From contig OZ281499.1 of the NCBI GenBank assembly GCA_965637545.1, positions 806,001 through 870,000 on the forward strand: 64,000 bases of DNA, given 5' to 3'. Positions 1 to 64,000 of this stretch are shown here, piece after piece (position 1 is the first letter of the stretch; each line of letters begins with the position of its first letter). The notes under the pieces were generated by a model. That model was not told the origin of the DNA and did not search any database. It worked only from the letters and a program-made list of their open reading frames with translations. The stretch comes from Phallusia mammillata. Lineage: Eukaryota. The position numbers and the translations under genes were made by a program.

Positions 1-59
1 TGCTAGTCTTTTCCCTTTTTTCTGTTCTGCCCGGGCGTGTGGCAGACTGCTCTCTGGAT

Positions 60-205
60 AAAAGAGGTAAGGCTCGCGCATAACTGGCTGTCAGCTTCAA
101 TCGGCTAGTACAGACAGGAACTTGGTTTGCTGACTGCTGTGGCAGAGTTTGTGCCAGTTGGTTTTTATACCGCCGCTTTTACCGTGAGGGGATTCACCCG
201 GTAAA
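60..205 (-). promoter_or_regulatory. Putative promoter: TATA box plus kappaB-like motif (copy 1)
   Basis: TATAAA on minus at 164-169; GGGGATTCACCCGGTAA at 188-204, identical to 31140-31156. Confidence 0.45.
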
Positions 206-595
206 GAACTGTGGTTGAAAGGTGCCCTGGTATAAAGAAAAAAACAAAGAATACCAATAAGACGGTGTTGAAACATTCAGAAAAAGTAATGATGGAAATT
301 TACAAACCTGCGCAGCACTTGGTGAGGCAGTGCTCAAACTTTTATGTAAAAAATGATGTAATTAATTTTAAAAACAAAACGGCCACGACTGGCTTTTGGA
401 CTGGACAGTTTATAATTGTCGCCTAATGTGCACGCATTATCTCAAGTCGATATTGAAAGTTTCGACGTAGGTAGTATTAGTTTATTGTCGGAAACACAAC
501 ACGTAGTTAAAAAACAAGCGCAGTGAACTATTTCGAGCCTTTTTCGACAAAACTAACGCCAGTAGAAGTGAGTTCGATCTTGCCACGTCCTAAAA

Positions 596-921
596 CAGAG
601 GTGGGCAACCTACGGCCCGCGGGCAGCGTCCAGCCGGCGAGCAACTTTTGAGCGGCCCGCGATTCGTAAGCTTATTTGATTTTGATCGACCGGACGAAAT
701 GTGTGTGGTAATTACCATTTTTGTACTAAAGAGTTGTTACATTAATGTTGATAGTTTTTAGTTTATTACTGAGAATAGACATCGTTGCGTACAAAGTCGA
801 AATCATTGTGTATTTGACTTTGCCTACACTTTTATGTTATTGCATGACCCTCGCTGGGGCCCACCACCACAATATATCACTACATTTTGGCCCGCGCATG
901 CAAAAAGGTTGCCCACCTTCG
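596..921. mobile_element. hAT MITE
   Basis: CAGAGGTGGGCAACC ... GGTTGCCCACCTTCG; TSD 6/8 (TCCTAAAA/TCTTAAAG). Confidence 0.7.
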
Positions 922-1489
922 TCTTAAAGCATAAGCTTTATTGACATTGAAAACTTAATATATTAAGAAGCTGGCCAAACTCTAGCTAAAATGGACAATT
1001 ATGTGTTTCACTGAAAAATACACATGTTGTCTTCGTACGTTTTTTTTTCTTTTTTTGCAAATATTTTCCTCGTTTGGTCAATAAAACGTTTTTCAATCCA
1101 ATTCAAATTTGAACACATTGCAGTTAAGCATCTAAATTTGTGTACTGTAAATTTTAGCCCCAGTTGCCCAAGCAGATTTACCCACAGAACCCCAAAACAT
1201 AACCAGATGTGCGTTATAACGCCGAGGGTAGAGCCAGACATTGGCCGCCTCGCAGGGCCGAGAAATGATCGACCGGTTAGCCCAGCGTTTCTCAACTTTT
1301 TTTCCTGTACCGCCCTTTTTAGTTGTACATAATTAATAAACACCCCCTGAGAACGGATAATAATCAAAACGATTTTGTTTCCCGTACAATATCAATGCCA
1401 TATTTGAAAGATCAATCTTTAAGCTAAATTTTTATCCCCACGGGCCGTATTTAAGCTGTAGAGGTCCCTTTTGTAAAACATGTAAGGCA

Positions 1490-1844
1490 CAGAGTGGCAA
1501 GTCGGGCCGGGTTCCGGCTTAGGTATTTGTCAGAAAACGGGCTCAAAACGGGCTCAAAACGGGCTTGACTTTAAGTTCCGTTTCCGCCACTTTTTAGTAA
1601 CAATTTTCTGGCTTTGATCTAATGCTCATCCTACTCTAAAACGTATTGTTTACCCCATTGTCTACTATTGTTCATTGTGTTTGTCTTTTCTCTTTTTTCT
1701 TTCTCATACTTAAAGCCTAAACGGGCTTCTCAAAAACGTTTCGGGTTCGGGCCGGGCTTCGGGCTTATACTTTCGGGTTCGGGCCGGGCTTCGGGCTTAT
1801 ACTTTCGGGTTTGGGCTCAGATTTCGGGCTCGCTTGCAACTCTG
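1490..1844. mobile_element. hAT MITE with subterminal TTCGGG repeats
   Basis: CAGAGTGGCAAG ... CTTGCAACTCTG; TSD 6/8. Confidence 0.75.
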
Positions 1845-2115
1845 ATAAGGCGAACCAAAGCTAGGTGAAACACAAACGTTTTTTATGTAACAAACAACAA
1901 CTAATTGAAAACACTTTTGAATGCGCGTGTCCCACTATTTGACATTTTTAAAAACGGTCACTTTTATTCTTGAGGATCGAACTTGTACGCCAGCAGTAAA
2001 CAAATCACAAGTTCTATGGTGATGTCAACAAACCTGTTTGTGACTTGCCCGTTACATTATTGTTTAATAAACAAGTAATAAATTCTTAGTACGGTTTTGC
2101 AGTGATTGTCTAACG

Positions 2116-2436
2116 CAGGGGTTCTTAACAGGGGGGTACATGTACCCCTTGGGGGTACGAAGTACCAAAGCAGGGGGTACGACATGCAGTGTGAAATTAT
2201 ACGCTATTTTGTATATGTCTTTGACTGATGTGAATTGACTGATGGTGTGCTGGTAATATTGTTCAACTTAGAAGACTGTTTAAATGCATGCATTCAACAC
2301 CTAAGTTATAAATACACTGAAACTAGTTCCCATTGTTACAATTATATTTACTTCCGTCGGCCATTGTAGACAGGGGGTACGACAAAATTTCATGAAAACT
2401 CAAAGGGTACGAGCGCAAAAAGGTTAAGAAACACTG
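2116..2436. mobile_element. hAT MITE
   Basis: CAGGGGTTCTTAAC ... GTTAAGAAACACTG; perfect TSD GTCTAACG. Confidence 0.9.
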
Positions 2437-3319
2437 GTCTAACGTTTGGCTTTGTCTAACGCTATGCGGCCGAGTACCGAGCATTAAAAATACCGGGTTC
2501 AGGCTTGGTTCGGCCTGATGGTACACTTCAATTACTATTTGCAAATGTTGTTGTTAAAGCGCCGCATTATGACGCGTTGTGATTTACACAAAATGTACTG
2601 TGACATCATATTCGAAAACCCGCAGCAAGACAAAGTACCCTGTACAGTGAATACCTAGTCAAATTTACTTTTACCGGTCACTGGAAGAGATAAATGACTT
2701 TGTCGTTTCGTTTTACCTGCTCCATCTTCTCCCAACGTCACCACAATCGCCCAATTATGCTCCAGCGTCCCCTCAGTGATAGCAAACGCATCCAGGGGAG
2801 CGCTGGCGCCCCGTTAAGAACTACTGGGATAGCCAAACAGCTCTGCGCGATATTAAACAACGGCGGTTCAGGCTAAAGCAAACGTTCTACCATAAAGACT
2901 TTGCGAATGCTGGTTCCATACGTTCAAACAGTCTGACTGACGATGCTATGCTGAAATGTACAGTAATCATAAACTATATTAGGATTGGCAAACGAGGTGC
3001 GTGTTCTGGGACGATATCATCGGTGGTTGTAGGGAATTTCCCGCCTGGTGCAACCGACCAACCGGTATGTGGCGGTTCGTGATTGGCTGAGTCGTTCACT
3101 TTTGTGGCGTTACCGACGCGTACAAGCCCAGCCATGCATGATGAAAGTTCCGCTTTTCAGAGCTACAGTCTGCTTCCTGCTGCCTTCCCGACATACAGCA
3201 GCACTGAAGAAATCTATTTTGCCCATAGACAGTTGTGGATGCCTTAACCTTGAAATTTCTAAAATGATACCGTGGATTGTGTGCTACTGTGCCTCTATGC
3301 TTTCCTCGTCATATCACGT

Positions 3320-3520
3320 TGATTGTATGTTGCGTTTTTCAAAACAATTTCACTGTGAAGAGAAACGTCTATTTTGTAAGACACATATATGGAGATGTAG
3401 ATAGATTAGGTTTTAAGTTACCAGCCAAGGCGACCTATGTGTAGGTAGTCACTTTGAGGGAAATCTACAGCTACACTAGCTTCCCATAGTCACGAACGAC
3501 AACCGCTGTTACGTAAGTTG
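3320..3520. repeat. Diverged about 200-bp direct repeat (second copy about 4470-4680)
   Basis: Shared AAACGTCTATTTTGTAAGACACATA..TGGAGATGTAGATAGATTAGGTTT core; origin unknown. Confidence 0.7.
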
Positions 3521-6500
3521 TAAACAACTGTCATTCATTTATTTACTGCCCGTTTAAACAAAGCACGGCTAGAGGTTACTGTAGGTCAGCATAAATGCAT
3601 TTCAAAACTAGGAAACAGATGTCTGTCCGGCGTTGCAAGTATTCCGGATAGTTTATGTGGGTAGCCATGACATAGGATGTGATATGTATAAATTTGGAAA
3701 GCCACCTTTCTGGTTTGTATTTGCTTTATGCGCCAAATGTAAATCTATGCAAAATTGGTTTGTCGATAATACTGTATCGGCGCCGATCCCCGATGGTTTG
3801 CGCGATATTAGTACTTGACTGACACTTCAGTGATACCTACACAAACGTACTGAAGTTTCGGCAATCAGCAACTTTACCGATGCTTGTTTTGGGCAAATAA
3901 AATGCGACGGTACGGATATCCTATGGTGCAGCTTTTAAGCGTTAAACATTAAAGCAAGCGAAATTAGCAAGTCTCGATCGTTAGGTAACTGCACTAATGC
4001 AGTAAAGTCTGTCAAATGTACAAAACGGACAACATGCTAAAATCTATAAGTGACCAATATGATCAGTTAATATTGGTGGTCAAAAAAGGTTGCGAACTCA
4101 TATTGGTTTGTAACAAGATAAAGCAAACCCTATTGTAAGTGGTAACAAGCGGCGCCGCGTTTAAATTGTAGGGGATTTGTAAGGGGAACTACCAAACGGT
4201 TGTTACCCCACGCTATCCGATATGTGTCAGTTGAGCCGTTTACCGACGCGGGCAAACCCAGACACGCATAAAGTAGCAGTTCTGCTCTCCAGTGCCACCA
4301 TCTGTTTTGTTTTTGTCTGCTGCGCAATGAAGAATTTACTTCTATTTTTGTTACTGAGACTTCTTTAGATGCTGTAAACTAGAAATGTCCCGAATCATAC
4401 AGTAAATTGCAACAGTGCAATTATTGCACGTTGTTTCTCTTTCACAAAGAGAAATAAACTCAAAAGTTCGCGATTGTACGTTGCATCTTTTGAAACAATA
4501 TAATATTCCAGCATTGTGAAAAAACGTCTATTTTGTAAGACACATAAATGGAGATGTAGATAGATTAGGTTTCATGTTAACCAACCTGGATGACCTATAC
4601 ATGTAGGCAGTCACTTTAAGGAAATCAACAGCTGCTAGCTTCCCGTCGTCACGAACGCCAACTGTCGTTACCTGATTGGTTCATTCGGTTGCCAGTTTGT
4701 CACAAAAGAACAAAGTCACACAGGACACAACAACAAAATAGGTTCCTGTTTTCGTGCAGCGATACCTTACGTACTTACACCATTACTATCTTTGCCTTTA
4801 AATACAGCTTATATCTCTGCCCACACACATAAAAAAGTTTTGACTGTGCTGTTTTTTTCGTGATATTGTCAAAGGCTTAACATAAAGTACTAAGTATGTA
4901 AAACTTGCACAGCAACAAACCCACAAACTGCATCAAATGTTTGAATATTGATAGGACAGGCTAGCGCAACCCATGACTGAAATTTAAATGTACTTGGATG
5001 GCATCAACAAATCCATGTAAATTTGGTAATATCTGTCTAACCACGTATGTTGTTAAATTGTCAACGGAAATTACATTCAAAGGCTTCTAAGCAACTTAAG
5101 CCATGATAGTCATACAACTTTAAAACCTGTTCTAAGGCCAGTGTGAATTAAAAAACAGGAAGTAATTGCGTAATGAAACCCCTATAGATAATAGGTTGCA
5201 TCACTGATAAGTATAGGTTTGCTGTTATACATAGCCTCTGCAATGCATTATCTCGGTGTCCTAATTGCAGGAACCAAGGGGCAAAACTTTGAGGTACTTC
5301 ACCTGAAAAGGAATACTGGTGCTTTCAGAGGGGAATACCCTCTTTGTTGCCGGTTTCACCGGCCGGCATTGTTATCCTACCGGCACAATTGTGATGTCAC
5401 CACCAGCGTGGCTTGCTGACGCCACATGCCGCGATGTGATTGGTTCAGACGTAGAAAGCCAAACACGCGTAACAACGAGCCACACACCAAACTTTGGTTC
5501 CGCTTATTTATCGCTCCAATCTGCAATTGCAGACAAACACTTCATCGTTACTATTGTTGCTATTATCACACGTCCTCTCGTGATCTGAAAAGGATCAATA
5601 GTTTCAGTTGCAGATGTTTTAATGTCGAAGTTAAATTTATGAGTTAAATTGGCCACAATTTAGATGTTAAATTTGCCACCGTGCATTTTAAATCCAATTA
5701 CAGTGAAACACAAGATCGATCTCCTCCCAATTTCCCCAAGCACTGGTTTATATCACCCAACCTGTACGTCACGACCACAACTAGTGTAACTTGACATTTT
5801 GCAAAACAAAGTTTCAAACAAAACAAAAACAAAATGTCAAAGGTTTGTTCATTGTCAATAAGCTCAGCGCGCACTTGCCAAACAGTGAGCTGACTTTACC
5901 CGGGACTCCCCCTTTTTTCCTCTGAATGAAATTGGGCATCTCTAGCACTATCTGGTGGTTTACAATTGTCGAATTTTTTGCACACTTTTGTGTTTTAAAT
6001 CAGTTCTTGTCGGTTAGTTAAAAAGTAGAGTCATCGTCGTTGTGTGTGAAATTAACTTGTCTTAAACTGCTGCTCTTAGTACAAAAAAACGTGTACATCG
6101 AGTCAATACAACTACAAATCAGATTGTAGTTAAGAATACTAACACCCAAAGTAAATGTACTGTTGATTTAAATCACGTGTAATCATTTGTGTTTTCCTGA
6201 GCAAGGAACTAAAACGGCATTGCTCCAGCCCATGGAAACCTGATGGGTTGAAACATATTAAACCAATATCGTACAAATAAGGGATATATTAATAACAGTA
6301 AAGCATTAATAGTACGTTAAGCTTTTATCAATTTCCAACTACATTGCACAACAAGGTCGCATAGAGGCCGTGGTGTCAGCTTGACAAAAAAATAACCTTT
6401 TTGAATTTCAGCATACAAGCATTCTATAAAAAGAATGTGAATTTCAGCAGAGCGATCACGAAAGAACAAACGTCAAAGGCTCGTGCACTGTCGGTAACCT

Positions 6501-8091
6501 TCGCATGCTCTTGCCTATATCGGACGCAGCGTTTAAAATTCCCAGGGGTTTCCCCTTACATTCATGTAGGCCTCTCTAGCACCACCTAATTGTTTTGAAA
6601 CATTGTGCATTTTAGCAAAAGTTTGTAGTGTCACAGTCCACAACGATTCTCACATTTATGGACTTAAGCAATGTATTACTTACTTGTCAAATAAATCTGC
6701 TTTTATTTCAATTTATTATTTAACTTATTTTTGTTTTTCGAAAACACGCTATAGCTACTAACGTAAGAACTCACACTATACAGATTGGCACGTAATTTCC
6801 GGCAGTTGGCGAACGCAGTATTTAAATGCAGTTTGTGTAATAAATGTTGACGGTTAGGGCTATTACGGTTGGTTTAAAGGTTTAATAATAATAACAACAA
6901 TAAAATCAACTTAAAAAACTAGGTCTTTTTGTTAAATTTAGTCTCTAATCCAACCCCAGCCTTATTATAAATTTAAACAACTGCACTCTTAACCCAATTT
7001 ATCGGTATTTAACAAACTTAGCTGCACCGGAAAACACGACGTTGTCTGCAAAATATTTCGTGTTAAGTTCAGTTTACGTATTGTAAAAGGTTTGGCCCAT
7101 TGCGGTCTTAATTAGCTGGAAGATCATAAAACACAGGTTATTATTGCAAAGAAACGTAGTACAGTAAAGTGACATCGCAAATTAATGATACCACAACCAC
7201 TACTGCTTTAAATCATTTTTACCTTAAAAAAAGATCAGCATTAAAAAAAACTATAATGTTAATTTGTTGTTATTTTTTTAAATGCGCACAGTTAGGGCTA
7301 TTAGGGTCGGGGTAAGGTATTAGCATTTAAAATTCCCTAAGAATTTTTTTTGAAACATCCTAATCTTACTCCTCTTCAGCTAAATAAATAATTCAGCTTT
7401 TTGCGCCACCTATCAAAAATTAACTAAATGTGAGTCTGCCGTAAAGTGGGGGGTAGAGCTATTAACACAAAAACTCACAGACAGGGCGCTCATTTCGAAA
7501 AGGTGGCGCAACGGAGCATGGGCTTTTACAATGGCAAAAAATTGATGACTCACCAAATTGCTGAGCAATTGCCATAGTAAAGCTCCGTCTACTAGATCCT
7601 TAAGATGATTGATGGGCCACGATTTTTCACACTTCTCTATGTCGACCACATAAGAAAATAGATTGGGAAACGGAGGTTTATTGCAGCACACAAAAAGCAA
7701 CAATATGTACTGCACAGGAAATTAAACATAAACGACGCTGGCAGTAAAGGCACAGAGAGCTAAGTAGAGCCTGCAGACAGTTCACACTGTTTCCACCTAA
7801 AACTGGTTTCAACAGGGCAACTGGCGACGAGGCAATATATGTATTAAAACATGCACGCAGTCAAATAAGATATTTAGCATAAGCAACAAATTAAATAAAT
7901 ACAAAATAAAACATAAGGCAACCTTCATACGATGAGACAGAAGGGCAGGTCAAGTCAAGTCTACAAAACAGCTCAGTGTTAAGTTTTTCGATTAAATCGT
8001 TTTCGATTTAAGTTTTTAGTTTTAGTAACATTGCCTAATTTAACAATTAAACCTTTCAAAAAGGGTTAAGGTAATAGCGAGATATACCTAC

Positions 8092-8693
8092 CTAAATTAT
8101 TTATATCATCGCCTTCAGGGATTCGGATCTGGGTCCCAGTTGTTTCATTATTTCTTTCCAGCACTGCGACAACAACAAGAAACGATCATGTTTTTCATAC
8201 AAATGTGGATTTACCACATGGCATAGATTGATAATACTTTACACTCACTTGGAATCTGAACTCCTAGACAGCCACAGGCGAATGCCTGTAAACCATTGAA
8301 AACACTTGATGCTATTTCTTTCAATGCTGAAAAATAAAGTTGTAAATATAGGAATATCTCAACAAAGGTACGTATTTCGAATCGATTTTGTTATTTGTGA
8401 TGGCATTATCAGGAAAAACATTCTGTAATGTTTCGCAAAATTTAAAGAGCTCTTTTGTTTCATTATTTTTCTCAAAGTCACTAATTTTGCATGTTTTAAA
8501 CATTAATTTTAACAAGATGTTGTCTCCCCGTGGCACACACAAAATAAACGAAAGTTATGTCGCATGTCAAGTTACCTGACGGTATTGCATCACCCATGTT
8601 TCTCACATTCGCGGGTAAAGTTTGCCTGATCTGCAAAATGTTGCCGGTGGCCTCAGCTGTGCTTGAGAGACCTCGTGCATCTTCGGCGTCCAC
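8092..8693 (-). pseudogene. Orphan coding-like exons of an unidentified gene (unit A)
   Basis: AG/GT-bounded exons 8693-8576 (VDAEDARG...GDAIPS, phase 0-1) and 8163-8092 (LERNNETTGTQIRIPEGDDINNL, phase 1-1) join in frame. Confidence 0.5.
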
Positions 8694-9321
8694 CTTAAAC
8701 AGTAGCAGTGCGGAATATCGTGTATTAAAGTTATAAATAAAATAAATACATACGAGCAACCTTATCACGTAATTGCATAAACGTTTTATTTCGTCATCGC
8801 CTCAGTAATTGACCTTTCAAATTTTTTCTATTTAGCATTATCTAACACCTTCTACCTAATTTTTACCTTTTTGTCAATATTATTTCTATATTTGCATGCC
8901 GTTTGCTATTTATTCACATACAATAAAATATTATCACGCTACTAGTCTCTTTTTTAAGACCAAGCCCAGCCAAACAGAAGTTCAAAGAGCGAATAAGTTG
9001 GAAACTATATTCGCCAAAAGATAATTGGCACGGACTAAAGAATGGGTGAGCATCGAGTTAATGGTTAATCCGACTTACACAAATAGCAGAGTAGTAAACG
9101 AAGAACAAGCAGAAGGGTAGTAAACGAACGAATAAAACGATTTGATGAGTTATTATTGACTTTTGGAAAGAGGTAAGAAAACGGAACATGTTTGGCAAAC
9201 AAAAACCACATAAATTTAAAGGCATGTGAGACAATTGTTTAAACAAATGCATTACTTTCAGGCTGTTCCAACTAATTTGTTTTTTGAAAATAAGATTTAT
9301 AGAGAAACCAGTGTACTAAGT

Positions 9322-9555
9322 CAGTGGTCGGCAACCGCCTGTCCGCGGCCCGATATCGTTTCGCGAGGAGTTCGTTACCGAGCCGTATAATTTTTCAGGT
9401 TAAATGCTATAAAACATTTTGCCCATGTATCCCGGGATGAAAAACTTATTTAGGCGTCTTTATAGCTATATATTTGTATTTTTTTGAAGACCGGTCCGCG
9501 ATAAAATTTCACTTTCAAAAACGGTCCGCAGTGCACAATAGGTTGCCGACCCCTG
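9322..9555. mobile_element. hAT MITE (unit A only)
   Basis: CAGTGGTCGGCAACC ... GGTTGCCGACCCCTG; TSD TACTAAGT/TACTAGGT; empty site in unit B near 13905. Confidence 0.9.
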
Positions 9556-10374
9556 TACTAGGTGGTTCAGTTACACACGATTAGTTCTTATAGTTTTGTT
9601 TTTTTGCACATGATATTTTTGCACTGCAACTGGTCTTACCTCTTGCATGTGAGAAGTTGACTGGTGACGAGTGTTATCCGCCATGACAGTATTTGTTTTA
9701 CAAAATACTTAACAGCACCTAAAAATCAGTTTTTGCAAAACAAAAAAGTTTACATTCAAATTGACAATTGATTGCAAACAATTATAGATTGTTAGATAAA
9801 CAACCGATGGCGAATTTTCATATATTGACAGACTTTTTGGTGTTCACAGTTTTTTTTACCTTATTTCGGACTTTTGATACTTTGTGGTTGTTCACAACGT
9901 TGACGATGTTATTTTTCTAATATAGTTCTGTTTTTATTTAAAAGCGACTTGTTTGTTATGTGTAACTACCTTGTTAAAAAGTAGTATTTTAATTCGCTGA
10001 ACGAAAATTAGAAATTTACAAAAAACAAACGAATAAACGTTACATTTTTGTCACATAATCCTTATAGCCCAACCTTTTTTCTAAAGCAAGTGGTTAATTA
10101 TAGGTTTCCTACTTAACTTAGTTAATATTTTAGTGCAGTTACGTTGCTACGATTTGTTTCATCTGATAAATAAAATCAGGTAACAGCCAAGACACATGTT
10201 TGTGGTTGTTTCGATATTTGTTGTCAACTTTCTTCATTATAAAGCTAAAATGCTTTAAACCTGTATGGTTGAAAAAAATATCAATCTCTTTAGCAGACTC
10301 AAAAATTGTGCTGAAAAAAAGCGACGCGTCTCACTGTGTTCTCTCGCGGATGCTTTTTTCTTTTCGACTCGTTT

Positions 10375-10545
10375 AAAGGGGAATCCCCCTTAGGCTCGCG
10401 CATGACTGGCTGTTAGCTTCGAACGGGTGGTACAGACAGGAACTTGGTTTGCTGGCTGCTATGGCAGAGTTTGTGCCAGTTGGTTTTTATACCGCCACCA
10501 TTACCGTGCGGGGATTTACCCGGGGATTTACCCGGGGATACTATG
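10375..10545 (-). promoter_or_regulatory. Putative promoter copy 2
   Basis: GGGGAATCCCC at 10378-10388, TATAAA on minus at 10486-10491, tandem GGGGATTTACCC units at 10510-10540. Confidence 0.45.
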
Positions 10546-11184
10546 TTGCCGGGTATAAAGAAAAAACAAAGAAATTGTTGAAACATTCAGAAAAAGTGAT
10601 GATGGAATTTTTTACAAGCTTACATTAGCCCAGTGTTTCTCAACTTTTTTTCCTGTACCTCCCTTTTTAGGTTTACATAATTTATAAACGCCTCATTAGA
10701 ACTGATAAAGATCAAAACGATTTTATTTCACGTACAATATCAATGTTATAATTGAAAGTCTATTTTTTTAATTTGTATTCCCCTGGTCAGTATTTAAGCC
10801 GACGCTAGACAGAGCACTAACGTTTCAAAGTAACAGCAGAAACTAACTGTGGGGAGAAACTAACTTTTTTCACTGGTTCGCATGGGTCAATCCGTCTGGG
10901 AGCATTTGCAAACAACAAATGACTAGTCATCCAATTATCAGCTGCAGACACAATACCTTCGTCAGTTTACTCAATTAAAACCTCCAATAAAACCGGATCA
11001 AGTGGTCAAGTAGTAGGCCAAAGGCTAAGTAATTACCGTTTTATTCCTGTATTTTTGTATCCCACTTTAGCTTGGTCATTGAGCACAGATGGCAATTGGA
11101 TTACACACATTTCAGTTTTAAAATGTCTATTTAGTAATTTTTTATAAAGCACACACACACATACTTTTACTTCTATATTTCAAT

Positions 11185-11277
11185 ATGTCATCACAAATAG
11201 ACGAATATACTGTTTGGGTTCCGAAACAAACTTCAAAAAAGTACAATGTTATGAGATTTAATGCTGGTGACAGAATC
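11185..11277 (+). pseudogene. GTF2F1: Shorter duplicate of the GTF2F1 fragment
   Basis: MSSQIDEYTVWVPKQTSKKYNVMRFNAGDR, then an about 290-bp deletion relative to the 20075 copy. Confidence 0.8.
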
Positions 11278-11553
11278 AAATCAGTGACCGCCGTCAGTGC
11301 GCAAAATTTCAAGTGGCGAAGAACTGATCCGCCCAAACAACATCTGCAAAACCATCAACGATACAACAAACAAGTTTACAAGTTTATTGCAGCATCAAAC
11401 AAAGCAACAATATGTACTGCACAGGAAAACTAATATAAATTACGCTGGCAGTAAAGGCAAACTATTTCGACCTACAATTGGTTTCATAAGTGCAGTTGGT
11501 GACAGGACAAGATGGGTACAAAAACAGGCACGCAGTCAATTAGGTTTTTAGAG

Positions 11554-11923
11554 CAGTGTTTTTAACATGGGTTCAAACGAAACCCATGGGTTCGGCAACG
11601 TTGAATCAGGGGTTCGATGAAGGTATTTTTGAATACAAATATTCGGCAAACGTTTTAATCAAACTATAGGGGTATCTAGTCGCTAAAAATAGCAATTACT
11701 ATTTGCTGGATGGCAAAACGTTGGAAGTTTGTAGGTTATATTTGACATAACAAGAACACTGTGCGCATTGTTCGTCAAAATAACGAACCTTTGTTGGCAG
11801 CAAAAATGTATGGTCAAAAGCTCAAAATGAGTTAGAAACCTAGGATGTAACTTGTTGGGGTTCGACCAAAGGCTGATTGGTATCATAGTGGTTCGGCCTT
11901 GGTAAAAAGTTTAAGAACCACTG
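11554..11923. mobile_element. hAT MITE (unit B only)
   Basis: CAGTGTTTTTAAC ... TTTAAGAACCACTG; TSD 6/8; absent from the homologous region near 7875. Confidence 0.8.
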
Positions 11924-12189
11924 TTTTAGCAGAAGTAACATATTAAATAAACACAAAAATTAAACATTAAGCAGACTTCATACGTTATCCGATGAGACAC
12001 AAGGACGGGTCAAGTCAGTCAAGTCTACAAAACAGGTCAACGTTAAATTTGCGAGAAAAACAGTTGTTTCGATTGCGAGCAAAGTTTTTTAGTTTGAGTA
12101 ACGTTGCCTAATTCAACATGCGTTTAAATAAAACCTTTTCAGTATAGTATTGTTTTGCAAAAGGTGGGTTTAATTTTAAGTGTACTTAC

Positions 12190-12988
12190 CCAAATTATTT
12201 ATATCATCGCCTTCAGGGATTCGGATCTGGGTCCCAGTTGCTTCATTATTTCTTTCCAGCACTGTGTCAATAAAAAAGCGATCATGTTTTTCATTCAGTC
12301 GTGGTTTTCCACAAGCCATAGATTGATTGATAATAAGTTTAACTCACTTTGTGTACCGAAGCACGAAGCGAACCCCAACCCCTTCAAACTGGTAAAAATC
12401 ACTGATGCAATTCCCCTGGCAGCCACCACTACTAAAAAATAAGATTGTAGTTGTAAGTGTATGAGTATGTGTGGTGTAAATTGGTAAACCACGGGGGAGT
12501 GCTGGATAAACGTACGACGTGTCACGCAGTAAGCGCGTAATCCGGTTCCTGGGCTTGTTTGTATTTAGTTGAATTGTTAATTGTAGTTTCTAAACCTTTA
12601 GGATAATAACGTTCTAACATTGCGCAATATCATTAAGTCCAAAACACGCTGAGTTAAATACAAAGTTTGGAACACAAAATAAATTCATATTTACATCTTT
12701 TACATCCCAGGACTCTCCCGGGGACGCATCCAGATCAGGGTTTTTATGTCTGTATATGGGTCAGGCGCGCCAGACCGTTCGGCCAAGTTCCTGCCCCATA
12801 TTTACATCTTCCATTTTTCAAACTCTTGCAATTGCTCTTTGCGCCACCTACCACTAGTTTGTCTAACCTGATAACATTGTATCACCCACATCACCCTCTG
12901 AGTTCTCAGGCATCGGTAATGTGCGGTCCAAATTGTTGCTAATTGATCCAGCTCCGTCCGAGTGAGTTGGTCCATTTTCGCTCTCCTC
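12190..12988 (-). pseudogene. Orphan coding-like exons of the same family (unit B)
   Basis: Exons 12988-12868 (EESENG...GDTMLS, phase 0-1) and 12261-12190 (72 nt, near-identical to 8163-8092, GTAAGT donor). Confidence 0.5.
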
Positions 12989-14390
12989 CTAAATTTGATT
13001 ACACACAAGTAATAGTATATGCTAGGCAAAACGGCAATTGGAAACATTTTTTTACAAAGTCATTTAATTAACAAAACTTGTAAGTGCTCTGCACAGTTTT
13101 ATACGTTTCAATTGAAAGTTTTACAGTCACTGTAAGCTATATGTATAGTCAGCAAACATAGTGCTAGCCCAAGTTCTCACTTTGAAGAGAAAAACTGGCG
13201 GAGACCAATAAAATACTAAACAACCTGAAAACTCCATGAGCACTCAAATCTTTGGACCCTCAAACATTACTGGTGTGGAGTATCGTGTATTGAATTTATA
13301 AATAAGTGTCATTACATACAAGCGACCTTATCACGTGATTGCATAAACGTTTTATTTCGTCATCGTCTCAGTAATTGACCTTTCAATTTTTTCCATTTAG
13401 CATTATCTAACACCTTCTATCTAATTTTGCCTTCTTGTCAAGGTTATCTATATATCTGCCATTTGCTTTTACTCACATACAATGAAACGTTATCAGGCTA
13501 CTAGTCTCTCTTACAATTCAAGGCTAAGACTTCTTCCCCATATAGGACCAAGCCCAGCCAAGCAGAAGTTTAGAGAGCGAATAAGTTGGAAAATATATTC
13601 GCCAAACGATAATTGGCACGGACTAAAGGGTGGATGAGCATCGAGTTAATGGTTAATCCGACTTACACAAATAGCAGAGTAGTAAACGAAGAACAAGCAG
13701 AAGAGTAGTAAACGAACGAATAAAACGATTTGATGAGTTTATTATTGACTTTTGGAAAGAGGTAAGAAAACATAACATGTTTGGCAAACAAAAACCACAT
13801 AAATTTAAAGGCATGTGGGACAATTGTTTAAACAAATGCATTACTTTCAGGCTGTCCCAACTATTTTTTTTTTGAAAATAAGATTTATAGAGAAACCGGT
13901 GTATTAAGTGGTTCAGTTACACACGATTAGACATTCTTGTTTTTTTTGCACATGATATTTTTGCACTGCAACTAGTCTTACCTCGTGCATGTGAGAAGTT
14001 GCCTGGTGACGAGTGTTATCCGCCATGACAGTATTTGTTTTACAAAATACTTAACAGCACCTAAAAATCAGTTTTTGCAAAACAAAAAAAGTTTACATTC
14101 AAATTGACAATTGATTGCAAACAATTATAGATTGTTAGATAAACATCCGATGGCGAATTTTCATATATTGACAGACTTTTTGGTGTTCACAGTTTTTTTT
14201 ACCTTATTTCGGACTTTTGATACTTTGTGGTTGTTCACAACGTTGACGATGTTATTTTTCTAATATAGTTCTGTTTTTATTTAAAAGCGACTTGTTTGTT
14301 ATGTGTAACTACCTTGTTAAAAAGTAGTATTTTAATTCGCTGAACAAAAATTAGAAATTTACAAAAAAACAAACTAATAAACGTTACATT

Positions 14391-14677
14391 TGTTGTGTTT
14401 TCAATCACGTTTGCGCCTTGCTTCTTACAGAGTCCAAATAAGAACAGTTTGCTTGTTGTAACTTAGGTTGTATTCAGTCGAAATCAGTAAAATAGAATAG
14501 TAACGTAGTAAGTGAACAGCCTTTTATAAGCTAACGAAGTAATTGCAAACGCACCAATCACATTCCTGCAGTAGGCACAAATCAAGCGCGTACACACACA
14601 CAACGCATAGCAATTAAAATAACACAAGAATGCCTCGAGCCGCGTGCTCGGGAATAGCGCGGTTGCGTTCCACAACA
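14391..14677 (-). repeat. 3' LTR of the Gypsy element
   Basis: TGTTGTG...CACAACA, near-identical to 18892-19178; polypurine tract (AAAAGGGGAGG on minus) abuts it at 14678-14688. Confidence 0.96.
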
Positions 14678-14689
14678 CCTCCCCTTTTA

Positions 14690-17600
14690 TTATTGTTCAC
14701 CCTGAACATCGTAGCCGAACCTCCTCGGCTGTAGGCGTTGTCTCTTCGAGCGACGGGGATTGTCAGGACCAAACCTCGGGGAATCGGGAGGAGTAGATGA
14801 GGATGATGCTGGTGTATCAGTGGACGGGACCAGCGGAATATGCTCTGACGGAAGTGAGAGTTCAGGGTCACCAGGGTCATCGTCTTCATTAGGGTATCTG
14901 GGACGAAGTTGGTCAAGGTGACGTCTCCAGATCGGACCACGAGGAAATACTCTCACGTTAAATGTTCTACTCCCACAGCATTTAACAATAGTGGCAGGAA
15001 CCCATCTTTTCGAACCATCGTGTCTAGATCCAAAATGTTGCGCGTAACATGGATCACCATTTCGGAAACTAATACGCACTGGTTTGTTGTTCTTCGACAC
15101 GGCATTTTGTTGCTGGCGTTGCAAGACATGTGTAGGTGATGGTACCATCGTGTCAATGAGCGATCGAATTTGTCGAGCGTTGAGCAACTCGCTCGGGGAG
15201 AAACCGCTAGAATTTGGGGTTCTTCGGTACTGAAGAAGAAACTCCTGTAAAGCTTCTTTCGGGGGTTTCTCTGACTTCTTCATTGCCTTTTTGAACGTTT
15301 GAACTAGTCGTTCGGCGGCGCCATTTGTGGACGGGTGATAAGGCGCACCCGTTAGATGAACAATACCCCTCTGCCGGCAGAAATCCTGGAACTCGGCAGA
15401 AACGAAAGCCTGCGCGTTATCCGAGACAATAGTGTGTGGATAACCAAAATGTGCGAAGTCTTCTTCGAGCAAGTTCATGGTCGCCTTGGAAGTCATCAAT
15501 GAAGTAGCATGAATGCACGGGTACTTAGAATAGGCGTCGATCATGAGCAACCAATTGCTTCCCAAGAAGTTTACAGCATGGTCGATGTGAACACGACTCC
15601 ATGGTTTTTCAGGAATCATCCATGGATGGACAGAAGGTTTAGTAGGAAGGTTTTGCTGTTCTCCGCATATGGAACATTTTCGGCAAAGATTCAGAATATC
15701 GTCATCAATGTTCGGCCAGTACACTGCAGACCTAGCCAACTGCTTCATCCTTTGAATGCCAAAGTGACCTTGGTGTAGCAGTTGTAGCACGTGTTGTCGT
15801 AGCTTTTGCGGAATAACCAATCGAGTTCCATAGAACAGACAACCATGAGAAACTGTCAACAAATCAGCAGACCTGCGAAACTTTGCAGCTGGATCATTCG
15901 ATGAAAGAGTTGTTGGCCAACCGTTTTGGACAAAACGCATGACTCGGGAAAGAACATCATCTTTTCCGGATTCCTTCTTCATGGTGTTGGGGTCTGTGGG
16001 CTGGACTTGACGACTTAGCGTAGTGATGGTGCAAACAGTGTCGACATCATCTGTAGTTTCCTCTTTGTCAAAATAGACATCTTCCCCTTGTGGTAAACGG
16101 CTGAGTGCATCGGCGTTCTGGTGACTGGCGGTCTTCCTGTACTCGATTTTGTATTTAAACTGACCGAGGAAAAGAGCCCATCGTGCTAACCGATTTGCCG
16201 CAAGTGGAGGTGTTGGCTTGGTAGGACCAAAAAGTGCCAACAATGGCTTGTGGTCGGTGACAAGAATGAATTCCCGACCAAAAAGATATTGGTAAAACTT
16301 CTTCAGTGCAAAGATAATTGAAAGAGCCTCTTTTTGGATTTGGCTGTAGTTGCGCTGACTGGAGGAGAGTAACTTTGAGACATTGGCAATTGGCCTCTCG
16401 CTTCCGTCCGAACAGCGATGAAAAAGTACGGCACCAATGCCAACATTGGACGCATCACAAGATATCCCAATAGGAAGAGAGGGATCAAAGTAAGTTAAGA
16501 CATTGTCGGTAGACAGCAATGTCTTCAATTGACGGAAAGCTTTTGATTCTTCGTTATTCCAACTCCAAAGAACTTTGTCTCGAGTCAGACGATACAGAGG
16601 TTCAGCAATGGAAGAAAAACTTGGTGGCAAAAATTTGCTATAAAATTGAACCGACCCTAGGAACGAACGTAGCGCCGATACGTCTTTCGGTGCAGGCATA
16701 TTGAGCACAGCATCGAGTTTAGAAGCTTTCCTGATGCCGTCTTTATGAAGTAAATGACCCAAGTATTCAACTGTGGGTTGTGCGAACTTGCATTTCTCGA
16801 AACGACAGCGAAGCCCCTTCTCACTTAAACGTTGAAGCAATCGACGAAGATTGTTTAAGTGATCTTTTGCCGATGAACCGATGACAAGTAAATCATCGAG
16901 ATATACAGCCACTCCTGGGAGATCTTGCGTCAGTTCGTCCATAATCTGTTGAAAGTATCCCGGAGCCGAGGTGATGCCAAACGGTAATACATTTTGCAGC
17001 AAGACACCTCGGTGAGTGCTCAAAGCCAACCTTTTTCGGCTTTCGGGACCTAGACGTATTTGGTTGTACGCATCAGCAAGATCGATTTTCGTGAAACCAA
17101 ATCCTCCTCGAAGCTTCTGCATCAAAATATCTGGAAGAGGTAGTGGATGTCGATGGAGTGCCAATTGGGGATTTACCGTGGCTGAATAATCCCCGCAAAG
17201 TCTTAGTCGTGGCCGGTTGTGGGTTGACAACGGTGCTTTTCGAACGGGAACCACTGGTGTACCCCAGTCATTGAACTTCACTGGAGTCCAGATTCCTCGG
17301 GCAATTCCTGCATCATATTCACGGGCAACGTCTTCTTGTAGCGCAAATGGCACGGAACGGTGCTTAAAGAAAACCGGTTTAGCCTCCGCTTGAAACTTCA
17401 CTTCAAGCTCTAAACCTTTCAAGCAACCAAGTTCAGGTTTGAAAATGTCTTTAAACTCGTTGCAAAGACTTCGGCAAGCATCTTGTAAAGGCAGATAGCG
17501 TTGGTCGTCTGACGTAGCAACGGAATTAACACAATCTTTGGGAGATGAATGATGCAGTATGTCGTCAACCGAAATCTCCAAAGAACAAATGGCACTGCGA

Positions 17601-18118
17601 CCAAGCAAATTTAAGCGCGGAACTTTCGTGACAAAGAAATCTTGATCAGAGACTCGACCACCATACGTAGTTGGCGTCGTAAACATACCCAACAAAGGCA
17701 CTGGGTGCTCTGTCGCAGAATTAAAACGTCGATCAGGAGCCCGAAGCTTAGGCGACCCGATTCTCTTCCAATCGTGGACAGACAAGAAATTTCCACTGGT
17801 TGCTGTATCCAGCTCAAATTTGCAAAATTTGCCATAAAGTGACACCACAACCTCCAACTTGTGTAGTGGGGAATGAGTGGAAATTGACTTCAGAAAATGA
17901 ACATTCGTCATCGAATTGACCACATCGGACTTCTTCTTACGGCAAGCATCTTCAGTATGACCTATGCGATTGCAATATCGACACGTCGCATTCTTGTGAC
18001 GGCAAACCGGCGCAAAATGACCAGTTTTCCCACAGCGATAACATCGGGCAGCTTCTTTGGGCTTCTCATTCGATGCGGATTTTGTAGACTGCCTCTTGGA
18101 TCTGCGCACCTTACGCAC
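14690..18118 (-). CDS. pol: Gypsy gag C-terminus/pol: two CCHC zinc knuckles, aspartic protease, RT, RNase H, integrase
   Basis: 1142-aa open frame with CYRCGKTGHFAPVC, LDTATS, YLDD, CDASNVG, HHCC zinc finger and D..D..E integrase motifs. Confidence 0.95.
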   Translation of the reverse strand: MRKVRRSKRQSTKSASNEKPKEAARCYRCGKTGHFAPVCRHKNATCRYCNRIGHTEDACRKKKSDVVNSMTNVHFLKSISTHSPLHKLEVVVSLYGKFCKFELDTATSGNFLSVHDWKRIGSPKLRAPDRRFNSATEHPVPLLGMFTTPTTYGGRVSDQDFFVTKVPRLNLLGRSAICSLEISVDDILHHSSPKDCVNSVATSDDQRYLPLQDACRSLCNEFKDIFKPELGCLKGLELEVKFQAEAKPVFFKHRSVPFALQEDVAREYDAGIARGIWTPVKFNDWGTPVVPVRKAPLSTHNRPRLRLCGDYSATVNPQLALHRHPLPLPDILMQKLRGGFGFTKIDLADAYNQIRLGPESRKRLALSTHRGVLLQNVLPFGITSAPGYFQQIMDELTQDLPGVAVYLDDLLVIGSSAKDHLNNLRRLLQRLSEKGLRCRFEKCKFAQPTVEYLGHLLHKDGIRKASKLDAVLNMPAPKDVSALRSFLGSVQFYSKFLPPSFSSIAEPLYRLTRDKVLWSWNNEESKAFRQLKTLLSTDNVLTYFDPSLPIGISCDASNVGIGAVLFHRCSDGSERPIANVSKLLSSSQRNYSQIQKEALSIIFALKKFYQYLFGREFILVTDHKPLLALFGPTKPTPPLAANRLARWALFLGQFKYKIEYRKTASHQNADALSRLPQGEDVYFDKEETTDDVDTVCTITTLSRQVQPTDPNTMKKESGKDDVLSRVMRFVQNGWPTTLSSNDPAAKFRRSADLLTVSHGCLFYGTRLVIPQKLRQHVLQLLHQGHFGIQRMKQLARSAVYWPNIDDDILNLCRKCSICGEQQNLPTKPSVHPWMIPEKPWSRVHIDHAVNFLGSNWLLMIDAYSKYPCIHATSLMTSKATMNLLEEDFAHFGYPHTIVSDNAQAFVSAEFQDFCRQRGIVHLTGAPYHPSTNGAAERLVQTFKKAMKKSEKPPKEALQEFLLQYRRTPNSSGFSPSELLNARQIRSLIDTMVPSPTHVLQRQQQNAVSKNNKPVRISFRNGDPCYAQHFGSRHDGSKRWVPATIVKCCGSRTFNVRVFPRGPIWRRHLDQLRPRYPNEDDDPGDPELSLPSEHIPLVPSTDTPASSSSTPPDSPRFGPDNPRRSKRQRLQPRRFGYDVQGEQ

Positions 18119-18822
18119 AGAATCCCATAGACGGTTTCCTTGGCAACTTGCGCCGCATCCTCCGTCTGCATGGCAACCTCAATCGCACGAGAGAAAGTAA
18201 GTTCATCTGACTTGAGTTTAAACATGGCCTTCAACACCGCTTCATTGGATATTGAACAGATGAACCTGGTTCGTAAAGCTTCATCCAACGGATCTTAGAT
18301 AGAGGTGAAATCACATGTAGCAGCATCGTGACGAATCCGGGCGGCCAATTCCTGCACCGATTCACCTGGCTTTCGCTGCATGTTGCTCCAAAACCGGAAC
18401 CTTTCGCGAATAATAAAACGCTTGGGATCAAATTGATCTTTCATGAAGCCTTCAATCTCATTCATTGTTAGATCGTTGACGTCTTTTGCAGGCGAACTTT
18501 GTCCTGCTAAATTGGACAGCAGCTTGTAAGTTGTAGTGGTTTGGTTCGTCAAAAACACTTGGGCAACCCTCTTTTCGGATATTGCAGGAGCCTTCACAAA
18601 TGTTGAGAAGCGAGACCAGTAGTCGTCCCACAATTCTGTCGTAGAATCAAAGGGGTTAAAGCTAGGTGCAGCAACATTAGAATTGGCAACGGCGGGACCA
18701 GAAGACGTTTCCAACACAGACAGGATAAGATTCATTTGCTCCTTATGCTGTCGTTGTTGCTCTTCATGACTTCGTTGTTGCTGTTGCATCTGCTTCTGCA
18801 TCGTCTCCAATAACTTCTCCAT
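18119..18822 (-). pseudogene. gag: Gypsy gag N-terminal/capsid region, disrupted
   Basis: In-frame TAA at 18295-18297 (FTSI*DPLDEALRTRF) and a frameshift near 18120-18130 before the zinc knuckles. Confidence 0.85.
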
Positions 18823-18866
18823 ATTGACACAAACGTTGAGATTGAAACAAGTCGTTCAGTTGACGT

Positions 18867-18884
18867 ATCCCATCCTCGTCGCCA
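18867..18884 (-). other. Primer-binding site complementary to the tRNA-Ser(GCT) 3' end
   Basis: Plus strand reads ATCCCATCCTCGTCGCCA, matching the 3' end of animal tRNA-Ser(GCT) as I recall it, plus CCA; 7 nt inside the 5' LTR. Confidence 0.8.
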
Positions 18885-18891
18885 GAAACTC

Positions 18892-19178
18892 TGTTGTGTT
18901 TTCAATCACGTTTGTGCCTTGCTTCTTACAGAGTCCAAATAAGAACAGTTTGCTTGTTGTAACTTAGGTTGTATTCATTCGAAATCAGTAAAATAGAATA
19001 GTAACGTAGTAAGTGAACAGCTTTTTATAGGCTCACGAAGTAATTGCAAACGCACCAATCACATTCCTGCAGTAGGCACAAATCAAGCGCGTACACACAC
19101 ACAACGCGTAGCAATTAAAATAACACAAGAATGCCTCGAGCCGCGTGCTCGGGAATAGCGCGGTTGCGTTCCACAACA
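18892..19178 (-). repeat. 5' LTR of the Gypsy element
   Basis: Near-identical to 14391-14677 and followed on the minus strand by the PBS. Confidence 0.96.
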
Positions 19179-19554
19179 ACATTTTTGTCACATAATCCTT
19201 ATAGCCCAACCTTTTTTCTAACGCAAAGGGTTAATTATAGGTTTCCTACTTAACTTAGTTAATATTTTAATGCAGTTATGTTGCTACGATTTGTTTCATC
19301 TGATAAATAAAATCAACCCAACTCAACTTTAGGTGCATTTTTTAACGGACTCTTGGCAGGTATCAGACAACACACATGATTGTGGTTGTTTCGATATTTG
19401 TTGTCAACTTTCTTCATTACAAAGCTAAAATGCTTTAAACCTCTATGGTTGAAAAAAATATCAATGTCTTTAGCAGACTCAAAAATTGTGCTGAAAAAAA
19501 AGCGACACGTCTCACTGCGTTCTCTCGCTGATGCTTTTTTCTTTTCGACTCGTT

Positions 19555-19705
19555 TAAAGGGGAATCCCCCTTAGGCTCGCGCATGACTGGCTGTTAGCTT
19601 CGATCGGGTGGTACAGACAGGAACTTGTTTGCTGACTGCTGTGGCAGAGTTTGTGCCGTTTGGTTTTTATACTGCCGCTTTTACCGTGAGGGGATTAACC
19701 AGGTG
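19555..19705 (-). promoter_or_regulatory. Putative promoter copy 3
   Basis: GGGGAATCCCC near 19559-19569, TATAAA on minus at 19666-19671, GGGGATTAACC at 19690-19700. Confidence 0.45.
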
Positions 19706-20074
19706 AAACTGTGCGTGTTTGAAGTTACAGCAGAAACTAACTGTGGGGAGAAACTAACTTTTTTCACTGGTTCGCATGGGTCAATCCGTCTGGCAGCATT
19801 TGCAAACAACAAATGACTAGTTATCCAATTATCAGCTGCAGACACAATACCTTCGTCAGTTTACTCAATTAAAACCTCCAATAAAACCGGGTCAAGTGGT
19901 CAAGTAGTAGGCCAAAGGCTAATTACCGTTTTAATCCTGTATTTTTGTATCCCACTTTAGCTTGGTCATTGAGCACAGATGGCAATTGGATTACACACAT
20001 TTCAGTTTTAAAATGTCTATTTAGTCATTTTTTATAAAGCACACACACACATACTTTTACTTCTATATTCCAAT

Positions 20075-20227
20075 ATGTCATCACAAATAGACGAATATAC
20101 TGTTTGGGTTCCGAAACAAACTTCAAAAAAATACAATGTTATGAGATTTAATGCTGTTGACAGAGTCGATATTAAAAATTAGGTGGATGGAACTTTGTCT
20201 CGAGATCTCAGTGCAAAAAAGATTTAC
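20075..20227 (+). pseudogene. GTF2F1: TFIIF alpha subunit (RAP74) N-terminal fragment
   Basis: Translates MSSQIDEYTVWVPKQTSKKYNVMRFNAVDRVDIKN*VDGTLSRDLSAKKIY, matching the RAP74 N-terminus as I recall it (EYVVRVPKNTTKKYNIMAFNAADKV...W...LERDLSNKKIY). The conserved Trp is a TAG; no downstream RAP74 exons recognised. Confidence 0.85.
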
Positions 20228-21036
20228 GTTGTAATGTATGATCACTGACGTGTTTGTAACATATTTTATTTGAGGACAGTCTATTCGTTTTGGTGCATTC
20301 CAAACGAACAAACGATTGTGAACCAAGCAAGATCCTTTTGTGTACATAACAGTTGACGGAGAGTGCTCGTGTTCAGGAATTGACGACTGTCTCGATCCAA
20401 GAAGTTACCGACAAGGAAATTGCCCATCTCGGCGACATTGGACCGGAAATAATCGAATCAGTGACCGCCGTCAGTGCGCAAAATTTCAAGTGGCGAAGAA
20501 CTGATCCGCCCAAACAACATCTGCAAAACCATCAACGATACAACAAACAACAAACCAGCAGACTTGTCATTTTTATGTTCTGTGTACAGCCAACTGCCAA
20601 TTCCATGACATTCGAACCCTGCCAACGCCACCAAGAACAAAAATTAAAACATTGCATTGGTAAAGTATTTAAACCTTCAGATCACCTTTTTAAAATCCCA
20701 GCAATTACCTGTCAACAAACCATAACCCGAACGACGTCCACGTTCTACTTTCTGGGTGTTAAACAAACTAAAAGTATTGTAGATTTTTTACCGCCTCCTA
20801 AATAACAAGCATGTATTTTCTGGAAGATGACTTAGCAAGCACTCAATCAAGGAATATTGCATCCTGCTGGCCAACAAGTATGTAAGACCAATAAAAAGTA
20901 AACCCGATTATCGCTGGCCGACCACAACACATACATTTGTACAAAACGCTGTCTTGACCCGTGTAAATATTCTTTATGATCATGTACAGCGAAAACTAAT
21001 AAGCCCGTTTTATTCGTTTAAGCGTATTCGATACGC

Positions 21037-21327
21037 CAGGGGTGTCCAAACTTTTTTTAGTGGGGGCCAATTTTTGCCTGATAAAGACGCCCGCGGGCCA
21101 ACGTTTTTTTAAAAATTGAACACAAATATACAGGTTTTAAGGAAATTGGGGGATTTTGTTGCGTCAGCACGCTGTACACTTTGGTTTTACCGGTAAATAA
21201 AGTTCCATGGAAGGCTTTTGCGTGAAGTCGCAAGTCGCCAAAGCCCAAAAACGTTTTTGCAAAACAATTTAAAAACAGTCGCGGGCCGCGTAAAATGTCG
21301 CCGCGGGCCGCACTTTGGACACCCCTG
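21037..21327. mobile_element. hAT MITE nested in a small palindromic element
   Basis: CAGGGGTGTCCAAA ... TTTGGACACCCCTG; perfect TSD CGATACGC; host has inverted ends TAAGCGTATTC (21019-21029) / GAATACGCTTA (21431-21441). Confidence 0.9.
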
Positions 21328-23937
21328 CGATACGCTTATTCGATACGCATTTCTCTCGTTTTCGAAAAAGAAAAAAAGGCAAAGCATATTAGACTTCTCC
21401 GATGCTCGATGCGCTCGGCACAGGTGGTTTGAATACGCTTAGGCGCCAACACGCTTAGATGAACTCTTTTGTGAACAATTACGTCAACTTGAAACCATAT
21501 GTAGTTTGTTTAATTTGGTGCCGAATATAACGGGAAAATTTGTAGTTAATGTTGAACGTACGTTCCAAACTCCAAGTTATATATTTCATTAATTTTTTCG
21601 TCCAACTGGTGCAAAGTTATACAAATTAGTCGTTTTTTATACATATAACGCACAAGAGACTCTAATGAAACAGATTTAATATATTTGTACAGTCACATAA
21701 AGGATTTTTTAGTGTGCTATGGCCTGGAAATGTAATACAGTTTTAGTATGCAAACTTAGAAATCGGCACGTATTACTACTGGACAATGAAGTCAGAGTAA
21801 TCTTTACACTTTGAATGTTTCTTCCAAGTACTCCTGATAGTTTAACTGTTCACAATAAAGAAATTCATACATTTGGTATATCTAAGCTAGACGCAAACAA
21901 CTGCTGCACACAAATTAATTTAGACTTTTTCGGAAGAATAGACTAAAAATACTTTAAAATTAACAATTAAGCGGCCTTATGTTTGTATATCACTTTACAA
22001 TAACCACCATATCGTTTTTGCGCAAAGCTGAAAACCTTGAATGCGATTCGGTTCGGCAACATGTAATTTTACGCTTCAGCGAATCGAAATCGTGACGTCA
22101 GACAATGCGCATCAACGATACGATTCGATTCGCTCATGTAAAAAGGATTTCTAACTGTTCCTGGAGCTCAGGGGCTTGTTGGGCGTCTGAAATGTTCGCG
22201 GCAGCAACTACAATGTTGGCGGCAGCCGCAGACATTGCTGTGGATGCAATTCCGGCCTGACTCGCGGCGGAAGTACGGAAATCGCCGCTTGGCCTGATAA
22301 AAGTGCAAAGCAGCGTAAGGAGCTCGTTGTTTCGAGGCGAATCGTGTAGAATCTCTCCACTTTCGACAAAACTTGGCTACACGCCATTAACGCTAGAAAA
22401 AGAAAAGTCAGCGCACTGTTCGTTGGCAAGGGCGCCCCGAGGTAATTGTCTGTGCAACCCTTTGACATTTTGTGGTCACTCTGTTAAACTTTACTTCCAA
22501 TCACTACAATGTTGACTCATTGAAATTCAATTCTCGTGTCCTTCACTTCAAAGTCCACACTACACGCTCAGGTGACCTTGTGTTGAGTATATTTCCCTTG
22601 GTAAAACAGTTAAAGAAACCAATTGGATATTGGGCACCTTTTTCAGATCGGTTGCGCAAAGTTTACACGCCATAAATTGCGACAAAGTAAACAGCACAAT
22701 TACAGGTTGAAAGATGGTAAACGTGATGTAGCTACACCGTTACTATACAATCTGTTGTACATCGAGGCTTGGGGAACGTTGGTGGGACCAATGTCGGATT
22801 AAGGGTTTGCTGGCCTGTAGGCACATTTTATAAGTGGCCTGAAAATCAGGGTTGCAAACTAAAAAAATAGAATTATTAGTGTTGCCAAATCATCAAAAGT
22901 GGCCTGGATTTTTTACTGGGTTGTACGCACGTGCCTACTTTTCATAATGGGTAATCCGGCACTGGGTGGGACCAGTCAGGCTTTAATCTAACCAGTGTTT
23001 TATACATAAAGGCGGCTGATCTCGATCTTGTGCTGCTGTAGTTGAAAATGGGAAGTAACCTAACGATACCGTACTGCGTTAGTGCTTCACTATTACAAAC
23101 ATACCTTTTATACGAAATTCCACACGAAATTTGTTTGTGGTACCAGTGAATATGTTTCGGCAGCGAAATCAACTATCTGAATACATAAATCAATGTTACA
23201 ACGTTTGCAACTGAAACTGGTGATGTTTTTTCAAGCCAGGGGAGAAACTGTGTGTAATGGTATTGGTAACAACAGTGACGATGTATAAAGTATTTGTCTG
23301 CAACTGCGTATTCCACCGATTAAGCCGGAACCGAATTTTGGTACGTAGCCTGTTGTTACCCGTGTTTGGCTTTCTGCGCCAGAACTAATCACATTATGCC
23401 GTGCAGAGTCAGGGAGGCCACGCTGACATTCGGTTCAACCAATCAAACACAATACCGGAGGCGTCGGGTTCCTCTTTAAAAGCACCGGAAAGTACCCTAA
23501 AGTTTTACCAGGTTTCAGGTTTGTAGACATACACAGAGATAATGCTTATGCTTATTAAATACCTTACAATTACTAAACGGTCAAAGATGACGTGACAGTA
23601 AACTTCTTTATCGGAGATGGAAATTGTTACATTAAAGAATGTTTTTAATGCGGGTTATTGTCACTGTGTTAGGTATTAGAAAGGGCATTGCAAGTATGCA
23701 GCTAAATCCACTACAAACCATTGAACGGATTGCGACGTCGGGGTCTTGTGAAACCTTAATGGCCTGACTTTAGCGACAATGTTTCACAAAATATTTTTCG
23801 GGGCTGACTTCTCTAAACAGTGTTTGAATTAGCCTGACTATCGAGACTGTGTATCGCAGGAGACTTAACTATGGTTATGGTCGTGTGCTAAATGTCTGCC
23901 TGTGTTCATTGTCAATGAAAGAACATGGCTTCCGTTT

Positions 23938-24143
23938 CAAGTTTAAAGAGCTCTTCTGGCAAATGTGATTTTATTCCGACGTTTCGACGTCCTATACAGG
24001 TCGTCTTCATCAGGGTAAATAACACAGTGTTATTTACCCTGATGGGGACGACCTGTATAGGACGTCGAAACGTTGGAATAAAATCACATTTGCCAGAAGA
24101 GCTCTTTAAACTTGATACTATGCCTGGCAGCAATAGCTTATAT
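23938..24143. mobile_element. Penelope-like element end with inverted truncated copy and minimal hammerhead motif
   Basis: 89-bp arms 23937-24025 and 24027-24115 with 3 mismatches; CTGATGA-stem-GAAACGTC core on minus; 13-bp flanking direct repeat ATGGCTTCCGTTT. Confidence 0.7.
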
Positions 24144-24663
24144 ATGGCTTCCGTTTGTTGATTGGAAAGGATTAAGTTGGCTACAGATGACCTGACTGCG
24201 TAAACGTCATCAGAGAATGCCTACATTTGATCCTTTCCAACCGACATTTACGAAAGTCATGTTTTTTTATTCACAGTTAACACAGCTGGCAGTCATTCCG
24301 CAAACAACCATGACTATAGTAGTTTTCTTAACACACTACTCAGCTCACAAGGTTTGTTGTTTGTTACTATTACCTGGCTGTGATAAATTATAACAAATTA
24401 AAGTATGTATAAAACCATAACTTTTGCGGCATGATAAATTTTATTTTGCAATAAAGCCGGAGTATTTTGACAACCCTGCAACTTTCTCGTTGCTTTTTTA
24501 CTTCCACAGATTCTTTTTTCACATTGTAACAAAATCTTCTAATAATTTGGTAAAAAATGAACTAAAAAAAATGAATTTTCAACATTTAAATTGAATTTTT
24601 TTTACATTTGCACAAATAGTCATCAACATATTCAGCAATTGTGTACAAAGTCAAAATCTAAAT

Positions 24664-27600
24664 TTACCAAAAATCTGGGTTTTCCAATCTCCGCTCAGTT
24701 TCTTCAAACCATTTGCTTTGTCGTGCATCAACGTATTCAAGTACATCCTCCTTTTCCAATGTTTTGAAAACTTTGGTTGCTTTATTGTAATACCTCATTG
24801 CTTCATTGAGTCGTAAAGTTTCCTCACAAACAATACCAAGATTGTTCAACAAGCGACTGTAAATTGGATGCGTTGAACATGTATTTTCAAACTTTGATTC
24901 CAAAAGTTCAAGTCCAAGTTTTAATGTTGTTTCGCTCGCTTCGAAATCCCCAATGTAACGTTGACTCAATTCAATGTCAAGCAAACACTCAACCTCCATT
25001 TCACATCCAATTTTTTCGTCCATTTGAAGGGCGCGGATTTGCTGAATCAAATCACGCATCAGTGGGATCACGTGATTGCGCACGATTTCTCTGTTTCTCG
25101 GCTTCGATAATAAATCAGATTTTTCCATCAAAAGACCGATTGTGTTGGGAATTTTTTCTGCACACTCCACCACACTTTTTACTACAGCGTAGCCATGTTT
25201 TTTTTTCACATATAAATCTGCGGCAATACTAAACATCAAAATGGCTTCTAAATAATTGCCTTCATTTTGACGTTTTGTGGCTTCGACTTCAAAGTCTTTC
25301 GCAGTGAACGCTTGCCTTTGGCATATCCTTAGAAGTTGTTGTTTAGTCGTTTTAGCTTCGTCATACTCTTTTGTTTTCAATAAATCAACATAATATCGGA
25401 CCAATTGATTGAAGTCGTCAATTTCATCTATGAACACAAATCGAAGCGTTTAAATTAGCGTTTAAAATTGTTTAAATTAAATAGTAAAAATATTAAAAAA
25501 ACATCAGAACAAAACTTGGTAAATGCCGATAAGTGGCGTAGTTTCAAAAGGATCCCTAATTTATAAAGTTTATACCAACGAGTCAAACCGCTTGTCATGC
25601 AGGTTTAGGTGCGATTCGGGTTTACCATTTATTGTTTTAAGGGGTTCGGGTCGTGTTGTGTTCCGATTCAGACAAATTACCCGGTCAGAACCGGTTCTCG
25701 GGTTTTATACAGGTTTAAATCTACTTTTTAACAGATCTTGTTTTACAATTTCTTAAAGTTAGCTCAAGTATTTTAGAATCGATAATTTGTGTGGTTTCGA
25801 TTACAAAATATTGCAGACTGCCTTGTAGTTCAGTTCTGGATCCGGCTCAACTTATATAAAATATAGGGTTCAATTCCGGTTCAGATTAAAAAAAAGTGTT
25901 ATTTACAGTTCAGGTTAGGTTCGGTTTTAAATTTTTTTTCCTAACGACTGAAGTATGTTGCACCGTTTGCAACAGTAAAAAACATTGCATCAGCAAATGC
26001 AATTGTTCATTATTGAATTTCTTTGTTCAATTTATTCAAAAATGTGAATAATTGATTTACCTGTAGTTTGCTGTGGTGATTTGCTGGAATGGGAACTTTC
26101 CTCTGTAGATTCGGTGGAGCGTTGGACTCCGGTATTTGCAGGATTGCTGGAATCTAAACACAAAGGTGACCTTAGAATGCGCTTAGCACTTTTTTACAAC
26201 ATTAGATTCTTATTCCATCTACAATCTTTCTTTGCTTTTATTTTTACCAAGGTTAGCACGTAAGAGATATTTCTGGTTAAACGGAGTAAAATTGTTTAAA
26301 CAGGGTTCGGCAACCTTTTTTGCACAGCAGACCGGTTTGAAAATGAAATTTATTATGGACCGCTCTTTAAAAACCACAAATGTTCAGCACTGAAAACTGA
26401 TTACAGTTATTTCAACTTTGAATCAATGTGAACCTTGAGTAAGTTTATTACGACCCTGTAACAATCTCCTCACGGACCGGCACCGTGCATTGGTTTAAGG
26501 TTTCTCGACAAATATTGACTTTACGACAAAGTGCCAGTCGTTTGTCTTGTACCCATTGTAGCTCGCCATGCGTGTAGATGGGACTTTTTAATTTTGCAAT
26601 GTGAATGAATAAACTTAAAACGTAAGATTTCCAAAAATACCGCACATCTGCACATCCCAAATTAATTAGTGAATTGATTGACAGTTGAAGGGCATTGCTA
26701 AGCGTGCATGACAACAAAAAAATTCTTTAGCAAACACCAAATTCGGGTGTCGTTAGGGAGTGAAAAAGTAAAATATGCGTTTGCAAAGCCAGGGTCTGGA
26801 ATACCACAGCACACTATATACTTAAATAATCCTGTGCAACGTGTAACTTGGTGATTGGTTTACCTGCAGGTTGCTGTCGTGATGTGCTGCTGGAATGAGC
26901 GATTTCCTCTCGTTGGGAAGAGGTGTCATCACCGTGTCTGATGGGAGCTAACCAAAAAAGAAACGAAACGTTTTTGTAAAAACGGAAACTAAAAAAGTGT
27001 TATATACAGACCAACAACGAAAACATATTATGGACAACTACAATTCAACAAGTAAACTATATAACCGGTTTCCTAGTATGCAGATTTCCCCTTGTTAAAG
27101 TAAAAAAAAATTTAGATCAGGCAATTTCATTTTTGAGGCGTATGTACAAATGTTCTGTATAACATGGGTGATAACAAAAGTTCAGAATACATCGAAAACA
27201 ATCATATGTCAGTTGTAAACAAAAAAATGAAGGATATTTAACTTCATGAGATTTGTCAACAAATTTGTTATTTAAAACAAATAATACCTGATGTTTCACT
27301 TAATCTTATCTTTTTGGGAGGATTAGCACCAGAAAGCTTTTGAAATTTTGAAGAAGTTCGTTTCAATCCGGGAGCTGAGTTGTCCCCTTTACAAAAAAAA
27401 ATATTTAAATAATTAAAATTTATGACGTGTAAGTTAACCTTCAGTAACCTCTTAAACATACAGAAGCAATTGAATAACAGTGATATTTTACAAATCGTTT
27501 TTAGATTTGTTCTTATGATTGGGTTTGTTTTGTTTATTTTTGCGACGTCAAACTGCTTTTGACCATCTTTCAAATCGCTCAAACGCGGTTGTATAAATAA

Positions 27601-30600
27601 TCCAATTCAATGCTACATGTGCAATACGAGATGACAGGGCGGTAGGTGGTCAGAGGCGCAAAAAGTCGGGGAGATAGGAAGAGGTGGACATGCATGACTG
27701 GTGACACGTGGTTCGCACGCTAAAAGTTTAGCACTGGTTGTAAACAAGCGTTGGTTCTTGTATCGTTTGGTAATTTTTCTTACCAAGGAGCTGCAATCTG
27801 CTACTGGTGGGAATTTCCCCTTGCTGAGAAGAAGATGGTATTTGCTCTTGAGCGCCCTCTCTTGATTCACGCGCGTGCTGCTGTGATGATTCGCTGGAAT
27901 GGGAACTTTCCCCTGCAGCGTTTGTTGAACGTTGGACTCCGGTACTTGCACGCCTGCTGTAATCTAAACACAAAGGGTGAACTTAGAATGCACTTAGAAC
28001 ATGTATGTGTTTGTATTCCGCTAGTTGGCGCAAACACAGTCTAATAGCTTTTCAATTTTCTATACCTAGGTGCTGAGGTTGGGGGGTTTCCCTTGAAACT
28101 TCCACAGATGATGTTTTCGGTTGTGTGATTTCTATGGATGTATTGGCCTCCCCACTCTCTGTTCGTCCGATGGAATCCAAACATTTAAATAAAATTGTTG
28201 GTCACAGTAAGCAGCTGCTAACTTTATGTGAAAAAGTTCAAACAAGTCAATGTATCTCATACCCGACTGCCGTGGCCTGCTACTGGTGGGAATTTCTCCT
28301 TCATGAGAAGAACGTTGCTCTGGGGCACCCGCTGGTGGTTTGGTAGATTGTTCCACTATGCCGCTAGATGTAGTAGACGGCACTAAAAAGGTAATCAGTT
28401 TGTTTGTAAAGAATACTTTTGTTTGTGGTGTTTAATATGAAAGTTTACCTTCAAAACGTCTGGTTCTTGGTGAGAAATAATGAAGCGGGACGCGTTGACT
28501 TTCGTTGGTGGATGGTTGGTTGACAACCATTTTCCTGGCAACACTTGCTACTTGAGAAACTAGGTTTTCAGGGTTTTGCTTTTCCAACAGATGTTTCAAT
28601 TCTTCACTTATCTCAGTCATTGTGGGACGTTTTGTGGGATCTTGATCCCAGCATCGCTTCATCAGTAGCTGGAGTTGCTCTGCGATTTCTCTGTCTTCAC
28701 CGACCAAAGTTTGCATCCAATCCTGTATTTCCTGGCAGTCTGGTCTTTTTCCGTTCTCGACAAGTTCTAACAACTTTCTTCGGTGTTCGCCTTCCAGATG
28801 TGGATAGGGAGTTTTACGAGCAAGAGCCGAGAAAGTTATCATAGCAAAAGAATACACGTCGTGTTCCTTCCTCGGTTTCGTAGTGGGGTCCTTCAATTTC
28901 TCGGGAGCAGTGTAGTAGGGAGTGAATTGGGGCCTTTCTTTCTTGCTTCGTGCCAAAGCATCCAAAGTTACCGTAGTACTGCAAGTTGCCAGTTCTGCGG
29001 AACCAAAGTCGCCAACCTTGCATTGAAGATCTTCAGTAAGCAAAATGTTTCCAGGTTTTAAGTCCTGATGAATTAAACGTTTGTCGGGCAAATTGTGACA
29101 GAAAGCCATTGCTGTTGCTATTTCGTATAAAATGCGAACGCACACTGCAAGGCCCAGTTCTTTGGATGTATCCGTCAGTAAAGTTTCTAAATCTCCACCT
29201 TTGCAGTATTCCATCACAATTCCCATTGCAAACGACCATTGGACGTAGCCGAAAATTCGAACAACATTTTTATGATCTGCTTTCAGCAAGTGTTCCATTT
29301 CTTCATGAAACCTAAAGAATATATCGATAAATATAGCTATTGTAGTTTTTGTATGTGACAAATCCTACATTTTCACAACCAGTGACTTTTTGTCACCAGC
29401 CACCTCAAATACTTTGATGACAACTTCTTTCTTTAACCCATTGTGGTATCCAAATATAACATCCCCGAAACCTCCTGAACCGGCCTCAAACTTCTCAAGG
29501 TCACACGTGATGTCGCCACAGTCCAATTTTCGTAGCTTTACAAAAGCAAAACAAGTTTTAAATCTCCCATGCTTTAACCCGTTGGCACTTTATGCTTAGG
29601 CGTCCACCCCTTCTAGTAACACTGCGGTTATCGTAGCGTACGCCTACACAAGTTTGCTAAATAACAAGCTCGACGCCATTTGAGCTACTGTAACAACTGT
29701 CGATGACCATACTACATATATTTATTGTTACCTATTTCAGATATGAAAAACCGTTTGACTATAAATTGAATAATAGTTTGTTAGTAAACATGATTTTGCA
29801 GCTTGGAAGTCACGACTGCTTAGGATGGTGTTGTTAAGACCAGTGCTTTTTAACTGGTGTGCACGGTGCACCCTCGGGTGCACCAGTAAGAAAAGGTATA
29901 CAAGGGTGCATCACAAACATTTGATGAACCATTAATATTTGACTTTTAGAAAATTACAAAAAAGATGTAGGTTTCAACTAATGTATAAATGAACCTCTGT
30001 ATTTGAAAAACGTTTTGTGCAGAGTGCGGATTGACGTAAATTTATGTCAAAAGTTTTTGATTAAAAATGGGGCCGATGTCGGTCGATGTGTTGATCGGCA
30101 GATAAAAATATCGCGCAGGTTTAAGCTGCAGCTTGATACGTGATAAAGGTAGGCCAACACTCGCTCATTTCTACGAGACTTAAGTCTTAATTGAGCGCCC
30201 GAAATCGGCCAAGCGCTAAACCAGACAGAAAGAAATGAAACAAAGAAACTAACGCAAGGTTTGTGGCCCGCGCTACACAAACAGTAGGCTAAACGGGCCT
30301 TTACAAACAACCATTAATATGTACTCATCGTCCCAACCCTATGCAATGGTCTGTTATAGCTGAATATGTATAATGAAGGAACATAACGACCCAAATAGAC
30401 GTAAAAAGCGACATGCTTTATTATTCAGACGTTTCGGCAAACACTCATGCAATCATTGATTATACATGTGTTTTTCTGTATTAACAATTATATTTTATCC
30501 CTATTTTTAAATTATCCTTAACAGTATTGGGCAAAAGCAACAACCCCATTTATATAGGTTTGTTAAAGTTATAATAAAGGTCTAGTAAAACAACTAAAGT

Positions 30601-30643
30601 TGTAAAGTGTCGAGATTTCACTTACTTTGTTTGTTGAAGCCAT
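24664..30643 (-). CDS. RIPK-like (TKL group) Ser/Thr kinase with low-complexity linker and C-terminal TPR-like helical domain, 9 predicted coding exons, about 793 aa
   Basis: Predicted exons 30643-30626 (MASTNK), 29535-29369, 29311-28449, 28382-28263, 28158-28066, 27963-27784, 26947-26864, 26153-26061, 25427-24664. All are GT-AG and phase-consistent with no stops. Kinase motifs: GSGGFG, VVIK, alphaC EE, HQDLKPGN, DFG, YTAPE, DVYSF. Last exon has TPR-like YSRLLNNLGIVCEETLRLNEAMRYYNKA. Confidence 0.8.
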
Positions 30644-31069
30644 TGTAAAATCATTCACAATTTTACTGAATATTTTCTCTACTTTTCTATTGCTTTGCTA
30701 CAAACAACAAGAAATAGATTTTAATAAATCTTCAAACGAATTTCCTCTCGCACAAAATTCTACCTGGCAAACTGCTATCGATCGAAAAGGTTGGAATTGG
30801 AATCAGCCATAAAATTAGTAAAATATTAACTTTCCACCTGAGAGCGGCGCTTGTCGCTCTTTTGATGAGCATAACTTTAACTAGTACTGCTTAATTATCT
30901 TTAACCAGTTTTAAAACAAGTTTTTACAACCAATACTTTTAGGCTTTTCGCGGCATCACTGCATCATGTGGTGGAATAATCTTTAAAACCTATTTCAATC
31001 GTTGTTATTGTCGGTCCATGGCTAACTAGATGAACATAAATTCATAACTGGGATCAGTTCTGAAGCGTC

Positions 31070-31260
31070 TATGCAGATCAGCGATCGCTATCTAGGACAG
31101 ACTGCTCGTTTTCAGCAGTTTTGTGCGCTTTGTTTACAGGGGGATTCACCCGGTAATAAAACTCAAGACAGGGCCCTTGGGGGAAAAATGTGCTGGTGGC
31201 TCGTGCTAGCAAGTTTCCGGGCCTCTACTCGAACAACAGTCAGAACTAGATCGGCCTTTA
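31070..31260 (-). promoter_or_regulatory. Putative promoter of kinase gene 1
   Basis: About 500 bp upstream of the predicted ATG exon; GGGGATTCACCCGGTAA at 31140-31156; block conserved with 41160-41345. Confidence 0.45.
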
Positions 31261-31657
31261 ATTGTATCAAAAAATAAAACTAAAATGCTATGATTCCTCC
31301 TTTTATCTGTGTGGCTTTACAATTACGTTAATGTATGAAATGTAAATTAATATATACCTTACTACCCATCATCATTTTAACTTTAGTTTCCACCAATTCA
31401 TTTGCGCCACTGTTTTATTTACATATTATCCACATAATTATCACAAAATATAAAAAAATACTTTTGTTCAACAATAACGGCGCAAAAAGTAAAAGGAAAT
31501 TAAGAAGTCATTATTATGTGCAGCTATGCATAGTTTATACACATGAAAATATTTACAAATGATGTTACATCAATGGGTATTGGTTCTGTGCGATTTATGC
31601 CAAGAAGACCTTAGAAGATAAGAGGTCAAGGCTCGCGCTACACTTGGATGCTTTCTT

Positions 31658-32287
31658 TTTTTTTTTTTTTTTTTTTTTTTTTTATTAAAAATTATTAGAG
31701 GCCCCGACCCCGCCTCAACATGTGACGACCGGCCGATAATAAAATTATCTTGTCGCCTCCATAAAACAAGGGCATGTTTATCCCCACAAGTTAACTAAAA
31801 CAGTACGAAAAAAAACTTAGTGCGCGGCAGGACGATGTAGAACATTTTATCATTATTTCAAAAGTATTGGTTAAGTTTACACAAGTGTAAAAGAGGGGGG
31901 ATATTTTAACAAAGGCATGATAATTAAAAACATAGAATGTCAACACATGGCACATTTTCATATACTACTCGTAACACAATATGTACAACAGCAAGTATAA
32001 CGGACATGTTATAATTAGACAACGGTGAATCTGTTCTTTACGTGGCTGCGTGAAAGTAGTCCGTGTCTAGACCGAATTTTACTTCAGTATAGTTTTCGCC
32101 GTATTTTTGGACAAAAGTTTGTATTTCTGTTTTGAATTTGGTAAAGATTTTGGCAGCAATTTTGTTTACAAATGAATTAGTATTATCAAGGTATTTATTA
32201 AGCAAATCTAATACTTGCTTTTCTTTAATAATTTTGGATCGCCAGATTGTAATTAATTTAATTTGCCAAAGAGGTATGTCCGAATTG
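31658..32287 (-). mobile_element. 5'-truncated poly(A)-tailed non-LTR retroelement, L1/Tx1-like 3' end
   Basis: About 28-nt poly(T) on plus preceded on minus by AATAAA; 13-bp TSD TGGATGCTTTCTT at 31645-31657 and 32288-32300; ATG-less open frame of about 80 codons (DIPLWQIKLITIWRSKIIKEK...FHAAT*). The clade call is tentative. Confidence 0.75.
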
Positions 32288-32449
32288 TGGATGCTTTCTT
32301 ACACAGGCGGGTTCAGTTAGTAACGGCAAAAACTTGTGTGCTGTGGTGGTGGTTTGCCAGTTGATTTTGTACCTCACCATTTACCACGTGAAAAAAGGGA
32401 ATGGTAAAAGAAAGGTGCCTTTTTAAAAAAAATTAACGTGTTTGTTATT

Positions 32450-33235
32450 CACTCATCATGAGTTGATTATTCACACATAACGAGTTGATCGTTTACTCAT
32501 CACGAGTTAATCACGCAGTGATCATGCACTAATCACGAGTTAATCACACATTGATCACGAGTTGGTCATGCACTAATCACGAGTTGGTCATGCGCTGATT
32601 ACGAGTTCACACAGTGATCACGAACTGAGTATACCTGTTGATCATGCACTAATCACGTGTTAATCACGCACTGATCGCGAGTTAATCACACATTGATCAC
32701 GAGTTGATCATGAACTACTCACGAGTTAATCACACATTGATCACGAGTTGATCATGCACTAATCACGAGTTAATCACGCATTGATCACGAGTTGGTCATG
32801 CACTAATCACGAGTTAATCACGCATTGATCACGAGTTGATCACGAACTGAGTATACCTGTTGATCATGCACTAATCACGTGTTAATCACGCATTGATCAC
32901 GAGTTGATCATGAACTACCCACGAGTTAATCACGCATTGATCACGAGTTGGTCATGCACTAATCACGAGTTAATCACACACTGGTCACGAGTTGGTCATG
33001 CACTAATCACGAGTTGGTCACGCGCTGATTACGAGTTAATCACACACTGATCACGTGTTGATCACGAACTGAGTATACCTGTTGATCATGCACTAATCAC
33101 GCACTGATCGCGAGTTAATCACGCTTTGATCACGAGTTGATCATGAACTACTCTCGAGTTAATCACGCATTGATCACGAGTTGGTCATGCACTAATCACG
33201 CATTGATTACGTGTTGATCATGCACCAATCACGTT
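32450..33235. repeat. Minisatellite of about 10-bp units (GATCACGAGT/TAATCACGCA-like) with a 222-bp higher-order period
   Basis: Continuous ATCAC/ATCAT-based units; marker GAACTGAGTATACCTGTT recurs at 32622, 32844 and 33066. Confidence 0.9.
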
Positions 33236-33908
33236 ATTTTACTTGTGAAAACTTGTTATTTGTGTCCTGGTTTCAAAATGCGAAAAATATTATCCACTTT
33301 GCCGAATATATTTTCTGATGCCGTTGGTGATGGTTTCAGAACATAAGCCACTATTAAGTGCTAAAAATAATTTGAAACCAACTAAGACAAATTTGCATTT
33401 CGTTACTGACTGTCTTAAACTCTTCAATTTTTCACTTTTCTACCTGATTGTTTAAAAAAACAGGTTAAGAAACCTTGCTTTTTAGGAGATTAACAGGTCA
33501 AGAAAATAGTGTCCATTGCTCAATACTGCAAGATTTGATCAGATTTAGAAAAAAATACTGCAAAAAAAAAGTTCTTAAACGGAAACACCAAAAATCTGTC
33601 AGCACCATAAACAAAGTTTTAATTGAGTCTGACAATGACAATACCCATTGGAATGTATTTTGTAACTTACTTCAGCATGAGCAAAGCGAGTAAGGAAGTC
33701 AATTAATTCGCACAATATGTACAATTTACAAAACGTCATGCAAAATTATCGAATCACATCACAGTAAAACTGTGCAAAAGGATTTACAAAACTTTATAAA
33801 ACAACATATCCTTTTGCGAAAAACTTGAAATGCCGTCGGTAAAAATTTAAACTGCATTCCAGCTATACTCTGTGATTTGTTTTTTGTCGTAAGATTGTTC
33901 ATAAATCA

Positions 33909-34632
33909 CTATTTGTACGACAAGAGATAAGTAGGATAAGCACTTGCATGTCGAAATACAATATACAAGCCTGGATTGGAAACATTATCAACGACGCTGT
34001 CAAATGGTGTCCCGTCACTCTGCATTGGAGCAAAAGACATACGCCGGTTTCCTTGGCAGTACGCCCCAGTCACAACTTCGACCAAAAACATGCTTCTCTC
34101 TCGTCGAGCATTTGGTTTTGTGTATTTTTGTGAATACTTTGCACTTACTGCAAAGTAAACGCCTCTTCGAGACCTACTTGCTGAAAAAAACACGATTTAA
34201 ACCGTATAAAAAATGTTCCTAGCGTGGTTTTAATTGCTAAAAAAATGAACTGGAATTTTACCATTTTTTCCCGCAAAGCTTCTACCGAAACCGTGTTGCA
34301 AGATTTTATCACAAGTTGCTACGTCAGTTCCGTGAAAGAGTTGCTGAGTAACATTAGTAGTTTGCATTTTTGTTTCGATTCTGTTTTTGTGTGCCTGATA
34401 TTGTCTCCATAGTGTCGGGTTCTGTATTCGATTCAGCTAAACAGCAAGTTTGTTTTAGTCATTTTGTACATTTCCAGGCAAAAATACTTTAGATTTACCC
34501 GAACGCGATAATAATGTGGCATTGTGGATTGAAATATTTGAAGAACAGTTTTGTATTCAGTAGAATTTGCTGACACTGGTACACATTTCCACTGTTGACC
34601 ACCCATGTTCTCCCACGTTGCCGGCAGTTGAC
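33909..34632 (-). CDS. PARP catalytic domain, PARP14/15-like mono-ADP-ribosyltransferase (H-Y-L triad)
   Basis: Exons 34632-34499 (QLPATWENM...STEYKTVLQIFQSTM), 34436-34262 (LNRIQNPTLWRQY...LFHGT...GFGRSFAGKN), 34180-33909 (GVYFA...FDSVVDNVSNPGLYIVFRHASAYPTYLLSYK*). Phases 1-0, 0-1, 1-stop are consistent. The ORF track shows only the last exon. Confidence 0.88.
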
Positions 34633-35382
34633 CTAAAATCAGTTTGGTATCAAAATTACGAAATAATAACCAAGATATTAGGGCGTGGCGGTTTCTACGT
34701 TGTTTCTAAAAGAGGGAGGGAATCATTGACAGCATGGCATATTCACCAATTGACATGGGTAGGAAAAAAACAAAAACTTTATCTTGGATTAGTGTTCAAA
34801 CCCAAATTTTTGTGTTACCTTATAGTACAAGGATTTAAAACAGCAGCGTTCATCCCCGCACTGTTGAGACAATTTTTGTTTCATAACTATTTCCATGTCA
34901 ACGTTTATAAAAACAATGTTTAATTAAAAATTCTACTGGCTATTGTATATTGGTGAAATACAAGTTTAATGGCAAGAAGGCAATTGTATCATAGTAAGCT
35001 ATGCCTGTCAGCAACATCAGTTAACATTTAATTCTTTTCAATTTCAACTCAATAAAAGTTTAAAAAGACCCATGCAACACGAGATACTGGTAAGAATTTG
35101 CAAAGCGCCTTACTACACTCCTAAACTTAAAACTAAGAACCCAGAAACACACCAAAGTACAACTAGCAGCAAACGGAAACCTGTGAAACCACGTACTGCA
35201 TGATACATTTAAATGTTCAATTAATGTACAAAATGATTATATATCCTTTAATTTTAAGGTAGCTTTGAAAGTAACAAAATGGACTCCGGTACTTGCAGGA
35301 TTGCTGGAATCTAAATACAAAAGGGTAAGTTAGAATCCGCTTGAGACTTGTTTGGGCGCAAACACAGTCGAATTTTTTATAC

Positions 35383-38300
35383 CTAGGTGCTGAGGTTGGG
35401 GGATTTCTCTTAAAACTTCCACTGATGATGTTTTCGGTTGTGTGATTTCTATGGGTGCGTTGGCTTCCCTTCTCTCTGTTCGACCGATAGAATCCAAACA
35501 TTTAAAAAATATTGTTGGTCACAATAAGCAGCAGTCAACTTGAAGTTCAAACAAGTCAATGTATCCCATACCCGACTGCCGTGGCCTGCTACTGGTGGGA
35601 ATTTCCCCTTGTTGAGAAGAACCGTGCTCTTGTGCGCGCCCTGCTGGTTCGGTAAGTCGTTCCACTGTGCGACTAGATGTAGTAGACGGCGCTGAAAGTA
35701 AAACAGTTTGTTTGCAAAGAATACTTTTGTTTGTGGTGTTTAGTATGAAGGTTTACCCTCAAAACGTCCAGCCATTGGTAAGTAGTATTGAAGCGGGACG
35801 CGTTGACTTTCGTTGGTGGATGGTTGGTTGACAACCATTTCCCTGGCAACACTTGCTGCTTGAGAAAGTAGGTTTTCGGGGTTTTGCCTTTCCAAGAGAT
35901 TTTTTAATGTTTCCTTTATCTGAGTCATTGTGGGACGTTTTGTGGGATCTTGATCCCAGCATCGCTTCATCAGTAGTTGGAGTTGCTCTGCGATTTCTCT
36001 GTCTTCGCCGACCAAAGTTTGTATCCAATCCTGTATTTCCTGACAGTCCGGTCTTTTTCCTTTCTTGATTAGTTTTAACAGCGTTCTTCGTTGTTCGCCT
36101 TCTAGATACGGATAAGGAGCTTTACGAGCAAGAGCCGAGAAAGTTATCATTCCGAAAGAATATACGTCATGTTTCGTCTTAGGTTTGGTGGTGGGGTCCT
36201 TCAGTTTTTCAGGAGCGGTGTAATAGGGAGTGTATTGAAGCCTTTCTTTCTTGGTTCGTGCCAAAGCATTCACAGTTACCGAAGTACTGTAAGTTGCCAG
36301 TTCGGCGGAACCAAAGTCGCCAACCTTGCATTGAAGCTCTTCAGTAAGCATAATATTCCCAGGTTTTAGGTCCTGATGTATTAAACGTTTGTCGGGCAAA
36401 TTGTGACAGAAAGCCATTGCTGTTGCTATTTCGTGTAAAATGCGAACGCGCACAGCAAGGCCCAGTTCTTTGGATGTATCTATTAGTAAAGTTTCTAAAT
36501 CTCCACCTTTGCAGTATTCCATCACAATTCCCATTGCCAAAGACCATTTGACGTAGCCGAAAATTCGAACGACATTTTTATGATCTGCTTTCAGCAAATG
36601 TTCCATTTCTTCTTGAAACCTTAAGAATATTTTAATAAATATTCTATAGCTATTGTAGTTTTTGTGGGTGAAAAATCCTACATTTTTAAAACCATCTTTT
36701 TCTGCGTTGCACCAGCGACTTTGAATACTTTGATGGCAACTTCTTTCTTTAACCCATTGTGGTATCCAAATAAAACATCCCCGAAACCTCCTGAACCGGC
36801 CTCAAACTTCTCAAGATCACACGTGATGTCGCCACAGTCCAATTCTGGTAACTTTACAAAAAACAAAACAAATTATAAATTCCCTGTTTTGGCCCGTTTG
36901 CGATTTTTCATGCGTACTTATAATATAGATTGAATAATATTTTGTTAGTAAACATGATTTTGCACTATACACGAACTTGAAAAGTAATTTAATCATAAAT
37001 AATACTGCCAAGGTACTGGTGTATATAGAATATATAGTTCAGACGTTTCGACAATCTCTGTACCTACACTGATGATGACAACAGAGATTGTTGAAACGTC
37101 TGTATGATGTATTCTATATACTCTAGTACAGGGGTGCAAAAATGCGGTCGCACGGTCGCGCCGCGCGACCAATAAACTTGCGTGCGCGACCGCAGTTTGT
37201 AGTCACAATTAAATGTGGTCTATATTTTTGTAATTTAATTTATTCTCAGAATAAAAATAGAGCAATGATGAAGTGGCACAATTAGCGGAAAAATAGAGAG
37301 TAGGCAACGATCTAACAATATTCTTTTCGCGAAAAACACGCTTGAGTCAAGCCGCGACCGAATTACGTTAGTCGCATATTTTATGAGGCACTATCGCGAT
37401 GCTACGGTAACTGTGTAAAATGGGCAATCATCAACTGACATGACATGACTGTGACTGTCATAAGTTGAAGTAGTGATTTCCGCACACGCTTTTACAACCA
37501 AAAAAGAACATTTACTTTTCACTATCATCTCAAGCATTCTTGCTCGTCGCGCGCGAATATGATGCTAATCGTCGTGGGTATGGTGCAATCGCACACGTGT
37601 CTCAAAAAGAATTTGCAACGCATATGCACTCAACAACACGTCACTCACGCCGCACAAACATTTTCAACGGATTGTAGCTATTAGATTTGAAAAGACGCAA
37701 TATTTTGGCAAAAAACGTTTGCCACAAAAATATGCTGAGGTCATAATTTCAAATCTTCGTATAATGCGTCGTATAACATAAATCAATACATGTTGTTGTA
37801 TTTAGGGTTAGCCCGATAATACAGTATTACCTGATGCTATTTGTGGCATCGCTACTCATACGATACTTAGGTGGCATCAGAACAGATACCGATACTTTTA
37901 TAAACGAGTAAAACGTGCTTTAGTCTGTCATTTCTGCAACTAATTTTGCGAACGGTCACTTAAACTGTTTTTTTCATGTTTTTTTCAACAATGTGTCCTC
38001 CTTTTTGGGAATGGAAATATGGTAGGCCTAGTTGCAACACAATCTCTGCGTCCGGTTTGGACGTTTGCTGTTCGTATCTGAGAACATGCGAGACGAGCCG
38101 AAAGACCGATTTGCCGAATCAGCAATTTTAGCGACGATTTGTCAGGCTTCGGGGTAAAAACTGGATACCGGGCAAACCCCAATTCCAAAACCTATGCCAA
38201 TAGACTATGCCGTGATGTTACCGAAGCACAGTGCTCCACAACCTGCCGCCGTATGCGTACTCGGAGATGAATTAGTGCGGCCGCGAAACTGTATAGGGAA

Positions 38301-40700
38301 ATATATGTGTTGGCGGTAATGCGTTGATTTAAACTTAATTTTAGGCTATAAAACTGGTATAAATAGATTTTTCGTGGCTACTCCGGTTGCAATACGTGAC
38401 AGACTTTTTGTACGCTATTGTGTGCAAACAATGCCAAATGTCAGGCGACAAACAACAATTTAGAATCTAAATTTTAGATAGTGTCGTCATTAACAATTGA
38501 AACAAATCATTAATGCTGTTCCGTTCAATCTATGGATTAGACAAAAAATTCTTGAAATCACTAGATTATAAACAATTTAAGACATTTGGTGGCCGTTTGT
38601 AAAATAGGAACCTGCGATACGGCTATTAGTAGCGAAATGGTTGTGCATTAGGTGGAAAAAGACACATACACAAAAACGTATGTGCTACTAAAATTATTTG
38701 CGCGCTACCAGATTCCGAAAAAAATTTTGCACCCCTGCTCTAGTACTATGGCAGTAATATTTATGATTAAATGATTTTGCATCTTGGTAGACACGACTGT
38801 AGCATGTTGTTGTTTGTTGGCATGTTTATCTTACTTTCATGTTTTATAACATGTAGTCCCCTGTGCTGGGTAGTTTGTACCAACCCAGGTTATTTTAAAT
38901 GCACTTTTTACAATTCAAACTAGGGTTGGCAAGCCGGTCAATTGACCGGTCAAATACGGTCAATTGACCGGTCAATTGACAGCACTTTATTTAACCGGTC
39001 AAATACTATTTTTAATTTTAAAAATCAAATGTGGTAAATTTTCTTGGACTTGCTTTTTGGTTGTTGAAAAGGGTAATTTATTTCTAAAAACCCTCAAGTA
39101 GAACAGTTTAGGGCATACTGTTGTATTAATAAGTGCTTTTTAAGCCAATGTAGATGTGTTTTGTTCATTTGAAATAAATCCCATAACAATTAGGGGATAC
39201 TTTTCATTTGAAATTAAGATCTGATTTACGTTACGACAAAGGTTTACAATGCAATTAAAAAACATGCATCACTTCTAGCACCGTTTTATCTTAATAAAAA
39301 TCGGGTGTGATAGGTCCATGAGGGGAAGTTAGTTCATTAGAATTTACTTGGGCTTTTTTGCAAATGTTGCACATTTTGACTGACAGATAAAAAATCTAAG
39401 TAATTTAAAGCATCTGTGTAAACTTGTAGGTCTACAGCCCTTTTTCTATAGTTGATCCAAAAATTGTTTGTAGCTATATATTTAGCTTATAATTTCCCAG
39501 AATAGATTTTTGTGGATAAGTTACAGGTCAGTACTTATTGGGATAAAGTACGTACATATCAAGCTTTTGTATATTCCTTTTTTGTCATGAATGGAGATGT
39601 GTCAATAGCTTAACAGCATAAATTACGATTTTAAGCAGGATAAGCGAGGTTTGCAGTTAAATCTTAGTCAAAATTAGACTTTAAACTAATTTATTTCAAA
39701 TATTATAAGAATCCAGTTTACAAATGTGATTACTGAATGAAAATTACAGACCAACAGTTGGGGCCATTGATGAAATGAAGCATGCAATGCAGTCGGAAAA
39801 GTCTGTAATATAATATAAACTGAACATTTCCTATTTCACAAACAAATTTACATGAGTTGAAACCTTCATTTCCATTACTTATGGTTTAGAAGAAGATTAA
39901 ACTTCCAACTTTTAACTAAAATTGCAATTTAATAATGGGAATAGTATTTGACCGATATTTGACCTATTTGACAAGTATTTGACCGGTCAATTGACCAGAT
40001 TTTATTTGACCGGTCAAATGCCCAACCCTAATTCAAACACAAAAACACAACACGTAATCATAACCATGTAATAAATAATTTAAATTTGAAGCAAATAGCG
40101 TACCATCATTTATTTTGGCCAAAAAAACAACTTATCACAGAAACAGCGATAACACAAACAATTTCGCGCAGTTTCAAGCTGCTTAATACCTAGGAAAAGG
40201 TGGGCGATCCCTCGCTTATTTATACGTGAGCGCCTGAAATCGGCCAAGCGCTAAACCAGACAGATCAAAATGAAACAAAGAAACTAACGCAAGGTTTGTG
40301 AGCGTGCGCTGCACAAACAGTAGGCTAAACGGGCCTTAACAAACAACCATAAATATGTACTCATCGCCCCAGAACGTTTAACGTCGACAACCCTATACAA
40401 TGGTCTGTTGTAGCTGAATATGTACAATGAAGGATATAACGACCCAAATAGACGTAAAAAGCGACATGCTTTATTAATCAGACGTTTCGGCAAATGCTCA
40501 TGCCATCATCTATTGTACATGTGTTTTTCTGTATTAACAACTATATTTTGGCCCCTATTTGTGTATTATTCCCAAGGGGTTTTGTACAACAGAACAGCAA
40601 CAAGCTTATTTATAGGTTTCTTAAAAGTGAAAAATAAATCTCTAGTAAAACAACTAAATTTGTAAAATATCAGGATTTCACTTACGTTTGTTGAATCCAT
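35383..40700 (-). CDS. Second RIPK-like kinase paralogue (kinase domain plus two linker exons)
   Basis: Exons 40700-40686 (MDSTN), 36851-36682, 36619-35757, 35691-35572, 35475-35383. The large kinase exon (863 nt) and both linker exons (120, 93 nt) match the first copy in size and phase. Motifs GSGGFG, VAIK, HQDLKPGN, DFG, YTAPE intact. The 3' end of the gene is uncertain (see findings). Confidence 0.8.
36965..38770. mobile_element. Penelope-like palindromic insertion with hammerhead motif, interrupted by a hAT element
   Basis: 11-bp TSD ATGATTTTGCA (36954-36964, 38771-38781); empty site in the paralogue near 29790; core TACA-CTGATGA...GAAACGTC-TGTA at 37065-37104. Confidence 0.65.
37129..38737. 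mobile_element. Non-autonomous hAT DNA transposon
   Basis: TIRs CAGGGGTGCAAAA / TTTTGCACCCCTG; perfect 8-bp TSD CTCTAGTA. Confidence 0.92.
38921..40030. mobile_element. Non-autonomous hAT element (TAGGG-type TIR)
   Basis: TIRs TAGGGTTGG / CCAACCCTA; perfect TSD ATTCAAAC; subterminal ACCGGTCAA repeats at both ends. Confidence 0.92.
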
Positions 40701-41159
40701 TCTAAAATCAATCACAATTTTACTGAATAGTTTCTCTACTTTTCTAATGCTCTGCTGCAAACAACAAAAAACGGATTTTAATAAATCTTCAAACGAATTT
40801 CCTCTCACACAAAATTTTGCCTGAAAAACTGTTATCGATTGAAAAGGTTGGAATTGGAACCAGCTATATAGTTCGTAAAATATTAACTTTCCACCAGACA
40901 GCAGACGCTTGCTGCTTTTTAGGAGCCTAACTATAACTAGTACTGCTTAATTATCTTTAACCAGTTTTAAAACAAGTTTTTACAATAGATACAAGCTGCT
41001 CCACCAAGCAACGGGAAGGGTGATTCTAGCTTTACGTTTCAACTATGAGACTGGCAAGTTTTTAAACGAATACTTTTCACTTCTTTGCGGCATTACTGCA
41101 TCATGTGGTGGAATAAACTTTAAACCCTTTTCAAAGCGATGTTGATTTCGGCCTACTGC

Positions 41160-41345
41160 TGGCTAGACAGACTGTTCTGTTTGATTTTCATTTTCAACAA
41201 ATGTGGTTTGGCGCGCTTTATTTACCTGGGGATTCCCCCGGGAACAAACCTCCAGCAAGACCCTTAAGGGGAAAAACGTGCTGGTGGCTCGTGCTAGAAA
41301 GTGTCTGGGCCTCCACTCAAACAACAGTCAAAACTAGATCGGCCT
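41160..41345 (-). promoter_or_regulatory. Putative promoter of kinase gene 2
   Basis: GGGGATTCCC consensus kappaB site at 41228-41237 in the homologous position. Confidence 0.45.
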
Positions 41346-43269
41346 TTTTTGTTTCAAAAGATAAAACTAAAATGTTATGATTCCCCCTTTTATCTGCGTG
41401 GCTTCACAATTATGCTACTGCACGTAATGGACTTTCATATTTACGCACCTACCACTATTTTAATTGTTTAGTTTTTATCACTTCATTTGCACCCGTATTT
41501 TATTTACATTTTCTACACATAATTATCGCAAAGTGTAAAAAAATAATTTTGTACAACAATAATGGCATAAAAAATAAAACAAAAATTAAACAGTCACTAT
41601 TATGAGCAGCTATGCATAACTTATACACATGAAAATATTCACAAGTAATGTTTCATTAATGGTTATTGGTTTTGTGCGATTTGTACAAAGAAGTATGCTT
41701 TACACAAAAAACAAAAACAAACAGAGAACATCACATTTTAGCAAACTTGAATCAAACATGTTCCACTGGTTTGGCAGTAATGTTACTTGCTTAACAAAAT
41801 TCACAAAAATCTGGGAAACAGATGAACGTTTTTGTGATTGCAGCAAATCACTGCCTGGTAAACATGTTATAAAATTTCACAGTAATGAAACAATTCACAC
41901 CTTAAAAAGACAATATCTTGTCAAATAGTTGGAAGTTTTAGCATAATCATGATCAAATAAATGGAACATAATCACAGTTGAATTTACAATTAGCACAAAA
42001 ACTCGCCCACATTGGTTACAATAAAATTAAAGTAAATAAAACTTAAACACTGCAGATAAAAGTGCCGAAGTTTACATCTTGAAATTAGAATCTTGTAATA
42101 GACAGTTGGAAGATTAAGCATAATTGTGATGGAATAAATGCAACAGAACCACAGTCGAATTTGCACTTGGCACAAAAAGTTACCCACTTTGTTCACAACA
42201 TAATAATAAAGTTGCCATTGTGAAAAACAACCAAACTGCGACACAAGGTGTCAATAAAACATGCTTGATGGAGAGGTAACTGTCATGCACAGATGTTAGT
42301 GAGCCAAAGACATTGAACATTTCAGTGTTAGAATTCACATGCAACAAAAATATTATATTTTAAAGTTGCACATTTTTTAAGGCGTTGTAGATATTAAAGG
42401 CAAACTGCTGTAGAAAATGAAAAGATGTGACAAATATTTCATGACAATTTAAAATGTTCATAACTATATTGCATAACAATTAAACTTTGGGTTTAAGTGG
42501 AATTTAGGTTGTAAAACCAAAAAAAAGATGACAAAAAATTGTTATTTGTTTCCTGCTTAAAAGTGCGAAAAAAGTATCCATTCTGCCAGATATATTTTCT
42601 GACTGCCATTGCCCAACCATAACATCATACATGTACAATGCTACATTGCAATAATAAGAAATAACATTTTGCCATGACCCTTTAAACCACTGTTGGTGAT
42701 GACTTCAGAACATGAGCCACTATTAGGTGCTACAATAGTTTTGTGTGCCGCAAATAATGTGTTGTGGTTGTGGCACTACTAGTGTTATGTGGAAATATAT
42801 GAACAAAACATGTTGCTGATTTTGTCCGCATTTCCAGAGGGCACACACACAATGTCACTTGTGCAGTTTCAGAAAAAGTAACATTATTAGCCATTTGCAA
42901 GTTGAATAAGAATACAATGTGTTATATCATACCAAATGTAATTTAACTAATATTTCTAATACAAAGCAAATACTGACCGGCTAGAATAAGGAAACTAAGC
43001 CCACAAATTTAAAATGTGAAATTAACTAAACGATTTCAACCAAGATTTTTAAAGCATTTACCCAAACAAGTATTGTAATCTATTTTCAAGTGATGCGTAA
43101 AATTTATCACACTGTTGCTTGTAAATGGCATTAATGCAGCTTTTGCTGAACATACACAAATGTATTGTGAATGTGTTACCTGTGGAAGTAAGGACAACAA
43201 GCAGCAACATGTTTTCAGGTAAACATGAGGTGACAAAATGAATGACAATAAACCACACCGAGCATAACT

Positions 43270-43555
43270 CAGCAGTCAGCACCACACAACAAAACAGAAG
43301 ACCACAACACAACAAGAACACCATACAACGAAACAAAAGCACCACACAATAAAACAAAAACACCACACAATAAAACAAAACACCATACAACAAAACAAAA
43401 ACACCATACAACAAAACAAAAACACCATACAATAAAACAAATACACCACACAATAAAACACGAACATCACACCTCAAAGCAAGAACACCACACAACAGAA
43501 ACACAAAGCCACCACAGCAAAACAAGAACACCACACCTCAAAACAACAGCACAAC
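43270..43555. repeat. 21-bp tandem repeat (CACCACACAATAAAACAAAAA-like)
   Basis: Visible tandem array that generates the spurious hydrophobic minus-strand ORFs. Confidence 0.9.
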
Positions 43556-46059
43556 TAATTCCATGCACAATATACATTTCAAGCATAAACAACTGAATTC
43601 AACTGTGCTAAATATCCTTTCTGAATCAGAAATATGCTGCATCTACTGATCCACACAGATTTTTAATCCTAAATAAGCTAAAAAATCTGAGACTTTTACC
43701 TAAAGAAGTTATCACTGTATAATTTTGAACTTGAAGATAATTCAAAAGGCCTTTATGTGACAACACTGAGCATTTGTGACTGAAATACAAATGCCAGAAA
43801 CAAACAAGTGCAGATCATCACAGTGCCAATTGCTGGGTGTTCATTACGTCCTGTTCAGAAAACTTCCACAGCCGCTGATTTGGACCTCTATATCAATTGC
43901 CCCGGGGGAATCTAAAGTTATAACTTATTTACCTAAAGCATTGTCTGTACTCACCCAGAACACAAGTCAATAAAAACTTATCAAATAAGTATAAATACCT
44001 TTCAAATATACAGTTATACCTTTTACTAACCACTACAAGATTGGGTAGAAGTGGAATTGTCACTTTCCATGAGTTTTGGAATACCCAAGACAAACAGATT
44101 TAGACAATAAAGAAGAAAAAACATCCTGAAAACAAAAAATTACTACTGATAGTTTACATAAGTTTATAAGAAATTTAGCAAAAACCTTTATATTTCTCTA
44201 TAGCAGTGGGATGGAGCTTACAGCCTTCTGGTAAAGATTTCCAGATGAAAGTTGCAGCTATCCTTGAAAGCTGAAATCCTTAAATCAGGTTTTTCATTCT
44301 GCAGAAGTGGCAGATAAATATTTTAACAATTCTTAGCCAAATACTATGCCTGTCACCCTTTTTGCATAGGTTTAAACTTAAAATCATGTTGCTTTTCATG
44401 TATTTAAAGTATTTATTTTCCTGTCATGACAAATTCTTCTTTTTTCGTCATGAAACAAATCAATTTATACAATTTGCACCCAGCTACTGCATATCTTTGA
44501 GTGAGATAAACTATTACACTACTTTCATGTTGACTGTTATATATTTTACCTGTCATTCTCCATCTGCACGATGCAAGCTATACCTGTATTTTCCTTTATT
44601 ACTTTTTCTTATGCACCCACAATCTTATTACATTTCGCTCTGGGATATTTCTTTCATGCATTAATTATTGGTCAACTTTACTAAACAACTCATTCTCTGA
44701 AAAAAAAATTCTTGTTTCTTCACTTACACATAATTTTTATTTTAACAATTAAACTCTGGTTTTCTACTAAGAATTGTTTCTTATTAGAGTTATTTCACCA
44801 GTCTTGAACATTTTAGCTCTTCAGTTGAGTTCAGTAAAATAGTTATAACAACAAAATTGTACTAAAATATTTGCCCTGCTAAAAACAGCTGCGCAACCTC
44901 GAGATGATTTAAAGGACGACAAATAAAGGGCACAATTGGTGGAAAGATTGTAAATGTGCTTTAGCTACACTGTCTTAGATGCCACAACTGTGGTGAGTAT
45001 AGCTTGTTTCTGCTTTCTATTTACATGCTTTTATGTTAAATGGATTTCTAAGCTTCATTCAATCTGCTGACAAGAAATAACCGTAACCAATTGTTTAGCT
45101 TTGTTTTTTCTAAAGTTTATAACCTTTAACTTCACTAGCTTTTACTGTCATACCTCTGGGCAGAGAGATTTTTTTCCTTAAACAAAAACCTTTATCTTCC
45201 GTTGCATAACTGGTTCTTTAACTGCTCCTGTGATTTAAATGTTTAAGATTTCTGTTTCTTTGTGTAAATGTCTACTTTTTGCTGTGAGTTGTTGAAGGAT
45301 CAGCAAGTCATCTTGACCTGACAGGGATCGCGACGAGAACGCTCCTTCATTGATCCCCAAAACACAACTTCTGTGCCATGTTGTGCTCTAAACAAGTTCA
45401 AGGTTTTCTATCAAATACAAAGGTAGACATCATTTTACTATGGCTTCAACTTTAAAGATTCAAAAAAATCATGAACTTCTTGAAATAAAAAAGCACATAA
45501 AGAATCCTGTTAGACATTGTCCATCCACAGAGCTTGAAAATAAAACAAACAATTTAAGTCAAGATAATAATTAATCAAAAACAGTTATTGTCCTTACATA
45601 ATACTGTAAGTATAATCAATTGATGTCGGGGAAAAAAGCCCATCAGACTGCCAGAAAACATCTCTTGCAGCAATAAATTAGTAGTGATGTTCTGAAATTA
45701 TAAAACCAGTTCAAATGTAACAAGAAATTTACAGCAAATCTATGTCACAATCCTCACCAGCAGATGGGCATATAGAAAATTACTGTGAGTTCTTTATCTG
45801 AAAACAAAGGTAAAGTCTGTACAGTAAACAATGTTTCTTTGGATTTAAAATTTCCTTAAATCCACGATAAATAGTACTTCGGCAAAAACATAATAAAATG
45901 TATACATAGCTTTGAAACACTACTAACACTTTTATTGAGATAAACTTTCTTGGCCATAAAAACTCCCTGATACTGTACAACATAGCCTAAATATTTTGTA
46001 ACATATTTGTAATACTTTAACCTGCATGATAATACATTTTCTTGCAATAAGACAATCTT

Positions 46060-46170
46060 TACATAAGCTATTGCTGCCAGGCATAATATCAAGTTTATAG
46101 AGCTCTTCTGGCAAATGTGATTTTATTCCGACGTTTCGTCATCCTATACAGGTTGCCTTCATCAGGGTAA
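46060..46170 (-). mobile_element. Penelope-like end, same family as 23938-24143
   Basis: Minus strand CCCTGATGAAGGCAACCTGTATAGGATGACGAAACGTCGGAATAAAATCACATTTGCCAGAAGAGC..., matching the 24 kb arm. Confidence 0.7.
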
Positions 46171-46884
46171 ATTACACTGAATGCGAGAAGTACAATCTTT
46201 CTTTGCTTTTAAAACCTTTCTAACATCTTCTTTCTATCTTAAAAATCTTCTGCTGATACATCCCAGATGCAGAATTTAATGATTGAAAAAGAAAGTTGAA
46301 AACTCCAAACATTCACCACATTTCAAACACTCCACACACCAACTTATGGTTTAATGTTTAACTGAAAATTTGTTCTCATTTGCAACATAACACTTTGCAC
46401 CAAAAACACAAAACATCATAGCAGCACACAAAACTATCATAGCACCAAATAAGGATTTGTTCTGAAGTCTCACAGTACTTGTTAAGCATCTCTGTTCGTC
46501 ATGGCAATATTTTCACAGTAGAAATTGTTAAGGTAAATTTGAAAGCAGCAATAAGTGGTATGGTGTAAAAATGTTCACATGTTTTAAACCTGGGCAGAAG
46601 AAACATTGCAGAATGGAAAATAGAAAAGAAGTGTTGAAAAAGAAAGAACTTTAGTACATGACTGAAAAGCACCATCTTTAGATCATCATTAACATTAGCT
46701 CAACATAAAACGAGAATTAATCCAATTATTTTTGTAGCAAAATACATGCAACAGAAGTTTTCATGGTTTTTAAGCAATTACATCGTGTTTTTTGTAGCAA
46801 AAAAGCATGCAATAACAGTTGTTGAAGTACTTGTTTTAATTGTTTTAAGCACTAACATGCACATGGCAGTTTCCTCTACACATT

Positions 46885-49800
46885 TTAAGACATGTAGGTT
46901 CGAATGGCCTCCTTGATTTTCTTGCGGCACATTGGACACTTACGTACTGACGAAGCGCATTGGTCGCAACAACAAAGGTGACCACACGGCACAAATACAA
47001 TGTCGGCCAAACGCTCCAAACAGATTTTACATCGCCGTTCGTCCTGAAGTTCAGCAATGCGAGCTTGCATTGAAGAGCTTGTACCTGTGGACGAATACAA
47101 TGATTTTACACATGATATCAATTATTCAAATAACCAAAATAGAAGGGTAAAACATTGCGCACCATGGTATGATTTTACTAAATCATTACTTAGATTTATA
47201 TTTTACCACAGAATTAAAAAGGTTTCAATTAAAACAAATATCATTGCTCCTACATTAAAAAGAGCATCAGCAGCATGTTATGCTGTACAGGCGCTCCAAC
47301 AGATGACACATTCAATAAAACAGTGATTTTTATGCTTGGATATCCTTTTGCACACTAGGTTCATATAAATGGGCATGAATATGCAAATTTAATGCTCGGG
47401 TCAATTTGTGCAACTGCTCGGCCGAGTACCGAGCATCAAAAACAGCGATGCTCGGTACCGAGTACTCGGGTTCTGGCTCGGCTCGGCCCATCCCTAGCAT
47501 ATGCAGTAAACCTTGGTTAATCCGGATCTTCACCCAATTCAGACAAAACTTTAGGTGCAAATGATTTGTAATGTGGCAAGATTTTATTGTGCAATTGATT
47601 TTCAATGCAATTTTTGTTACCATGTTATTAGAACACTGTGTTTAAGCAAACACTACATGTAAGCTTACCTTGTTCCTCCACTGACTGGCTCGGCACAGAA
47701 GCTAAACATGAAACGGTTGCACAGTTACAAAAAGTTTTTATATCTTTTTAAAACTACTTTTTTCAACAAGTCTAATTACGGACGGTATCAACTGTATTTG
47801 AAACAATGGTGAAATTTATTCTTGTAACACAGTGGTTCCCAAACTTTTTCATATTTTTTTCAAAACGGTCCCTTTGCCATTATTTCGAGGGCTCGCGGTC
47901 CTTAAGCCTAAATGTGTATTTCATTTAAACGAAAGTTAATTGCAGGATTTTAGCTGGTTGTGCAAAATTGAGCATAACAATCATCCAAAGACAGCATATG
48001 ACATCACAAACAGGACAAAAACATTACATTTGTGCGTGAAAAATCGCATTTTTGATAGTTGTTATCTAATAAAAGCCATTGTTTAGCAATGGAGACAGTT
48101 GATTCTCAATTCTACTTTGATTTAACTTATTTAGTGGCACAAACTGACGCCAAATAAGATTATAGAATTATTTCACCCGCTTCGCGGTCCCCCAAAAATT
48201 GTCTCACGGACCCCTAAAGGACCAAGGCCCCAGTTTGGGAACCGCTGTTGTAACACAATTAATAAAAAAACTAGGAGCAAACCCATTTTCAATAGCACAC
48301 AAGTAATTTCAGGCAAGGCACTCTGGTTATAGCATTGATATTTAAAACAAAACCATCTTGCATTTTAGTGTGTTTAATTTAGGTACAGTGCAGAATAATT
48401 TTTAATAATAAAACGCCAAAAATGTAATTTCACACTTTCCTAAGCAGGAGTACCACATTTTTTTGCCACTATTAATCACAGTTTTGGTAATAAAATGAAA
48501 TGGTTTTGGTAATAAAATGAAATGGTACTTTTTGCACACCACAAAAATTTTGCTAACTTTGTACATTGTTTATTCAACCCAAAAACATTTTCAATTTGTC
48601 ACCGGTTAAAAACCTCCACATTAGGCAGCAGAAAAGAAAAAAAAATGTTTTATTGCGCCACCTGGTGGTTGTGACTCCATTGGTTCTTCCTCATTTTCAC
48701 TGTCAGAGTTCCGTGAAGCTTCATCGGAAGTTAAATCGCTCACCAAATCCTCGACTGTGCTGTACATTGCACTGCGCCGGAGTCGACTGCATTAAAACAA
48801 GTTTCTGTTAAAATTAAGTAAGTAGAGTCAGAGTAAAAAAATCAGCAAACTACAAGTATAGGTTAAGAAAAATGGCTTCAAGACTTTTCCACAAACTACC
48901 AACCGCCTAAAATTTCGGAGTCTGCTGCAATAAAACAGGTGTAAGTCAGAAATAGGAAAGTAACATAAGTTTAATGAAGAAAATAACGGCCCAAATAGAT
49001 GTAAAAAGCAACATGCGTTATTTTTCTGATGCAGCCTTATATCACTGATAATGGCATGAGCATTTGCCGAAACGTTTAAAAAGTAAAGCATGTCACTTCT
49101 TGCGTATATTTGGGCTGTTATTTTCATTATTAAACTTATGAACGGATCCGTATGTAGTGTTCCAAAGAAAAGTAACATTACAGTATGTCAAGTACAAAAC
49201 AAACTGGTTTTAGACTTTTCCAGAACCACACACAGCTTAAATTAATGAGTAAAATGTAAATTATTACGATGCACAGCATTTGGATTGGGCAAGTAAACAC
49301 ACTGCATGACAACTGTCAAAATAAGAAACTAATGTAACAGGGTCAGAGTAAAAAGTCAGCAAATTACAAATATAATTTAAAAAGAATGGCTTCAAGACTT
49401 TCCCAAAAACTTTTAACAACCTAAAACCACAAGTAAAATTTCTATAAGTAGGGCATTCAGATAAAGTAAAACAAATTAACACACCGCTTGACAACTCGTC
49501 GAATCAGGGGAAGTTCAAATCCAATTTCGAGAGCCCTTGCAACAATGTCAGATTGCATTGCAGTGTTTACTTGTTCATCCTCGCGACGCAATTCCTCCTA
49601 CGGATAAATAATATTTCTTTATACTGCAACTAAGCAATGCATGGAAATATATTTGGTCACAATGTCCATTGTTTCATTGTTTTCCAAGTGTAAAAGTGCT
49701 TTCTTGATTGTTTAGACGTTTTTTACCTCAAATAGATACAGAAGCGTTATGTATGGATGACGACTGACAATGTGATGAAAACTGCTAAGCCTTAAAACAT

Positions 49801-52800
49801 TTGCTACATAATTCAATCTTCAATTGATAAACCAACTATGTTTCACAATTTTGACAAAGTCTACATTCTAAAACACTGTTTAATGTAAAGGCATAGATGA
49901 TAGTCTAGCACAGGGGTGGCCAACCCGCGGCTCGCGAGCCGCATGCGGCTCTTTGCCTGGTTTCATGCGGCTCTAGGTTGTTGTCGAAGTTTGGGGCCAC
50001 TGCGGATATCTTGGTTAGTTTGAGGCGATCTGGTATGGAAATCGTTAAATTTGAAGTATAGCTATGACAATTTTGCTTGCCTTGAAACTGCAACCTTATG
50101 TGGCAAATGACTTGATTATGATGACAAATATTCAATTGTTGAACAATGAATGATTGCTCATTGTTGCGTACAATGCGAATGAGACACAAAGCAACAGCAA
50201 TATTGCAACGTGTTCCAAAATAAATAACAATCCATTGTTTTTCGGGTTATGATGAACTTACAAGTCACTATTATGTTGGTGTGCGTTTTAGAATAAATCT
50301 AGCTAAGCACAGGTCTCTGTGTGTAAGGAAATGAACATGTGTGCCCATGTGTATAATGCGGCTCTTTGTGGTAACACAGTAAAAAATTTGGCTCTTAGGC
50401 TTTGACCGGTTGGCCATCCCTGGTATAGCATCTACTATTCTTGTCTTAATAGGTCAGAATTAAAAACAAATGGTCACAACCGCACTGGATCTTCAGAAGG
50501 CAATGTGCATATATAATTTATAAGGTGACGACAATGCCCATTGTAAACCTTATAAAAACTTTATTGTTTACACCTTTTTTAACCCCCAGTATATAAAGTG
50601 AGTCTACTGCAATGCATATTATCAAACAAATCAGAATAAAACAGCTTGCCTGTGGGTCAATGATTTGTGGGGGCGGGGTGGGGGCGCGGCCGAACTGTTG
50701 TCTCCTTTCACCTTCCATCGGAACCGGGGGAACATCATAGTTACCTCGCATTGGGGGTCGGGGTAAATTGGGAAACAGAGAGACCATGCGATGGACAAAA
50801 TCAGGTCCCTTTCGCTGCAGCAGGAACTCGCATCTGAAGTTGTATATAGGTCAAAGGTCGGGTCAAAATCCCACTAACGTTTTGAACAAGTAAACTTACG
50901 TTGGAAACCACTTTGCATGTTCTGTCCAGGGTTCATCTTGTGGATCCCAGTTTTGTAAACCCCCATTGCAATACCAACATTTTACTCTGTCGCGCTCTCC
51001 TTTAACGCATAGAGATGTTTGACACAAGGTACAGTACAATGTTGCCTTAATCTTTGTTTGTATTTGAATAAACTCTTGAAGAATTAGACCAGGGTCAGTC
51101 AAAAATTAGGCACAAGGTACAGTGTATTGTTATATTGTCGCTGCTTCTTCAAATTGAATAACATTTTATAAACATAACACTTCAGCCGTCCACCTAGGAA
51201 AAGGCCTTGTGTCCCTGTACTAAGGATTCTGCCCTTGGCCAAGTAAACTGTACAAGCTTTGAAAGAAAAAGACTTTCAAGAGTATGTTGCAGAGCAAAAT
51301 TCGAAAGAATTGATTTGTTTGGTAAATTTGATCGCCATAAACAGGCGGAAACTAGTGGATACCCAAAGATATATTAAATTAAACTCATTGCAAACAGAGA
51401 TCATATATATATTCAAAGCAAAACAAATTCACACTAGGTGGCACCACTCACCCAGAAAGAAGAATCCAGCTCTTGCTATTTGTCGAGGAGTCGCATCAAC
51501 ATTGTTGGCATTCCAACGATGGTCGAAAGTTTCAAATCTTACATCTTCATTTCTCATGTGAGGATTTACTGGGAATTGACACTGGAACATGTTTCTTAAG
51601 TCCCTCTGTCATAAACATATATGTATACGTTGGAATCCGCAAAACAACTTTTTTGTTGGTACCCAAGTGTCAACAGCCCTAACACAGTAAGAGCAGTGGT
51701 TCTGAACTAGTTTCAGGCCATAGACCACCAGTTCAAATAAATTAATAGCGGGCACCACTTGAGTAAGTGTACAGAAAAGATCCATAACAATTAACAAGCA
51801 TAGTGACTATATTCCTTTAACGGTAGAATTTCTATGAGTGATATTAAGTAAGTGACAGCTAACAATAAATACCCAACAACTTGAAGAAACTTGCTTTTGT
51901 ACTGAATATTCAACAAATTGTCTGCAACTAATTCCAGTTTATCACCAAATATAATTAACGTCCTGTGGACCACATAAAAAAGTTATTACAGACCACCAGT
52001 TGAGAACCACTAAGTAAGAGTGTTCTGAGATCACCACATACCCTAACAGTCGGAATAAAAAAGTGCATTGCTATAACTGCATCAAAAAATACATAGATTT
52101 GCAATGAGGCTTGTCGTCAAACAACAAACTCACACACAGGCATTTTCGGCTCACCAAGCATACAAACAAACGACAACACTCCGTAATTGCTTCACAGACA
52201 AATATACAAAAGTGAAATCTAGTTCACCTAAACTACCTGTTCATTTTCTGATGGATCTGGAGGTTCTTCGAAAATATTTTGTTGTCGTGGCACTGCTGCT
52301 CTCTCAGCCTCAGTAAGAACAACATTTCGTTCCTCTGCTCCTTGAACCAATCTGTGTGGACAGGATGATAGGTAAATATTTTATCATGGAGTTCAAAGCC
52401 TTGAATGCCTAATAGGGTTTTTATTGTCTGTATATAGGTCAAACGCCCCAGGACCAGTGGGATTCACAATCACAGCTCTCAGGGCAGCATGCGGCTCCCA
52501 ACACCTCATTTTGTGGCTCGCACCAGACCTCAGAAAACCACCAAAGATTGCTACTAGCTTTCAAGGTTATAATCTTTAGTGATTATTCTGAGGTCTCATT
52601 TTTGCGGCTCCCGACACACTTAAAAAACTACCATTTGGCCCCGACAATCAAAAAAGGTTGAGAACTGCTACCCTAGACTAGACCATTCAGCCAAGCTCAT
52701 GCCCAAAGGTAAATTTTCTTACTGTTGTGATCAGTTTTATTGTTATAGTTTTACAGGTTTGGCAAGTTACAGTCAGCAAGCCGGGCCAGAAACAATATTT

Positions 52801-55800
52801 CAACCAATCAGTCTTTATTTCAACCAATGTTTTTTATCCTGTTGACAAATTTAGAAGAATAACTCTCCATGCCTAAAAATGTGGGCATATAGCAAAAGTC
52901 TGTATTAACAGACCCATTACAGATATTTTACCACTGGTTAAAATCTCGGCTCCAGGAGTGTATTACAGTCAACCACAGTTAAACTGGTTTGAGGTAATCC
53001 AGGTCTTCTCCTAATTTGTACAATTGTTTTTTTGATTGAACAGGGTTTACTGTGGTTAACATATATTACAATACAATAGAGGTGCCCTGTCAGAGTCTGA
53101 CGTCGGCGACAATCAAATGTTCCTGTCTTTCCATACACTTCCGGATGATGTCCAGCGGCAATTTGCCTGTGACACGTGATAGCCATCCAAGATAAGTCAT
53201 ACGCTGCCGACCACGATCTCTTCGCCCCTCCACCTTTCCGGTGAGCACCAGATGTTCCAATTGCTTCTTACGAAGCACGTGACCGAGAAATCGAACCTGT
53301 CTCATGACGATGGACTGCATCAATTGCCTTGTTGTTGCAGCCCGCTGCAGCACCGCGTCATTTCGCACCTTCTGCGTCCAGGGTATGCGTATCATTCTTC
53401 GCAGAAACCACATTTCCGCTGCCTCCAGGCGATTCTGCGTCGTTTGGCTGATGGTCCAACACTCACAGCCATATACGAGAACTGACCACACGTAGCATTT
53501 CAAGAGTCGAAGTCTTGTTGCAATGCTGATCGAGCGAGAGATCAGAACGCTTTTCATGTTTTTGTAGGCAGTTTTTGCAATTCCAATGCGCCTGCGGATA
53601 TCTATGTCACACTTTCCTGTCGATGTTAATATGCTGCCCAAGTACTGGAACTGGCTGACCTGTTCCAGCACCTCTCCTTTCACTTTGATGTTGCACGTCG
53701 GCGTGACGGCCTTCTTGGAGAAAACCATCACGAAAGATTTTCTCTCATTGATGGTAAGCCCTATCATTTCGCTTTCCTCAACGGTCTTGTTTATCATGTT
53801 CTGTAGCTTTTCTTCTGTGCCGGCGATGAGTACAGTGTCATCGGCGTATCTCAGGTTATTAACATTTACCCCGCCAATGATAAAGCCCTTCAGCTCTTTG
53901 ATGTGGCGCATTATCATTTCCGTGTAAAGGGAGAACAGGTCTGGTGACATGATACACCCTTGCCTCACTCCGCGTTCGATGTTCACATACTCACTCAGCG
54001 CACCATCTATCCTTACTGCTGCCTGCTGGTCCCAGTACAGATTCTTGATCAATTCGATGTCCTTCCCATCGATGTCCAGTGTCTCCAACATTTCGATCAA
54101 CGGTTCATGTCTGACCTTATCAAACGCTTTTACATAATCGATGAAACAGGCACATATATCACGCTGCATTTCAATTGCTCGCTCCGTTATCATCCTCAAA
54201 ATGAAGATGGCATTCCGCATACCCTTATCGGGAGTGAACCCGTACTGCTCTTCGCTGACTTCTCCAGTCGTTCTGCCTCGGATGCGGTTAAGTAGGATCC
54301 GAAGGACAAGCTTTGTGAGGTGACTCATGAGGCTGATGGTTCTATGTTCTTCACATTTTGTGGCACCCGGTTTCTTTTGTAAGGTGATGAAAACGGATTT
54401 GCACATCTCCGCTGGAAAATGACCTTCGTCGTAAATTCGATTTGCTAGCTTTGTTATCGTTTCGATACCAAAATCAGCAAGAGCTTCAATCATTTCCATT
54501 GCGATCCCGTCCGGGCCAGTTGCTTTGCCTCTCGACATATATTACTCTCTTTAAATCCAAAATATTTCAACTATAACACAGTTTTTATTTTGCAAATCCT
54601 ACCATTTAGGCCAGAAGTATAGTTGGTCTACAACCACATCAAACAGTGGTTATAATCAGCAGTTTCCCATTGACACAGGTATGTATAAATTCATTCTAGT
54701 GTTTTACAATGTCTAGTTTGTAAATCTTTTGTTCCACTGCAGAACTGTTTGTTACGATCAAACATTATTTGATTGGGATTGTCAAAAAAACATTAGGGTT
54801 TTACAATCACCTGCAGTGTGGAAAGTGCCTTCTATGTTCAGCTTGTACGTTGTCACCATAATTCCAGTTGCGCAAAACTCCAGCACATGAAAAGCACTGA
54901 ACCCGGTCAAGGTTTCCCAAGTAGAAGAATCCTGACCTTGCAAGGTCGTTCGAACTCACTGTCGGTGTTTCGTTCGGCCAGTGTTCGAAAGTTCGACTGA
55001 ATGGAAAACATAACAAGATCCAACAAAAAACCAGGAAGGGTGACTTAGCACCACTTGCCATTGCACATACAGTATGGCCTACTTCAAAACCTATATTCTA
55101 TTATTTCCTACACCTATTTTATATTGGGTCCCATAACAGCCAAAGTTTTATACCCTTTGTTTGTTTTGCTAGGTCTCCCACCCATGTAAATGATGCATTT
55201 AAGAGATAATTGTGATAAATTTTGAATAAAAATCACAAGATCCAATAAAAAATTTAATTATAAAGTAGTTTGGATTTGAATCCCAAAAATTATAAATAAA
55301 ATATCTGTCTGATCAGTAATAACATTTAACATCTGTCCACTATAAAGCAGAAATTCATTGCTACTCATATGACATGAGTATTAACTAGCATTCAGCGACT
55401 CACATTCTTTCAGATTCTTTTCTTAAGTCCAAACTTTTCAGAAAGTGCTCATGATACGACGATGGTATGTTTGCAAACTCAACAATCTGAAACAAAACAT
55501 ACAAATAAAGCATGAAAATATTACATCAATGACTTCTACAGTTGAAGCATATTATAAGACCTGCAATGTAAATTTGCACAAAAAACACTAAATCACAAAT
55601 TACAAGTGAGAGGACGATTTAGGCATTAGACAAAATAAGTTTAATTGACAACTTCACAAAAAAATGTTTTAAAAACAGATTTTGTTTTTTTGAAACAAAT
55701 AATTTACAATTTTAAAAATGGGAAAAAACTGAACAGCTGGAAAGTGGAATATATGTTCATGTGTTTACTTATTGAGACGTCATTTCCGGTTTTGTTCAAA

Positions 55801-58800
55801 CAAACCCCTAGGGCAGGGGCGGGCAACTTCTTCAGTCGGCGGGCCTGATATGGGAAAATGAAGTACTTGGCGGGCCGGATTCCTGAATCGATACATTAAT
55901 CGCGTATTTATCCAGTGATTTACAACGGATTTTTGACCGCCTAAACCATATACAGTCAAGAACGTCACAATTACAATACAGTCCGAATAATCTAACTGAT
56001 ATAACATAAAATTATTAACCACAGCAAATTTACTGCATACACCACAGACTTAGATACTGCTGAAACACTAACTAGGCTACACGTGTGGAAACAAAGGAAA
56101 CCGTGAAAGCAGGCCACACACAAGGTAGGCAGTTATGCCGTAACAATGGACCTATGGTGAAATGGTAATAACGGCGGGAAAGTTTTTTGCTATTGGGGAG
56201 CGTTACTGTCCGATACAACAATAATTTGACGTAGTAAGCAAGTAGTGGGGAATTGCGGCAGACTGTGGCCGCGGGCCACATTATCATGTAAGACCGGTAA
56301 CTGCCTGCGGGCCACTCAAAATCCCGGGCCGTATGTTGCCCGTCCCTGCCCTAGGGTGTTGTTGTTTTAAGTTTTGCATATTGAGTTACAAATGATAAAT
56401 TAGCGATAAAGGTTAAACATGTGAAAAATGTCATTAAATGAAAATTACAGAATTATTCAAATGAAAAGAATAAAAAACTATTTTTAGATATCTCAAAGAA
56501 ATGAAATTTGAAAATCAGACATTAAAGTTTGTAGTCAAATTTTTTTGTTTGCTTTAAATTTTTATATTTCTTAATATCATAAAGTATACACCAAATTGTT
56601 AAACCCAAAGTTATGCTAGTTAATATTCTATGATTTTTATGGTTTTTATCATTGGCGGCATCTTGTCATAACTTCCTTTATTGGACAGAGAACCAGCTGT
56701 AGTCAGGTTATAAATGTTCAGTATAGGGTTACACAACCAAATAGTTAATTAGTGACAATAGAATGTGGTCAGCTCAATTTTACGGAAGAACCGAGATAAA
56801 AGGCAACTACCCTTTGAGTATTAAAACATGGAGACATAAGAAATCATAAAAAAGGTGTTTTGTGGATGCTGTATTCAGAAAAGCTGATGTACGTATTTGT
56901 GTGTTGAAAACTTTAAGCTAGTTACAAAACCTGTTTTCTGTAAATATTTATCGTTCAGTTGCTCAAGCACACAGATAGCCTGGTTTCGATTAGCTTAAGT
57001 AAGATTTTAAACTTTGTTCAACAGACCATAATGTAGTTTCACAGGCTACTGGCCTTAACTAAGCTGAACAAATAGTTTTAAAAATTGGCCATGGTGACAA
57101 TAAACTGTTGCTAAGCGTCACCGAACAACCTTTGTTAGTCAAGTAAAATTTGTTCAGCTCAATTTCATTTAAAAGGGCGAGACTTTATTCATAAAATACA
57201 AAAATAACAGTGTTGAAAAAAACAGGTTTTATGCTTTCACACAACGTAATACCACCAATTACCAACAGTATTAATCTTACTGTTAAACATTAGAACAGAA
57301 TTTAGCTGTTGCATAACAGGCAAATAGCAGTATTTATTAGTAAAACTTACATTATATATTGAAGCAGTTTGTCTTGGATGGGGTGCTGAATACACACCTT
57401 GGCCTGTGAACAATACAAGTACAACTTGTCCACTGTACAACAATGTTTACACCAAAACCTGAGTTTTGTTTACATTGGGGTAGGGCAAAATCAAATACTT
57501 GAAAATAAAGTGGCATAAATCCTAAGCCAGGTGTGTGCAACAGGCGGAAAAATTGTGTGGCCCTCGCTTGATGTCCGAAATTAGTTAAATGGCGCACCGA
57601 TGAAAAATGTTGCACACCCTGTGCTAAGTCAATATCGCCAGTAACTGCCTCATGTATATAAGTTTAAATTATCATTTTTTATCAAAGCAAGGCATAGTTA
57701 CATATTAGTCATAAACATATCAAAATAGCTGCAAACCAGGGTTAAGTAGTTGGGACTCCAGAGTAACATAGGCATAGCACAAAAGGTGGAGTCAAAGTTG
57801 TTTTAAAGTATTGTTTGAGTCTCAGTGGTGACGCTTTTGACCACATTCGACTTTTGGTACAATTTTGTTAAAAAAACAGCAAAACAATTTAAAAGGACAA
57901 CTAAATGTTTGGTTTTGCAGTCAATGTCATGAGATTTTTAACTGATTCAACAACCCTGCTGTACGCCTTCGATTCCCAGCTTAACCAGGCAAGATATATG
58001 ACTTCTATTTAAACCTACTTGCTGGTTGCCTTTCATTTCCTGGAGCGGGCATACTTTGTGCTCTTGGTGCTTGACTAGATGGCGCTGGGGAGCTGGTGAA
58101 GTTCGCAGATCTAGTCTGCAATTATAAAGGTATGCATAACAAAAAATGGATATTAAAAAAAAATGCAAGTCAAAAGTACATATAGAAAACAAAGTAATTA
58201 AATCAATCTAAACTTGTGCACTTCTTCGAAAATCTCGCATACATTTTTTTGTAAAATACATAAGATTATAGGGATGGGCTGAGCCGAGCCAGAAACCGAG
58301 TACTCCGTATCGAGCATCGCTGTTTTTAATGCTCGGTGCTCGGCCGAGCAGTTGCACAAACTGACCCAAGCGTTAAATTTGCACATTCATACTAACAAAC
58401 AAAACTTTTGTTTAAAAAGGTATACAAAAACAAAAATGACCGTTTATTTAAATGCATTATGATTGTAAAAAAAACGTGTCTTTCTAATGTAGGGCTGTAC
58501 AGCTTAACCTTAAAACACCAGTCGTAACGTAAGGGACTTTGTAAACCTAAAACTTGCGTGGAATAGGGAATGTTTGTGATGTCATAATGCACCCGAGCGT
58601 GCTCGGCTGAGCACAAAGCATTAACATGAGATGCTCAGTGCTCGTCCAAACGGAACACTTGCAGTTTTGGCCCATCCCTATAAGATAATATATTTAATAC
58701 AGCATAATCGTGTAATTTAGAAATTACTGAACAAGCATTTACTCCAGCACAATTGTGCTGCTATGCTGTAGATCATGGTGCAGTTTATGTAATATTTAGG

Positions 58801-61085
58801 TGTTCAGTCAAATTTATAGATATCTTTGCAAAAATGATGACATTCTTAATTAAACAATATGTTGGGGTATATTTTTTGCCAACTGGATGGAACACAAAAA
58901 CACCAAAAATTTTTTTAAACAAAGTGCAATTATTCACAAAAACATAAACTTCTTACACTAAAACTTGATGAGGGATTGAGAAACCTTGCCAGACCTCCTC
59001 CACCTGTTGAAAAACAGAGAAAAATACAATACCAACTTACGTGGGATATTGCATGCTTTAAACTGGAGTATGCACAAACATGTATGAAATTTGCAAGAAA
59101 CCATGATTGTCTGTAGCAGGGCTTAGATATTTCTCATTCTGTACCTTTTTTTAACAAAACAGTATGTGTATTTGTTTTTATCTGATCGAAGAACAGAACG
59201 TCTAAGTGTACACTACATCTAACCACAGGTGTTCAATTGCTCCACAGGAACTTAAGATAAATGCGTTTAATGTAAATGGGGACAAGCTAAAAACAACAGC
59301 ATTTCAATGAGAAATGTTTGATAGATTGTGTGCTAAACACACAAGTGGAGTATGCATCCAACTTGCAATCGAAAGGTTAGTGGTTCTAATCTCAAATTAA
59401 CCATTTAAATCACTCAGAAACAAATAAACAACAGTATATTTTGCTCTTGTATAGAGAAAGAAAAATGGAAAACTACACACAACATGTGCTGATGACATGA
59501 AAAATATAGCTATGCAGAGGCAGGATCCTTGTACTTACCAACTGGAACATTTCCGGAGTCAAGCCCTTTGAGGAACTTGCAGTCCTCCTGATGCCATCTC
59601 GCCGATCGGACATTGTCACCTGCCTCCCATTGTTCAACACATAAACCACAGCTGAGGAAAAACACAATGCTCAATGGAGGGCTTAAATGGATTGAAGCTA
59701 CTTAAAGCACAACTCAGGTAATAAATGGCCAACACTGCTGTTCTGCTTTAATAGGTACATGAATAGTGTTGCTACAGGAGCATATTTCTTAGAGTGTCTC
59801 GCCCAACAAATTAGGACATATATAATTCACTTTTACTCGTTATAACAGTGCTGAACATGTAAATAAAAATGTGTTGCAGTGTAACTTAACAATGACATCA
59901 TTCCAAAATGGAAACATTTTAAACATAACCACAGACAAGCAATTGCCACCATTATGACCATGTAATACATGTTTACACGAAATTCTTACATTAGCTGGTT
60001 TTTGAACCAGTGACTTCAAATTTAAAATGGTAACACACATTTTATGCATTTAATCTCTCAAATTTACCACACTTTAAAACTTTCTCACCATCCTTCAATA
60101 ACGATGTTGTTGAAAGTACAGTTCGCTTTTAATCATTTTCGATGTAACGACTTCTTTAACCAAAAGCCCTCACATGAGAAATGAAGTATAAGCAAACTGC
60201 AGAGGTGCATCATGAGTTTTGCATTTTAACAATACATGTACAAGCTAAAAGGGCAACTTGAAATCTAAACATAGTTATAAACAGTTTGTTGTTTCTCAAA
60301 CAACCATGTACTTTAAATAATAATGATGGCATCATGTTACAATATGCCATAATACTAAACAAAAACTGTAAAGCTGTTTTAAGAAATACTATGAACGTTT
60401 CTTATCACAAAAAAACTTCTACTTCAATATGCAAGACCACAAAGTTTTTACCTGAAACATTTAACCCGATCTTTGTATCCAGTATAATAAAAACCAGACG
60501 ATGCAAGATGACGTGGGTTGACTGGAATTTCCATCGGGAACTTCATGAAAGTTGAAAGTCGATAAGATTCAAGAAATGGATCGCCAGGAGGAATGTAGAT
60601 ACTCCGCTGGCCAGGTGGGTCTCGTTGCCTAAAAAGTGTCGCTTAATATCTTTCACTTTGGACACTATTTTTACCAGTCATATTGTATTTAGTACTGGCG
60701 TAACATAAATTCTAGTGTGAAAAACACATTCATTAAAAAGAAATAAAAAAATCATATCATGCAACAACTCTTCTTAAAAAAGATTAACAAACATTTTAAT
60801 CCACAACATTTTGACTTCAAACAAATTCACAGAAATGACACTTTTCATGAAACCCCAATTTTGTATCGAGGCACATCAAAAAAATGCTTTCACAATAATC
60901 CAAGCACATACCTTCAAAAATATAACAAGCAACCAACCTGTCATAAACAACTCCATCACTTGTCACCATTACAAGCTGGTTGGTATTTTGAAACTGATTT
61001 TTTGAAATGTGCCGACATTGCGTCTCTTTAAAAGTTTGAATCAACTGTTTGTGACATCTGGTTATAAACTTCTTTTTAGCTTGGT
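46885..61085 (-). CDS. Inhibitor of apoptosis (IAP/BIRC) protein, 3xBIR-UBA-RING (XIAP-like architecture, no CARD seen)
   Basis: Phase-consistent exons 61085-60938, 60628-60452, 59651-59539, 59003-58957, 58115-58019, 57403-57351, 55486-55404, 54996-54811, 52351-52237, 51605-51452, 50999-50900, 50833-50650, 49597-49485, 48786-48662, 47701-47669, 47084-46885. BIR2 CFSC..H..FPHC, BIR3 CWYC..HAKWFPTC, UBA (ALEIGF...LVSDL), C-terminal RING CKIC..CGH..C..C..CPMC. First in-frame ATG in this span is at 60969. Confidence 0.9.
47830..48247. mobile_element. hAT MITE
   Basis: CAGTGGTTCCCAAACT ... AGTTTGGGAACCGCTG; perfect TSD TTGTAACA. Confidence 0.92.
48960..49100. mobile_element. Penelope-like end, third family (related copies at 30340-30470 and 40400-40520)
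   Basis: CTGATAATGGCATGAGCATTTGCCGAAACG at 49045-49074 plus the shared flank GAAG..ATAACG.CCCAAATAGA.GTAAAAAGC.ACATGC. Confidence 0.55.
49911..50422. mobile_element. hAT MITE
   Basis: CAGGGGTGGCCAACC ... GGTTGGCCATCCCTG; TSD GTCTAGCA/GTATAGCA. Confidence 0.9.
51694..52012. mobile_element. hAT MITE
   Basis: CAGTGGTTCT ... AGAACCACTA; perfect TSD AGTAAGAG. Confidence 0.85.
53070..54534 (-). mobile_element. 5'-truncated RTE-clade non-LTR retrotransposon (RT domain) in an IAP intron
   Basis: Uninterrupted RT frame with GVRQG, LRYADD and the RTE-type C-terminus; short ATTGT-repeat tail; 11-bp TSD ACATATATTAC at 53059-53069 and 54535-54545. Confidence 0.93.
55814..56348. mobile_element. hAT MITE
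   Basis: CAGGGGCGGGCAAC ... GTTGCCCGTCCCTG; perfect TSD CCCTAGGG. Confidence 0.92.
57528..57621. mobile_element. Very short hAT MITE (94 bp)
   Basis: CAGGTGTGTGCAACA ... TGTTGCACACCCTG; TSD 6/8. Confidence 0.65.
58269..58680. mobile_element. hAT MITE (TAGGGATG TIR); partial relatives near 47370-47496 and 62198-62290
   Basis: TAGGGATGGG ... CCCATCCCTA; TSD TAAGATTA/TAAGATAA. Confidence 0.88.
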
Positions 61086-61266
61086 CTGAATAAAAAAATA
61101 AAAAGTACATTAAACTATAATAATTATTGTATACTTGTATGGCCCAGGGATATGTACAGTAACACATATTTTTAAAATTTTAAAAATATTTTAGTTAAAT
61201 ACAAAAATTAAAATGCAATTATAAGCTTTTGACATAAACACAAAAGAATATGTAGCGTTACAGTCG

Positions 61267-63655
61267 TCAAAGCCGAGCAAAAAAGTTAGCCAGTGGTGGG
61301 ATTTCAACCCACAACCTCAGCCTTTGTGAAGCTGCTAACAATACTGCAGCAATAAAATAAATAATGCTGCTGGTTTGTTTGAGCTTCCCCTCACCTTTTT
61401 TCTGGGAAATTAAATATTCATGAAGCATTTCAAACTTTTCCTGATAAAAATCTGTTTCATTTTGTCTTGACATTGCCTGTAGTAGAGGCCACCTTTTCTC
61501 ATTTAACAGCTGGCAAAGTATTGCTATTATTTTGTGCTTATCCTTGAAATCCCAATCCGGTAGATCCCTAAAATCTTGGAGTGATTGATAGTTAATAATA
61601 TGCAAAGCTGCCAACAATGCATCATCTCTGCAAAATTGTTCCAGGTTAGGTAACCTCGAAAAAGAATCCTTGCAAAGTTTTTTTAAACATTCAAATGTAA
61701 TGTTTTTTGCTTTACAAAATCCTTGGCAGCAGGTGTGGATGAGAGCAATGTACGAAAACCTGTTGTATATGAATGCAACAATGTTTTCAACTGAATCCAC
61801 CCAATTGTCAGTAAGAAATCCAATCTTTTTTTTGTAATGTTGAAATTCAAAATAGCAAAAATCACAAGAAACATCGTTCTCATCTTCAGTATAAATGCAA
61901 CTTTGCAAACCTAAAGAAAAGAATCAGGTAAAATTTCTTTTGACCAAGCGAGTGAAACTAGAATGTTTCAAATATTGCTAATTTATATGTTAATATTTTT
62001 CTGTTTATGGCTATCTACATAAATTCTTAGCATTTTTTGCAACTAATATACGTTTGTGACCTAATTCAGAATGGAATCCATGTCTTTACATGACACATAC
62101 CTGAAGCACAAACAAATGGGCACCCACACACATATACATGTATGGTTAAAACATATCATCATTTCATTTTTTAAATGTAAAAAGCTGGGATTTCTAGTAG
62201 GGATGTGTCAAAACGGCAAATGTTCTGTTTGGTCGAGCACCAAGCATGGCATGTTAATGCTCGGTGCATTGTGATGTTACAAACATTCGTAATTCCACGA
62301 CAGTTTTGTAGATTTCCAAGGTGTCTTATGTCACCAGTGTTGTATTAAGCTATACAGACCCAAGTCTGAAAGAGAGTTTTTCATGCCATAGCGCATTAAA
62401 AAACAGTCATTCTAGTCAATCAATAGTCCAGTAAAATTGTCTCCCAATCGTCCATTGTTTAACATTTTGACCACTGGAGGTGTTTTGAGCAACAACAATT
62501 GATGTTTATGGCTGCATATAGCTGTTAACACCCCCCTAACTGCTATCTGCAAAAACAGCCACCACTTAATCCAATAAGATTACAAAAATAAGTGACCAGG
62601 TTGCCTTTGAAACACTAAACACGGCTAGCGGTTTAAATATCGGGGTTATCAAATGAAAAGATGCAGACGGCACATCTACATACCTATTTCTACCTTCTGT
62701 AAAAGTTTCATCCAACTCCACAAAATATTTTATGGCAAAAGAGGGTGGAAAAACTGCAGGGTAGAAAACAAACATACAATAAAGTTAAAGCATAATGTGT
62801 CTCCTTCAGGGACGTAGAACCATAACAAGAAATAAGCCATACATTTAACATATACCTTTAGTAATTCGTCTCTTCAATTTTAACTTTGCCAATGATTTGG
62901 AAAGAGTAGTTTTACCAATGCCAACTTGTCCAACTATTCCAATACAATTTGGATGGGAGGTTTGACCTATCATTTCATCAATGGAAACAAAGCGTTTATG
63001 AAAAAGAGAACCCAATTCCTGTTTTGTAGGTATGAATTCCTCTTTTTCCACAAGACCCCATCTTTTATATGACTTGTACACATGTATTCCTGGATCTACA
63101 TCAGGTAGTTGGTTGGCCTTCAGTTCTTTGTCATAAAGTACCACTTGAAAGCTCTTCACATGCTCATCCTGATACTTTTTAATAGCAGCAACTGAAATAA
63201 AAATGCAGGCTTTAGGCTGTAAACTAAAACAGCCAATGTCATTGCGTCACTTGTCAAAGCGAGAACTAATAGTTTCAGGGAAAGGGACCTGTAAAAACCT
63301 AACCAGTGCACAACTGCACAATCGTATCTACTAGCTATAGATTTAAATCCAAATTCATTTCATTGTATAAGTATGTGTAATTGGTAATGCTAAAAAGAAG
63401 CAACATTAAAATGGCCTTTCACTTTATTCTGGTATATTTCAACCTTACAAAGAAAGTATATCCCAGACTAAAAACTACTGACTAATGTTTTAATTACAGC
63501 CTAAACACGATTTAAAGTAGCAATTTAATTTGGCTAAAGTTTTATGAACATAACAATTAACTTACGACATGACTTCACTAAAATACACTTTTCTTCACAA
63601 ACATCATTCCCATTATGTTTGGCTTGTACACAATCGTCTGTTACATGTTCTTCAT
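61267..63655 (-). CDS. Partial gene continuing off the right edge, with a NACHT/STAND-type P-loop (Walker A) exon
   Basis: Exons 63655-63566, 63191-62856 (CIGIVGQVGIGKTTLSK), 62753-62694 (or 62684), 61910-61395 (or read-through to the stop at 61267). No recognisable Walker B, so the NTPase may be truncated or degenerate. Confidence 0.6.
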
Positions 63656-64000
63656 CTAAATAATTAAAGACTTCATTAAAAAGCTAAGTGCTTCTGGTTA
63701 GCTTCAATTTTAAGTAAGTTGCATTATTTGAAAGACAAAAATGAAGACTTTTTACATAAAACACAACCAAAAATGAGTGATTCAGTCATCTTTACAGTCG
63801 AGTGCGTCAACAAACCAGCCAAACAGATTAATGGAATTAGCTTAAACACATAGAATATTTTGCATTTAAACAATCAGTGGGTGTCACATTTGGCTGTTTT
63901 TTGGTCAAGTACACTTTGTTTGTTTTTATATAATCAGTTTTTTTGTGGTCACACTCACACCGCACTTAAAGTCTGATACTCGCCAAGACTTGTGATGATA

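What the first reader, a model, noticed from the sequence alone, without database searches (positions are those of the whole stretch)
33909..40700. Candidate RIPK-like kinase fused to a mono-ADP-ribosyltransferase (kinase-linker-PARP)
Seen: an intact RIPK-like kinase gene whose last good linker exon ends in phase 1 at 35383, and 750 bp downstream a complete three-exon PARP catalytic domain starting at a phase-1 acceptor (34632). Joining them gives an uninterrupted ORF of about 613 aa. No other PARP N-terminal exons (WWE, macro, zinc finger) are visible in between. Known: vertebrate RIPK1-4 and ANKK1 carry death, RHIM, CARD or ankyrin modules, not PARP domains, and H-Y-L PARPs (PARP14/15) are mono-ADP-ribosyltransferases active in innate immunity. 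Inference: a kinase with a covalently attached ADP-ribosylation effector. Caveat: an intervening acceptor at 35310 would run into a stop unless that exon is skipped or a weak donor is used.
Basis: partly seen in the sequence, partly recalled or inferred. Interest (0 to 1): 0.88.

Follow-up and report, generated by a model that had tools for sequence, protein, structure and literature searches.

The report
Kinase gene abutting orphan PARP exons
In this sea-squirt genome, a partial copy of an immune-type kinase gene sits just upstream of the last three exons of a PARP14-like enzyme gene in a compatible reading frame, but the sequence alone cannot show that the two are spliced into one protein, and the default splicing would keep them apart.

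Summary
On the minus strand there is a RIPK-like kinase gene: ATG at 40700, kinase exons 36851-35757, and phase-1 linker exons ending at 35383. About 750 bp downstream lie three intact exons (34632-33909) encoding a complete PARP14/15-type H-Y-L catalytic domain. Joining 35383 to 34632 gives a 613-aa ORF.

The kinase gene is not an intact gene. It is a partial duplicate of the neighbouring kinase-linker-TPR gene (29.5-24.7 kb). Homology stops at 35280, inside a linker exon, and a stop codon follows 14 codons later.

The PARP exons have the same exon structure and phase-1 entry intron as a Clavelina macro-PARP gene. No macro, WWE or KH exons occur anywhere in the window.

Fusion requires skipping two stronger acceptors (35310 and 34705), and both lead to stops. 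Introns here are short and ascidians use SL trans-splicing. The default products are therefore a 444-aa kinase and a separate 184-aa PARP starting at Met 34606.

The PARP exons look selectively maintained. Continuous kinase-PARP ORFs exist in marine protists, so the architecture is viable but not unique. I estimate a fusion isoform at about 0.25. Only RNA data can decide.

The parts
40686..40700 (-). First coding exon of kinase gene A (ATG GAT TCA ACA AAC, donor GTAAGT, phase 0). A conserved acceptor about 55 nt upstream may be a 5'UTR or SL acceptor.
   Evidence: The exon is conserved with paralog B at about 30.63 kb (MASTNK). Coordinates were checked.
36682..36851 (-). Kinase exon k1. It carries the GSGGFG glycine loop and the VAIK lysine.
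35757..36619 (-). Kinase exon k2. It carries the alphaC Glu, HQDLKPGN, DFG and APE motifs. The donor GAGG|GTAAAC is phase 1.
   Evidence: Pfam Pkinase matches at E 2.6e-39. The best PDB hit is RIPK1 at E 1.3e-29.
35572..35691 (-). Linker exon L1, rich in Ser/Thr/Pro/Gln, phase 1 in and out.
   Evidence: It is colinear with P0002.
35383..35475 (-). Linker exon L2, phase 1 in and out. Its donor CTAG|GTATAA is the proposed fusion donor.
35237..35310 (-). Remnant of linker exon L3. It has a strong acceptor with a CTAAC branch site. The first 31 nt are homologous to the paralogs' L3 exons. Homology breaks at 35280/35279, followed by 14 new codons and TAA.
   Evidence: Homology to the two L3-like exons of B ends at the same base. 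Including this exon gives a 444-aa product.
34633..35279 (-). Unique spacer with no Pfam hit in any long frame. It holds three ATTAAA hexamers and no AATAAA. A strong pyrimidine-rich acceptor gives an exon start at 34705, which yields a stop when joined to a phase-1 donor.
34499..34632 (-). PARP exon P1 (QLPATWENMGG...). Its phase-1 acceptor has a weak pyrimidine tract. Met 34606 sits in the context GAGAACATGG and is the first ATG after the 34705 acceptor.
   Evidence: The Clavelina macro-PARP gene has an intron of the same phase one codon from this position.
34262..34436 (-). PARP exon P2 (RIQNPTLW ... LFHGT ... AGKN), carrying the triad His.
   Evidence: Pfam PARP scores 29.0 bits. Alignment.
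33909..34180 (-). PARP exon P3 (GVYFA ... GLYIVF ... YK, TAG stop), carrying the triad Tyr and Leu.
   Evidence: Pfam PARP scores 30.5 bits. PARP14 structures match at E 8e-15. Alignment.
24667..29535 (-). Tandem paralog B, a kinase-linker-TPR gene with two L3-like exons at 27963 and about 26165. It is the parent-type architecture of gene A.
   Evidence: B is 86% identical in DNA to A over 1.67 kb. It is colinear with Phallusia protein P0002. TPR_12 matches at E 5e-9.

Best explanation
The locus is a chimeric arrangement made by gene rearrangement in an ascidian.

How it arose (shown):
- A partial duplicate of a RIPK-like kinase-linker-TPR gene came to lie about 650 bp upstream of the last three exons of a PARP14/15-type macro-PARP gene.
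- The duplicate carries the upstream region, the ATG exon, two kinase exons, two linker exons and 31 nt of a third linker exon.
- The three PARP exons encode the whole catalytic domain and have lost their own macro/WWE part.

How it is most likely expressed (inferred):
- Introns here are short (62-96 nt), which I take to favour pairing of sites across the intron, so the 35383 donor should pair with the nearest strong acceptor at 35310.
- That gives a 444-aa kinase ending in a short novel tail.
- The next acceptors downstream (34705 or 34632) are then left without a partner donor. Such unpaired acceptors are the substrate for spliced-leader trans-splicing in ascidians.
- The result would be a separate mRNA translated from Met 34606 into a 184-aa PARP catalytic-domain-only protein. 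In effect this is a two-cistron, operon-like unit.
- A kinase-PARP fusion of 613 aa could arise only as an exon-skipping isoform.
For: Rearrangement:
- A/B homology (86% over 1.67 kb, introns included) ends at 35280, inside exon L3. It ends at the same base against both L3-like exons of B.
- Upstream blocks 40157-41693 and 42534-42741 are also duplicated. The segment 33367-35279 is unique in the window.
- Kinase-linker-TPR is the architecture of B and of the Phallusia mammillata protein P0002.

Origin of the PARP module:
- It aligns end to end with tunicate macro-PARPs at about 50% identity; the named ones are from Clavelina and Ciona savignyi.
- It shares their three-exon structure and the phase-1 entry intron.

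The PARP module looks maintained:
- It keeps 22 of 26 invariant columns, and 84% of highly conserved columns. True homologs range from 76 to 96%.
- Simulated neutral decay at half the A/B intron divergence leaves it intact in 7% of runs or fewer.

Default splicing:
- Only two pyrimidine-rich acceptors lie between 35383 and 34632. They are at 35310 and 34705, and both give stops. The 34632 tract is weaker, at 9 of 15 pyrimidines.
- No ATG lies between 34705 and Met 34606, which has A at -3 and G at +4.

Ascidian background (PMC1488885):
- In Ciona, SL trans-splicing acts on unpaired acceptors.
- Operons lack intercistronic DNA and mostly lack AATAAA. No AATAAA occurs here either.
Against: - No RNA evidence of any kind could be reached.
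- The conserved LPxxWxxM motif extends 8 codons upstream of Met 34606, exactly to the ancestral phase-1 acceptor. That fits an exon still read from its acceptor.
- A catalytic-domain-only PARP is unusual. The short 'stand-alone' hits in databases look like truncated predictions.
- The absence of an upstream ATG over 99 nt is expected by chance about one time in five (my own estimate from base composition, not a tool result).
- All three upstream donors (k2, L1, L2) are in phase with P1.
- Continuous kinase-PARP proteins exist in protists, so the fusion would be a workable protein.
Confidence: 0.4

Rival explanations
1. True kinase-PARP fusion. The L3 remnant is skipped, or its weak donor CAA|GTACCG at 35293/35292 is used. 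The 35383 donor is then spliced to 34632. The product is a 613-aa (or 619-aa) protein with an active RIPK-like kinase, an 80-aa disordered linker and a C-terminal H-Y-L mono-ADP-ribosyltransferase, as a major or regulated isoform.
For: - The join gives an uninterrupted ORF, and phase 1 is shared by the k2, L1 and L2 donors and by the P1 acceptor.
- P1's acceptor is the ancestral cis-splice acceptor of macro-PARP genes.
- No other upstream PARP exons occur in the window.
- The PARP exons are intact and look conserved.
- The kinase has all catalytic motifs, and its dN/dS against B is 0.28.
- The same layout (complete kinase, about 45 aa, C-terminal PARP10/14/15-type domain, 437-571 aa) exists as continuous ORFs in environmental contigs and in a transcript marked complete from a marine microbial-eukaryote transcriptome collection (MMETSP) (P0223, P0209, P0284, P0282, P0285).
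Against: - Two stronger acceptors intervene, and both give stops.
- The 72-nt intron into the L3 remnant is inherited intact, with its branch site, from a parent gene where it is constitutive.
- The weak donor shows no improvement over the paralogs. It is read through in P0002, a protein that to my knowledge derives from a transcript.
- Short introns favour pairing of sites across the intron, so loss of the downstream donor should cause read-through rather than exon skipping (inference from general splicing knowledge).
Confidence: 0.25
2. The PARP exons are an unexpressed relic. A recent deletion or rearrangement destroyed a macro-PARP gene and the 3' part of kinase copy A. The three exons have simply not had time to decay, and gene A makes only a truncated kinase or nothing.
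For: - The junction lies inside an exon and creates a stop at once.
- The age of the junction need not equal the A/B duplication age.
- The D-loop differs from ten relatives at two otherwise conserved positions: ATxYGxG reads ASRSRRG.
- On the 71 residues shared with P0002, A carries more lineage-specific changes (9) than B (5). This is my count from the sequences.
Against: - If the junction is as old as the duplication (13.5% intron mismatch), an unconstrained module stays intact in 7% of simulations or fewer, and in under 0.1% once indels are included.
- All five internal splice dinucleotides, the stop and the catalytic triad are preserved.
- Retention of conserved positions lies within the range of functional homologs.
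Confidence: 0.2
3. Artefact or mis-assignment. Either the junction at 35280/35279 is an assembly chimera between paralogous kinase copies and another locus, or the PARP exons belong to a gene whose 5' exons lie far upstream, with kinase gene A nested in its intron.
For: - The kinase family is multi-copy in this genome, according to unchecked notes from other windows, and such families invite mis-joins.
- P1 needs an upstream phase-1 exon.
Against: - No macro, WWE or KH exon occurs in the 30 kb upstream on this strand.
- The next upstream gene ends in a RING exon ending at 46888.
- The window has no N runs.
- The duplicated blocks on both sides are colinear.
Confidence: 0.1

Closest known systems
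Vertebrate RIPK1/RIPK4/RIPK2 kinases
   Same: The kinase domain's best solved-structure matches are RIPK1 (E 1.3e-29), RIPK4 and RIPK2, ahead of BRI1 and MLKL. It has a non-RD catalytic loop (HQDLKPGN), like RIPK1 and RIPK2 as far as I recall. The VAIK, DFG and APE motifs are intact.
   Different: It has no death domain, RHIM, CARD or ankyrin module. Its relatives in this genome and in Phallusia carry a Ser/Pro-rich linker and a TPR domain. Orthology to any RIPK was not tested by phylogeny.
PARP14/PARP15-type macro-PARPs (mono-ADP-ribosyltransferases), especially tunicate ones (Clavelina lepadiformis CAK8697157.1; Ciona savignyi H2Z3G6)
   Same: The catalytic domain aligns end to end at about 50% identity to tunicate members. 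It has the H-Y-L triad, the same three-exon structure and a phase-1 entry intron.
   Different: No macro, KH or WWE exons are present. The D-loop reads ASRSRRG where relatives have ATxYGxG. It sits behind a kinase gene.
Uncharacterised kinase-PARP proteins of marine microbial eukaryotes (P0223, P0209, P0284, P0282, and transcript P0285 from the marine microbial-eukaryote transcriptome collection, MMETSP)
   Same: They have the same order and size: an N-terminal complete protein kinase, a short linker and a C-terminal PARP10/14/15-type domain, 437-571 aa as single continuous ORFs. They are colinear with the 613-aa model.
   Different: Identity is only 23-31% in the kinase and 32-39% in the PARP domain. 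The ascidian parts each have closer tunicate relatives, so any fusion here would be an independent origin. In the ascidian the fusion depends on an unproven splice.
SL-resolved operons of Ciona (Satou et al. 2006, PMC1488885)
   Same: Two cistrons lie on the same strand. The downstream cistron begins at an acceptor with no partner donor. No AATAAA lies upstream of it.
   Different: No SL-bearing reads or poly(A) sites are available, so whether the kinase 3' end abuts the acceptor is unknown. The species is not Ciona.

Membership tests
RIPK family (RIPK1-4/ANKK1) | TKL-group kinase domain most similar to RIPK kinase domains | tested here: met
   The top 25 solved-structure hits are RIPK1, RIPK4 and RIPK2 (E 1e-29 to 1e-21), ahead of other TKL kinases. 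No phylogeny was run.
RIPK family (RIPK1-4/ANKK1) | C-terminal death domain, RHIM, CARD or ankyrin repeats | tested here: not met
   Pfam finds nothing in the linker exons. Paralog B and P0002 carry TPR instead.
PARP10/14/15 clade mono-ADP-ribosyltransferases | PARP catalytic fold (PF00644) with an H-Y-[L/I] triad instead of H-Y-E | tested here: met
   PF00644 scores above its cutoff on P2 and P3. His in LFHGT, Tyr in GVYFA and Leu in GLYIVF align to PARP14 and to ten relatives. The triad numbering comes from my own knowledge of PARP1 and PARP14.
PARP10/14/15 clade mono-ADP-ribosyltransferases | N-terminal macro, KH or WWE reader domains in the same gene (PARP14/15 type) | tested here: not met
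   tblastn with eleven macro-PARPs finds only catalytic exons in the 64-kb window. The spacer frames have no Pfam hits.
PARP10/14/15 clade mono-ADP-ribosyltransferases | ADP-ribosyltransferase activity | not testable with these tools
   Conserved positions are retained at 84%, but the D-loop differs at two conserved positions. An enzyme assay is needed.
Kinase-PARP fusion proteins (protist-type) | Kinase and PARP catalytic domains in one polypeptide | not testable with these tools
   The ORF is possible only through the 35383->34632 splice. No transcript-derived fragment was found in the protein database.
Kinase-PARP fusion proteins (protist-type) | Common descent with the protist fusions | tested here: not met
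   Identity to the protist fusions is 23-39%. The PARP part is about 50% identical to tunicate macro-PARPs and shares their introns. The kinase part is 86% identical in DNA to a kinase-TPR paralog.
Ciona-type SL-resolved operon | Downstream cistron starts at an unpaired acceptor that receives the spliced leader, and the upstream mRNA ends at that site | not testable with these tools
   The geometry is compatible (PMC1488885). SL reads or 3' RACE are needed.

The most novel reading that the evidence does not exclude
An ascidian has recently assembled, by phase-1 exon shuffling, a single 613-aa protein that couples an active RIPK-like kinase to a PARP14-type mono-ADP-ribosyltransferase. This would be an animal counterpart, of independent origin, to the uncharacterised kinase-PARP proteins of marine protists. 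It would mean one innate-immune-type effector that both phosphorylates and ADP-ribosylates.
Probability: 0.25. Interest if true: 0.7.

Novelty: new variant of a known kind. Interest (0 to 1): 0.45.

Why it matters
If the fusion is expressed, it would be, as far as I could find, the first animal protein joining a RIPK-type kinase to a PARP14-type mono-ADP-ribosyltransferase. Both belong to families known from innate immunity, and the gene lies next to IAP- and NACHT-like genes. It would also show the same architecture arising again in an animal, independently of the protist one.

If it is not expressed as a fusion, the locus is still a clean, datable example of two things. First, symmetric phase-1 linker exons let a kinase family exchange C-terminal modules (TPR here, PARP there). 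Second, spliced-leader trans-splicing could rescue an orphaned 3' gene fragment as a separate cistron.

Either outcome can be tested with a single RNA data set.

Tried and rejected
- **Transcript evidence.** I searched for a transcript-derived protein fragment spanning the P1 junction, using the P1 frame with candidates of 50-157 aa. No candidate was found. The kinase search found no product of this genome, only the Phallusia paralog P0002.
- **Hidden PARP N-terminal exons.** tblastn with eleven macro-PARPs against the whole window found none. Pfam on the four longest spacer frames found nothing.
- **A longer P1 starting at the strong acceptor 34705.** The extra 24 codons match nothing upstream of LPxxW in 17 relatives. 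That start is in phase 0 relative to the PARP frame, so a phase-1 donor joined to it gives a stop. Rejected as coding.
- **An ATG-initiated first exon in the spacer.** The ORF at 35208-35116 has a GTAAGG donor, but the donor is in phase 2 and would create TAG on joining P1, by my own reading of the sequence. Rejected.
- **A second copy of the PARP segment in the window.** This would be expected if it were part of the tandem duplication unit. None was found even with 7-nt words. Only 33248-33373 matches 42534-42741.
- **TE insertion splitting exon L3.** The rest of L3 and the TPR exons are absent downstream of the breakpoint. Rejected.
- **Loss of the triad Tyr.** I first suspected this because ASRSRRG replaces AxYGxG. 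Counting PARP1 and PARP14 residues showed that the triad Tyr is the one in G(V/T/I)YFA, which is present.
- **Literature.** No paper held all the terms for a kinase-PARP architecture. The 2014 survey of PARP architectures (PMC4245714) does not mention one.
- **Structure prediction.** Not run, because the spliced PARP or fusion protein has no single reference and I did not type long sequences.
Full report
**Observation**

The window has no N runs. It is from a eukaryote with short introns.

On the minus strand I rebuilt the gene model from the sequence:
- ATG exon 40700-40686 (MDSTN, donor GTAAGT, phase 0)
- kinase exon k1 36851-36682
- kinase exon k2 36619-35757
- linker exon L1 35691-35572
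- linker exon L2 35475-35383

The k2, L1 and L2 donors all leave the frame in phase 1.

About 750 bp downstream lie three exons with canonical borders:
- P1 34632-34499, entered in phase 1
- P2 34436-34262
- P3 34180-33909, ending in TAG

The acceptor at 35310 and its stop at 35239-35237 are also as described.

**Identity of the parts**

Kinase:
- Pfam calls Pkinase at E 2.6e-39.
- The nearest solved structures are RIPK1 (E 1.3e-29), RIPK4 and RIPK2, ahead of BRI1 and MLKL.
- The glycine loop, VAIK, HQD, DFG and APE motifs are all present.

PARP:
- Pfam calls PARP on both P2 and P3, above its cutoff.
- The nearest solved structures for P3 are PARP14, PARP15 and PARP10.
- The spliced module aligns from LPxxWxxM to the C-terminal Y-L-x-[TS]-[YF] with ten relatives, with His, Tyr and Leu at the triad positions.
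- A search of 1.84 billion representative proteins found 2243 relatives and none closer than about 53% over the exon. A 55-aa fragment reached 68%.
- The closest full-length relatives are macro-KH-WWE-PARP proteins. Those I traced to a source are from the tunicates Clavelina lepadiformis and Ciona savignyi.

**Organism**

The only close kinase relative in the protein database is a Phallusia mammillata protein, P0002. It is 86% identical to A over the 71 shared kinase residues; by my own count from the sequences it is about 91% identical to B over the same stretch. The window is therefore from an ascidian, either Phallusia or a close relative.

**What the kinase gene really is**

A tandem paralog, B, lies at 29535-24667.
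- A and B are 86% identical in DNA over 1.67 kb, introns included.
- Their upstream regions also match: 40157-41693 against 30104-31607.
- B continues through more linker exons into a TPR domain (TPR_12, E 5e-9).
- B is colinear with P0002, which reads kinase tail, linker, TPR.

In A the homology stops at 35280, which is 31 nt into linker exon L3.
- It stops at the same base when A is compared with either of B's two L3-like exons.
- After the breakpoint, A reads 14 new codons and then TAA.
- The remainder of L3 and the TPR exons are nowhere downstream.

Gene A is therefore a partial duplicate whose 3' part was replaced. It is not an intact gene.

The kinase part is probably still constrained:
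- dN/dS of A against B is 0.28 over 335 codons.
- dS is 0.25, and intron mismatch is 13.5%.

**Where the PARP exons come from**

- In the Clavelina macro-PARP gene the catalytic domain is split into the same three exons.
- In that gene the intron before (D)LPTSW is phase 1, one codon from the position here.
- The 34632 acceptor is therefore the ancestral cis-acceptor of a macro-PARP gene.
- No macro, WWE or KH exon is detectable anywhere in the window.
- The 1.9-kb segment 33367-35279 is unique in the window.

The module is thus orphaned from its own gene.

**Is the PARP module alive?**

- It keeps 22 of 26 invariant columns and 33 of 44 near-invariant columns.
- In a leave-one-out measure it retains 84% of conserved positions. 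Ten real homologs range from 76 to 96%.
- The exception is the D-loop, which reads ASRSRRG where relatives have ATxYGxG.
- I simulated neutral decay at half the A/B intron divergence. The ORF and its splice sites stayed intact in 7% of runs without indels, and in under 0.1% with an indel rate of 0.8% per base chosen to reflect the gaps in the A/B intron alignments.

If the junction is as old as the duplication, the module has been under selection. If the junction is younger, this argument fails.

**Fusion or not**

Evidence for fusion:
- Phase 1 is shared by every relevant site.
- The LPxxW motif runs right up to the acceptor.
- The architecture is viable. Continuous ORFs with a complete kinase, about 45 residues of spacer and a C-terminal PARP10/14/15-type domain exist in environmental eukaryote contigs.
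- One of these (P0285) is a transcript marked complete from the marine microbial-eukaryote transcriptome collection (MMETSP).
- These proteins are colinear with the 613-aa model but only 23-39% identical to it. Any ascidian fusion would therefore be independent in origin.

Evidence against fusion:
- Only two pyrimidine-rich acceptors lie between the 35383 donor and 34632.
- One is the inherited L3 acceptor at 35310, which has a CTAAC branch site and a 72-nt intron.
- The other is a stronger acceptor at 34705.
- Both give stops when joined to the 35383 donor. The 34632 tract is weaker.
- The in-frame weak donor CAA|GTACCG is identical in the paralogs. It is read through as coding in P0002, which to my knowledge derives from a transcript.
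- With introns of 62-96 nt, pairing of sites across the short intron is expected. Loss of the L3 donor should then cause read-through into the stop rather than exon skipping. This is an inference from general splicing knowledge.

**The rival that fits best**

In Ciona, spliced-leader trans-splicing acts on acceptors that lack an upstream partner donor. Operons there have no intercistronic DNA and mostly lack AATAAA (PMC1488885).

Here, once L3 is the terminal exon:
- The acceptors at 34705 and 34632 are unpaired.
- There is no AATAAA in the region.
- No ATG lies between 34705 and Met 34606, which has A at -3 and G at +4.
- Translation from that Met gives a 184-aa complete catalytic domain.

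None of these points is individually significant, and no RNA data were reachable.

**Verdict**

I rank the readings as follows:
- separate products, a truncated kinase plus an SL-type PARP cistron: 0.40
- an appreciable fusion isoform: 0.25
- an unexpressed recent relic: 0.20
- an artefact or a nested gene: 0.10

The locus is a well-defined case of module exchange through phase-1 linker exons in a RIPK-like kinase family. This agrees with another first-stage note on the same window. The headline claim of a covalent kinase-PARP effector needs one RNA experiment.

Noticed in passing
window 24667-29535 (-): Paralog B appears to be a complete kinase-linker-TPR gene with two L3-like linker exons, starting at 27963 and about 26165. 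The second ends at a GTAAAT donor. The linker is built from repeated phase-1 exons.
   Followed up: partly
window 14693-18855 (-): A long retrotransposon ORF of 1162 aa (zinc-knuckle gag, protease/RT/RNase H/integrase-like) is preceded by a 186-aa gag-like ORF. This is probably an intact LTR element.
   Followed up: no
window 53093-54541 (-): A 483-aa reverse-transcriptase ORF of non-LTR type lies within the region of the IAP/NACHT gene.
   Followed up: no
window 46888-47121, 54810-55097, 61270-63246 (-): An IAP-type RING exon, a BIR exon and NACHT-like P-loop exons (GQVGIGKTT) lie on the same strand upstream of the kinase genes. This is an innate-immunity-like gene neighbourhood.
   Followed up: no
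window 36964-40157: Intron 1 of gene A holds about 3.2 kb that is absent from B (about 0.3 kb there). It contains short inverted repeats (36978-37017 with 38742-38781, and 38936-38980 with 39979-40023), probably small transposon insertions.
   Followed up: no
window 32436-33233: A tandem repeat array, with units of roughly 70 nt at 72-84% identity, lies between the PARP stop and the upstream region of gene B.
   Followed up: no
window 43061-43646: A low-complexity repeat is open in frames on both strands (HHTTKQK-like on +, VFLL/YGV-like on -). It lies where a tandem-duplication model would place a second PARP copy, but no PARP similarity remains.
   Followed up: partly
proteins P0223, P0209, P0284, P0282, P0285, P0206, P0080, P0199: A family of uncharacterised kinase-PARP proteins occurs in marine microbial eukaryotes (environmental contigs and one transcript from a marine microbial-eukaryote transcriptome collection). 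I found no paper describing them.
   Followed up: partly
protein P0055: A 569-aa relative combines Nup98 GLEBS, CAP-Gly and a PARP14-type catalytic domain. This is another example of this catalytic module being shuffled onto unrelated N-termini.
   Followed up: no

What the first reader, a model, noticed from the sequence alone, without database searches (positions are those of the whole stretch)
46885..63655. NACHT-type P-loop exons run in frame into a 3xBIR-UBA-RING IAP: fusion gene or operon
Seen: a phase-consistent path of 20 exons (2930 nt) from 63655 to the IAP stop. The Walker A exon (GQVGIGKTT) ends in phase 1, 62753-62694 is 1-1, 61910-61395 ends at a strong AG|GTGAGG phase-1 donor, and 61085-60938 is open and converts phase 1 to the phase 2 needed by the BIR1 exon. 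Known: NAIP is BIR-NACHT-LRR without RING, so P-loop first then BIRs and RING would be a different architecture. Alternative: the upstream gene stops at 61267 and the IAP (Met 60969) is a downstream cistron about 180 nt later, as in SL trans-spliced tunicate operons. The 62694 donor is weaker than one 10 nt away at 62684.
Basis: partly seen in the sequence, partly recalled or inferred. Interest (0 to 1): 0.8.

Follow-up and report, generated by a model that had tools for sequence, protein, structure and literature searches.

The report
IAP gene with captured NLR exon
A sea-squirt cell-death regulator gene (an IAP ubiquitin ligase) really is spliced in frame to an upstream exon carrying a P-loop, but that exon is only a broken-off piece of an immune-receptor (NLR) gene, so this is exon capture and not a new working NACHT-IAP machine.

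Summary
RNA-derived contigs from four runs (two studies) show the minus-strand GT..AG junctions, including the key 61395>61085 junction. My 20-exon model gives one open frame of 967 aa, or 947 aa without the cassette exon.

The interpretation needs revising in three ways.

1. Exons D (61910-61395) and E (61085-60938) are not NACHT-gene exons. D-like and E-like exons with the same intron phases precede the BIR1 exon in four other IAP paralogs on this chromosome. A public Phallusia mammillata protein model joins D, E and BIR1. So 61395>61085 is an ordinary internal intron of a lineage-specific IAP subfamily, not a fusion point or an operon boundary.
2. Only exon B (63191-62856) is NLR-derived. 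It matches the first ~105 residues of the NACHT exon of about 30 NACHT-LRR paralogs. Homology stops 17 residues after GKT. There is no Walker B, sensor 1, winged helix or LRR anywhere in the window.
3. The cassette exon (62753-62694) lies inside a dispersed repeat and is skipped in two runs.

The real chimeric junction is 62856>61910. The 5' end of the gene lies beyond the window. Another reader of this scan had already flagged the helical D domain elsewhere on this chromosome. Interest is moderate to low.

The parts
63566..63655 (-). Exon A (90 nt). It is open in frame with no ATG. Position 63655 follows an acceptor AG. The origin of this exon is undetermined.
   Evidence: Joint 63566>63191 in 4 runs. 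The contigs continue 27-172 nt further 5', outside the window. No counterpart was found in IAP or NLR paralog flanks.
62856..63191 (-). Exon B (336 nt). It is an NLR-derived fragment: the pre-NACHT region plus beta1, Walker A and alpha1. Walker A (GQVGIGKTT) is at 62905-62931.
   Evidence: 46-59% aa identity to the first ~105 residues of the 445-477 aa NACHT exons of about 30 paralogs. The paralogs score Pfam NACHT 76.5 bits, plus NOD2_WH and LRR_6. This exon scores only 12.2 bits.
62417..62828 (.). Dispersed repeat that abuts the truncated NACHT fragment. A second repeat lies at 62196-62365.
   Evidence: More than 2700 first-look candidates genome-wide, with copies 67-81% identical (84% for the second repeat). 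It also matches introns around the NLR paralogs. RNA contig depth is very high here.
62694..62753 (-). Cassette exon C (60 nt, phase 1-1), exonized from the dispersed repeat. It is optional.
   Evidence: Included in X2 (joint 62856>62753) and skipped in X1 and X5 (joint 62856>61910). It lies inside the repeat. The alternative donor at 62684 would frameshift.
61395..61910 (-). Exon D (516 nt, 172 codons). It encodes the helical N-terminal 'D domain' specific to one IAP subfamily. It has no known family or fold.
   Evidence: There are five members genome-wide, and each lies upstream of an IAP gene's BIR exons (four of them 0.55-1.25 kb from a detected BIR1 exon). No Pfam, PDB, atlas or 1.84-billion-protein hit. 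AF2 pLDDT 43 and 52, all helical. No Foldseek match.
60938..61085 (-). Exon E (148 nt). A linker exon of the IAP subfamily that ends ..DGVVYD + AG|gt in phase 2. It contains Met 60969.
   Evidence: Joints 61395>61085 and 60938>60628. Paralogs L035 and L036 have E-like exons starting G|AC and ending ..DGNIYD + AG|gt. P0002 joins D, E and BIR1.
59539..60628 (-). BIR1, split over exons F (60628-60452) and G (59651-59539). It has non-canonical zinc-ligand spacing, C-x2-C-x18-H-x3-C.
   Evidence: Pfam BIR E 9e-9. Joints. Spacing read from the translation.
55404..59003 (-). Linker exons H (59003-58957), I (58115-58019), I2 (57403-57351) and J (55486-55404).
   Evidence: The H exon and the start of I are confirmed by joints. 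I2 and J are inferred from splice sites and frame, and the length of the X2 contig fits them.
54811..54996 (-). Exon K, BIR2.
   Evidence: Pfam BIR E 6e-21. The protein is 100% identical to the tandem neighbour's BIR2.
53093..54541 (-). Open 483-aa reverse-transcriptase ORF of a retroelement, in the intron between BIR2 and exon L. It is not part of the coding path.
   Evidence: Pfam RVT_1 E 6e-34.
50900..52351 (-). Exon L (52351-52237), and BIR3 over exons M (51581-51452) and N (50999-50900).
   Evidence: Pfam BIR E 3.5e-12 on N. Splice sites and frame. Not read-checked.
48662..50833 (-). Exon O (50833-50650, with a GC donor), and the UBA domain over exons P (49597-49485) and Q (48786-48662).
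   Evidence: The neighbour IAP2 has CAG|GTAAAT at the site homologous to our CAG|GCAAGC. Pfam UBA_BIRC2-3 is weak, E 0.021, on P alone.
46885..47701 (-). Exon R (47701-47669) and the RING exon S (47084-46888), with the stop at 46887-46885.
   Evidence: Pfam zf-C3HC4_3 E 6e-16. Frame.

Best explanation
This is one gene. It is a member of a lineage-specific ascidian IAP subfamily with the layout helical D domain, E linker, BIR1-3, UBA, RING. In other words, it is an XIAP-like RING E3 ligase with an orphan N-terminal extension.

In this copy alone, a ~375-bp piece of an NLR gene now sits upstream of exon D and is spliced in as coding exon B. The piece comprises the 3' end of an intron with its acceptor, plus the first quarter of the NACHT exon up to 17 residues past the Walker A lysine. 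The fragment is followed directly by a dispersed repeat. A GT just past the end of the NLR homology serves as its donor. Part of the repeat is an optional cassette exon.

What is shown:
- the transcript structure from exon A to the exon after BIR1
- the open frame
- the NLR origin and truncation of exon B
- the IAP-subfamily origin of exons D and E

What is inferred:
- The protein is translated from a start in an unseen 5' exon.
- The isolated P-loop has no NTPase activity, because the rest of the fold is missing.
- The protein works as an ordinary BIR/RING IAP whose N-terminus has been remodelled.
For: - RNA contig joints and through-contigs.
- Open frame of 967 or 947 aa over 20 exons.
- Exon B is homologous to about 30 NACHT-LRR paralogs, and the homology ends at profile position 123 of 449. 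No further NACHT or LRR similarity exists anywhere in the window.
- A repeat starts 28 nt after the exon B donor and contains the cassette exon.
- A genome-wide search with one D-like ORF finds exactly five loci, each upstream of an IAP gene's BIR exons (four of them 0.55-1.25 kb from a detected BIR1 exon); E-values run from 1e-128 to 5.6e-3.
- The paralogs have identical intron phases and boundary codons: G|AC at the start of E, and GAC AG|gt before BIR1.
- Public protein P0002 (annotated Phallusia mammillata BIRC3-like) runs from the D domain through E into BIR1 in one model. It is 87% identical to the neighbour IAP2's D exon.
- Exon B is absent upstream of the paralogs' D exons.
- Contig depths of the A-B part and the E-G part are similar within each run: 8.6 vs 9.8, 8.4 vs 7.5, and 5.4 vs 8.9 (a weak indicator).
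- Exon B has stayed open, with only in-frame indels, at dS about 0.5-0.9 from its paralogs. Its dN is roughly doubled, with omega 0.38-0.77 against 0.30 among the paralogs.
Against: - No single contig or read spans from exon B to the RING exon. The A-B-D contigs and the D-E-F-G contigs overlap only within exon D.
- All RNA evidence comes from assembled contigs, which cannot show 5' ends, spliced-leader caps or rare isoforms.
- The start codon is unknown, because the 5' exons lie outside the window. Translation of the NLR-derived part is therefore not shown.
- Exons below 58050 rest on splice-site and frame logic and on paralog comparison only.
- Our exon D is the most divergent family member (20-29% identity; genome-wide E 5.6e-3), so its membership leans partly on position and exon structure.
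- Whether the NLR fragment was inserted into an IAP intron, or an NLR 5' end was juxtaposed to an IAP that lost its own start, is unresolved.
Confidence: 0.75

Rival explanations
1. A genuine new architecture: a working NACHT/STAND NTPase module fused N-terminally to a 3xBIR-UBA-RING IAP.
For: Walker A is intact (GQVGIGKTT) and in frame with the IAP. The transcript is real.
Against: - Homology to the NACHT exon stops 17 residues after GKT.
- Pfam NACHT scores 12.2 bits against a cutoff of 26.7.
- Exon D scores about 0 against the NLR paralog profile. It is predicted all-helical and belongs to an IAP-linked family.
- There are no LRR exons in the window.
Confidence: 0.03
2. Two cistrons, as in a tunicate operon. 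The upstream unit ends in the 61394-61086 interval (stop at 61267), and the IAP is made separately by spliced-leader trans-splicing at the 61085 acceptor, starting at Met 60969. The cis-spliced form would be a minor by-product.
For: Tunicates use SL trans-splicing and have operons (established knowledge). The 61085 acceptor is strong. Contig assemblies trim short SL tips, so an SL form cannot be excluded.
Against: - The cis-joint 61395>61085 appears in all three runs that cover it, and no contig lies in the intron.
- D|E|BIR1 with the same phases is conserved in four paralogs and in protein model P0002.
- Met 60969 is not conserved.
Confidence: 0.07
3. The chimera exists only at transcript level. 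Exons A and B (and possibly D) act as a long 5' leader or alternative first exons, and translation starts further downstream, for example at Met 60969. The NLR-derived peptide would then never be made.
For: There is no in-frame ATG in exon A, and the first in-frame Met inside the window lies just before the P-loop. An out-of-frame mini-ORF, ATG AAG AAC ATG TAA, opens exon A. dN on exon B is elevated.
Against: - About 360 codons across four splice junctions remain open and phase-compatible.
- Exon B has kept its frame despite dS of about 0.5-0.9 from its paralogs.
- The paralogs' D domains are clearly coding.
- A candidate upstream exon supplies an in-frame ATG with a phase-1 donor ending in AG, as the contig ends require (L004 5573-5522). 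This exon is unverified.
Confidence: 0.15

Closest known systems
XIAP/BIRC4-type IAPs (BIR1-3, UBA, RING E3 ligases)
   Same: Three BIR domains, a UBA-like segment, a C-terminal C3HC4 RING, and no CARD seen between UBA and RING.
   Different: It carries a ~360-380 aa N-terminal extension: unknown 5' exons, an NLR-derived P-loop fragment, an optional repeat-derived 20 aa, an orphan helical D domain and the E linker. BIR1 has non-canonical C-x2-C-x18-H-x3-C spacing. It belongs to an expanded ascidian paralog group; PMC13159474 reports 18 IAPs in Ciona intestinalis.
NAIP/BIRC1 (BIR x3, NACHT, LRR)
   Same: BIR repeats and NLR-derived sequence occur in one reading frame.
   Different: The order is reversed. 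There is a RING and no LRR. Above all there is no NACHT domain, only its first strand, P-loop and helix. PMC13159474 describes NAIP-like IAPs as gnathostome-specific, and this gene arose independently of them.
The genome's own NACHT-LRR (NLR) family, about 30 paralogs on contig C1 at 32.0-35.4 Mb
   Same: Exon B shares the intron position, the acceptor and 46-59% aa identity over the first ~105 residues of their NACHT exon.
   Different: It is truncated before strand 2 and Walker B, has no LRR exons, and lies on a different chromosome inside an IAP gene.
Exon shuffling and exonization of transposable elements (for example Alu-derived cassette exons)
   Same: A foreign gene fragment and a dispersed repeat have become spliced, in-frame exons. 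The repeat-derived exon is alternatively included.
   Different: The donor of the shuffled exon is an immune-receptor gene and the recipient is a cell-death regulator. The fragment keeps its original acceptor.
Tunicate SL trans-spliced operons
   Same: The organism group is the same, and there is a strong acceptor at the start of exon E.
   Different: The boundary in question is cis-spliced and is conserved as an internal intron in the paralogs.

Membership tests
IAP (BIR-containing) family, XIAP-like architecture | At least one BIR domain passing the Pfam threshold | tested here: met
   PF00653 scores 36.2, 75.2 and 47.1 bits on the three BIR exons, against a cutoff of 22.9.
IAP (BIR-containing) family, XIAP-like architecture | C-terminal RING finger | tested here: met
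   PF13920 zf-C3HC4_3, 58.4 bits against a cutoff of 27.
IAP (BIR-containing) family, XIAP-like architecture | UBA domain between BIR3 and RING | tested here: inconclusive
   PF21290 scores only 15.3 bits (cutoff 27.2) on exon P alone. The domain is split over two exons and could not be submitted joined. By eye, the motif pattern matches the cIAP UBA.
NACHT / STAND NTPase | Walker A (P-loop) GxxxxGK[ST] | tested here: met
   GQVGIGKTT at 62931-62905.
NACHT / STAND NTPase | Pfam NACHT domain above the gathering score | tested here: not met
   12.2 bits against 26.7, and only profile positions 4-23 of 167 are matched. The paralogs score 76.5 bits.
NACHT / STAND NTPase | Walker B, sensor 1 and winged-helix segments following the P-loop | tested here: not met
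   The paralog-profile match ends at position 123 of 449. Exon D scores -2.2 bits. tblastn of 12 paralog NACHT ORFs finds nothing else in the window.
NAIP-like / NLR | C-terminal LRR region | tested here: not met
   tblastn with four LRR exon peptides from a paralog locus gave no hit in the window.
D-domain IAP subfamily of this genome (provisional) | A D-like helical exon upstream of BIR1, joined through an E-like exon with intron phases 1 and 2 | tested here: met
   Junctions confirmed by RNA contigs for this copy and by protein model P0002 for the neighbour copy.
Tunicate operon (upstream and downstream cistrons) | The upstream cistron terminates before the downstream gene, and the downstream gene receives a spliced leader at its acceptor | not testable with these tools
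The observed cis-splice and the paralog conservation argue against it.

The most novel reading that the evidence does not exclude
The NLR-derived N-terminal segment is retained because it is useful. It comprises the ~85-residue region that precedes the NACHT core in about 30 NLR paralogs, plus the P-loop helix. As an integrated, decoy-like module it could let this RING E3 ligase associate with those NLRs or their partners and ubiquitinate them. That would couple an expanded NLR repertoire to IAP-mediated control in a tunicate lineage that PMC13159474 reports has lost Apaf-1 and caspase-9.
Probability: 0.07. Interest if true: 0.7.

Novelty: new variant of a known kind. Interest (0 to 1): 0.35.

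Why it matters
The finding corrects what would otherwise be annotated as a striking 'NACHT-BIR-RING' protein. A P-loop motif in frame with an IAP does not make a STAND module.

What remains is a documented, transcribed example of exon capture between two expanded innate-immunity and cell-death gene families in a tunicate, together with a repeat-derived cassette exon.

It also gives independent support, from exon structure, RNA contigs and a public protein model, for an ascidian-specific IAP subfamily with an orphan helical N-terminal domain. That subfamily is relevant to how tunicates rewired apoptosis control. The finding does not open a long-standing question.

Tried and rejected
1. Exon D as the diverged remainder of a STAND domain. 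It has a pairwise BLASTP hit (E 3e-7; genome-wide E 0.0087) to an ~880-aa STAND-like ORF on C1. A profile of 12 members of that family gives exon D a score of about 0, so I treat the hit as chance.
2. Cassette exon C as NACHT strand 2. By eye, FAIKYFVELD resembles FLLRFMDLNY. I rejected this because the exon lies inside a dispersed repeat with thousands of copies.
3. A first-exon candidate ending ..AAGG|gt (L004 about 5452). I rejected it because the contig ends require an exon ending in AG. The same ORF has an earlier donor, TCAG|gt at L004 5522, that does fit. It is unverified.
4. Exon A as homologous to an upstream exon of the IAP paralogs (SDEERVFTDD in L035). The similarity is not significant. 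There is also no counterpart near the NLR paralogs.
5. Database searches for exons B and D. The word search found nothing. The atlas found nothing. The exhaustive search of 1.84 billion proteins found only a spurious repetitive protein.
6. Fold assignment of the D domain. AF2 pLDDT was 43 with a single sequence and 52 with a 5-sequence alignment. Foldseek against PDB gave no match with E<=0.001. Pfam and PDB sequence profiles gave nothing.
7. A loose contig end at 61762. It traces to an unrelated locus on C8 that shares an 18-nt identical stretch, so it is not an isoform.
8. The look-up of encoding contigs for P0002. The protein is not on record there.


Full report
**Setting**

The window is G000:C6:806001-870000 of a 240-Mb assembly. 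The closest public protein I found is annotated as from the ascidian Phallusia mammillata. Everything below is on the minus strand.

**Checking the observation**

Stop-to-stop translation and Pfam confirmed the domain content:
- three BIR domains
- a weak UBA match
- a C-terminal RING
- an intronic reverse-transcriptase ORF
- upstream, an exon with GQVGIGKTT that gives only sub-threshold Walker-A-level hits (NB-ARC, nSTAND3; NACHT 12.2 bits against a cutoff of 26.7)

I found RNA-like runs of the same organism and laid four of them, from two studies, on 58050-64000. Their contigs match the genome with no mismatches.
- 63566>63191
- 62856>61910 (X1, X5) or 62856>62753 (X2)
- 61395>61085 (X1, X2, X3)
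- 60938>60628 and 60452>59651
- two further small exons, 59003-58957 and 58115-..

Single contigs of 888 and 944 nt join exon D to exon E and to both BIR1 exons. Nothing covers the 61086-61394 intron. The exons D and E occur only once in the assembly, so a retrocopy does not explain these joined forms.

The concatenated exons are open in one frame, with the stated phases. I completed the model down to the stop at 46885. It has 20 exons and 2906 nt including the stop. The ORF is 967 aa, or 947 aa without the cassette exon. One intron is GC-AG, and its position is backed by a canonical GT at the same site in the neighbouring paralog.

Three additions to the observation:
- 63655 is an acceptor, not a start. 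Contigs carry up to 172 nt more 5' sequence that is not in the window.
- The 62753 exon is optional.
- The part below 58050 is not read-checked.

**What the P-loop exon is**

Exon B (63191-62856) has about 30 relatives, mostly on contig C1 at 32.0-35.4 Mb. There the homologous stretch opens a single 445-477-codon exon. That exon is a bona fide NACHT domain (Pfam NACHT 76.5 bits, NOD2_WH) and is followed by LRR_6 exons.

A profile of 12 paralogs matches our spliced protein only from the exon B acceptor to profile position 123 of 449. That point is 17 residues past GKT. Exon D scores nothing against this profile. tblastn with the paralog NACHT ORFs and with LRR exons finds nothing else in the 64-kb window.

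Twenty-eight bases after the exon B donor, a dispersed repeat begins (62828-62417; more than 2700 first-look candidates genome-wide). The cassette exon 62753-62694 lies entirely inside it.

So the 'NACHT-type exons' reduce to one exon. It holds the pre-NACHT stretch plus strand 1, the P-loop and helix 1. It is cut off next to a repeat. The cassette exon is exonized repeat sequence.

Compared with its paralogs, exon B shows dS of about 0.5-0.9 and a roughly doubled dN, yet it remains open with only in-frame indels. This indicates relaxed constraint. It does not demonstrate neutral evolution.

**What exons D and E are**

Exon D (171 aa) has no Pfam match, no word-search hit, no atlas hit, and no real hit among 1.84 billion representatives. 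A tempting pairwise similarity to a STAND-like ORF was not supported by that family's profile.

The turning point was the IAP paralogs. The BIR2 exon has at least eight close relatives on C6, including a tandem neighbour only 3 kb beyond the window's left end. The neighbour, and three other paralogs at 3.41, 3.48 and 4.98 Mb, each have a 170-232-codon open frame 0.55-1.25 kb upstream of the BIR1 exon. These ORFs resemble exon D. A whole-genome search with one of them returns exactly these five loci, ours included (alignment A1).

The exon structure is conserved:
- The D exon ends in phase 1.
- An E-like exon begins G|AC.
- The last E segment ends ..DG(N/V)(I/V)YD + AG|gt in phase 2.
- The BIR1 exon begins ..RDPPGQRS.

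A profile search with A1 found a public 333-aa protein annotated 'BIRC3-like' from Phallusia mammillata. It runs from the D domain through an E-like segment into BIR1, and it is 87% identical to the neighbour copy's D exon.

Hence 61395>61085 is an ordinary internal intron of a lineage-specific IAP subfamily. It is neither a fusion point nor an operon boundary. The fold of the D domain remains unknown: it is predicted helical at low confidence, with no Foldseek, Pfam or PDB match. Another reader of this scan had independently flagged this helical domain at the 3.41-Mb cluster.

**Where the real chimera is**

None of the paralogs has an exon-B-like sequence in the 5-7 kb upstream of its D exon. 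The copy-specific event is therefore the junction 62856>61910, seen in X1 and X5, which come from two different studies.

Two histories fit the data:
- The NLR fragment, with its own acceptor, landed in a 5' intron of the IAP gene and was exonized.
- An NLR 5' end was juxtaposed to an IAP copy that lacks its own start. Unlike the L035 and L036 D exons, ours has no ATG near its beginning.

Exon A has no detectable relative on either side, so I cannot choose between the two.

**How it most likely works**

The protein is most likely an XIAP-like RING E3 ligase with a remodelled N-terminus. A Walker A loop without strands 2-5, Walker B and sensor 1 cannot form a P-loop NTPase core, by established knowledge of the fold. 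I therefore infer that the fragment has no nucleotide-dependent switch function.

Whether the fragment is translated at all depends on the unseen 5' exon. One candidate, L004 5573-5522, satisfies the constraints but is unverified. It is one of only two candidates within 18 kb that combine an in-frame ATG, a phase-1 donor and an exon ending in AG, as the contig ends require.

If the cassette exon uses the stronger 62684 donor, that isoform is non-productive, with a stop 11 codons later.

**Comparison with known systems and novelty**

NAIP has the order BIR-NACHT-LRR and, according to PMC13159474, is gnathostome-specific. PMC11508797 describes ascidian NLRs as NACHT-LRR without an N-terminal effector domain, which matches the paralogs seen here. 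PMC13159474 also reports lineage-specific IAP expansion in Ciona (18 IAPs) and frequent architectural remodelling of RING IAPs.

Against that background, this gene is a new variant of a known kind: an IAP paralog that has captured an NLR exon fragment and a repeat-derived cassette exon. It is not a new class of STAND-IAP protein.

**Limits**

- All RNA evidence comes from assembled contigs, so there is no information on 5' ends, SL caps or minor isoforms.
- No single molecule is shown to span from exon B to the RING exon.
- The 3' two-thirds of the gene model is inferential.
- No relatives' genomes were available to date the capture.

Noticed in passing
window 59539-60628 (BIR1, exons F and G): BIR1 has the zinc-ligand spacing C-x2-C-x18-H-x3-C instead of the canonical C-x2-C-x16-H-x6-C. 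BIR2 and BIR3 are canonical.
   Followed up: partly
G000:C6:792663-803027 (window -13337..-2973; loci L033, L034, L044): A tandem IAP paralog lies on the same strand just left of the window. Its BIR2 protein is 100% identical and BIR3 is 94% identical at nucleotide level, but BIR1 is only 74% and the D domain 23% at protein level. This patchy identity suggests gene conversion of the BIR2/BIR3 exons after an old duplication.
   Followed up: partly
window 53093-54541 (-): An uninterrupted 483-aa reverse-transcriptase ORF (RVT_1, E 6e-34) of a retroelement sits in the intron after BIR2, on the same strand as the gene.
   Followed up: no
G000:C1 31.99-35.44 Mb (for example L006, L011-L019): A large cluster of about 30 NACHT-LRR genes, each with a single 445-477-codon NACHT exon. 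Several pairs give identical scores, which suggests very recent segmental duplicates (for example 33283192/33455409 and 33329193/33493226).
   Followed up: partly
L008/L020-L031 (C1:19.15 Mb, C2:29.5 Mb, C3:20.69 Mb, C6:19.3-19.4 Mb, C8): A second family of at least 14 STAND-like genes with ~670-930-codon single-exon ORFs. They have a P-loop (GxPGxGKSE), Walker-B-like and GxP-like motifs, but only sub-threshold Pfam hits (nSTAND6, AAA_16).
   Followed up: partly
window 49598-50649: The intron between exons O and P appears to use a GC donor (CAG|GCAAGC). The neighbouring paralog has CAG|GTAAAT at the same position.
   Followed up: partly
window 58249-58447 and 62030-62830: Very high contig depth in the RNA runs (hundreds, against about 8 for the exons) marks expressed dispersed repeats inside introns of this gene. 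58269-58454 is also an inverted copy of 47309-47496 (81% identity).
   Followed up: no
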